This document shows positions 1-32,000 of a stretch of 32,000 nucleotides of DNA, piece by piece. A model generated the notes under the pieces. The model was not told where the DNA came from, did not search any database, and saw nothing but the letters and a program-made list of their open reading frames with translations. Both the position numbers and the translations under genes were made by a program. Position 1 is the stretch's first letter. Every line of letters starts with the position of its first letter. This DNA is from an uncultured Opitutales bacterium (GTDB taxonomy: Bacteria; Verrucomicrobiota; Verrucomicrobiia; Opitutales; UBA9783), in NCBI GenBank assembly GCA_934691225.1, contig CAKUSQ010000002.1, positions 1 through 32,000 on the forward strand, written 5' to 3'.

Positions 1-486
1 GTACAGATCGATGAAGGTTTTTGTGGGATCATCGAAACAATCCGGGCATTCTTTTTTAAATTATCCACCATTTCTTGAACCAGCTTTTTAGGAGTAAAAA
101 TTTGGTTCGTTTTTGAGGTGGAATGTAATCAAAAATATCTTCTTTCGCAATGTCTTCGAAATAATTGGCTAAACGTAGTTTCAAAGCCAAAAAATTTCGT
201 TGAGACTTTTCTTTTTTAATTCATCGTGCATAAAATGGAAAGTGATACCTTTGGAGGTATCTTGAGGATTGGAAGGTAGATGGCTCAACGTCTCATATTG
301 CTCCAAAACATGTTTTAGACATAGAGCACGAACAGCTGGATCGTAAAATGAAAAAACAAGACGATACAATGCTTTTAGATCATCACTGTTTGTAGTGAAA
401 TGAAGCGAAGGATACTCTTCAGTTAAAATTACATTCCCTTCGTCGAGTTCATATCTACTTGTTACATTTCCGCAATTACTTTTTAT
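1..486 (-). pseudogene. Fragment of a DNA-methyltransferase-like gene, paralogous to 18700..19809. The 5' end is cut near 486, the gene runs off the left window edge, and it carries at least two 1-nt indels.
   Basis: The reverse strand of 1..190 matches 19300..19470 at most positions by eye (ANYFEDIAKEDIFDYIPPQK, TNQIFTPKKLVQEMVDNL). Relative to the paralog, the T run at 110..114 is one base short (T5 vs T6). A second 1-nt deletion lies at about 45..58. The frame is open only up to a stop at 487..489. Confidence 0.6.
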
Positions 487-1690
487 TTAAAACCTTTTCA
501 TAAATAATTTTTGCGATATATTTATTCCCTAATGCGGAATGATGTCCATAGGTATCAATAAAATACTTTTCTAAATCATTTTTATCAAATGTATTCCAAA
601 AATCAAACATATCTAAGAAATTTAAATTTATTTTTTCACATATTGATTTCAGTTCATTTCTGTATAAATTGTTATTCTGTTGTATAAACTTTATATGAGA
701 ATAGGATGGGAGCATAATTAAATGAGGAATATGTTTTTTATTTTTACAAAACTGAACGAAACGTAAAAGTATAGCCTCCAATAATTTAGATTGTTGAGTA
801 TAAAGCATCTGTAAGTATTCATTTTCTTTTTGTAAATTTTTTACAATAAATGGTTCAGCATTTTTAAGGAAATTCTTTACATTTTTATCTTTAGAAAATT
901 TTAATCTATTGAATGCTAATAAATAATTTAGGAGATTTTTATCTTGAATTAAATAACTTAAAGCTGTTTTGGGAGACTGTTTTATGTTTTGCAAGAACCC
1001 TGGGTAATTACCATCGTATTTGTGTAAAAATTTTTCATAAGCTGGAATATTTTCAAATTCATTAACATCTTTTATAAAATTTTCAATGAATTTTAAATTC
1101 CCATTTTCTAAAACAAATCTTGGTTTTGCAGCTAATACGTTTCCAGGTTCACAATAATGTTTCCAAACACTTATTATTCTTTCTATTGTCCATGGAGTAA
1201 TTATCATTAATACCAGTTTTATGGATTTTTGTAATGGAGTAGATTCTAATCTTAAAACAGCTTGGTCTAAGCCGTAATTTCCAACGCCGTAATTTGAAAC
1301 GTAAGAATTTGTTAATTCAGATAAAAAGTATTGTATTGTTTCATCGTTGTTTACTTCTCTGCACATGCAGAAAGAATCCCCAAAGGTTGTTATGTATTCT
1401 GCCTGACTAAATGAATTTTCAAACGTCCTACTTCCAAATTTATCAATAGAATAAGAAGCTCCCCTGTCTACTCCTATATAAGAACCTGTATTATCAGGAT
1501 GATTAACTGTAGGAATAGGTTTCCATCCTAGATATTGATCGAAAGTTTTATATTTTTTAATAATTTTTTTATTAATTGAAGGAAATTCTTTGAAAAACAA
1601 TCCTGCTTTGATCAAATATCCTCTTAGAGATATTTCAATTATTAGTAATAACAAAATTAACAATACAAATAATATGCTAAACATTTTCAT
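476..1690 (-). CDS. Membrane-anchored SGNH/GDSL-like hydrolase or acyltransferase-family protein
   Basis: 404-aa ORF with an N-terminal hydrophobic helix (FSILFVLLILLLLIIEISL). It has a GDS block (TTFGDSFCM) and a C-terminal Asp/His block (DTYGHHSALGN). It is the last gene of the minus-strand operon, 31 nt after the nucleotidyltransferase gene. Confidence 0.55.
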   Translation of the reverse strand: MKMFSILFVLLILLLLIIEISLRGYLIKAGLFFKEFPSINKKIIKKYKTFDQYLGWKPIPTVNHPDNTGSYIGVDRGASYSIDKFGSRTFENSFSQAEYITTFGDSFCMCREVNNDETIQYFLSELTNSYVSNYGVGNYGLDQAVLRLESTPLQKSIKLVLMIITPWTIERIISVWKHYCEPGNVLAAKPRFVLENGNLKFIENFIKDVNEFENIPAYEKFLHKYDGNYPGFLQNIKQSPKTALSYLIQDKNLLNYLLAFNRLKFSKDKNVKNFLKNAEPFIVKNLQKENEYLQMLYTQQSKLLEAILLRFVQFCKNKKHIPHLIMLPSYSHIKFIQQNNNLYRNELKSICEKINLNFLDMFDFWNTFDKNDLEKYFIDTYGHHSALGNKYIAKIIYEKVLNKK

Positions 1691-1721
1691 TCTCTATAAA
1701 TAAACGTTTAAAAAAAATTGT

Positions 1722-2462
1722 TCATAACCAATCAAGCTCCAAATTTAAATCATTAACGGTATCAAACTCTGTCCAATGATTGTGTATAGGGACGCCAAAT
1801 ACAGGAAAGTTTTTATCAATGAGGAATTGTAAAAAGTCTGTCGTGTACGCATTTTTATAGTTCGGATGTACAGCCTTAAATGTTTTGTACATTTGTTTAA
1901 ATTCTTTAACAAATGGTGCTGAGATTTTAAATAATCCGATATATTGCCCCTGAATATCATCGAGCGTTTTTGGTTTCTTACCAAGTTCGAAAATTTTTTG
2001 CGAGATTGGATCCCAGCGAAATGTTTCAGCATCCTTGAGTGGATCTTCCATGCGATTATTCCAATACGTATGCCATCCAATGTCTGTAATTATATTGCAA
2101 GGATGGCTAGCGTTTAATAAAGCTTCAAAAACGGAATGATGATATATGATATCACCATAACTTATGATAATATCTTTAGACTCATCCATAAGATTTTCCG
2201 CGCAAAATAAACTGTAAAGCATATTTGTTGTGGCAAAATCTTTGTTCACAACAACCGGATGATCTTTTTTAGGTAAAGCTTCATTGTGATATCCGCCAAT
2301 AAGCGTAATATCTGTTAGAGCAAATTGTTTGAAAACTTCTAACTGATACTGAAGCAACATCTTCCCTTTGTAGGGGACTATACACTTAGGTTTAGTTTCT
2401 GTGTATGGCCGCAAACGTTTGCCTTCACCCGCACAAAGCACGAATATTTTAACATCTTTCAT
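1722..2462 (-). CDS. Nucleotidyltransferase (NTP-transferase fold); candidate Cj1416-like cytidylyltransferase
   Basis: 246 aa. The N-terminal signature LCAGEGKRLRPYTETKPKC fits GxGxRLxPxTxxxPK, and the C-terminal WTEFDTVNDL is typical of this fold. Its start overlaps the stop of the upstream amidotransferase-like gene by 14 nt. Confidence 0.75.
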   Translation of the reverse strand: MKDVKIFVLCAGEGKRLRPYTETKPKCIVPYKGKMLLQYQLEVFKQFALTDITLIGGYHNEALPKKDHPVVVNKDFATTNMLYSLFCAENLMDESKDIIISYGDIIYHHSVFEALLNASHPCNIITDIGWHTYWNNRMEDPLKDAETFRWDPISQKIFELGKKPKTLDDIQGQYIGLFKISAPFVKEFKQMYKTFKAVHPNYKNAYTTDFLQFLIDKNFPVFGVPIHNHWTEFDTVNDLNLELDWL

Positions 2463-3045
2463 AAAAATCTTTTATAAAATAATTAAACCAATTTAAAAAT
2501 GGTGGACGCTCTGGATGCCACATAAACGTTACAATCGGTAAGCTTTTATGGCACATGGCTTCACAATGTCCATCATTATCGATTGCTAAAATAAAAAATT
2601 CTTCTGGTATTTTATCTAATGTAAAATTATGAAAAGAATTAACATTAAAAGTTCCGCTTGGGATTCCGTAACGATTATCTTTTATCATTACATTGTGACA
2701 AATGCCAACATGATTTTCGATACAGACTAATTTAGAACCGAAATGTTGTCCGATGAACTGCATACCATGACAAATGCCGAACAGTGGCAAGTGATGTTTT
2801 ATGCAATATTCAATACACGCAGTTTCACAAATAGTACGTGTGCTATGATCATTGCCTCCGCTTATAAGAATACCATCTAGCGCCATTACATCAATGAATT
2901 TCGAAATATTGCAGGTGTTGGGAATAGGAACTGTGATAAAATCATTTTCTGATAATAATTTTATCCAACGTTGATCCAAAACATCACGTGTTTCACCGAT
3001 CGATTCGATGTAATCTACACGCTGAGTTATGCCTATCTTTAACAT
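2449..3045 (-). CDS. Class-I glutamine amidotransferase / peptidase C26-like hydrolase; candidate Cj1417-like gamma-glutamyl hydrolase
   Basis: 198 aa with the nucleophile elbow GICHGMQF, then SFHNF and MWHPE motifs in the order typical of the C26/GATase-1 family. It starts 3 nt after the stop of the kinase gene. Confidence 0.75.
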   Translation of the reverse strand: MLKIGITQRVDYIESIGETRDVLDQRWIKLLSENDFITVPIPNTCNISKFIDVMALDGILISGGNDHSTRTICETACIEYCIKHHLPLFGICHGMQFIGQHFGSKLVCIENHVGICHNVMIKDNRYGIPSGTFNVNSFHNFTLDKIPEEFFILAIDNDGHCEAMCHKSLPIVTFMWHPERPPFLNWFNYFIKDFYERC

Positions 3046-3048
3046 AAA

Positions 3049-6030
3049 CTACCGAATGATGTCAATTTTATGTGAAGCACAGTCTAATTGGATAAAGTGA
3101 GCCACTTTTAATTTATCAAATAAAGCCTCACCTACACCTATACTTGTCGGCAATTTAAACTCAGCACTACGAATGGCCATATGCGAATTAGGCCCTCCAT
3201 AAGCTGTAATAAGACCCGCGATTTCATAATTGAATATCCAATCAAATCCCGGATCAGCATTTTTGATTAAAACGATTTTATTTCTTAATTGTATGCTGTC
3301 TGCTTGCTTTGAATTTTTAAGATAAACAATTTCAGCTTCAATCGATTGATTACCGATAAAATTGGGCAATATTTTAGGAACAAAAAATCCGTAAAAATCT
3401 TCTAACTGTGTAATTAACGGCGGCAATTCGATACATTGTATAATACGATAGTATTCTTTGCCTTGTTCAATAAGCATCGAGAATATATGTTTGATATCTC
3501 GAACTGAATATAGCCCATTGCGCATATCTTCAAAGACATTTATGGGTAAATGAGCCACATCTTCGGTAGTAAAACCGTAAGTTTTACCCATTTCTTCTAC
3601 AAGATCCAAAATTAGAGAAATGTATCTTGTAAAAACAAACTTAGAATATTCACGTCCCGCGATGGCTTGCTTCAAAAACAACTTAAAATCACTTAAAGAG
3701 ATGCCAAAAATTTGTTTGAGACATTTCTCCAAAGCATCGTAATGGGGGGGGGTAATATTTGTAGCTTTTCCTGTCGCAATAGCTTTACCACCTACATTAC
3801 AAAATAGGTATTTATCGGGATCTGAATGGTAAGTTGGCGAAGTAATATCGTACGTCCCTGGCCTTAAATGACCATACATTTTGATGCAATCTTCTTTTGA
3901 AATTTTCCCTTCAATCGCTTGCTGAGTTTTTTCAAAAATTTGGCCTGCGATGGTTTGGATGTTTTCTGTAAGTGAGCTTTTTTCAGCTTCAGAAATAACA
4001 CCTTTCGCAACAAAAGACTTCAAAAACGAGCTAGCAATAAAACCACAGCGCGCTAAATGGGAAAAATTAAGTGTGCCTATTTTGCAGGTTTGCATCAAAA
4101 CGTAAATTTTGTCCAAAGGCTTCAAATGAGTATCTGCAATGCGCGAGAATCGTTTTTCAATAACATCCATTGCTTCGTAACACTTTTGGCATTTTTTAAA
4201 GCCAGCTAGAGTTAAATCAAGTAAAGCTTTTTCGTATTGCTGATACTCATTTTCGGAAAGTTTCGCTTCATTTATCAGCAAATCATGCCAACGATCTTTA
4301 AAGTCGACCGTATAACAGGTTGGCATCAACATAAATTCCAATTTATCGTGCCACTCCGGATTGTTTTTTAATCGATGGATGTAAAAATTAACTAACTTCT
4401 TTGTTGTATCTGTTGACAAATTGTTGGGCAAAAAGGAATGTATACTGGCACGAACATCCACGTAAGGATGTCCGGCAAAATTGATAATGAGCGGATAAGG
4501 ACGTACATCTTTGTATCCAAATTCCGCACGTTGCTGCGCCCAAATATCATTCGTAATAAGCGCTTGATAAAGCGAAATAGCCAAGCGATGCGGTTTTGTA
4601 CCTACAATTTCAGCAGGATTCCAGTCAGGCATTACGCCAAAGATAGTCGTATTGCCCTGTACATCAGGTTGGGCGGTTTGATAATCGACAAAGCGTTTTG
4701 CAGTACATTCTAAGTGCTCATCCAAACGATGATCACCAATCTCTCTCAAATGTTGCGATGCAATCGGTCGAACTTGGAAAATGTACAATTCTTCATCATT
4801 CGTAACGGCAAACTCAATGTCAAGAGCATCGAATTGCGTTAAAGTTTCGATTTCTTGAATAGTTTCGAATAATTTTCTATAAAAGTTAGGTGCATCTGAC
4901 GGAAGGTCGGCATACTTCCAATGATAAAACGTTTCATCTTGTTTGCTTGCACCACTTGTAATGGCGGCCGTATCTTTTTTATCGTAATTGACAACGTAGT
5001 AAGGTGCACCATAGTTAAGTGTTCTTGTAAAAACAACACCACTCACGTTGACATTGTGTAACATGGGTTGCACCAATACTAAATCTGCATTATTGTTTGC
5101 TCCATAAGAATGGATAACTTCCGTAATAGCTTTCGCTAAAGTATCACGTTCTGGGGTAACATTCAATACGCTTTCAAATTTACCTGCATTGGCTTTTGTA
5201 AAGCTGTCTTCTTGCAATGAACTGCTTCTTACAACAAGATCTTTGTCTCCAAAAGTCCTAAGTATCGTATCAATTACGTGATCTGGATTTTTAAACCATT
5301 GTTGTGTAGAAAAATGAATCTGCTCAAGAATACATGACTTCTTAACATGCTTTCTAAGCGCGTACAGCGTTTGTGCTTTCGTCGTCAAAACAAAGCGTGC
5401 AACGTCAATGGGATTACTTACTTCCGCCCATAAATTATGTGCGTTTACAAAATCAATTTTGAAACCTTTTTGTTGTAAACAATCAATAATACCTGATAAA
5501 CGATGCTCATTGAGTTTATCACAGAAACAACCTTCCTCTTTTAAAACTTTTAGCACACTGGGTTTTAAATAAACGCAACCTATAAAGGGATATTTTCTAT
5601 TGCTTTGCTTATCCACAAAAGCTTCACAGTTTTCTTTTGTTTCTAACAGTGAAATATCTTCATCTATAGCGATTGCAGCATCATTGGTTTGTTCAGCTGT
5701 TTGCAGCATTTGTTGTATTAACTGAGATCTGAACAAAACATCTCCATAAGCAACAAATGCCGGTAAATCTTCCACAAATCCTGAATTTTGCAAAGATACA
5801 TCACAAGATGTTTTATCCCACTGAGAATTAAAAACAAAATGCAAATCAGGATATTTATGGGCAATTTTATCAAACTGGTAGCCTCCCACAAAAGTAAACC
5901 GAGAACTTTCTCCTTCGAAGGCAGAAACTTGCCAATCTAAAACGGTTTCCTGCAAATTAACTTTTATATTCGTTGGGTTTTCAACAAATTGTTTTGACTT
6001 CCCAGCACCTAATATGATTACCTGTTGCAT
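3049..6030 (-). CDS. Fusion protein: N-terminal nucleotidyltransferase-like domain plus a PEP-utilising-enzyme-type kinase (PPDK-N ATP-grasp and C-terminal swivelling-His domain, no TIM barrel); candidate Cj1418-like L-glutamine kinase
   Basis: 993 aa. Residues 1-212 (ILGAGKSK ... WAEVSNPIDVARF) look like a complete NTP-transferase domain. VVRSSSLQEDSFTKANAGKFESVLNV is a PPDK_N signature. YGGPNSHMAIRSAEFKLPTSIGVG is the phospho-histidine swivel motif, about 50 aa from the C-terminus. Confidence 0.75.
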   Translation of the reverse strand: MQQVIILGAGKSKQFVENPTNIKVNLQETVLDWQVSAFEGESSRFTFVGGYQFDKIAHKYPDLHFVFNSQWDKTSCDVSLQNSGFVEDLPAFVAYGDVLFRSQLIQQMLQTAEQTNDAAIAIDEDISLLETKENCEAFVDKQSNRKYPFIGCVYLKPSVLKVLKEEGCFCDKLNEHRLSGIIDCLQQKGFKIDFVNAHNLWAEVSNPIDVARFVLTTKAQTLYALRKHVKKSCILEQIHFSTQQWFKNPDHVIDTILRTFGDKDLVVRSSSLQEDSFTKANAGKFESVLNVTPERDTLAKAITEVIHSYGANNNADLVLVQPMLHNVNVSGVVFTRTLNYGAPYYVVNYDKKDTAAITSGASKQDETFYHWKYADLPSDAPNFYRKLFETIQEIETLTQFDALDIEFAVTNDEELYIFQVRPIASQHLREIGDHRLDEHLECTAKRFVDYQTAQPDVQGNTTIFGVMPDWNPAEIVGTKPHRLAISLYQALITNDIWAQQRAEFGYKDVRPYPLIINFAGHPYVDVRASIHSFLPNNLSTDTTKKLVNFYIHRLKNNPEWHDKLEFMLMPTCYTVDFKDRWHDLLINEAKLSENEYQQYEKALLDLTLAGFKKCQKCYEAMDVIEKRFSRIADTHLKPLDKIYVLMQTCKIGTLNFSHLARCGFIASSFLKSFVAKGVISEAEKSSLTENIQTIAGQIFEKTQQAIEGKISKEDCIKMYGHLRPGTYDITSPTYHSDPDKYLFCNVGGKAIATGKATNITPPHYDALEKCLKQIFGISLSDFKLFLKQAIAGREYSKFVFTRYISLILDLVEEMGKTYGFTTEDVAHLPINVFEDMRNGLYSVRDIKHIFSMLIEQGKEYYRIIQCIELPPLITQLEDFYGFFVPKILPNFIGNQSIEAEIVYLKNSKQADSIQLRNKIVLIKNADPGFDWIFNYEIAGLITAYGGPNSHMAIRSAEFKLPTSIGVGEALFDKLKVAHFIQLDCASHKIDIIR
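3744..3752. repeat. Homopolymeric G9 (C9 on the coding strand) inside the kinase gene
   Basis: The direct read is aatGGGGGGGGGtaat. On the coding strand it is ACC CCC CCC CAT (T-P-P-H), currently in frame. I noticed no other G/C run of 7 or more in the window. Confidence 0.95.
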
Positions 6031-7164
6031 ATGTTTGATACGATCTCAAAGTTATTTAATGAATTCAAATCTTACAAGAATTTTTTCGCTGAAAATCATA
6101 AACAACACCGTCAGCTTGTCTTTTACTCCGAACGAGCTATTTACTATCAAACCTTCAGCCCATTTTTGGAAGAGCTTTTAAAAGATTCTTCTATAACATG
6201 TAGCTACATAACATCGGATGCGAATGATCCCATATTAACTCGCCATCATGGTCGTCTTTATCCATTTTATTTTAATTTTTTCTTAAAATCCGTTTTTGAT
6301 AAAATAGATACAAAGTGTTTCGTTTTTACGATGCCAGATTTGAACATGTACCATTTGAAAAAATCAAAACATACCAAGGAATATATCTACTTGTTTCACG
6401 CCTTTTCAAGTACACATTTGCAATATAATGAAGCTGCTTTTGATGCTTACGATACCGTTTTTTGTGTAGGGCCTCATCATATTAAAGAAATTGAAGCGCG
6501 AGAAAATCTATATCACTTGTATCATAAGAAATTGCTTTCTATAGGCTATCCTCGCATGGATATTGTGTATCAAAAATATCAATCCTACAAAAAACAATTT
6601 AAAAAAACGATATTAATTGCCCCAACATGGAGCATGGCAAGCTTATTTGAAAATGGAATTCGACCACTTCTGGATGCTTTATCTCAAACCAATTACCGCG
6701 TTGTTGTCCGTCCCCATCCAGAGTTTTTGAAACGAAGAAAATCTTTGGCTAATTCTCTAAAAAACTACATTTCAACGTTACAAAATTTCATTTGGGAAGA
6801 TCAATTACTAAACGAAGATAGTTTATACGAAGCGGATCTGCTTATCACAGATCGTTCTGGAATCGCCTTTGAATATGCTTTCGGAACAGAGCGCCCGGTA
6901 TTATTCATCGATACACCTTTAAAAGAGCACAATAAAAATTGGAAAGATTTAAATATCGAACCAATAGAACTGCAACTAAGAGATAAAGTCGGTATTAGCG
7001 TTAACTTAGATTTGGATAATATTTTACCGGTTATCGAAGATTTATTGAAAAATTCCGATAATTGGCGTGAAACATTAAAATCAATGCGCAATGAGCACGT
7101 CTTCCACTGGAATTGTTCAGCCAAAAAGGGGGCGGAGTATATAAAAAAGCAATTAAAAGCTTGA
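6031..7164 (+). CDS. CDP-glycerol glycerophosphotransferase (TagB/TagF)-family transferase
   Basis: The C-terminal half reads ILIAPTW ... VVVRPHP ... ADLLITDRSGIAFEYAFGTERPVLFID, the usual TagB/F pattern. The ORF track starts at TTG 6025, but ATG 6031 is the more likely start. Confidence 0.65.
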   Translation: MFDTISKLFNEFKSYKNFFAENHKQHRQLVFYSERAIYYQTFSPFLEELLKDSSITCSYITSDANDPILTRHHGRLYPFYFNFFLKSVFDKIDTKCFVFTMPDLNMYHLKKSKHTKEYIYLFHAFSSTHLQYNEAAFDAYDTVFCVGPHHIKEIEARENLYHLYHKKLLSIGYPRMDIVYQKYQSYKKQFKKTILIAPTWSMASLFENGIRPLLDALSQTNYRVVVRPHPEFLKRRKSLANSLKNYISTLQNFIWEDQLLNEDSLYEADLLITDRSGIAFEYAFGTERPVLFIDTPLKEHNKNWKDLNIEPIELQLRDKVGISVNLDLDNILPVIEDLLKNSDNWRETLKSMRNEHVFHWNCSAKKGAEYIKKQLKA

Positions 7165-7197
7165 TTTTTTGAATTCAAACAAGATAATTTCCTTATG

Positions 7198-7287
7198 AGC
7201 CAATCAGAGCCAATCAGAGCCAATCAGAGCCAATCAGAGCCAATCAGAGCCAATCAGAGCCAATCAGAGCCAATCAGAAACTATCAG
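7198..7287 (+). repeat. Tandem decanucleotide array: (AGCCAATCAG) x8 perfect plus one degenerate copy
   Basis: Eight identical 10-bp units span 7198..7277. A ninth copy, aaactatcag, has 3 mismatches. An ATG at 7195 immediately precedes the array. Confidence 0.95.
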
Positions 7288-7340
7288 AATGCCTTTATAC
7301 AAAATGGCAACCGGTTAAAGCGATAAATTCTTTTATTAAA

Positions 7341-8063
7341 TTGTTCGCTTTAGCTGATTCTAATGCAAAAAAGCAAGCTATTTTAAATCGCTTAAAAGAT
7401 TACTTCCTTGTTAAAAAGCAATTACCTCTCCATTATAAAGTCGCAAAAATTCTCGAAGAACAAGAAAAGAATTATGATTCTTACGACTACGGAGAGAGTT
7501 ATTTTTATCAATCTTGCAAGCCACTGCATATAACTGGTTTTCGTAATACAGAAGCAAGAATTGCCGGAATGAAATTGTATGAGCATTTAAAAGGGAAAAC
7601 GGTTTTGGACATAGGAACGAATGCCGGTTTTTTACCTTTGGAAGTTGCAGATGTTTGTAAATCTATCGATGCTTTTGATATCAATCCGTATTTAATTCGA
7701 ATTGCTAAAACTTCGGCAGAATTTCTGAATATCCATAACGTAAATTTTTGGGCTGGTGTTTTTGAAGATTACAATGAAGATAAGACATACGATGTTGTTT
7801 TATCTTTCGCCAATCATTCAACTTATGATCATAACACAAAGCAATCTGTGGAGGATTATTTTAAAAAATGTCATAAGTATGTAAAAGATGGCGGTATCCT
7901 GTTGTTCGAGTCGCATCACCCAAGTTATGAGACTCCAGAGCGTTTAGAAAAAGTTTTGGAAGTACTAAAGCGTTATTTTGACGTAGAAAGAATTTGCAAA
8001 TTAACACGAGGATCTTCCGGAGATCGCGGCAGAACATTTGCGATTTGTTCAAAAAAAGCTTGA
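7341..8063 (+). CDS. Class I SAM-dependent methyltransferase
   Basis: 240 aa with motif I VLDIGTNAGFLPLEVA followed by an acidic loop (AFDINP). The annotated start is TTG and the first in-frame ATG is codon 77. The frame stays open upstream to 7188, through the repeat array. Confidence 0.7.
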   Translation: MFALADSNAKKQAILNRLKDYFLVKKQLPLHYKVAKILEEQEKNYDSYDYGESYFYQSCKPLHITGFRNTEARIAGMKLYEHLKGKTVLDIGTNAGFLPLEVADVCKSIDAFDINPYLIRIAKTSAEFLNIHNVNFWAGVFEDYNEDKTYDVVLSFANHSTYDHNTKQSVEDYFKKCHKYVKDGGILLFESHHPSYETPERLEKVLEVLKRYFDVERICKLTRGSSGDRGRTFAICSKKA

Positions 8064-8097
8064 AAAATATAAATGATTCATTTTGGATATTTATGTT

Positions 8098-8247
8098 ATG
8101 TTATGTTATATAGATCCAGGTTTAGGTGGCTTGATTGTGCAGAGCCTAATTGCGGGTTGTTTAACCGTTGTATATTTCTTTAGGAGTACCATCGCTAAGA
8201 TTTTTACACCGATTAAAAAATTGTTTTTTAAAGAAAAAAAGAGATAA
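8098..8247 (+). CDS. 49-codon ORF encoding one hydrophobic helix; possibly the detached 5' end of the next gene
   Basis: ATG 8098 gives MLCYIDPGLGGLIVQSLIAGCLTVVYFFRSTIAKIFTPIKKLFFKEKKR, with a stop at 8245..8247. It was absent from the ORF track, presumably because it is short. It ends just after an A7 run (8234..8240). Confidence 0.35.
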   Translation: MLCYIDPGLGGLIVQSLIAGCLTVVYFFRSTIAKIFTPIKKLFFKEKKR

Positions 8248-8284
8248 TGGGCACCTACAGATATCTCATGGGAGTGTATTTTTT

Positions 8285-9784
8285 ATGTACTTAATTTTTT
8301 TCACACTTTCTTACCTGTTCTATTTTTATACAACAGGATGCAATTTTACATTTTTCTCGGTTTCTTACTTGATAGAAGCCAGTCTGTTTATCTGTTTTAC
8401 AGAAAGTATATTGGTATGGTTTGTTAAGAAAACAAAACATGAGGAATTTTTATTTTTTACGTTCACTTTGAGTTGCTGTTTTATGTTTTTCATACCGTTT
8501 ATGCAAGTGGTACGTATTCATTTTTTTCAAAATTTAAGAAATGATTTTCCTATTATGTACGCTCATAGATGGACGATAGCAATATTTTTCTTATGTTCGA
8601 GTCTTTACTTATTGTTCAAATTTATAAAAATTGTTAATTTTAATCAAAATTTAAAAAAATCATTGAATTTTTTTGCGATAATACTTTTTTTACTAACAAT
8701 TTGTAATTTTTCAAAAATTTATGGAAATAAAAATCATCAATCAAGAAATAGTGAGTGCTCTACTCGAGCCGATAGAAATAAATACCCCAACATATATCAT
8801 ATTGTTTTAGACTCATATGTATCCTGTCGTTATTTATCCGAAGCTTATGATTTTGATAATACCGATTTTTACAAACAGTTAAGCAATTTGGGGTTTTGGT
8901 ATGACATGGATGCGAAAAGCAATTATAGTAATACTATTCCGACTTTTTGTTCATCCTTTGAAATGAATTATTTGAATACGGATGAATATAACGAGTATGA
9001 TTTACAAAGACGTATTTACTTTAATAATAAAGCTATAAGGACTTTAAAAAACAAAGGTGGATATCAATGTTATATCAATTCTCCCGACGTACCAACGTTA
9101 GAATCCATTGAATTTGATTTTCGTACGAAGAGATCTCGTTTAGACTTTTATTATTATCTTTTTTTAAGAACACCATTGGAATTTTTCTTGTTTAAATCTT
9201 TTCTAAAGAAACATTACAATAATATTTTCAATCAATTCCATCAAATGGTTTCTGTTAAAGAAGCGTATGGAGAACGTGGTAATTATTTTTTATTTCACGT
9301 AATTTGCCCTCATGAACCTTTTATTTTTACTGCTTCCGGAGAGCAAAATCCAAATTTAATTTCTAATATAGAGTCTATGTTTAGACCTGATAATAATATA
9401 AAAAATAAGGCTAGCGAATATTTAAATCAAATTAAAAATCTTAACGCTTTAACGTTAAAAGTCGTAAAGCAAATCCTAGATTCATACGATGAAAATAATA
9501 AGCCAATTATTATTATACACGGTGATCACGGCCTATCTGTGCAATCGTTGAGCGAGATTAATGCTTGGCGCTCAAATGATCTAAAACCAATGGATAGAGC
9601 TATGTTGAGCATTTTATATACTGTTTATTTGCCAAAATCATTAGGAAATTTACCTCCTCCCGAAGGCCTTGTAAATTTATACAGATGGTTGATAAACAGT
9701 CTATTTCAGGAAAAGATGGACTACTTGCCTTCAAAGCAAATTATGCGTATTGATAATTGTTTCATCCCTAATATCAATGTGTAA
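8285..9784 (+). CDS. Polytopic membrane protein with a C-terminal sulfatase / alkaline-phosphatase-superfamily domain (LtaS/EptA-like phosphotransferase type)
   Basis: Four to five hydrophobic segments are followed by YPNIYHIVLDSYVS (metal/nucleophile region) and IIIIHGDHG. ATG 8285 is the first ATG in the 8168..9784 frame. Confidence 0.6.
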   Translation: MYLIFFTLSYLFYFYTTGCNFTFFSVSYLIEASLFICFTESILVWFVKKTKHEEFLFFTFTLSCCFMFFIPFMQVVRIHFFQNLRNDFPIMYAHRWTIAIFFLCSSLYLLFKFIKIVNFNQNLKKSLNFFAIILFLLTICNFSKIYGNKNHQSRNSECSTRADRNKYPNIYHIVLDSYVSCRYLSEAYDFDNTDFYKQLSNLGFWYDMDAKSNYSNTIPTFCSSFEMNYLNTDEYNEYDLQRRIYFNNKAIRTLKNKGGYQCYINSPDVPTLESIEFDFRTKRSRLDFYYYLFLRTPLEFFLFKSFLKKHYNNIFNQFHQMVSVKEAYGERGNYFLFHVICPHEPFIFTASGEQNPNLISNIESMFRPDNNIKNKASEYLNQIKNLNALTLKVVKQILDSYDENNKPIIIIHGDHGLSVQSLSEINAWRSNDLKPMDRAMLSILYTVYLPKSLGNLPPPEGLVNLYRWLINSLFQEKMDYLPSKQIMRIDNCFIPNINV

Positions 9785-9825
9785 GTACTTTGCGTATCGA
9801 TTTGATACTTAGCACCTGTTTGCAT

Positions 9826-10125
9826 TTAAGATTTCCATCTGTCTGCACATACGCTTTGTGGTAGTATTTGACATTCAGCGCGATATTGTGCCCCATACTT
9901 CACATAACTATCACATGCCCAGAGGATGTTCTTCTCTGTTGTCCTATCCTGCAACAACAACGCCAATATTTCCGGATCCAAATCGTAAATATTCTGCTCA
10001 AGTATATCGATATCCGCCTCATCATTAAACTCTAGCAACGAAAGCTGATAGTGTTTCGGCTTGTTTATCCGCTTTTTATACGAAACGAAAGTTTTTGTGG
10101 CACACGAACAAGACATGATTCTCAT
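9826..10125 (-). pseudogene. Orphan 99-codon ORF, probably the N-terminal stub of a larger gene
   Basis: There is no downstream partner. It ends 42 nt from the convergent end of the glycan locus. The LLLQDRTTEKNILWACDSYVKYG segment looks like a conserved N-terminal region, but I cannot place the family. Confidence 0.3.
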
Positions 10126-10422
10126 TACCCCTAAGAATAAAACTTGCTACATTTATATATCGGCTGTTTTGAGGAACAGCTTAGGGGTTTTTGTAAAAAT
10201 GTTCTTTTTTTGCAGAGTTTTTAAAGTGTATTTTAAAAACATTGAAAATTTACAACGTTTTTAAGCTTCGCCTAAAAGTGATTGCAGACCTCAGATCGCC
10301 AAAATTTGAAAAATTGACGGCGATTTCGTCATTTTTACTTGATTTTTGACGAAACCTTAGCCCTTTAAAAACTTCCAAATAATCTTTTGCAATTTTCCGC
10401 TATTTGCCTGATAATAACAGGT

Positions 10423-11357
10423 ATGGGAGACTTATCTTTGCAGAAATTATCAGCAAATCGAAGGAATGCGCAATTGTCAACGGGACCGAAGACGGAAGCA
10501 GGTAAGGCTAAATCGGCTTTGAATGCGGTAAAACATGGGATTTTTACGAAAAAATGTTTAAAAAATATTTCCAATGAAGAATTGCGGGATTACGAAACGC
10601 TTATATTTGGTGTATTGTTTTGAAGGATTTTTTACAAAAAATCCCTCAAACTCCCTTAAAACTTTTACTCATTTTGCAACATTGTTGCAAAATAACGAAA
10701 AAGTTTTGAAGGGTTAAGGGAAGCTTTTTTCAAAAAGTTCCCTTATGGCGTTTGCGGAAAGTGCTTGCGTTTGAGCAGGGCGCAATGCAATTGGAAATTT
10801 TGAATCTGGATGCGTCCAGTTCAGCGGTAGAAGTGATTAGACGAGAATCTCTTATTAGAGACTATGAGAACCACAAAGCCGAATGGGCGGATTTAAATCA
10901 GCTTAAAAAATGGTTAACTTCTAATAAAACAACAAATTTATCCCATTTATCGAGAGATTCCTATGAACTCTTAGAAGAAATCGTCCAAAAATTAAAACAG
11001 CGTTTCCGAGAAAACTACCGGCACATGGATATCGAACTTTTAGAAAATTGTGAACAGCTCAGCGAATTTTGCACCTGGAACGAGTTGGATCTCGACAGGT
11101 TTAAAGCTGACGTGTTAGAGAGCATTGAAGACAAATTGCGTTCAGGTAGCAATATGCCGAATTATTACGAAAATGGCATTAAAGAATTTGATCATAAGCG
11201 TTCCGTTTATGAATCCGTAGCTCAACTCCCCTCGGCTGAAAACACCGACAAAGTCATCCGCTACGAAACACATCTGCAACGCTCTATCGAAAAGAATCTG
11301 CGCTTGTTGCGCTCATTGCAAGGAATTGGGCAGATGAGTCTTGGGTTTGTTTGGTAA
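10423..11357 (+). pseudogene. Hypothetical gene split into two ORFs (10423..10623 and 10710..11357) by a hairpin-rich insert
   Basis: The first ORF is MGDLSLQKLSANRRNAQLSTGPKTEAGKAKSALNAVKHG... The second frame is open from 10710 and reads ...WRLRKVLAFEQGAMQLE... before the TTG at 10752. Confidence 0.45.
10625..10742. other. About 120-bp block of three consecutive hairpins (MITE-like or REP-like insert, or a structured RNA)
   Basis: Hairpin 1 pairs 10625..10633 with 10636..10644 (ggatttttt/aaaaaatcc). Hairpin 2 spans 10653..10713: a 14-bp outer stem with one bulge and a 10-bp inner stem (attttgcaac/gttgcaaaat) around a 3-nt loop. Hairpin 3 spans 10718..10742 (gggaa..ttccc). Confidence 0.6.
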
Positions 11358-11362
11358 AATAA

Positions 11363-11391
11363 CTTTTCTTAGTGAAATTTACTAAGAAAAG
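11363..11391 (+). terminator. Perfect 11-bp stem-loop just after the 201-codon ORF
   Basis: cttttcttagt (11363..11373), loop gaaattt, then actaagaaaag (11381..11391). No clear T tract follows, so terminator function is uncertain. Confidence 0.35.
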
Positions 11392-11524
11392 ATAATTGAC
11401 TAAATTTTCTTAGCAGGCGTGGAGTATTCCTTCAGTATACTCTTTTTGCATATAAAATTAAAACTTTTAGGTTTTTTCATAAAATTTTTCAAAAAACTAA
11501 ATTTTTCCTAAAGTTTTTTAGAAA

Positions 11525-12856
11525 ATGGCTGATATATTTAGTATGGAAATAGTGAAGAAATTCGGAATTATAGTGATTGTGTTCTTGGTAGCGCAATCGT
11601 GGTTATTGGCTATACCAGAGTTTACTTTGCCTGTAGGGACGCCTGGAAGGCAGGAACAGATCGACCCTTTAGGGCAAATTCAAGCCCTTACAAGTTATCA
11701 AAATAGGCAATTTTGTGAAGACGTTCATATTCCAAATACAAATTGCCACTTATATTTCCCAATAGATGGTTCTCAACCTAGTACGCAAGATGCTGGGCTA
11801 TGGTCAGGAGCCCAATACGTTGGTCAACTTAATGATAATGAGGTAACCAATTGGTGGGTGAGGGTTTTTGGAGGGAATAAGGCAGTTAATTTTTCAAACG
11901 TAGGACAAGCACAACAACCTAAAGAACCCAAAATGGGATTTGCTAATGGATTTCCGGAAGTCATAATTAAACTTGGTTCAGCAGGTTTGAGGCAACAATT
12001 TTGGCGAACTTTTCGCGATATTGCTGCTGATCCTGTCGGTCGAGTTTTGTTGTATCGCTTGTTTATTGAGATTAGAAGAAGAGATAATGGTACATATGAA
12101 GGGTGTTGCGGAAATGATGTTATTTTACCAATAGCTTACAATTTAAATAGACGAAATACTTGTAGAAGTATAACTATTGTGTCTACGAACGATGGTTTTG
12201 CTTTTGATTTTTACAACCATACAATAGAATTTGATCTTAATGTTAACATAACTACTTCAACATTAGCTCTAAATGGTAATAATGAATTAACAACAGATGA
12301 AGAAAATCGTACTTACGATATTGCTCTATTTCATGAAATGTTACACTGGTTTCATAGCTTAAGAAATCCAAATCGTTTTAGTAATCTAGATTCTGATGAT
12401 CCTCTTGAATTCAAATACCCTTTACGTTGTTATTATGGAAACATAAACGAATTATGCGTTTGGGATGCAACTGCCGATGCAGAAGATATGGCAACAATTT
12501 TAGGATGTCCCAATTTGAATATACCTAATTTATTGCCACTCATTGCTAATAATGCATTTTTTTTACATAGGAATAACCATAATGATAGGCCTGTACAAAT
12601 TAATGGGATAAATCAATTTATCCCTATTGCAGAAACTTTTTTAAATGGTGACGATTTATCTGAAAATGTTTATCGAGCTTCCCAAGGACAACATATGCGT
12701 TTTGGGCATGTGACGACAGAAATTGAACCCGTTTCCTATCCTCGCGTACCCAATCGTTTTAATTTAGCTCATGAAATTGTGATAGAATGTTATCGTCAAA
12801 TTACAAATGGCAATCTACAGAATTGGAGGCTAATTCGTGGACAAGCAATTCAATAA
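11525..12856 (+). CDS. Secreted or membrane-anchored HExxH protein (putative zinc metalloprotease; effector or toxin candidate)
   Basis: 443 aa with an N-terminal hydrophobic segment (FGIIVIVFLVAQSWLLAIP) and a single HExxH motif in the context DIALFHEMLHWFHSLRNP. Confidence 0.5.
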   Translation: MADIFSMEIVKKFGIIVIVFLVAQSWLLAIPEFTLPVGTPGRQEQIDPLGQIQALTSYQNRQFCEDVHIPNTNCHLYFPIDGSQPSTQDAGLWSGAQYVGQLNDNEVTNWWVRVFGGNKAVNFSNVGQAQQPKEPKMGFANGFPEVIIKLGSAGLRQQFWRTFRDIAADPVGRVLLYRLFIEIRRRDNGTYEGCCGNDVILPIAYNLNRRNTCRSITIVSTNDGFAFDFYNHTIEFDLNVNITTSTLALNGNNELTTDEENRTYDIALFHEMLHWFHSLRNPNRFSNLDSDDPLEFKYPLRCYYGNINELCVWDATADAEDMATILGCPNLNIPNLLPLIANNAFFLHRNNHNDRPVQINGINQFIPIAETFLNGDDLSENVYRASQGQHMRFGHVTTEIEPVSYPRVPNRFNLAHEIVIECYRQITNGNLQNWRLIRGQAIQ

Positions 12857-12897
12857 TATGCTTGACAAATTTAAAAGAACAAAAACATCATAAAATC

Positions 12898-13296
12898 GTG
12901 AAAACAATAATTAAAACAATTTTTCTAACATTATTAGGCAGCGTTGCGTTGAACTTTTTAAATGCTGGTATGCCAGAAATAAGGAGCGAAGAATCAAAGA
13001 TAAGAACGGAGATTTCTGGTTTACGTGGAAACAATCTTACGCCTGAAGTATTGGAGGCTATTATAGAAAAAATACAAACGGTTTGTAGTGTTATTGAAAA
13101 AGGAATAAATAGCCTAAAAGGTCATGATCGTATGGCCGGTGCACAAGCTTTAGGACGTTTAGAAGCAGATTTAGCATTTTTAAAAGCAATCCTTAAATAT
13201 GTAGTAAATTCCAGTACAGAAAATAAAACCTTATTAGATTCTTTTGCAAAGAGCAGTTATAGGTATAGTGTTTTGTTAAAAAAGCTAAATATTTAG
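12898..13296 (+). CDS. Small secreted helical protein of unknown function
   Basis: The in-frame GTG at 12898 gives a signal-peptide-like start, (M)KTIIKTIFLTLLGSVALNFLNAG. The ORF-track start at 12787 would overlap the preceding gene by 70 nt. Confidence 0.45.
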   Translation: MKTIIKTIFLTLLGSVALNFLNAGMPEIRSEESKIRTEISGLRGNNLTPEVLEAIIEKIQTVCSVIEKGINSLKGHDRMAGAQALGRLEADLAFLKAILKYVVNSSTENKTLLDSFAKSSYRYSVLLKKLNI

Positions 13297-13451
13297 TAAA
13301 ACTTCTGAAAAAGTTAAAGAAAAATTCGGCACTGGGTTTAGTATTTATGTGGACTAGAACTCGAAAAATTACCTTTTAACCTTTTATTTTGTAATAGCTC
13401 ACTGCCTTTTATCAGTATGTACGAAATCCCCATCAAAGTATCGTAACGTAA

Positions 13452-14375
13452 TTAATCCATCCCAGCCTCCGGATTCAGATACAACAACTGTTGCCACCGG
13501 CCTGTTTTCTTGCGGATACAGCCGGGGAGGCGGCTCATATGGGAAGGGTTTTTGCAGGCGGTATCGATGCCAAGAGGTTTTAAGCATTGCTCGAAAAATT
13601 TCTGCTCGATTTTTATTTTCCATTCATCGAGGGTATGAACATCGGGTATGCGAATCCAAGCGTGTATACTCTTATTACCGGAATCGATGAGGGCAACCAC
13701 GGGTAGTTCGTGGAGTGCCACTCCCAAAAATGCAAATTGTTCATTACGAGATAGCGTGTCAAATTTCAGTACGGCGAATTTAAATTTGCAAACGGCTTCG
13801 TCGCAACGATAAGATAGGGCCTTGGATTTTGTTGGATGCAGTTGTCCATCGACGGAATTTGGGCAAATAAACGGTAAAGACATTGGATTTTTTTTGAAAA
13901 GATCTATCCATTGACGGACTGTTCGAACTTTTGTATCATATTGAGTGCCGATAAATAAGAAATCATCAGGATCGTAAAGTGTTCGCAAGAAAAGTACCGT
14001 ATCTTTTTCTGGAGCATCAAATAATCGAACTGGGGAAGCTTCCCAGAAATCAACCTCTTCTGTTCCCTTGCCTTTTTCTAGCAGATGATCTCGATATTCT
14101 GAAGAAATTTTTGATTTGGACACAGAATTTTTAAATGGTTTTTCAAATATGCTACGGTAAGGAATGTAATCGCTCTTCGCTTTTGAAATGGCAGCATAAA
14201 TTTCACTGTCAGGAACGTAGCGGGTTCCATTGGGGATATGTTGTCGAATGTCTGCAAAGATTTGTTCCTCCGAAAGCCCTTCGCGAATTCCGCAGTTAGC
14301 GACTCCAAGAAGAGCTGTATGGCAACCCTTACCCAGAGCTGGGATTGAATAAAGTTTTTGAATATAAGTAGTCAT
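13452..14375 (-). CDS. Primase-like / replication-initiation protein of the integrative element
   Basis: 307 aa with the motif ALIDSGNKSIHAWIRIP (an SGxxSxH-type motif seen in primase-polymerase-like island proteins) and the C-terminal RLPGCIRKKTGRWQQLLYLNPE. It lies next to the Walker-A protein gene. The family assignment is from memory. Confidence 0.45.
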   Translation of the reverse strand: MTTYIQKLYSIPALGKGCHTALLGVANCGIREGLSEEQIFADIRQHIPNGTRYVPDSEIYAAISKAKSDYIPYRSIFEKPFKNSVSKSKISSEYRDHLLEKGKGTEEVDFWEASPVRLFDAPEKDTVLFLRTLYDPDDFLFIGTQYDTKVRTVRQWIDLFKKNPMSLPFICPNSVDGQLHPTKSKALSYRCDEAVCKFKFAVLKFDTLSRNEQFAFLGVALHELPVVALIDSGNKSIHAWIRIPDVHTLDEWKIKIEQKFFEQCLKPLGIDTACKNPSHMSRLPGCIRKKTGRWQQLLYLNPEAGMD

Positions 14376-14381
14376 GGTATT

Positions 14382-14499
14382 CCTTTAAAATTGTCACAAC
14401 TGTCACAAAGTGTCACATTCGATTTTGTGACAGTGCTTTGTTAGTATTCATGCAGGATAGAAAGCGTTTTTAGTTACTGTCACGATTGTCACAATAGAC
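14382..14499. repeat. TGTCAC iteron array, copy A
   Basis: TGTCAC occurs at 14392, 14401, 14411, 14478 and 14487, and inverted (GTGACA) at 14427. Spacing within clusters is 9-10 bp. The array overlaps the last codons of the DUF3987-like gene (..YCDNRDSN*). Confidence 0.85.
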
Positions 14500-15771
14500 A
14501 TACTTATTGTCTAAACGTAACCAAGGATCTTGTTCTACAAGTTGTACGAAAGGATCCTTGTCTATATGAAGTTTGCGATAAGCTTCGCGAATGGGAACTT
14601 TACCGTTATTTTCCAGTAAAAGAGCATAAAATTTGTCTAACAGTTTGTCCTGATTTTTGTTATAAACCTTATCTATAAAGTTCATTTGTTGTTGAGCAAA
14701 AAACGTTTTTTGAATTTTAATCGCTTTTTGAAATGTATCTGCAGATAACGGTTCTTCGGCAGGGAACTCATACATATGTAAGCTTCCTGCTATACGTATA
14801 GCCATTTCGGCCCAACGTTTCATAAAGATTGCGATACTTTCATTCGATCTTAATCTTTGCTGAATGGAATTGTAATAATAACGATAGAGCGGATAAACAT
14901 CCTCATCAGCGCTAATAATTACCGGTTTTCTTTTCAAATCTTCCTTCAGCAGATCTTCCCAACGTTTATGCACCTTTTTTTCAAGATCTGCGTTCAGCAG
15001 AATAGGTATTTCTGGCAACAATCGAGGTTCCATTTGACCGTAGACGCATAAAAATCTTGCTAACAAACCGCTGTCTTTTAGCGATTTATGCCTAAATAAG
15101 TACATAGCTTTGTCAGGTTGTACAGCAACAGTGATGTTAATAAGAGGATGGTTTAGATTGATATTTTGTCCGTTGTTGCGTCTAATGAAACAATGATCTC
15201 CCGAAAACCCTTTCAGAAGCAAAGCTTCGTCCGTTACCCTGTCTTTGTAACATCCTGCGATAACATCAATAACTTTTCGTGCATCTGAAGAAAAATAACA
15301 TGACCTCTCGTCATTTTCCGCTAAAACATTTGCAAGGCACTTCGAGGTAATATCTTCTACAAAGAGTTGAGAATGCTTTGATGGGCTTGACCCTGACGAA
15401 ACTGATGATGAACGTAACTCGCTATTTTTGTCATAAAATGGCTTTAATACCTGTTCAAAAATATTTGTTTTCCCGAAACAGCTTGGTGCAATAAATAATC
15501 CATAGAGATTGATTGGTGTCACTAAGTTCGAATCAACCTTTACAGAAGTTTTTCTGAAGCAAGATGCAGCGGTTGCAAACAGCATCAAGGGTGCGGAGAA
15601 GTCTATCGGAATTTGTTCAGCACGTTGCAATTCCAGTACGTAAGCTTGCAAGTCTTTAGGTAAACAATCTAGCGGGAAAGTACTATGTATATCTTCTTCC
15701 ATTTGTAAATAACCGCTTTTTCTTGCACCTTCCATAAATTTTTCTGCTAATTCAGACACTAACTCAGACAT
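14470..15771 (-). CDS. DUF3987-like Walker-A (P-loop) protein, putative island helicase/replication protein
   Basis: The Walker A motif is IAPSCFGKTN. ATG 15771 (MSELVSE...) is preceded by GGGAGG 5 nt upstream on the coding strand, so it is preferred over the track start at 15804. Confidence 0.55.
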   Translation of the reverse strand: MSELVSELAEKFMEGARKSGYLQMEEDIHSTFPLDCLPKDLQAYVLELQRAEQIPIDFSAPLMLFATAASCFRKTSVKVDSNLVTPINLYGLFIAPSCFGKTNIFEQVLKPFYDKNSELRSSSVSSGSSPSKHSQLFVEDITSKCLANVLAENDERSCYFSSDARKVIDVIAGCYKDRVTDEALLLKGFSGDHCFIRRNNGQNINLNHPLINITVAVQPDKAMYLFRHKSLKDSGLLARFLCVYGQMEPRLLPEIPILLNADLEKKVHKRWEDLLKEDLKRKPVIISADEDVYPLYRYYYNSIQQRLRSNESIAIFMKRWAEMAIRIAGSLHMYEFPAEEPLSADTFQKAIKIQKTFFAQQQMNFIDKVYNKNQDKLLDKFYALLLENNGKVPIREAYRKLHIDKDPFVQLVEQDPWLRLDNKYVYCDNRDSN

Positions 15772-16003
15772 GATAACCTCCCTTCTTATGTAAATTGCAG
15801 TCATTTTGAGTATCCTCTATCGCTTGAGCAATGAATTCATTCAAATCTTCCTGCCGAAATTTCCGCAGACGTCCTAGCTTAACCGACTTCAACGGGTAAC
15901 GTTTCGTCGATAACCAAACCGCTATCGTGTTCGGTTTTACGCCTAGGTAGTCCGCGGCTTCTTGTATTGATAATAATTTTTTAGTGTTTTTATCCATATA
16001 CAC
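15764..16003 (-). CDS. Excisionase / AlpA-type helix-turn-helix DNA-binding protein
   Basis: 79 aa. LSIQEAADYLGVKPNTIAVWLSTKRYPLKSVKLG matches the HTH_17/Xis pattern. It sits between the integrase side and the replication genes. Confidence 0.7.
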   Translation of the reverse strand: MYMDKNTKKLLSIQEAADYLGVKPNTIAVWLSTKRYPLKSVKLGRLRKFRQEDLNEFIAQAIEDTQNDCNLHKKGGYHV

Positions 16004-16031
16004 AATTAAACCACAGAATGAACAAACATTA

Positions 16032-16072
16032 CTAACGGACAGAAATTAAAAAAAATATTTCCTGTCCGTTAG
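16032..16072. promoter_or_regulatory. Perfect 11-bp inverted repeat upstream of xis (operator or terminator candidate)
   Basis: ctaacggacag (16032..16042), 19 A/T-rich nt, then ctgtccgttag (16062..16072). It lies between the stop of the 321-codon gene and the xis start. Confidence 0.45.
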
Positions 16073-16133
16073 TTATCTTTTAGCCTAAAACTAACGTGTT
16101 TTAAGGCGTTAAATCTCAAATTTAAAAACTAAA

Positions 16134-17099
16134 TTATTTTTGTCGCAGTTCTTTGGTCAAATACCAAAGCCCGATCTTTTCTAGAAATTTTTCTTTCTGC
16201 AGAAGTGCCTGGCTCATATTCGATCTAATACTGGCACAAGCGTAATTAGTATTATAGAAAGCATTTACAATTTCTGCAATCCAAGCCCAGTGCACATTTT
16301 CTGAAAAACGTTTGTATAGATTAAAAGAAAATAATTGCATTTCTGATCTTGTATACTCGCATGAATTATTTAAAAACTCGTTATATTCCTTTATATTTGG
16401 GCTATTAGCATTGAACACTATACGATCATTTTGAGCATCTTCATATAATTTATCGATATAAACATAAAAGCTTTTCAAATACAGATCTGAATTGGATTGT
16501 AATAATTGTTCCCAATCATCAAGATTTTTAGGGAAATCCATAACGTTCTCATTTAATTTATAGACGCACTCAATAATTGTTTGCTTTGCTTTTTTTATTT
16601 TTTTGATACAAGGTTTTACGACGTGTTTTGAACATATTTGTTTTTCTTGAATTCTTGAAAACAACATCGTTATATTTTCTTTAAGTTTTATAATTTCGCA
16701 AATATCATTTACGTCTTTAGCTTTTAAGAATTCCTTTAAATACCCTGTTAACTTTAGCTTTGTAATGATATTTAGACCTTTTTTGTAATGTTCTACTGTA
16801 TTTCGATCTGATTCTTTGACATCCGATAACGTATACAATTCCGTATGTTTTGAAATATCATTCTGTAAAGAATCTAAATTGTTAATTCTTTCATTAAAAC
16901 GAGCGATAAGCCATTTTCGTAAAACATTTCCAATTTCTTGCCTTATAACAATCGTTTCACGATCTTTATCTCCAGCTACGCTTTTGTCGAAATCCTTGAT
17001 GAGATTATCATAAAATACATCAAGTTCCTTACGTTTTTCGACCAGTATATTTTTTAACATTTCTGTAGTATGATTATATGTATTTGTTTTGTCGTTCAT
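16134..17099 (-). CDS. Hypothetical protein; I recognise no motif
   Basis: A long uninterrupted 321-codon ORF lying 11 nt after the integrase stop on the same strand. Only a short antisense ORF competes with it. Confidence 0.55.
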   Translation of the reverse strand: MNDKTNTYNHTTEMLKNILVEKRKELDVFYDNLIKDFDKSVAGDKDRETIVIRQEIGNVLRKWLIARFNERINNLDSLQNDISKHTELYTLSDVKESDRNTVEHYKKGLNIITKLKLTGYLKEFLKAKDVNDICEIIKLKENITMLFSRIQEKQICSKHVVKPCIKKIKKAKQTIIECVYKLNENVMDFPKNLDDWEQLLQSNSDLYLKSFYVYIDKLYEDAQNDRIVFNANSPNIKEYNEFLNNSCEYTRSEMQLFSFNLYKRFSENVHWAWIAEIVNAFYNTNYACASIRSNMSQALLQKEKFLEKIGLWYLTKELRQK

Positions 17100-17110
17100 A
17101 ATTATTTATC

Positions 17111-18229
17111 CTAAAAATTTTTATGCATTAAATTGATGGCCCCTTGGCTGGCTTGGCGGATAGTTTCGACTTGTAAGCGGGCGTAAACTTCGGTGGCATC
17201 ACTGCTGTGGTGTCCCAGGGCTTTACCGACAATATGCAAGCTGGTATTATTCATTGTCATATAAGAACCGAGAGTACGACGAAGATCATGAATACGCAGG
17301 TCTTGAAGATTCGCCTTCTTCAATAACCGTTGCCAAGCTTTCTTGGGATCCATAAAATGCCCGGAAGCGCTGGTAGCACTCGGGAATACCCACGGCGAAG
17401 AGTTGTTGTCCGCTTCTTTTAATGATTTTAGAACTTTTATGGCTTCATCGGTAAGCGGTATTGTTTGAGGTTCTCCGCTTTTTGTTAGAGGTATCCGCCA
17501 GAATTTCAATTGCCAATCGATCTGATCCCAACGCATTGCAAGGACATTCGAACGTCGCGCACCGGTATATAACAACAAGAGAAAGAATGCACGAATATGC
17601 GGATCTGGTTCTGCTTCAACAGCTGCAAAGAATGATTGGAATTCGTGCGGCAAAATGAATCGTTCGCGTTTTGTCTCCTTGAACATTTTAATGCCAATGG
17701 CCGGATTTTCCCCATTCCAGCCCCATTCGATGGCTTTGTTGTACATCGCTTTTAATCGCTCCAGCATTCGATTCGCAACATAAATTCCGCGTTCAGCACG
17801 CAATTGGTTGTGGTACAAACTAACATCGTATTTAGAGATAGCGGATAATTTGCGATTGAACCAATGGTGATAGTATTTATTGATGGTCCGCTCATCTTCC
17901 TTCCAAGAGCGTTTCTGCGGTTTGGAGTAGCGTTCCATGAACATTTTAAAAAGTTCACCGAGCGTTAATTCCGCTTTCAATTGCTTTTTTTTAACCTCAG
18001 GATCTTCGCCTTTGGCCATTTGGACTTTGTACGTTTGAGCCACTTCGCGAGCGTTTGTGACGGTCAATTCCGGGAAACGTCCTATCTTTATCCTTCGCGT
18101 ACGGCCTTGAATTTTCGTAAGCAGATAAAACGTTTTCACACCGTTCGCCGTTACCAACAAAACCAATCCCCGCTCTTTAGTGTCATAGTAACTATCGAAC
18201 GCGGATTTGCTTCCGTTGGTTTTAGGCAA
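17111..18229 (-). CDS. int: Tyrosine recombinase / phage-type integrase (P4-like, tRNA-targeting type)
   Basis: 372 aa. Catalytic residues appear in the expected contexts: TGARRSNVLAMRW, HDLRRTLGSY and LGHHSSDATEVYARL. The N-terminal arm-binding-like region is FYLLTKIQGRTRRIKIGRFPELTVTNAREVA. Confidence 0.95.
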   Translation of the reverse strand: MPKTNGSKSAFDSYYDTKERGLVLLVTANGVKTFYLLTKIQGRTRRIKIGRFPELTVTNAREVAQTYKVQMAKGEDPEVKKKQLKAELTLGELFKMFMERYSKPQKRSWKEDERTINKYYHHWFNRKLSAISKYDVSLYHNQLRAERGIYVANRMLERLKAMYNKAIEWGWNGENPAIGIKMFKETKRERFILPHEFQSFFAAVEAEPDPHIRAFFLLLLYTGARRSNVLAMRWDQIDWQLKFWRIPLTKSGEPQTIPLTDEAIKVLKSLKEADNNSSPWVFPSATSASGHFMDPKKAWQRLLKKANLQDLRIHDLRRTLGSYMTMNNTSLHIVGKALGHHSSDATEVYARLQVETIRQASQGAINLMHKNF

Positions 18230-18284
18230 GGAAATTTTATCGATAAAACCTTTGGTTAAATTTTCCTTATACTTATCCTTTTCA

Positions 18285-18303
18285 TTGCAACCCTATCGCA
18301 ACC
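18285..18303 (+). promoter_or_regulatory. TTGCAACC-CTA-TCGCAACC motif (candidate integrase arm-type site), copy 1
   Basis: It lies between the integrase start and the tRNA fragment. It matches the reverse complement of 21553..21571 at 18 of 19 positions. Confidence 0.35.
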
Positions 18304-18420
18304 TTTTTGTTCAAAATGTATCCATTTACGTCCATCTTCATAAGACACATAAGAGCATGAAACGCTGATAAATACAAGTAAATAAAAATATATAAAAATT
18401 TGTAAAAAATAAAACTCACT

Positions 18421-18467
18421 GGCTCATAACCTGAAGGTCCTTGGTTCAAATCCAAGCCCTGCACCCA
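18421..18467 (+). repeat. Exact 47-nt copy of the tRNA-Met 3' half (anticodon loop to CCA): att core
   Basis: ggctcataacctgaaggtccttggttcaaatccaagccctgcaccca equals the reverse complement of 21621..21667. About 20 further nt are similar (atgtttatgcggaatagcg vs aagtttatgcgggttagcg). Confidence 0.9.
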
Positions 18468-18699
18468 ATGTTTATGCGGAATAGCGCTGACATGAGGAGT
18501 AGCTTCTAAGGTTGGTGAATTTGTTGGTTTTTGAAAAAAGATTGTTTCAAAGCTTTGCTGTTTGTTTCTATGGGTTAAAATAGTAACCAATACATGTGCC
18601 GTCAGAGCTAAAAAAAGATAGGAATTGTGAAACAAGGAATCACTTGTACGGACGCTATGAAGCAAACGGGAAACGCTACTGCGTTAATTTAGGCGTTGA

Positions 18700-19809
18700 A
18701 TACGAGGTAAAATACCAACATCGTTGAAGAAGTTTGGAAATATTGCATTCGAACGTTCTCGTGCAGAAGCACAATTAAAGTTAAAACGAGAGTTTACAAT
18801 ACGACGCAACAAGCTGGAACATAAGCGTAAGGAAGCTTTGGCGCAAGCAACAACTACAGAGGCGAAAAAGGCTATCAACAAAAAGTACGATTATGAAATC
18901 GAATTGGCAAAACAATCTCTCTTTGATAGCGTTCATGCGCAAACAGAAACTTTGGTGAGAGAAGCAGAAAAAACGCTCATTCAAGAAACCGAAGCCAACA
19001 GATATCAAAAAGAGAAAAAAGTTTGTGAGGACACAACACGCGACTACCTGCGTGGATTTTGCCGAACCATACCGTCCTTTTTAATGGCTTACGGCACCAA
19101 AGAAACGAAATTAGAAAACTTCGATACGATTGCACCTGCTCCAGTATTCAAGGAAGTCACCTCTATTACGCTTGACCAATTCAAAATGTTGCGCGACGGA
19201 GGCGACTTTATCAACGAATCTACCGACTTGATGGCTCACTTCGAAGGCCATTTCTTCGATCCTATCGTCTTCAATGATTCTGTTCAGGAATTTTTGGCCT
19301 TGAAATTATGTTTAGCTAATTATTTCGAAGACATTGCGAAGGAAGATATTTTCGATTACATTCCACCTCAAAAAACGAACCAAATTTTTACGCCGAAAAA
19401 GCTGGTTCAGGAAATGGTGGATAATTTAGATAAGGAGTGCCCAGGATGCTTCGATGATCCCGCAAAAACTTTTATCGATCTGTACATGAAATCGGGTCTT
19501 TACATCTCCGAAATCGTAAGGCGTTTGTACAATAGCCCAAAAATCAAAACCTTCTTCCCCGATAAACAGGCACGCTTGAAACATATCTTCGAGCATCAAG
19601 TCTACGGTCTGGCCCCAACGGAAATCATTTACCGAATTGCTACCGCGTACATTCTCGGCTTCGATCACACGGTTACCATTACAAAACATAACCTGCGCCA
19701 ATGGGATGCCCTGAAATCTATCAAGCAAGACACCCTCGAAAAGGATCTCGCTAAGCTTTTTCCCGAAATGAAATCAGTTAAACAGGCTTGTATCGTAAGA
19801 CATGACTAA
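18700..19809 (+). pseudogene. Internal fragment of a DNA-methyltransferase-like gene, lacking both N-terminus and catalytic C-terminal part
   Basis: The frame opens right after a stop at 18697..18699 and has only a TTG start (18724). It contains IFTPKKLVQEMVDNL and FIDLYMKSGLYISE (motif X / motif I-like order) but no NPPY/DPPY-type motif before the stop at 19809. It is paralogous to 1..486. Confidence 0.45.
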
Positions 19810-19864
19810 AACGAGGGAATGCTGTAAAATGAGGTATACCGATCGTTTTATGCATCTTTTTAAC

Positions 19865-19980
19865 CTTCTTTTTGTCATAACTGTCACAAACTGTCACATT
19901 TTGTTTTGTGACAGCGTTTTGTTAGTGTTTATGCAGATCAGATGGCATTTTTGACGACTGTCACGGTTGTCACAGAGGAC
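19865..19980. repeat. TGTCAC iteron array, copy B (direct repeat of 14382..14499)
   Basis: The layout is the same as copy A: TGTCAT at 19873, TGTCAC at 19882, 19892, 19959 and 19968, and GTGACA at 19908. Most intervening bases match copy A by eye. Confidence 0.85.
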
Positions 19981-19992
19981 TAATAAAAACAA

Positions 19993-21032
19993 TCAACCAG
20001 GAAGCACCGCTTGCCAACGATTGCCACGCCAAAGCAAAATAATTGCTTGTTTATACTCATTAGAAATATTATGCAAAAACCAAGATCCAGAATCTGGACA
20101 TAAATATTTTACACAATTGGCATCACGGCTTGTTGCATCTAACACAATGACTTGACGATTCAGCTTTTCTTCCAAGTTTTTCCAAAACTCCTCTGGAAAA
20201 GGAAAAACAATCCTGTCTCTTTCTTATGATAATGGAGATAAAAATTTCCTTAATATTTCAGCTACTTGCCAATTCCCATCATTTTGAATCACATGGATAT
20301 ATCTAATGGTAGGTTGCAAAATCTGTAAAATGGCATAAAAGAAATTATTATCATCATCTGAGATATCTACAACGTGAATACCATTAGCACAATTTATAGC
20401 ATTTCTTATTGAAGAAAAAATGTTAACTGTTCTTTTTAAAATTTCCACTTCTTGTGTTTTTTGAGTTTTCGCTGGGGTAAAAATTTTCTCATCCCAAGAA
20501 CATAGCACTCTATCGGTAACTTTCAATCCAACAAACTGCTTATACAACCGCTGAATCTCTTCTAAAAACTGATCTACGGTTTGAAAATTTTTATAGTAAC
20601 AATAAGTTTGTAGAAGGTTTTTAATATGATTTTAATATGATTTTCACGATCATTCCCGGAAAAACAACAATATTTTCCTGTAGTTACAAAAAATTCTTCC
20701 ATGCCAATGATTTGATCGTTCATTAATTCTAAATCTATAACAATAGTTCCTAAAATAGGAAGATTGCAATAAATATTTTTAAACCTTGGAATTTTTAATT
20801 TAGTACCATCATCTTTTTCAAACATGGAGAATCTCTCAGGGTCCTCAATTTTTCTACGTGACACTTCTAAACATAGCAGAAGATTGAAGAGAAACTTTCT
20901 TGATTTATTCAGCTCGGCATAAGATAACCAATATTCTGCTGCAAAAGGACTTTCTTTGCCATTAACTATAAGAACTTGCCTAATTTCACAGTTACCGGGT
21001 TGATCTGATCTTTCATCTCCGTTATAATCCAA
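19993..21032 (-). pseudogene. One decayed gene covered by three track ORFs (152, 107 and 60 aa)
   Basis: Removing one copy of the 11-bp duplication at 20621..20642 fuses the 152-aa frame to the 107-aa frame (..ENHIK|NLLQTYCYYKNFQTVDQFLEEIQRLYKQF..). The 107-aa and 60-aa ORFs share one frame and are separated only by TAA at 20224..20226. Confidence 0.65.
20621..20642. repeat. Perfect tandem duplication of 11 bp (ttaatatgatt x2)
   Basis: Read directly: copies at 20621..20631 and 20632..20642. A length of 11 shifts the reading frame. Confidence 0.9.
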
Positions 21033-21067
21033 ACAAAAATGATATAAATTTCTACCGATAGATATTT

Positions 21068-21520
21068 CTAAAAAATACGGATCCCACAGTTTTCTTTTTC
21101 GGTTGTATCAACAGTACGAATATTTCCTACATAATTTGTCTCATATTCCTTATCTCTACTATCTACTTTGCATTGCAGAATTTGATAAAATGAGGAAATA
21201 ACATCCAACATAGAAGCATTCAAAAAATCTATATTTCGAGCAGCATTTCTAAAATCGCTTCCAGAATTCTCGTAATCAGGATCAAATAGCTCTGTTAAAC
21301 CATCTTTGCGAATTGAATCAAGATATTTAGATGCATTCTGAGCAATCCATTGATTTTTGACCAATTGATTTTGAAAATAAGGATATATTACATCTCTCCA
21401 AAACTCTGCGTCAAAATCCTTTAACGCTTCATACGCTTCTTCTTTAATTATAATCGCTTCAACAAATGTTGCTCTGAAGGTCAGGCAACATGCAAAACAC
21501 AGTTTGATTAACTTAATCAT
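21068..21520 (-). CDS. Small secreted protein of unknown function
   Basis: 150 aa with a signal-like N-terminus (MIKLIKLCFACCLTFRATFVEA). It is the first gene downstream of the tRNA 3' end. Confidence 0.45.
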   Translation of the reverse strand: MIKLIKLCFACCLTFRATFVEAIIIKEEAYEALKDFDAEFWRDVIYPYFQNQLVKNQWIAQNASKYLDSIRKDGLTELFDPDYENSGSDFRNAARNIDFLNASMLDVISSFYQILQCKVDSRDKEYETNYVGNIRTVDTTEKENCGIRIF

Positions 21521-21552
21521 AGTTTATTATTTTTGATAAAATTTTACCTGAA

Positions 21553-21571
21553 AGGTTGCAATAGGGTTGCA
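21553..21571 (-). promoter_or_regulatory. TTGCAACC-CTA-TTGCAACC motif, copy 2
   Basis: The reverse complement reads ttgcaaccctattgcaacc. It lies 49 nt beyond the tRNA 3' end. Confidence 0.35.
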
Positions 21572-21620
21572 ACAGAAATAACACGCACAAAAGCTAACTT
21601 ACGCTAACCCGCATAAACTT

Positions 21621-21697
<77 letters not shown>

Positions 21698-21863
21698 TTA
21701 CATTTAATATGATATTATTGGAAAAGGTTTCCTAATGAATGTCAAGTGTTTTTTGCAAATTTAAGATAAAGTTGAAATGACATGTAGGTATTAAGAGGTT
21801 GTAAAGGTAAAAATTTATAAAAATAGGGTTTATTTTTTACATCAAAATGTCATAAATAAAATT

Positions 21864-22964
21864 ATGTTTTATTATCTGTGTCATTTAGAGCATTACTGGG
21901 GGCCATTGCGACTATTTCGTTATGTGACATTTCGAAGCGCAATGGCGCTAATAACAGCCTTATTATGGGGTATAATCGTAGGACCTAAAATTTTTGCATG
22001 GTTGCGACGTCAAAATTTCAAGGGTATCGAACGTGAAGCATCTACAGTAGGTGCATTGTCAACATTGCATGCAGGGAAAAAAAATACGCCTACCATGGGA
22101 GGATTGGCTATTGTTTCAGGTGTTTTAGTTGCTAACTTATTATGGGTGAGATGTAATGTTTACAGTTATGGAGCTCTTTTTACTGGATTAGCTTTAGCAG
22201 TGATTGGTATAATTGACGATGGATTAAAGATTAAATATAACAATTCACGTGGTGTTGCCAGTTATTGGAAATGGTTGGTCCAAGGATTAGTGACGTTAGT
22301 GGTATTGTATGTTTTGTTGAGTGTTCCGGGGGTAGGGAATAAGATCGATAGTTTGCATGTTACTTTTTTTAAAACTCCTTGGGTAACAACTATGCCAGCT
22401 ATTGCGCTTTTTTTGTATTGGTTTTTTGTTATTTCAGGTACGAGCAATGCCTTGAATTTAACCGATGGAATTGATGGTTTGGCGATAGGTTGTACATTAA
22501 CGGTAATGTTGACTTACAGTGTGTTTGCCTATGTGACAGGTAATGTTATTTTAAGTCGGTATCTTCATTTGCCTTATTTAAATGGGGTAGAGGAGTTAAG
22601 TGTGATGTGTTTTGCTATTATTGGCGCTGGAATTAGTTTTTTATGGTTTAATGCATATCCGGCAGAAATTTTTATGGGAGATACAGGTTCGTTAGCTTTG
22701 GGAGCTTGGATTGGATGTATTGCTTTGATGACACAGCAAGCTTTTACATTAATAATAGTTGGTTTTGTATTTTTTATAGAAGCTTTATCAGTTATAATAC
22801 AGGTAACTTCATTTAAATTGACTGGACGTCGTTGTTTTAAGATGACGCCGTTGCATCATCATTTTGAATTGCTTAACATCCCTGAATCTAAGATCATTGT
22901 TCGTTTTTGGATTGTTTCTTTTTTGTGTGGATTATTGGGTTTAATGACGTTGAAATTGCGTTAA
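21864..22964 (+). CDS. mraY: Phospho-N-acetylmuramoyl-pentapeptide transferase
   Basis: 366 aa, polytopic, with the motifs NALNLTDGIDGLA, MGDTGSLALG and PLHHHFEL. Confidence 0.95.
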   Translation: MFYYLCHLEHYWGPLRLFRYVTFRSAMALITALLWGIIVGPKIFAWLRRQNFKGIEREASTVGALSTLHAGKKNTPTMGGLAIVSGVLVANLLWVRCNVYSYGALFTGLALAVIGIIDDGLKIKYNNSRGVASYWKWLVQGLVTLVVLYVLLSVPGVGNKIDSLHVTFFKTPWVTTMPAIALFLYWFFVISGTSNALNLTDGIDGLAIGCTLTVMLTYSVFAYVTGNVILSRYLHLPYLNGVEELSVMCFAIIGAGISFLWFNAYPAEIFMGDTGSLALGAWIGCIALMTQQAFTLIIVGFVFFIEALSVIIQVTSFKLTGRRCFKMTPLHHHFELLNIPESKIIVRFWIVSFLCGLLGLMTLKLR

Positions 22965-22966
22965 AA

Positions 22967-24229
22967 ATGGATGCTGATTGGATACAGTATTTAAGCACAA
23001 AATGTATAGGCATTATAGGTGCTGGATTGTCCGGAAAAGGAGTTGCTCATTTATGTGATCGTTGGAATTTAAATTACGAGTTAATAGATGAGCGTTCAGG
23101 ATTTGTTCATACGTTAAACCTTGAAAAGTATAACTGTGTTGTAATTAGTCCTGGATTTTCGCCGCATCATCCATGGATTCATCAGGTTTTAAGTTCAAAA
23201 ATTTTTTGGTTGAATGAAATTGATTTTGCAATGCGATTTTGCAAAAATCCTTTAATTGCCGTTACAGGTACCAATGGAAAGACATCTACGGTTGAGCTTA
23301 CAGCGCAACTTTTACGTTGTTCAGGTAAACGTGTAGCAGCTGTTGGGAATAATGGTCGAGTATTATCAGAAGTATTGGCGAGCGATAAGGTTGAAAAAAA
23401 TGATATTTTCGTTTGCGAAATTAGTTCTTACCAAGCATGGTCTTTGAAGTTTTTGCGCCCTGTATGCACATTATGGACCAATATCGCTCCTGATCATATT
23501 TATTATCATGAAAGTTTTCAAAATTATTTGAAAGCAAAGCAGCAGTTATTAACATTGACCAACGGTAAGATTTTTTGTGGAAATTCACTAAAAGAATGGC
23601 TGCAGTCGAATGATAACCTTGTTTTTGCTCCCCAGGTTGAACGTGAATACGAATGGTTAAAAGGTTTCCCTGCATGTTTTTCTAGAGGACAGTGTGAAAA
23701 TTTTGTATTGGTGCGTGCATTTGCTCAAGATTGGGGAATTTCAGAAGCATGTGTGCAGCGTACATTTCAACATTTTCGGCAACCAGCGCATCGATTGTAC
23801 TGTTGTGGACATTGTGGCGATATAGAATTTTGGAACGATTCAAAAGGTACCAATTTGCATGCTGTTTGTTCAGCTTTAGAAAGTTTAAAGCATAAAAAAC
23901 AGGTAGGATGGATTCTCGGTGGAAGGGGGAAAGGCGAAGATTTGGGTCGTTTTATTGAGTTATTTAATCATTATCCTAATGTTGAGGTAATATATTTGAT
24001 AGGTGAAACAGGAACTTTACTTCAAGAGCGAAGTTCTCAATTTCATGCGCAAATAGTGGCAGCAGAAACCATAGATAATGTTTTTAAACATTTTTGTGAA
24101 AATCCATTGAATCATGTTTTGGTGTTAAGTCCTGGTTTCGCAAGTTGGGACCAATTTACTTCTTTTGAACAGCGAGGTGAGGTTTTTGAAAAGAATGTGC
24201 GTGAGTTTATAAAAATTAAAAACGCTTGA
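22967..24229 (+). CDS. murD: UDP-N-acetylmuramoylalanine--D-glutamate ligase
   Basis: It has the N-terminal Rossmann motif GIIGAGLSGKG and the Mur ligase P-loop IAVTGTNGKTST. ATG 22967 lies 2 nt after the mraY stop. The track start at 22907 would overlap mraY. Confidence 0.9.
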   Translation: MDADWIQYLSTKCIGIIGAGLSGKGVAHLCDRWNLNYELIDERSGFVHTLNLEKYNCVVISPGFSPHHPWIHQVLSSKIFWLNEIDFAMRFCKNPLIAVTGTNGKTSTVELTAQLLRCSGKRVAAVGNNGRVLSEVLASDKVEKNDIFVCEISSYQAWSLKFLRPVCTLWTNIAPDHIYYHESFQNYLKAKQQLLTLTNGKIFCGNSLKEWLQSNDNLVFAPQVEREYEWLKGFPACFSRGQCENFVLVRAFAQDWGISEACVQRTFQHFRQPAHRLYCCGHCGDIEFWNDSKGTNLHAVCSALESLKHKKQVGWILGGRGKGEDLGRFIELFNHYPNVEVIYLIGETGTLLQERSSQFHAQIVAAETIDNVFKHFCENPLNHVLVLSPGFASWDQFTSFEQRGEVFEKNVREFIKIKNA

Positions 24230-24279
24230 GTTTTATCTTGAAAAAAATCATACATATATTACTTTAAATAATTAGTAAG

Positions 24280-24308
24280 GGCTCATTATTAAATGAGCCA
24301 ATTTTTTT
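24280..24308 (+). terminator. Rho-independent terminator-like hairpin after murD
   Basis: Stem ggctcatt (24280..24287), loop atta, stem aatgagcc (24292..24299), one a, then T7 (24302..24308). Confidence 0.65.
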
Positions 24309-26759
24309 ATGAAGCAGCTTGTTATAGCAGAGAAACCCAGTGTCGCTAAGGATTTAGCCAAGGCTTTAGGTAAATTTAAACAAAATAAAGAAGGTTATTT
24401 TGAACGTGATGATATGATCATTACGTCTGCACTTGGGCATTTGGTTGAGTTATATATGCCAGGTGATTTTGATCCTAAGTATCGATTTTGGTCATTAAAA
24501 AATTTGCCGATTTTACCTGAAAAGTTTTTGTTGAAACCTATTGAAAAAACAGCTGATCGTTTCAAATTCTTGAAAAAAATGATGGAACGAGATGATGTTG
24601 AGGGGTTGATCAATGCGTGTGATGCGGGTAGAGAAGGGGAGTTAATCTTTGCTTACTTGTGTGAATTGGCTGGATGTGAAAAACCTAAGCAACGTTTGTG
24701 GTTGTCGTCTATGACATCAGATGCTATTCGAGAAGCATTTGCACATTTGCGTACAGAAGAAAGCATGAAGCCATTAGAAGAAGCTGCTCGTTGCCGTTCA
24801 GAAGCTGATTGGCTAGTTGGTATTAATGGGACTCGTGCTGTTACAGGGCGTATGTTGGGAACACGTCGTGGCGAAGTTGCGAGTGTGGGGCGAGTGCAAA
24901 CACCTACGCTTGCATTGATTTGTGAACGTGAACATGCCATTAATAGTTTTAAGCCGGTTCCTTTTTGGCGAGTTTCTTGCACTTTTAATATAACGCAAGG
25001 GAATTATAAGGGATGGTTGCAGCGAGTACCTTTCAAAAAGGAACAAGAGGAAGATCGCAGTGATCGTTTCTGGGACAAGGGAGCATTAGATACATTATTC
25101 GCTCAGTTGCAGGAACAGCAGGCATCTGTTTGGGAGGTGCAAGAGACCACTAAAATCTCAAAACAATCAGCACCGCGTTTGTTTGATTTGACAGCATTGC
25201 AGCGTGAATGCAATCAGCGTTTTGGCTATTCTGCTAAATTTACACTGGATATAGCGCAATCATTGTATGAAAAACACAAAGCTTTAACGTACCCACGTAC
25301 GGATTCAAAAGCGTTGCCAGAAGATTATGCACCTACGTGTATTTCGGTGATGAAGCAATTGGATGAGGTGTATCAACCATTTGCAAAGAAGATTATAGAT
25401 CAACATTGGGTGAATCCATCGGCTAGAATTATCTTTAATAATAAGGCTATTTCTGATCACTTTGCGATTATTCCAACGGGTACGTTGCCAAAAAATTTGA
25501 AGGAAAGTGAACAAAAGGTTTACGATTTGGTAGTAAGGAGATTTCTTTCAGTATTTTTCCCTGCTGCAGAATTTGCTGTAACTACGCGTCTAACAAGTTC
25601 AGCGGCGTTTGTATTTAAAACGGAAGGAAAAGTTTTAATTAACCCAGGTTGGATGGAAATAACGCGTAAAAGCGAGATAAAGGAAAGTTTACCTGCTTTA
25701 GTTCCCGAGGATCAAAACAAAGCTAGCGTTGAGAATTTTGAAATTGAGAGTGATAAAACTCGACCACCAGCTCGGTTTACAGAAGCGACATTGTTGGCAA
25801 GCATGGAACGTGCAGGGCAGTTGGTTGAAGATGATGAGTTAGCTGAAGCTATGAAAGAGAAAGGTCTTGGTACGCCAGCTACACGCGCGCAAATCATAGA
25901 AACGCTTATTGCTACAAAATATGTTGTTCGCCAAGAGAAGTCGCTGATGCCAACCTTAAAAGCAGACCAATTGTTAGATTTTTTAAAGTTAGTAAAAGCG
26001 CAGGAATTGGCGAGTCCTGCTTTAACAGGCGAATGGGAGTATCGCTTACTTTTAATACAAAACAAACAACTTAGTAGGGCACAATTTATGTCAGATATTC
26101 GATCCATGTCTTCTAAAATAGTAGAAAGCATACTTGCTTTTAAGGATAGTGAAGAAGAACATCGGCAAACACAGATTATTTCTCCAACCGACGGAAAATG
26201 TATGATAGAGACTTTTAGGGCGTTTAAATCGCAAGATGAGAAAATTTCTATTTTTAAGGTTATTGGAAATCGCAAGATGTCAGAATCCGAGGTTGCAGAG
26301 CTTATTGAAAAAAAGAAAATTGGACCATTGGATGGATTTATATCTAAGTTTGGTAAACCTTACGCTGCAACATTGCTTTTAAATGAAAATTATCAGGTGA
26401 AATTCAGTTTTGAACCAATAGTTGAAACTCCATCATTATCTGAAGAAGAACTGCAACGGTGTGAAGAAGTAGGTATTTGTCCGTTATGTGGAGGTAAGGT
26501 TTATGCCACAGAAACTTATTTTTTGTGTGAAAATACGCAGAAGGATAAAGCCTGTAAATTCAAGGTTGCTCGAACCGTTTTGGCACGGCTTATTCCTAAC
26601 GAACAATTTGCAAAGCTTTTAAGTGAAGGGAAAACAGACCTATTGGATCACTTTAAATCAAAGCGAAATGGAAAGTTTTTTTCAGCTTACCTTGTTCTCA
26701 AGGATAAAGGTAATATTGGTTTTGAATTTGCTAAAAAAGCAGCAGAAGTAGAAAACTAA
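24309..26759 (+). CDS. topB: Type IA DNA topoisomerase, TopB (topoisomerase III)-like, with C-terminal zinc ribbon
   Basis: 816 aa. The Toprim start is MKQLVIAEKPSVAKDLAKAL (IAEKPS type, not the VESPAKA type of TopA). The active-site region is ALTYPRTDS. The C-terminal zinc ribbon is CPLCGGKVYATETYFLCEN. Confidence 0.8.
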   Translation: MKQLVIAEKPSVAKDLAKALGKFKQNKEGYFERDDMIITSALGHLVELYMPGDFDPKYRFWSLKNLPILPEKFLLKPIEKTADRFKFLKKMMERDDVEGLINACDAGREGELIFAYLCELAGCEKPKQRLWLSSMTSDAIREAFAHLRTEESMKPLEEAARCRSEADWLVGINGTRAVTGRMLGTRRGEVASVGRVQTPTLALICEREHAINSFKPVPFWRVSCTFNITQGNYKGWLQRVPFKKEQEEDRSDRFWDKGALDTLFAQLQEQQASVWEVQETTKISKQSAPRLFDLTALQRECNQRFGYSAKFTLDIAQSLYEKHKALTYPRTDSKALPEDYAPTCISVMKQLDEVYQPFAKKIIDQHWVNPSARIIFNNKAISDHFAIIPTGTLPKNLKESEQKVYDLVVRRFLSVFFPAAEFAVTTRLTSSAAFVFKTEGKVLINPGWMEITRKSEIKESLPALVPEDQNKASVENFEIESDKTRPPARFTEATLLASMERAGQLVEDDELAEAMKEKGLGTPATRAQIIETLIATKYVVRQEKSLMPTLKADQLLDFLKLVKAQELASPALTGEWEYRLLLIQNKQLSRAQFMSDIRSMSSKIVESILAFKDSEEEHRQTQIISPTDGKCMIETFRAFKSQDEKISIFKVIGNRKMSESEVAELIEKKKIGPLDGFISKFGKPYAATLLLNENYQVKFSFEPIVETPSLSEEELQRCEEVGICPLCGGKVYATETYFLCENTQKDKACKFKVARTVLARLIPNEQFAKLLSEGKTDLLDHFKSKRNGKFFSAYLVLKDKGNIGFEFAKKAAEVEN

Positions 26760-26786
26760 TAATATAGATGGGTTGTAAAAAAGCTT

Positions 26787-27866
26787 TTAAACCCGAGAAA
26801 TATTTTTGAGCGTGTTGTGCGTATTTTCTTGCTCTTTTTGTTCTCGGACCCAGCGAATAACCTTGGCCACAGGTTCAATGAGTTCGCGCGGTATGTAACG
26901 TCCCTCGTCAGCTAAATCGTACAGCGCATGCGCGAGAGGGACATTTTCCATAACAGGAATTTCAAATTCATAGGCAATTTTTTTCATCAATTGTGCTTGA
27001 TAATCAATACCTTTGGCAAGAACAATGGGTAAGGGGGTAACCAATTCATTATAGTAGATAGCGATGGCATAATGTGTTGGGTTTACAATTAAAGCAGAAG
27101 CACGTTTAGTTTTTTGCGCAGGACTTCCTTGCAATAATTCACGATGCAGCTGTTTACGTTTTCCTTTGATCGTTGGATCACCTTCCATCTCTTTAAATTC
27201 GCGCTTAACTTCATCTTTTGTCATCATAAGTTGTTTTTTATGATTGTAACGTTGAAAAATGAAATCTAGAAAAGCCACTACAACGTAGGCAAAAACGACA
27301 TTCATTGCAAATGTTTTTAGAATAGTTGGTAAAATATTGATAAAATCTTTCAAACTTGTGAAAGGGATTTTTAGAAGAGGATCAAGCGTATTTCGAATAA
27401 CAAAGTAGAGTAGGGTACTTAAAAATAGAATTTTTGCAGCTGATTTTAAAAATTCAACTAAATTTTTTAATGAAAATATTTGTTTAACCTTGGAGATAGG
27501 ATTGAGTTTGCTGAAATTAGGTTTGATAGATTCGAAGGATAATAGTAATCCAAACTGAAAAACATTAGCTATAACGCCGGTTAAAAATACCAATAAAACA
27601 AGGGGTAGAATTACTTTAACACCAATGGCTAAACAGGCTAATCCCATTTGGTTGCAGGCGGCAATAAAAGGTTCCTTGAAGAAATTGTTTGGAACTACAA
27701 TGAGATCAATCAAGGTTTTAAGAATGTACTCACGTCGCATACCGAAGTACGCAAAAATAACGATTAATAGCGCAGTTGAAGTAACATCTTTGCTATTAGC
27801 AACTTGCCCTTTCTTACGTGCATCACGGAGTTTTTTTGCGGTTGGTTGTTCTGTTTTTTCACTCAT
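26787..27866 (-). CDS. sctU: Type III secretion export-apparatus switch protein (SctU / YscU / FlhB family)
   Basis: 359 aa. It starts MSEKTEQPTAKKLRDARKKGQVANSKD, has four TM segments and carries the NPTH autocleavage motif (LIVNPTHYAIAIYY). Its start overlaps the sctT stop by 4 nt. Confidence 0.85.
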   Translation of the reverse strand: MSEKTEQPTAKKLRDARKKGQVANSKDVTSTALLIVIFAYFGMRREYILKTLIDLIVVPNNFFKEPFIAACNQMGLACLAIGVKVILPLVLLVFLTGVIANVFQFGLLLSFESIKPNFSKLNPISKVKQIFSLKNLVEFLKSAAKILFLSTLLYFVIRNTLDPLLKIPFTSLKDFINILPTILKTFAMNVVFAYVVVAFLDFIFQRYNHKKQLMMTKDEVKREFKEMEGDPTIKGKRKQLHRELLQGSPAQKTKRASALIVNPTHYAIAIYYNELVTPLPIVLAKGIDYQAQLMKKIAYEFEIPVMENVPLAHALYDLADEGRYIPRELIEPVAKVIRWVREQKEQENTHNTLKNISRV

Positions 27867-28666
27867 GATCGCGTTAAGATTTTTATAAGATTTGTAGCAT
27901 AGTTATGCGATTCAAATGTGTTACAAAAATAGTGCATTAAGTAGGAAAGGTAGAGGATGAAAAAAAACATGGCTAGTTCACTCTTTATCGGCATGGATAG
28001 AAAGAATACATTAAGTTGGGGCGCAAATCTTGTAACTAAGCCGAGGCCAAATTCAGATAAGAATAGAATAAAAAATATAGGACCTCCCAGCAAAACAATT
28101 TTTATAAATAGTTGACTACCCATATGGTCATTAAAAAATTGAGTGCCATGAATTTGAAAAAAATCAAATGCGGTAAATACAGGTATTTTTTCATAACTCC
28201 AATAGAAAACGCGCATAAATCCTAAAAAACCGCCTGTAACCAATGCAAGAACCATAACAAATTTAAGCAAAAAATCACCTAGTGGACTTGTTTGCGAATT
28301 GGATAATGGGTCAAATAAGCTAGCCATAGATGCACCACGTTGTGTATCTATAAGGAAACCAACGCTTTGGGCCGCATAAAAAATAAAATTAGATAACCAT
28401 CCGAGCACCATTCCTAAAAGAACTTCTTTCATGGATATTCCAAATAGAAGTATGATGGGATTTGTGTACAATTGTTTGAGACCTTCTACGTATAGTTGAG
28501 GAAACAGGGGAAAAGCTAAGGCAACAATGACGGCTCTGCGGGCAGTTCCTGTTAGATATTGCGATGAGAAAAATATAGAAACGGAGCAAAATCCAAGGAT
28601 TCGGCTGCAACAAACCCAAAGAATTGTAAGATTGTCTAGAAAGGGTTTTACCTGTTCAAAATTCAT
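27863..28666 (-). CDS. sctT: Type III secretion export-apparatus protein (SctT / YscT / FliR family)
   Basis: 267 aa, polytopic. It lies between S- and U-family genes, with 4-nt overlaps on both sides. Confidence 0.75.
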   Translation of the reverse strand: MNFEQVKPFLDNLTILWVCCSRILGFCSVSIFFSSQYLTGTARRAVIVALAFPLFPQLYVEGLKQLYTNPIILLFGISMKEVLLGMVLGWLSNFIFYAAQSVGFLIDTQRGASMASLFDPLSNSQTSPLGDFLLKFVMVLALVTGGFLGFMRVFYWSYEKIPVFTAFDFFQIHGTQFFNDHMGSQLFIKIVLLGGPIFFILFLSEFGLGLVTRFAPQLNVFFLSMPIKSELAMFFFILYLSYLMHYFCNTFESHNYATNLIKILTRS

Positions 28667-28935
28667 TTACCTGTCCAACGTTTAATGAGCATAAATATAG
28701 AATCCATGTAACGAATTAATTCACTTCCCATCCAGTGCGCTGTTAGGATTAAAACAAGTGTTATGCATATAAGACGAACAGCAAAACTAAGGGTTTGTTC
28801 TTGCACTTGAGTCAATGCTTGCAGCAAACTGACGCCAAGCCCTACAAATGTTGCTAATAAAATGGAAGGTAAGGATAGCAACAACACCAGAGACATGGCA
28901 TCTGAAGACAATGAAACGATTATCGATGAGTCCAT
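28663..28935 (-). CDS. sctS: Type III secretion export-apparatus protein (SctS / YscS / FliQ family)
   Basis: 90 aa, two TM helices, with LLQALTQVQEQTLSF matching the conserved QxxTQxQEQTL core. Confidence 0.85.
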   Translation of the reverse strand: MDSSIIVSLSSDAMSLVLLLSLPSILLATFVGLGVSLLQALTQVQEQTLSFAVRLICITLVLILTAHWMGSELIRYMDSIFMLIKRWTGK

Positions 28936-29000
28936 TATAATAGATTAAGTCGCTAACTTCAACTTTTCTGTGCTTTAATATGTATTAAATCTAAAACATA

Positions 29001-29339
29001 TTACTTTTGAAAGTGTCCTAAACTTACAACCACATTTTCGTAAATAGGGAATAGCTCTATAAAACCAGAAATTTCAAAGATTTGCCTGACTAAATCATTA
29101 ACGTGAGCTATAGCTAGTCGTCCAGAATTTTTCTTAATTGTTTTTGCGAGTTTTAAAAGTACGCGTAACCCAGCACTGCTGATGAAATCTAAGTTTGTAC
29201 CATCAATCAGTACATTATTTTCATTTTGGTCTAAGATTTTTTTGCAAGTAGCTTCAAGTTTTGGGGCACTGGAAGCGTCCGCACGACCTTTAATGGTTAA
29301 AATTACAACGTTTTCTATTTTATTGAGTCCTACTTCCAT
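29001..29339 (-). CDS. STAS-domain anti-sigma-factor antagonist (RsbV/SpoIIAA-like)
   Basis: 112 aa with the phosphorylatable-serine motif LDFISSAGLRVLL and typical length and layout. Confidence 0.8.
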   Translation of the reverse strand: MEVGLNKIENVVILTIKGRADASSAPKLEATCKKILDQNENNVLIDGTNLDFISSAGLRVLLKLAKTIKKNSGRLAIAHVNDLVRQIFEISGFIELFPIYENVVVSLGHFQK

Positions 29340-29409
29340 GTTTGAGTCCTATTTAAATGCTGCATTTAATCGAACATTACACTTGATAATCTAAAAAAAA
29401 TTTTACAAA

Positions 29410-29967
29410 ATGGCAAGTGAATTTTTTGAAAGTGTGTTTATGCGGGATTGGTTTTTAAAAAAAATATGCGTGTACTTGATGTTTTTTGTTTTATCAGGGT
29501 GTGCACGTTATCGATCGGGTTACCCTATTAGCCAGACTTTTATAAAAACAATTTACGTAGCTCCCGCTGTTCAGCGTGCGATTGTTCCACAAATGTCAGC
29601 TACGTTATCGCGACAAATTCGTGAAGAAATTATTAGAAATAGTAACCTTAGATTGGTCGATAAAGGTTGCGCAGATGTGGAATTAGAAACAACGATTACA
29701 AATTATGGTCGTTCGATTGGAACGGTGGATGAGTACGATCCTGATACAGCAAAAACATTATCGTTAAATGCTTCTATTTGTTGCAATTTAAAACGTTCAG
29801 ATGGGCATTATATTTTTAAAAATCAAACCTTTTCTTCAAGCATTAGTATCAATGCTAATAATTCTGCACAAGCTTTGGAATATCAACGTTTACCTCAATT
29901 GGCTCGGGAATTAGCAAAGAAGATTACGACTCGAATTATGAATCTTGATGCATCCATAAATAGATGA
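29410..29967 (+). CDS. Lipoprotein (lipobox LSGC); function unknown, possibly LptE-like
   Basis: The signal plus lipobox reads KKICVYLMFFVLSGCARY. There is an alternative start at ATG 29440. Its stop overlaps the rpe start by 4 nt. Confidence 0.55.
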   Translation: MASEFFESVFMRDWFLKKICVYLMFFVLSGCARYRSGYPISQTFIKTIYVAPAVQRAIVPQMSATLSRQIREEIIRNSNLRLVDKGCADVELETTITNYGRSIGTVDEYDPDTAKTLSLNASICCNLKRSDGHYIFKNQTFSSSISINANNSAQALEYQRLPQLARELAKKITTRIMNLDASINR

Positions 29968-30596
29968 CTATAAAATCGATTGAATGGTTGCCTTCATTGT
30001 TTGCAGCTGATCCGCTTAATTTGTCCGCGGGGATGGATAAAATTGTAAATTCAAATTTGAACAGTGTGCATTTGGATATTATGGATGGACATTTTGTTCG
30101 TAATTTTAGTTTAGGTTTGAATGTTGTCTCAGCGGTAAAAGAAAGATACCCGAATGTATTTAGAGATGTTCATTTAATGTTACAACATCCAGAAGATTTT
30201 ATCCAAAAATTTATCCAAGCAGGAGCTCAGCGTATTTTTATTCATTGTGAAATACCTAGAAAATCTTTAGAAAAGAGTATAGATCTATTAAAAGAAAGTG
30301 GTATAGAATGGGGGATAGCTATCAATCCAGAGACGCCATTGCTAATTTTGCAATCTTATTCTTATCAGGTTCCGATAATGGATATGCATAGAGTATTGTT
30401 AATGAGTGTTTATCCTGGATTAAGTGGGCAACCTTTTATTGAAGATACCGTAAATCGTGTACGCGATTTACATAAATGTTTTCCGCAGCTTGAAATTTGT
30501 GTAGATGGTGGTATTAATGAAACAATCGCGCAATCGTTGACAAAATTAGGTACATTTCATTTTGTGGTAGGATCTTCTTTTTTTAATGATAAATAA
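29964..30596 (+). CDS. rpe: Ribulose-phosphate 3-epimerase
   Basis: 210 aa with the motifs HLDIMDGHFVRNFSLG, HLMLQHPE and CVDGGIN. Confidence 0.9.
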   Translation: MTIKSIEWLPSLFAADPLNLSAGMDKIVNSNLNSVHLDIMDGHFVRNFSLGLNVVSAVKERYPNVFRDVHLMLQHPEDFIQKFIQAGAQRIFIHCEIPRKSLEKSIDLLKESGIEWGIAINPETPLLILQSYSYQVPIMDMHRVLLMSVYPGLSGQPFIEDTVNRVRDLHKCFPQLEICVDGGINETIAQSLTKLGTFHFVVGSSFFNDK

Positions 30597-30678
30597 GGGT
30601 TTAAGTCCTTAGATTGTTTACAAAATACCTAAAATCTTCCTGGACCTTTATGCTTAATTAAGTATAATATAGTTATTT

Positions 30679-31878
30679 ATGAAAGTAGCGATATTGACTT
30701 CAGGTGGACTTGCCCCGTGTTTATCAGCAGCGGTAGGAGGATTAATTCATCGGTACAATGAACTGGATCCAACTATAGAAATTATGGTTTATTTAAATGG
30801 GTATCAAGGTTTACTGTTAGGACAGTCACGTGTAATTTCCAAAAAAGCTCAAAATGAAGCTTTAACGTTATTAAATTTCGGCGGAAGTCCTTTAGGAAAC
30901 AGTCGTGTAAAATTATCTAATGCTAAAGACTGTGAAAAGAAAGGATTAATCCAGGCAGGTGAAAATCCATTTGAAGTATCTGCTAAACGTTTAATGGCAG
31001 ATAAAGTTGATATTTTACATACCATAGGTGGAGATGATACAAGCACAACAGCGGCAGAATTATCTCAATTTTTGAAAAAACACGATTATCCATTATCTAT
31101 AGTTGGTTTGCCCAAGACCGTGGATAATGATATTGTGCCTATTCGTTGCAGTTTGGGAGCAACAACCGCAGCTGAGCAAGGAGCTGTATTTTTTGAACAT
31201 GTGGTTCATGAGCATAGTGCAAATCCAAAAATGTTAGTTATCCATGAAGTGATGGGGCGTCATTGTGGTTGGCTTACTTATGAAACAGCAAGGATTTATA
31301 CAGAACGTCTTGAGCGAAAAGTCTTTGTTGAAGCTTTAGGTTTTCCTAAGGACAAGTTTTCTATCCATGGCATTTATGTCCCAGAAATAGAATTTAATTT
31401 GGAAGCAGAAGTTCAACGTTTGCAGCCAATATTTAATAATTTAGGTTGTTTAAATCTTTTTGTGAGTGAAGGCGCGTGCGTTTCAGCTATTATGCATGCT
31501 TTAGAAGCCAGTGGGGAAGTGCTAGAGCGTGATGCTTTTGGACATGTAAAACTGGATAAAATCAATGCTGGTAAATGGATTGGCGAGCAGTTGCTCAAAC
31601 GATTAGGCGCACAAAAAATGCTAGTTCAGAAAAGTGGTTATTTTGCACGTTCTTCAGCTGCTAATGCTTTTGATTTAAATTTAATTCAATCATGTGTAGA
31701 TTATGCAGTTGAATGTGCTTTAAAACATCAAAGTGGTCTTGTGGGACATGATGAACAGCAAGAGGGTCGTTTGCGTTGTATTGAGTTTGAGAGAATTTCT
31801 GGCGGAAAACCTTTAAATATAAAAGATGAGAAAGTTATAAGTTTTTTGCAAAGTATCAACGGAAAATCTTTTAAATAA
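30679..31878 (+). CDS. pfp: Phosphofructokinase, PPi-dependent type
   Basis: 399 aa with ILTSGGLAPCLS, IGGDDTSTTA (GGDD rather than the GGDG of ATP-PFK) and PKTVDNDI. Confidence 0.8.
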   Translation: MKVAILTSGGLAPCLSAAVGGLIHRYNELDPTIEIMVYLNGYQGLLLGQSRVISKKAQNEALTLLNFGGSPLGNSRVKLSNAKDCEKKGLIQAGENPFEVSAKRLMADKVDILHTIGGDDTSTTAAELSQFLKKHDYPLSIVGLPKTVDNDIVPIRCSLGATTAAEQGAVFFEHVVHEHSANPKMLVIHEVMGRHCGWLTYETARIYTERLERKVFVEALGFPKDKFSIHGIYVPEIEFNLEAEVQRLQPIFNNLGCLNLFVSEGACVSAIMHALEASGEVLERDAFGHVKLDKINAGKWIGEQLLKRLGAQKMLVQKSGYFARSSAANAFDLNLIQSCVDYAVECALKHQSGLVGHDEQQEGRLRCIEFERISGGKPLNIKDEKVISFLQSINGKSFK

Positions 31879-32000
31879 AGTTGTAAAAAAAGGATAATCT
31901 TTTGTTTTTTTAAGATTTTATTATTTTTTAATTTACTTTAAAATAAAATTGAATCAAATAGAAAACATGTCTGTATCACTTCCAAAATTGAACTGGTGTA

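Follow-up and report, generated by a model that had tools for sequence, protein, structure and literature searches.

A putative phosphoramidate-type surface decoration locus with a fused glutamine-kinase-like protein and two contingency tracts in an uncultured gut Opitutales bacterium

The window, i.e., the whole stretch of 32,000 nucleotides which was analysed, originates from an uncultured bacterium of the order Opitutales from the human gut. All seven genes which an earlier note had claimed for one end of this stretch are present where it placed them and have the folds which it named. Each of the seven proteins keeps its catalytic motifs intact. The features are as follows:

476-1690, minus strand: membrane-anchored SGNH/GDSL-fold protein, 404 aa, member of an orphan family of ~400 aa
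1722-2462, minus strand: stand-alone nucleotidyltransferase, 246 aa (Pfam NTP_transf_3, NTP_transferase)
2449-3045, minus strand: class-I glutamine amidotransferase (GATase)-type hydrolase, 198 aa (Pfam GATase / Peptidase_C26)
3049-6030, minus strand: kinase open reading frame, 993 aa (from the ORF list)
3049..5406, minus strand: L-glutamine-kinase-type core of the kinase, residues 209-993 (PPDK_N ATP-grasp, family-specific central domain, swivelling phospho-His domain)
3744..3752, minus strand: poly-C9 tract on the coding strand of the kinase gene (T-P-P codons, residues ~758-760), in frame here
5407..6030, minus strand: N-terminal domain of the kinase, residues 1-208 (NTP_transf_3, 22 bits, E 2e-4)
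6025-7164, plus strand: TagF-like open reading frame with start at 6031, 379 aa (Pfam Glyphos_transf, 50.5 bits, cut-off 22.1)
7195..8063, plus strand: class-I SAM methyltransferase gene (Pfam Methyltransf_31, _25, _23)
7197..7278, plus strand: perfect 10-nt tandem repeat, GAGCCAATCA x 8.2 (TRF score 164, 100% matches)
8168-9784, plus strand: polytopic membrane protein, 538 aa, with a periplasmic alkaline-phosphatase-superfamily domain

As noted before, the kinase and GATase genes are 3 nt apart (3046-3048), and the GATase and nucleotidyltransferase genes overlap by 14 nt (2449-2462). The start codons of the kinase and of the TagF-like protein abut in the sequence CATATG at 6028-6033. The locus adjoins ordinary polysaccharide genes, AsnB-like and GT4.

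The kinase carries the Pfam domains PPDK_N and PEP-utilizers; a domain search detected no TIM barrel. His950 of the swivelling domain is located within GGPNSHMAIR and is invariant in alignments. The Cj1418-type family model NF004508/PRK05849, which has 789 positions, aligns with the protein from position 5 to 788 and scores 882 bits (cut-off 501), whereas PEP synthase models reach at most 69 bits and the rifampicin phosphotransferase model 19.5 bits. A closer kinship with either of these enzymes, raised earlier as an objection, is not what the scores indicate. Fragments of the same protein carry the JGI label 'glutamine kinase'.

The N-terminal 208 residues of the kinase, which resemble a nucleotidyltransferase, had been overlooked. 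Profile comparisons mark this domain as a paralogue, in degenerate form, of the cytidylyltransferase of the pathway itself: its profile matches the stand-alone nucleotidyltransferases of these loci with E-values of 1e-22 to 1e-28, and any nucleotidyltransferase in the PDB at 0.02 or worse. The loop GxGxRLxPxT...PK is missing; YGD (D97), D123, E136, and W201xE203 are kept. We propose that the domain may serve in scaffolding, channelling, or regulation. Most likely it would tether or regulate the real cytidylyltransferase, so that labile phosphoglutamine would be handed on.

A scan of genome contigs yielded at least 591 stretches encoding a relative. The fused architecture, i.e., core plus N-terminal domain, exists in more than 590 species from at least 12 phyla. 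The earlier note missed that the architecture is not peculiar to its organism; the variant is present in hundreds of other bacterial species. Fused and unfused kinases share only ~38% identity, and the extra domain and different downstream enzymes of the fused type could fit a different substrate. Conceivably, then, the fused-type kinase acts on another amide, amine, or hydroxyl compound, and the CDP-linked P-N or P-O donor does not derive from glutamine. We consider this improbable. Of 165 core residues which the fused kinases share without exception, 113 are equally constant in unfused, APS-kinase-linked kinases, His950 and the central-domain motifs included. Further, fused and unfused relatives score equally on NF004508 (887-1000 bits), and a glutamine-amide hydrolase is retained beside the kinase in both types.

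This hydrolase, the 198-aa GATase, is predicted to be a gamma-glutamyl-CDP-amidate hydrolase resembling Cj1417. Its top family is NF045546, the Cj1417 equivalog, with 125.6 bits, which is below the cut-off of 250; the next family follows at 63.8 bits. Kinase-linked GATases of both locus types score 113-134 bits on the same equivalog. The catalytic triad is evident from GICHGMQ (Cys92) and WHPE (His177, Glu179). Among the matches listed, the GATase gene is directly downstream of the kinase gene in 75 of 85 loci; this synteny and the Cj1417-type top family argue against the view that the protein groups elsewhere and lacks a link to such kinases. The 246-aa nucleotidyltransferase occupies the position of Cj1416 and is predicted to be a CTP:phosphoglutamine cytidylyltransferase, an assignment by gene position and fold, as curated models cover the other core enzymes only. 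Its closest PDB sequence is LicC (1jyk). It possesses the canonical loop CAGEGKRLRP...PK as well as YGD and WTEFD, and, counting both locus types, 73 of the 85 loci among the matches listed have a member of its orthologue group.

The TagF-like family profile matches TarL (8va1, E 1e-5) and TagF (3l7i, E 3e-4), and H125, H131, and H231 (RPHP) are invariant. We propose that this TagF/TarL-like CDP-X phosphotransferase is a candidate phosphoramidate transferase. The triad plus a TagF-like gene recurs elsewhere: among the matches listed, 41 related loci, all fused-type or truncated copies, have a TagF-like gene, and in 32 of these no more than 150 nt separate it from the kinase, GATase, or nucleotidyltransferase gene. 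In the same set just 2 of ~69 fused loci have an APS-kinase-like gene (10 kb either side). The unfused loci display the reverse, with an APS-kinase-like gene in 7/8 and a TagF-like gene in 0/8, numbers which are to be read with the small sample (n = 8) and the phylogenetic non-independence of the loci in mind. The dichotomy is not strict. In Rheinheimera an APS-kinase-like gene adjoins that of a fused kinase, and in Marinobacter a Sulfotransfer_3 protein replaces the TagF-like protein. At the present locus no APS-kinase-like gene was detected in the window or in the 7 kb beyond, which agrees with the earlier statement that a Cj1415-type kinase is missing.

The C. jejuni phosphoramidate pathway, as summarised in PMC11800397, was compared via family models and gene order. 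Two propositions of the earlier note hold as far as the sequence reaches: a Cj1418/Cj1417/Cj1416-like core with its gene order kept, and the replacement of Cj1415 by a TagF-like transferase, a methyltransferase, and a membrane enzyme of the alkaline phosphatase superfamily. The pathway itself is known from Campylobacter, where it decorates surface sugars with a rare phosphorus-nitrogen group. The present locus would represent a new variant, the chemistry of which we infer in every substrate and product. The kinase would phosphorylate L-glutamine at the expense of ATP. The stand-alone nucleotidyltransferase would join phosphoglutamine to CTP, forming CDP-L-glutamine, from which the GATase-type hydrolase would strip glutamate to leave cytidine diphosphoramidate. 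In C. jejuni the CDP donor is 3'-phosphorylated; in the Opitutales locus it would stay without 3'-phosphorylation, and the TagF-like phosphotransferase would use it directly, placing phosphoramidate on a sugar hydroxyl and releasing CMP, on the same pattern as CDP-glycerol is used in the TagF family. The SAM methyltransferase would methylate the group or the CDP-linked donor, resulting in a MeOPN-like decoration. We favour, with slightly better than even confidence, the reading of the locus as a phase-switched surface-glycan decoration module which makes CDP-phosphoramidate for direct use by the TagF-like transferase.

The TagF family normally uses CDP-glycerol or CDP-ribitol. The TagF-like protein may thus add glycerol-, ribitol-, or another alcohol-phosphate to the same polysaccharide, while the CDP-amidate is 3'-phosphorylated by an unlinked kinase and passed on by an unrecognised transferase. 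The adjoining polysaccharide genes would be compatible with such a division of labor, as would the APS-kinase-like or thymidylate-kinase-like P-loop genes near four fused loci. We consider it unlikely, though: biosynthesis genes for CDP-glycerol or CDP-ribitol are absent from the locus, the close linkage of the TagF-like gene to the core genes extends over many phyla and in the Opitutales lineage includes the abutting start codons, and ~67 of ~69 fused loci have no APS-kinase-like gene nearby.

A precedent both for the preferred reading and for a further one exists in C. difficile. The FtaABCD system makes a CDP-amino-acid donor, on which a methyltransferase acts, and the phospho-group is passed to a sugar by a TagF-like enzyme; specifically, FtaC methylates the CDP-linked intermediate and FtaD uses CDP-N-methylthreonine (bioRxiv 10.64898/2026.02.12.704994). 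By analogy, the TagF-like enzyme might move phospho-L-glutamine from CDP-L-glutamine to the glycan, the GATase trimming the glutamyl part on the glycan or controlling flux. This we judge a rather poor prospect, and equally improbable is the decoration it implies, either phosphoglutamine or a phosphoramidate which arises only once the transfer is complete. The GATase is small, soluble, and without a signal peptide, and the family closest to it acts on a nucleotide-linked intermediate. Both pathway types also place it between kinase and nucleotidyltransferase, with genes that overlap.

The proposed switching concerns two tracts which the earlier note had missed. The methyltransferase, with the SAM motif LDIGTNAG, has its true start at ATG 7195. 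In the window it is phase-OFF because the ATG frame ends after 43 codons; the surviving body is a 240-aa ORF (7341-8063). The 10-nt repeat is within the 5' coding end and is out of frame at the length in the window. Copy numbers of 3, 6, 8, and 9 were seen across otherwise 99.96-100% identical sequences, and other samples contain the gene in frame, with products of 272, 282, and 292 aa. The repeat is absent from a sister species (P0219), and among the matches listed only 13 related loci have a methyltransferase of the same subfamily.

The poly-C tract also varies among cluster members (97-100% identity), with the reservation that homopolymer-length differences may be assembly errors: C9 with the 993-aa product occurs in 18 contigs, C8 reads ITPPITMLW... 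and C7 ITPPLRCFGEM..., each running into a stop, and C6 reads ITPHYD and is in frame. The poly-C appears to switch as a homopolymer contingency tract and the 10-nt repeat as a frame-switching contingency repeat. The former would switch the whole pathway stochastically, the latter methylation only. Alternatively, the locus is decaying, and the frameshifted methyltransferase and split kinase genes are pseudogenes or products of error-prone assembly of homopolymers and repeats; in one sister genome (L009) the kinase is indeed truncated, the GATase missing, and a mobile element inserted adjacent to the kinase. We regard decay as very improbable. Changes in length are confined to the two tracts, the flanking 16 kb being 99.96-100% identical, lengths which keep the frame and lengths which break it were both encountered repeatedly in independent samples and sources, and outside the tracts catalytic motifs are intact everywhere.

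Outside the cytoplasm the glycan would be further modified by two accessory proteins, the SGNH protein and the EptA-like enzyme of the membrane. The SGNH assignment made previously is corroborated by an alignment of 40 sequences in which the GDS, GxGN, and H blocks do not vary (G104-D105-S106, G135-V-G-N138, H383) and by an AlphaFold model (pLDDT 94) which matches GDSL esterases/lipolytic proteins, TesA, and PatB. Its probable function is that of a glycan O-acyl esterase or transferase. The membrane protein, whose true start probably lies near 8285, has relatives carrying PF00884. D215, H382, D453, and H454 are invariant, T256 nearly so. Its AlphaFold model (pLDDT 81.5) best fits EptC (6a82), PbgA (6xlp), MCR-1 (9nww), and EptA (5fgn). 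It had been called a membrane sulfatase/LtaS-like enzyme; it belongs to the EptA/EptC/MCR-1/LtaS type, with Thr as the nucleophile and no CxPxR in the motif alignment, and is not a sulfatase.

A T3SS-bearing, chlamydia-like host had been suspected. The host Opitutales does carry the T3SS genes SctU and SctT, but is not a chlamydia. AT-richness, likewise claimed, applies to the SGNH gene (GC 0.258) and the membrane protein gene (0.288), not to the kinase-GATase-nucleotidyltransferase triad (0.360), which equals the core genes of the host. This equality lends no support to the horizontal acquisition proposed before. Nor does the conservation, without integrases, of the five-gene module (methyltransferase and TagF-like genes on one side; kinase, GATase, and nucleotidyltransferase on the other) in related Opitutales and Puniceicoccales. 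Finally, in a sister genome the integrase/DUF3987 element is on the opposite side of the locus. This element lies beside the module and does not carry it.

All seven open reading frames that the earlier note had read from the sequence lie where it placed them. They fall into two divergent groups.

476-1690, minus strand: SGNH protein (404 aa)
1722-2462, minus strand: stand-alone nucleotidyltransferase (246 aa)
2449-3045, minus strand: GATase (198 aa)
3049-6030, minus strand: kinase (993 aa)
3744-3752, minus strand (kinase coding strand): poly-C9 tract within the kinase gene
6031-7164, plus strand: TagF-like transferase (379 aa)
7197-7278, plus strand: perfect 10-nt tandem repeat GAGCCAATCA, 8.2 copies, directly after the methyltransferase ATG at 7195
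7341-8063, plus strand: SAM methyltransferase (240-aa open reading frame)
8168-9784, plus strand: membrane protein (538 aa)

Kinase, GATase and stand-alone nucleotidyltransferase constitute what we call the triad. In Pfam the 993-aa kinase displays PPDK_N (PF01326) and PEP-utilizers (PF00391) domains only and possesses no PEP/pyruvate TIM barrel. Residues 209-992 match the curated model NF004508/PRK05849 from position 5 to position 788 of 789, with 882.4 bits (cut-off 501). PEP synthase models reach at most 69 bits and rifampicin phosphotransferase 19.5 bits, bearing out the view that the protein belongs with the Campylobacter jejuni glutamine kinase Cj1418. The ATP-grasp (PPDK_N) and swivelling phospho-histidine domains are shared with PEP synthase, pyruvate phosphate dikinase and rifampicin phosphotransferase; unlike these, the kinase has neither a TIM barrel nor a rifampicin-binding domain. 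A PDB sequence search with the kinase gave no match. The comparison with C. jejuni was made via proxies, i.e., curated NCBIfam models and those loci in which a kinase is linked to an APS-kinase gene. Fragments of the very same kinase carry the JGI annotation 'glutamine kinase'; because automated annotation already says so, the homologues are not new in themselves.

The kinase departs from the single-module architecture of about 780 aa described by NF004508 in that it has an extra nucleotidyltransferase-like domain of 208 aa at its N-terminus (residues 1-208; Pfam NTP_transf_3, E 2e-4). We call kinases with this domain fused and those lacking it unfused. NF004508 scores are 980-994 bits for unfused and 887-1000 bits for fused relatives, and 113 of the 165 core residues invariant in 19 fused kinases are also invariant in six unfused ones, including the central-domain motifs. 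The swivel His950 in GGPNSHMAIR is invariant throughout.

Where does the additional domain come from? Its profile matches the stand-alone nucleotidyltransferases of the same loci at E 1e-22 to 1e-28, and no solved nucleotidyltransferase in the PDB was reached at better than E 0.02. We conclude that the domain and the cytidylyltransferase of the pathway are paralogues, the domain being degenerate. The nucleotide loop GxGxRLxPxT...PK is gone through a 4-residue deletion, leaving [KR]11 as the only conserved Arg/Lys in that place, and YGD (D97), D123, E136 and WxE are kept. Might it stand in for the separate cytidylyltransferase? This is ruled out: an intact stand-alone enzyme accompanies the domain in nearly every fused locus, and the domain therefore does not replace it. 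We propose that it docks or regulates the stand-alone nucleotidyltransferase, or binds cytidine nucleotides.

The 198-aa protein consists of a GATase/Peptidase_C26 domain (Pfam) with an intact Cys-His-Glu triad, Cys92 in GICHGMQ and His177/Glu179 in WHPE. It scores highest on NF045546 (gamma-glutamyl-CDP-amidate hydrolase), with 125.6 bits; the runner-up family scores 63.8. The score lies below the NF045546 cut-off of 250. However, all GATases encoded beside such kinases, in both types of locus, score 113-134 bits, so the model is narrow and the protein not aberrant. The GATase gene starts 3 nt after the kinase gene, overlaps the nucleotidyltransferase gene by 14 nt, and directly follows the kinase gene in 75 of 85 loci. 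An orthologue of the 246-aa nucleotidyltransferase comes after the GATase in 73 of these 85, again in both types. This protein (Pfam NTP_transf_3) has the canonical loop GEGKRLRP...PK, YGD and WxExD. No curated model for a Cj1416-type cytidylyltransferase surfaced in the NCBIfam scan; from its motifs and its place in the Cj1416 position the protein is predicted to be the CTP:phosphoglutamine cytidylyltransferase.

As far as the sequence can tell, the core of the C. jejuni O-methyl-phosphoramidate (MeOPN) system (Cj1415-Cj1422) is present, as had been claimed: kinase, GATase and nucleotidyltransferase occur in the same order and belong to the same families (NF004508, NF045546). In C. jejuni, Cj1418, Cj1416, Cj1417 and Cj1415 convert glutamine, ATP and CTP to CDP-phosphoramidate 3'-phosphate (PMC11800397). 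Judging by these gene families, the locus very probably makes a glutamine-derived, CDP-linked phosphoramidate-type donor.

At this point the resemblance ends. C. jejuni has Cj1415, a cytidine diphosphoramidate kinase of the APS-kinase fold; its absence here, which the earlier note had remarked on, was corroborated, as no APS-kinase-fold gene was found in the window or in 7 kb past its left end. Specifically, three APS-kinase-like proteins encoded in unfused loci, used as phmmer queries, gave no hit in the related loci L001-L007, which cover window positions 1-16030 and about 7 kb to the left. The same holds for an E. coli CysC query, and no APS_kinase Pfam domain was present among the open reading frames scanned over 10.7-32 kb of the window.

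On the opposite strand follows a 379-aa protein of the Glyphos_transf family (PF04464; 50.5 bits, cut-off 22.1). A PDB search with the single sequence gave no match; the family profile reaches TarL (8va1) and TagF (3l7i). The kinship to TagF/TarL is one of fold family and of a conserved R-P-H-P motif, in which H231 aligns with the HP motif of TarL and TagF. It is very distant, the PDB sequences being reached by profile only, at E 1e-5. TagF-like enzymes depend on two essential histidines (Schertzer 2005, cited in PMC11924219). In the N-terminal half H125 and H131 are invariant and are candidates for the first of these. Unlike TagF and TarL, the protein is a single 379-aa unit without polymerase accessory domains, and it is tied genetically to a phosphoramidate-donor module, not to the synthesis of CDP-glycerol or CDP-ribitol. 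The start codons of the kinase and transferase genes abut as CATATG (6028-6033) with zero intergenic bases; any promoters must reside inside the opposite gene. A promoter/terminator scan was uninformative (38 sites, 48 expected). In related Opitutales and Puniceicoccales the two genes have the same head-to-head arrangement, with an overlap or at most about 200 nt between them. The 240-aa open reading frame further downstream belongs to class-I SAM methyltransferase families (Pfam, NCBIfam).

To what extent is this arrangement peculiar to one organism? A scan of one genome per species yielded at least 591 stretches encoding a relative; fused homologues are present in Pseudomonas and Marinomonas. 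An exhaustive search gave 1,560 clusters (50% identity, E ≤1e-30), and the best 150 mostly have lengths near 1,000 aa. Neighbourhoods were examined by phmmer and all-against-all clustering of open reading frames for the best 79 of the at least 591 loci. These 79 are spread over Verrucomicrobiota, Pseudomonadota, Bacteroidota, Acidobacteriota, Chloroflexota, Planctomycetota, Cyanobacteria, Myxococcota, Actinomycetota, Bdellovibrionota, Spirochaetota and Campylobacterota, with Marinobacter, Legionella septentrionalis and Halomonas among the named carriers. The order kinase-GATase-nucleotidyltransferase is nearly universal among them.

The neighbours of the triad differ with the kind of kinase. 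A TagF-like gene of the subfamily seen here occurs in 41 of the best 79 loci, each of these 41 being of the fused type or a truncated copy; in 32 of them its distance from the triad is at most 150 nt. Most of the TagF-linked loci come from MAGs; cultured carriers include Rhodoferax sp. TH121, Bosea sp. UC22_33 and Glycocaulis profundi. Three further fused loci have another Glyphos_transf subfamily. None of the eight unfused loci has a TagF-like gene, and seven of them (Lachnospiraceae, Azospirillum, Bacteroidetes, Sericytochromatia) have an APS-kinase-like gene nearby, which is found near only two of about 69 fused kinases, both from Rheinheimera; these counts come from loci that are not phylogenetically independent. 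Because the TagF-like gene tracks fused loci and the APS-kinase-like gene unfused ones, two variants appear to exist at the level of gene content: a C. jejuni-like one with a PAPS-like, 3'-phosphorylated donor, and a fused one tied to a CDP-X phosphotransferase. A strict rule that would pair fused kinases with TagF and unfused ones with APS-kinase cannot be maintained; it is softened by Rheinheimera and by the fused Marinobacter loci (L014-L019), which encode a Sulfotransfer_3 protein. In one unfused locus, L084 from a Bacteroidetes MAG, a Sulfotransfer_1 protein adjoins the APS-kinase-like gene. Puniceicoccales loci encode a thymidylate-kinase-like P-loop protein, and in L008, L036 and L037 a 492-aa protein joins NTP_transf_5 with a thymidylate-kinase-like P-loop domain. 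The sulfotransferase-fold and NTP_transf_5/P-loop proteins may be alternative transferases or donor-activating enzymes.

Two side observations emerged from the same neighbourhoods. A formyltransferase-like gene of about 300 aa, absent from the window, is a neighbour of the kinase module in 30 loci, both fused and unfused ones (L025-L029, L037, L042, L044, L046, L052-L056, L078 and L082 among them), often between the nucleotidyltransferase and TagF-like genes. Further, locus L059 (CAMCVN010000005.1), labelled as a Bifidobacterium breve MAG, has almost the same gene content as the Solirubrobacterales loci L052-L054 and L065, which suggests a binning error in that record.

The outermost genes of the locus encode proteins of 404 and 538 aa with no Pfam match of their own. 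In 40 relatives of the 404-aa protein the SGNH blocks G104-D105-S106, G137-N138 and H383 are invariant, and its AlphaFold model (pLDDT 94) matches GDSL esterases, TesA and PatB. By these conserved blocks and the predicted fold it is assigned to the SGNH/GDSL family. For the 538-aa protein the earlier note had suggested a membrane sulfatase or LtaS-like enzyme. Relatives carry PF00884; D215, H382, D453 and H454 are invariant and T256 nearly so; and the AlphaFold model (pLDDT 81.5) is best matched by EptC (6a82), PbgA (6xlp), MCR-1 (9nww) and EptA (5fgn). With EptA, EptC, MCR-1 and LtaS the protein has in common N-terminal transmembrane helices, a periplasmic alkaline-phosphatase fold and the Asp/Thr/His/Asp-His set, at an identity of about 10-13% to the solved structures. 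A PDB search with the profile of the membrane protein gave no match. A formylglycine sulfatase is ruled out: no C/S-x-P-x-R follows D215, where SNTIPT is found, and the nucleophile is a Thr. From the PF00884 relatives, the conserved residues and the fold we thus conclude that it is a phosphotransferase-type member of the alkaline-phosphatase superfamily, as regards both fold and metal ligands. About 12 other loci also have a membrane protein of this superfamily next to the fused module.

Which reaction sequence could these proteins support? Kinase, nucleotidyltransferase and GATase, acting in this order, would yield CDP-phosphoramidate; the TagF-like enzyme would place the phosphoramidate on a hydroxyl of the glycan, releasing CMP; and the methyltransferase would add a methyl group. 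For the mechanism as a whole we see the scales tipped slightly in its favor. The direct precedent is FtaABCD of Clostridioides difficile which, like PA1088-1091 of Pseudomonas aeruginosa, operates by the same logic: its donor is a small molecule linked to CDP, and a methyltransferase is combined with a TagF-like phosphotransferase that acts on a sugar. In FtaABCD the methyltransferase acts on the CDP-linked form (bioRxiv 10.64898/2026.02.12.704994). FtaABCD and PA1088-1091 use CDP-(N-methyl)threonine as the donor, which has a P-O bond, unlike the P-N bond expected here; these systems have neither a PEP-utilising-type kinase nor a GATase, both of which are present in the window; and their target is the O-GlcNAc of flagellin. 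By analogy the TagF-like enzyme may possibly use the CDP-amidate directly, dispensing with PAPS-like 3'-phosphorylation.

Compared with C. jejuni MeOPN, a methyltransferase and a dedicated transferase adjoin the triad in both systems, and in both the setting is that of a surface polysaccharide. In C. jejuni the attachment needs Cj1421 and Cj1422 (PMC11800397), whereas the candidate transferase here is TagF-like; the kinase carries a degenerate N-terminal cytidylyltransferase domain, unlike its C. jejuni counterpart; the methyltransferase belongs to a subfamily other than the one accompanying unfused kinases; SGNH and EptA-like enzymes come in addition; and the host is a commensal gut Verrucomicrobiota member. 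We tentatively put forward a second phosphoramidate-glycan route, wider in distribution than that of C. jejuni, in which the kinase is fused to a degenerate cytidylyltransferase and a TagF-like transferase would use CDP-phosphoramidate directly. The locus is set apart by a new domain fusion, another transferase family and a different proposed donor-handling logic; the core chemistry is predicted to be that of the known pathway.

MeOPN has been described as known only from Campylobacter (PMC6429109) and the kinase as C. jejuni-specific (PMC9561416); a preprint on Borg elements predicts a MeOPN-like cluster. Besides this Borg prediction, our literature search found no report of a fused kinase, of a link to TagF-like enzymes, of phase variation of such a system or of phosphoramidate glycans outside Campylobacter. 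MeOPN is an important surface determinant of C. jejuni and has been tied to phage receptor function and serum resistance. The core enzymes are widespread, set in a distinct architecture that has its own transferase family. If the proposed route is real, P-N surface chemistry would be a common decoration in more than 590 species from at least 12 phyla instead of a Campylobacter curiosity. The decoration would then be directly amenable to testing in cultured Pseudomonas, Marinobacter, Halomonas, Marinomonas, Legionella and human-gut commensals. The locus is a natural experiment on the need of C. jejuni for a 3'-phosphorylated donor, and the role of the fused pseudo-enzyme domain can be probed by deletion.

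Different versions of the locus exist in nearly identical strains. With the eight copies of the 10-nt repeat present in the window, the methyltransferase reading frame from the ATG stops after 43 codons, i.e., the gene is out of frame. Copy numbers of 3, 6 and 9 keep it in frame, and the product then has 272, 282 or 292 aa; these in-frame samples have flanks of 99.96-100% identity or share a 90%-identity protein cluster. The 240-aa open reading frame is a 'rescue' call from out-of-frame versions, encountered on at least 11 contigs. L001 is identical to the window over 16 kb apart from the repeat, and L002 has 3 base differences within 7.2 kb and none in a further 8.8 kb. In a sister species the methyltransferase gene is devoid of the 10-nt repeat. 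Further, the length of the poly-C tract varies within the 90% cluster of the kinase. Among strains of 97-100% identity, C9 gives the full 993 aa (18 contigs), C8 a product truncated at 778 aa, C7 a truncated product with matching downstream remnants, seen on an 877-kb contig, and C6 an in-frame product with one Pro fewer. Repeat searches of window positions 1-10.5 kb returned the 10-nt array only.

Because lengths vary and alter the frame among near-identical strains, both tracts behave as contingency repeats: the poly-C tract would switch the pathway and the 10-nt repeat methylation, with the proviso that homopolymer lengths may partly be assembly error. Simple-sequence repeats in coding regions switch expression in C. 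jejuni MeOPN as is predicted here. The C. jejuni MeOPN transferases switch through poly-G tracts. The phase-variable genes described for C. jejuni are the MeOPN transferases (PMC9561416), whereas the window would switch kinase and methyltransferase by a poly-C tract and a 10-nt repeat. The presence of MeOPN and that of its methyl group both vary in C. jejuni (PMC9561416), paralleling the two predicted switches. If the predictions are correct, an Opitutales commensal would possess phase variation at two levels, pathway on/off and methyl on/off.

Finally, the host and the genomic surroundings deserve consideration.

About 10.7-18.5 kb: integrase/DUF3987/HTH_17 element with several orphan genes
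18413-18486: copy of the tRNA-Met 3'-half (anticodon loop to 3' end), adjoining the integrase
21621-21697, minus strand: intact tRNA-Met
L001 16734-16809, about 0.7 kb left of the window: second copy of the tRNA-Met 3'-half, sharing 93 nt of the tRNA downstream flank

Within this element and next to it, the open reading frames 11525-12856, 13452-14375, 16134-17099 and 18724-19809 (300-440 aa) matched nothing in Pfam or NCBIfam. As direct repeats, the two half-copies flank about 19 kb that include the locus; the intact tRNA-Met is inverted to both. Such a bracket would fit the locus being cargo of the integrase element. This was rejected: in related Opitutales and Puniceicoccales the methyltransferase-TagF/kinase-GATase-nucleotidyltransferase module is conserved without integrases. 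In two of these, L008 and L037, it is located close to a tRNA-Met gene. L009, from a sister Opitutales, has the same element (12740-21384) on the other flank of its copy of the locus, which is decayed: the kinase is truncated and the GATase gone. The AT-richness that the earlier note had ascribed to the locus applies to the SGNH gene (GC 0.258) and the membrane protein gene (0.288) only; the triad, at 0.360, equals the core genes. For these reasons, i.e., integrase-free conservation, the position of the element in L009 and the GC content, the horizontal acquisition formerly suggested is not supported as a recent event.

The earlier note had also considered a chlamydia-like host with type III secretion; the host is a gut Opitutales. 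Among genome records the nearest, at 97% identity, is the MAG of an uncultured Opitutales recovered from Hadza gut samples, and an identical kinase is encoded on 18 contigs from the human gut, the longest being 0.85 Mb. The window further contains mraY, murD, topA, LptE, SctU and SctT. The part of the supposition concerning type III secretion is upheld by the last two: the SctU and SctT homologues (26787-28666) score above type III secretion cut-offs, SctU being below that of flagellar FlhB, and consequently this human-gut Opitutales carries genes of a type III export apparatus. Together with these genes, the two repeat switches hint at antigenic variation, driven by phages or by immunity, in a gut Verrucomicrobiota species.

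What the first reader, a model, noticed from the sequence alone, without database searches (positions are those of the whole stretch)
7195..7340. Eight perfect 10-bp repeats directly after an ATG, out of frame with the downstream methyltransferase by exactly one repeat unit
**Seen.**
- ATG 7195 is followed at once by (AGCCAATCAG)x8 at 7198..7277, plus a degenerate ninth copy.
- From ATG 7195 the frame runs 43 codons and stops at TAA 7324..7326.
- The methyltransferase frame (7341..8063) is open upstream to 7188, straight through the array.
- That frame has no ATG before codon 77 of the annotated ORF, only TTG at 7341.
- The unit length is 10, which is 1 mod 3. Gaining one unit or losing two would therefore put ATG 7195 in frame and give a full-length protein with an SQSEPIRANQ-type repeat leader.

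**Established.** Short tandem repeats in the 5' coding region are a classical contingency-locus mechanism. An example is the CAAT repeats in Haemophilus lic1A, which control phosphocholine decoration.

**Inference.** Methylation of the decoration is phase-variable and currently OFF, or reduced to TTG-initiated expression.
Basis: partly seen in the sequence, partly recalled or inferred. Interest (0 to 1): 0.7.

Follow-up and report, generated by a model that had tools for sequence, protein, structure and literature searches.

The report
Ten-base repeat switch on a methyltransferase
A run of eight perfect 10-base repeats right after the start codon acts as a length-dependent on/off switch for a sugar-decoration methyltransferase in an uncultured human-gut Verrucomicrobia bacterium; this copy is OFF, while otherwise identical strains from other people carry 3, 6 or 9 repeats and are ON.

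Summary
ATG 7195 is followed by (AGCCAATCAG)x8 at 7198..7277 and a 7/10 ninth unit. That frame stops at TAA 7324. The methyltransferase frame is open from 7188 but has no start codon before TTG 7341.

Contigs identical to the window over 6.9 kb (0 mismatches) differ only in the array. Alleles with 9, 6 or 3 units give full-length proteins of 292, 282 and 272 aa from ATG 7195. Alleles with 8 or 7 units, or 2 units without the degenerate unit, are frameshifted.

Homologues are 265-274 aa, and their conserved N-terminus is encoded at 7278..7340, upstream of TTG 7341. The organism is an uncultured Opitutales bacterium.

Sister lineages carry a repeat at the same spot:
- ATG+(AGCAACCCAG)x3, or x2 in a contig with 0 mismatches over 6.7 kb;
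- ATG+(AGCAAGCAAG)x3;
- ATG+(AG)10-14.

One lineage has a G7/G8 tract inside the gene instead.

The gene belongs to a five-gene cassette resembling Campylobacter O-methyl-phosphoramidate biosynthesis. The cassette's kinase gene carries a second switch, G9/G8/G7 at 3744..3752.

This is a new member of a known kind, the simple-repeat contingency locus. Switching within a population and the chemistry remain untested.

The parts
7195..7197 (+). ATG, the real start codon of the methyltransferase. It is out of frame with the gene body in this 8-unit allele.
   Evidence: Full-length proteins P0092, P0094 and P0097 start here in the 9-, 6- and 3-unit alleles. Homologues in L020 and L021 also have ATG directly followed by a 10-mer array.
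7198..7277 (+). (AGCCAATCAG)x8, a perfect decanucleotide repeat array. This is the switch.
   Evidence: TRF reports 100% matches and score 164. Copy number is 2, 3, 6, 7, 8 or 9 in other contigs. The 3-, 6-, 8- and 9-unit contigs have flanks identical to the window; the 7-unit (L008) and 2-unit (L010-L015) contigs are from about 98-99% identical strains.
7278..7287 (+). Degenerate ninth unit AAACTATCAG (7/10). It is the first part of the conserved coding sequence (K-L-S in the methyltransferase frame).
   Evidence: It is deleted together with array units in the L010-L015 allele.
7278..7340 (+). Conserved N-terminal coding segment (KLSECLYTKWQPVKAINSFIK) in the methyltransferase frame. It is unreachable from ATG 7195 with 8 units.
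   Evidence: It aligns with the N-termini of 265-274 aa homologues, consensus YxKxxPxKAxxxFxK. In the AlphaFold model residues 31-55 have pLDDT above 90 and are helical.
7324..7326 (+). TAA that ends the 43-aa out-of-frame peptide made from ATG 7195 in the 8-unit allele.
   Evidence: The same 43-aa product is called on 4 public contigs.
7341..8063 (+). Remainder of the class I SAM-dependent methyltransferase ORF. TTG 7341 is the first in-frame start and would give a truncated 240-aa product.
   Evidence: Pfam Methyltransf_31/25/23/11. TTG is residue 52 of the open frame, inside predicted helix 42-55.
6031..7164 (+). Glyphos_transf-family (TagF-like, CDP-alcohol phosphotransferase type) gene, 30 bp upstream. 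It is the probable transferase of the phospho-substituent and is probably co-transcribed with the methyltransferase.
   Evidence: PF04464, E=2e-13. It lies next to the methyltransferase in most related loci across phyla.
3049..6030 (-). 993-aa ATP-grasp/PEP-utilizer enzyme of the PRK05849 family (Cj1418-like L-glutamine kinase type).
   Evidence: NF004508 scores 882 bits against a cut-off of 501. Pfam gives PPDK_N plus PEP-utilizers.
3744..3752 (-). Second repeat switch: a G9 tract (C9 on the coding strand) at about codon 759 of the kinase-like gene. G9 gives the intact gene.
   Evidence: G9 occurs in the window, L001 and L002 (993 aa). G8 occurs in L059 and L060 (split 778+208 aa). G7 occurs in L057 and L058 (split 700/672+147 aa). 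The 30-bp flanks are identical. About 0.012 such runs are expected in the window.
2449..3045 (-). Class I glutamine-amidotransferase-like hydrolase (Cj1417-like gamma-glutamyl-CDP-amidate hydrolase type).
   Evidence: NF045546, E=2.5e-36 and 125.6 bits, below the curated cut-off of 250.
1722..2462 (-). Nucleotidyltransferase (Cj1416-like role).
   Evidence: PF12804 NTP_transf_3, E=3.7e-12. It co-occurs with the cassette in other phyla.

Best explanation
The array is a simple-sequence contingency locus that gives translational phase variation.

**Mechanism.** The methyltransferase starts at ATG 7195, and the 10-base units begin with the second codon. Ten is not a multiple of three. Gain or loss of a unit by slipped-strand mispairing during replication therefore moves the start codon among three frames. 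Unit numbers divisible by 3 are ON. They give a full-length enzyme with 1-3 copies of a disordered SQSEPIRANQ leader. All other numbers are OFF. They give a 37- or 43-aa peptide, and the enzyme body lacks its start. The window has 8 units and is OFF; one gain or two losses would turn it ON.

**Context.** The enzyme is the methyltransferase of a five-gene cassette: nucleotidyltransferase, amidotransferase-like hydrolase, glutamine-kinase-like enzyme, TagF-like transferase and methyltransferase. This resembles the Campylobacter O-methyl-phosphoramidate pathway. The switch most likely decides whether a phospho(ramidate) substituent on a surface glycan is methylated. A second switch, the G9 tract in the kinase-like gene, decides whether the substituent is made at all.

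**Shown.** The anatomy; length polymorphism on identical backgrounds; the ON/OFF reading-frame consequences; repeats at the same site in sister lineages.

**Inferred.** High-rate reversible switching within a population; loss of activity in OFF; the chemical nature of the decoration; the selective agent (phage or host immunity).
For: 1. The array and the frames are as described.
2. Homologues are 265-274 aa. Their conserved N-terminus maps to 7278..7340, upstream of TTG 7341.
3. Exact ON proteins exist in public assemblies for 9 units (4 contigs), 6 units (3 contigs) and 3 units (3+3 contigs). OFF forms exist for 8 units (4 contigs), 7 units (1 contig) and 2 units (6 contigs).
4. L003 (9 units) and L004 (6 units) match the window over 6.9 kb with 0 mismatches and a single gap at the array. 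L005 and L006 (3 units) have 0 mismatches in 2 kb on each side.
5. Independent replicate in another species with another unit: L021 and L050 show 0 mismatches over 6,730 bp and one 10-bp gap. They carry 3 versus 2 units of AGCAACCCAG, giving a 274-aa ON and a 239-aa OFF product.
6. Other lineages carry a repeat at the same position. L020 has ATG+(AGCAAGCAAG)x3. L019 and L049 have ATG+(AG)10 and (AG)14, and their protein cluster has lengths of 212-307 aa. The P0015 lineage has G7 versus G8 inside the gene (224 versus 262 aa). In those 12-kb loci this is essentially the only repeat.
7. In the AlphaFold model the repeat leader (residues 1-28) is disordered, with pLDDT below 50. Residues 31-55 are confident helices and TTG 7341 lies inside one.
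8. The cassette is linked to the methyltransferase in about 20 of 31 loci across phyla.
9. The second switch, G9/G8/G7, is in the kinase-like gene.
10. Precedent: cj1420, a putative methyltransferase of O-methyl-phosphoramidate synthesis, is phase-variable through poly-G in C. jejuni (PMC8437040, PMC6097035).
Against: - No read-level data were available. Heterogeneity within one population, the switching rate and reversibility are not shown. The polymorphism is between samples.
- N-gaps inside the array in L002 and L009 are ambiguous.
- A TTG-7341 product lacking about 21 conserved residues might retain activity. All invariant residues lie downstream of it.
- Only alleles of 2-9 units were found. 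Predicted alleles with 0, 5 and 10-16 units are absent from the collection.
- Orthology to Cj1419/Cj1420 was not tested. No Cj1415-type kinase was found in the window.
- Contig counts are not independent samples, so the ON:OFF ratio of about 13:11 says little about selection.
Confidence: 0.85

Rival explanations
1. The array is a neutral, unstable minisatellite in a dispensable N-terminal leader. OFF alleles are simply loss-of-function or decaying variants of a non-essential gene, not a selected reversible switch.
For: The leader is predicted to be disordered. Some lineages have no array at all: L022, L023, P0001, P0002. L049 looks like a decayed gene. No within-population data are available.
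Against: Units are 100% identical within each array but differ at 2-4 of 10 positions between species, which indicates continuing turnover. Three different repeat types sit on the same gene in sister lineages. OFF and ON alleles occur on identical backgrounds, and the OFF gene bodies show no other damage. A second repeat lies in the same cassette.
Confidence: 0.08
2. The enzyme is made constitutively from TTG 7341 or another internal start. The array then only changes whether an extra leader is attached, or tunes the expression level rather than switching it.
For: TTG 7341 is in frame. All invariant residues of the family lie downstream of it. Some database homologues are called from about this point, for example P0006, P0010 and P0021.
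Against: Residues 31-51 are conserved among relatives. They are predicted with pLDDT above 90 as helices that TTG 7341 would cut. No purine-rich ribosome-binding sequence precedes TTG 7341. Full-length ON forms always start at ATG 7195. In the other lineages the OFF calls start at different, non-homologous internal codons.
Confidence: 0.07
3. The length differences are assembly or sequencing artefacts of a short tandem repeat.
For: Two scaffolds have N-gaps inside the array.
Against: Arrays of 30-90 bp are shorter than the k-mers or reads used (k141 contigs). Each allele recurs on several independent contigs from different samples and assemblers. Differences are always whole units.
Confidence: 0.01

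Closest known systems
[quoted passage not shown]
   Same: A putative methyltransferase of a phosphoramidate-type glycan decoration is switched by a repeat frameshift (PMC6097035, PMC8437040). Several genes of the same pathway carry repeats; here these are the methyltransferase array and the G9 tract in the kinase-like gene. The cassette shares Cj1418-, Cj1417- and Cj1416-like enzymes.
   Different: The repeat here is a 10-base unit placed directly after the start codon, not a homopolymer inside the gene. The phylum differs (Verrucomicrobiota, uncultured gut Opitutales). No Cj1415-type kinase was found. The transferase is a TagF-like protein. Orthology of the methyltransferases was not tested.
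Haemophilus influenzae lic1A (CAAT)n
   Same: Tandem repeats lie at the very 5' end of the coding region just after the ATG. They shift the frame and control a phospho-substituent on a surface glycan. Repeat number varies between strains.
   Different: The unit there is 4 bases, here 10. The switched enzyme there is a kinase and here a methyltransferase. lic1A has alternative ATGs in two frames that give graded expression, whereas only one ATG precedes the array here.
Neisseria opa genes (CTCTT)n
   Same: A multi-base unit that is not divisible by 3 lies in the leader-coding part of the gene. This gives a three-state frame switch, and the repeat-encoded peptide is tolerated in the ON protein (established knowledge).
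   Different: The unit there is a pentamer in a signal peptide of an outer-membrane adhesin. Here it is a decamer in the disordered leader of a cytoplasmic enzyme.

Membership tests
Simple-sequence-repeat contingency locus (translational phase variation) | Perfect tandem repeat, with unit length not a multiple of 3, inside the coding region | tested here: met
   10-base unit x8, 100% identical, beginning at codon 2.
Simple-sequence-repeat contingency locus (translational phase variation) | Unit number differs between very close relatives while the flanks are unchanged | tested here: met
   3, 6, 8 and 9 units occur on flanks with 0 mismatches over 4-6.9 kb. A second species shows 2 versus 3 units with 0 mismatches in 6.7 kb.
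Simple-sequence-repeat contingency locus (translational phase variation) | Length changes toggle between a full-length and a truncated product | tested here: met
   3, 6 and 9 units give 272, 282 and 292 aa from ATG 7195. 7 and 8 units give 37- and 43-aa peptides, with the gene body starting only at TTG.
Simple-sequence-repeat contingency locus (translational phase variation) | High-frequency, reversible switching within a clonal population | not testable with these tools
   Only assembled contigs were available, not reads or cultures.
Simple-sequence-repeat contingency locus (translational phase variation) | A phenotype follows the switch | not testable with these tools
   The organism is uncultured and no glycan data exist.
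O-methyl-phosphoramidate (Cj1415-Cj1422 type) biosynthesis cassette | Cj1418-type L-glutamine kinase (ATP-grasp plus phosphohistidine domain) | tested here: met
   NF004508/PRK05849 scores 882 bits (cut-off 501). Pfam gives PPDK_N plus PEP-utilizers. That PRK05849 is the Cj1418 family rests on my own knowledge.
O-methyl-phosphoramidate (Cj1415-Cj1422 type) biosynthesis cassette | Cj1417-type gamma-glutamyl-CDP-amidate hydrolase | tested here: inconclusive
   NF045546 is the best match, E=2.5e-36, but at 125.6 bits it is below the curated cut-off of 250.
O-methyl-phosphoramidate (Cj1415-Cj1422 type) biosynthesis cassette | Cj1416-type cytidylyltransferase | tested here: inconclusive
   Only generic NTP_transf_3 / NTP_transferase matches.
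O-methyl-phosphoramidate (Cj1415-Cj1422 type) biosynthesis cassette | Cj1415-type (APS-kinase-like) cytidine diphosphoramidate kinase | tested here: not met
   None of the ORFs scanned between 476 and 12856 has such a domain. It could lie elsewhere in the genome.
O-methyl-phosphoramidate (Cj1415-Cj1422 type) biosynthesis cassette | Methyltransferase orthologous to Cj1419/Cj1420 | not testable with these tools
   No Campylobacter sequence was available. No Campylobacter name appears among the 120 best of 293 profile hits. PDB gives only generic class I methyltransferases.
O-methyl-phosphoramidate (Cj1415-Cj1422 type) biosynthesis cassette | Methyltransferase genetically linked to the phosphoramidate genes | tested here: met
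   The kinase-like, hydrolase, nucleotidyltransferase and TagF-like genes lie within 6 kb of the methyltransferase homologue in about 20 of 31 loci from many phyla.

The most novel reading that the evidence does not exclude
Host-associated Opitutales/Puniceicoccales (Verrucomicrobiota) from human gut and from other animal-associated samples, including yak rumen, run a Campylobacter-like, multi-switch repeat system on a phosphoramidate-type surface decoration. A decanucleotide array after the start codon would be kept mutable by concerted evolution across species that share only 52-61% protein identity. In sister lineages it would be replaced by (AG)n or poly-G. This would be the first repeat-based contingency system described in commensal Verrucomicrobiota. 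It would also be evidence that O-methyl-phosphoramidate-type chemistry and its phase variation extend far beyond Campylobacter.
Probability: 0.55. Interest if true: 0.65.

Novelty: new member of a known kind. Interest (0 to 1): 0.55.

Why it matters
[quoted passage not shown] This locus is a clear repeat switch in an uncultured gut commensal of a phylum with no such record; a search for Opitutales plus phase-variable found 0 papers. ON and OFF alleles are documented directly in different human gut metagenomes.

The switch sits on a cassette resembling the O-methyl-phosphoramidate pathway. A 2019 review describes those modified sugars as so far identified only in Campylobacter (PMC6429109). The same gene has acquired three different repeat types in sister lineages. 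That is good evidence that variable methylation of this decoration is under recurrent selection, for example by phages or host antibodies. The 10-base unit is also unusually long for a frame-shifting switch. Unit counts can be read from ordinary metagenomes, so the ON/OFF state can be tracked in cohorts.

Tried and rejected
- **JGI metagenome scan.** Searching for TTTCCTTATGAGCCAATCAG gave 0 hits, so no further alleles came from that collection.
- **Predicted alleles.** Exact look-ups of alleles with 0, 5 and 10-16 units found none.
- **Solved structures.** The PDB sequence search and the Foldseek search gave only generic class I methyltransferases and no solved Cj14xx relatives.
- **Link to Campylobacter Cj1419/Cj1420.** A profile search with 20 homologues listed no Campylobacter name among its best 120 hits. 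The link is untested, not refuted.
- **TTATG x3 at 8091..8105.** I considered this as another switch and rejected it. The last ATG stays in frame with the 47-aa ORF whatever the copy number, and only a 3-versus-2 difference is seen, between diverged strains.
- **Promoter scan.** It found fewer sites than shuffles do. The GATAAT box before ATG 7195 is only a lead.
- **Assembly artefact.** Rejected, because each allele recurs in independent assemblies and the differences are whole units.
- **Programmed ribosomal frameshifting.** Considered, but no evidence for it was sought or found.

Full report
**1. The observation**

- ATG 7195..7197 is followed at once by eight perfect copies of AGCCAATCAG at 7198..7277. 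A ninth unit, AAACTATCAG, matches 7 of 10 positions.
- Tandem Repeats Finder reports period 10, 8.2 copies, 100% matches and score 164. This is by far the strongest array in the window.
- The 10-mer with up to one mismatch occurs 10 times in 32 kb, against a mean of 1.64 in shuffles. None of 100 shuffles reaches 10, and eight of the ten copies are this tandem run.
- From ATG 7195 the frame gives a 43-aa peptide and stops at TAA 7324..7326.
- The methyltransferase frame is open from 7188 through the whole array. Its first ATG, GTG or TTG is TTG 7341. The next Met is residue 77 of that 240-aa ORF.
- The distance from ATG 7195 to 7341 is 146 bases, which is 2 mod 3. Unit numbers divisible by three would therefore join the ATG to the gene.

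**2. Where the gene really starts**

Homologues of the methyltransferase are typically 262-274 aa, not 240. Their N-termini align with the window's frame upstream of TTG 7341. The segment KLSECLYTKWQPVKAINSFIK, encoded at 7278..7340, matches a family consensus YxKxxPxKAxxxFxK.

An AlphaFold model of the 291-residue open frame has mean pLDDT 86.9. It puts the repeat-encoded residues 1-28 below pLDDT 50, which means disordered. Residues 31-55 are confident helices with pLDDT above 90. TTG 7341 is residue 52, inside helix 42-55. The real start is therefore upstream of the TTG, and the only start codon there is ATG 7195.

**3. Direct evidence that the array length varies and toggles the gene**

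The 90%-identity protein cluster that holds the window's 240-aa product also holds three longer proteins. Each equals the window's frame read from ATG 7195.

| Protein | Length | SQSEPIRANQ leader copies | Units | Contigs |
|---|---|---|---|---|
| P0092 | 292 aa | 3 | 9 | 4 |
| P0094 | 282 aa | 2 | 6 | 3 |
| P0097 | 272 aa | 1 | 3 | 3 |

A diverged strain also has 3 units (P0098, 3 contigs).

Array lengths read from the fetched DNA:

| Units | Loci | State |
|---|---|---|
| 9 | L003 | ON |
| 6 | L004 | ON |
| 3 | L005-L007, L016-L018 | ON |
| 8 | window, L001 | OFF |
| 7 | L008 | OFF |
| 2, with the degenerate unit lost | L010-L015 | OFF |
| unresolved (scaffold gaps of N inside the array) | L002, L009 | unknown |

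Every full-length call has a unit number divisible by 3, and every truncated call does not.

The backgrounds are identical. L003 and L004 match the window over 6.9 kb with 0 mismatches and one gap, at the array. L001 and L003-L006 have 2,000 bp upstream and 2,000 bp downstream at 100.000% identity. The array therefore changes far faster than the surrounding DNA.

Predicted alleles with 0, 5 and 10-16 units are not in the collection. The 7-unit peptide is present once.

The tally of resolved contigs is about 13 ON and 11 OFF. These are not independent samples, so I draw no conclusion about selection from the ratio.

**4. The organism and its relatives**

The window's species is an uncultured Opitutales bacterium (Verrucomicrobiota) from Hadza gut metagenomes. 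L024 is 100% identical, and L001 is an 842-kb contig that matches the window over 18 kb.

Sister lineages carry a repeat at the same place.
- **L021** (Opitutales, yak rumen): ATG followed at once by (AGCAACCCAG)x3.
- **L020** (Puniceicoccales): ATG followed by (AGCAAGCAAG)x3.
- **L019 and L049**: ATG followed by (AG)10 and (AG)14.
- **L022 and L023**: no repeat.

In the yak-rumen species the experiment of nature is repeated. L050 and L021 are identical over 6,730 bp except for one 10-bp gap. L050 has 2 units and a 239-aa OFF product; L021 has 3 units and a 274-aa ON product.

The (AG)n lineage has proteins of 212-307 aa that differ in the number of Glu-Arg pairs. A further lineage has a G7 tract (frameshifted, 224 aa) or a G8 tract (262 aa) inside the gene.

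Units are identical within each array but differ at 2-4 of 10 positions between species. This is the signature of continuing expansion and contraction. In these 12-kb loci the site after the ATG is essentially the only repeat.

**5. What the gene does**

The protein is a class I SAM-dependent methyltransferase. Its neighbours are:
- a TagF-like Glyphos_transf gene, 30 bp upstream;
- a 993-aa PRK05849-family enzyme with PPDK_N and PEP-utilizer domains (882 bits), transcribed divergently;
- a glutamine-amidotransferase-like protein whose best family is gamma-glutamyl-CDP-amidate hydrolase (E=2.5e-36, below the curated cut-off);
- a nucleotidyltransferase.

This is the enzyme set of the Campylobacter O-methyl-phosphoramidate pathway, Cj1418, Cj1417 and Cj1416. 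No Cj1415-type kinase was found.

The five genes travel together in about 20 of 31 loci from Acidobacteria, Planctomycetota, Pseudomonadota, candidate-phylum Taylorbacteria and others. The methyltransferase is therefore a dedicated part of this cassette.

I infer that the TagF-like enzyme transfers the phospho(ramidate) group from a CDP-linked donor to a surface glycan, and that the methyltransferase then methylates it. This chemistry is inferred, not shown. Orthology to Cj1419/Cj1420 could not be tested.

**6. A second switch in the same cassette**

The only other notable repeat in the window is a G9 tract at 3744..3752. About 0.012 such runs are expected by chance. It lies at about codon 759 of the kinase-like gene. 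Thirty bases on each side are identical in all the loci below.

| Tract | Loci | Kinase-like gene |
|---|---|---|
| G9 | window, L001, L002 | intact, 993 aa |
| G8 | L059, L060 | split, 778+208 aa |
| G7 | L057, L058 | split, 700/672+147 aa |

The window is thus predicted to make the substituent (kinase ON) but not to methylate it (methyltransferase OFF).

**7. Mechanism and rivals**

The best explanation is slipped-strand gain and loss of 10-base units that moves ATG 7195 among three frames, a classical contingency locus. I give this 0.85.

Three rivals remain.
- **Neutral unstable minisatellite, with OFF alleles as mere decay (0.08).** Against it: recurrent repeat types on this gene, intact OFF gene bodies, and the second switch.
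- **Constitutive initiation at TTG 7341 (0.07).** Against it: the conserved, structured segment upstream of the TTG. It is not excluded.
- **Assembly artefact (0.01).** Against it: whole-unit differences that recur in independent assemblies.

What is missing is read-level evidence of heterogeneity within one population, and any phenotype.

**8. Comparison with what is known, and novelty**

The closest functional parallel is C. jejuni cj1420. It is a putative methyltransferase of O-methyl-phosphoramidate synthesis that is phase-variable through a G9 tract, alongside cj1421 and cj1422 (PMC8437040, PMC6097035).

The closest anatomical parallels are H. influenzae lic1A (CAAT)n and Neisseria opa (CTCTT)n, where repeats lie in the 5' coding leader. 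This locus differs in three ways: the 10-base unit, the position at codon 2, and the phylum.

Literature searches gave the following.
- No paper pairs Opitutales with phase-variable.
- A 2019 review describes O-methyl-phosphoramidate sugars as so far identified only in Campylobacter (PMC6429109).

The mechanism is known, so I rate this a new member of a known kind, with moderate to good interest (0.55).

Noticed in passing
window 3744-3752 (minus-strand gene 3049-6030): A G9 tract inside the 993-aa glutamine-kinase-like gene varies in length among strains. G9 gives the intact gene; G8 and G7 split it. It is a second repeat switch in the same cassette.
   Followed up: yes
window 6028-6033: The start codons of the divergent kinase-like gene and the TagF-like gene abut as CAT|ATG, with no intergenic DNA. 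Each promoter must therefore lie inside the other gene, or the mRNAs are leaderless.
   Followed up: no
window 7161-7188; L020 and L022 upstream of the ATG: A -10-like GATAAT ends 6 bases before ATG 7195. GATAAT or GATAAC also lies just upstream of the ATG in two Puniceicoccales loci. This could mean a leaderless transcript that would require the ATG. The promoter scan as a whole was not above chance.
   Followed up: partly
window 8091-8105: (TTATG)x3 at the start of a 47-aa membrane-like ORF, with x2 in L008 and L009. The last ATG stays in frame, so it is not a frame switch.
   Followed up: yes
window 13452-18229 and 21621-21697: A tyrosine integrase (17111-18229), DUF3987 and HTH_17 genes, and a tRNA-Met lie close to the cassette. 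This looks like an integrated mobile element.
   Followed up: no
window 26787-27866 (minus strand): A type III secretion export-switch gene scores above the cut-off of the non-flagellar SctU model (420 bits against 358) and below the FlhB cut-off. This suggests an injectisome-type system in a gut Opitutales bacterium.
   Followed up: no
L025-L047 (genome loci from many phyla): The five-gene phosphoramidate-type cassette with this methyltransferase is widespread in environmental genomes: Acidobacteria, Planctomycetota, Pseudomonadota, Taylorbacteria and Vulcanimicrobiota. A 2019 review describes the O-methyl-phosphoramidate sugars as so far identified only in Campylobacter.
   Followed up: partly
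L002 6144-6243; L009 about 2830-2930: Scaffold gaps of 100 N lie exactly inside the 10-mer array in two assemblies. The arrays there may be longer than the assembler's k-mer, or heterogeneous in the sample.
   Followed up: no
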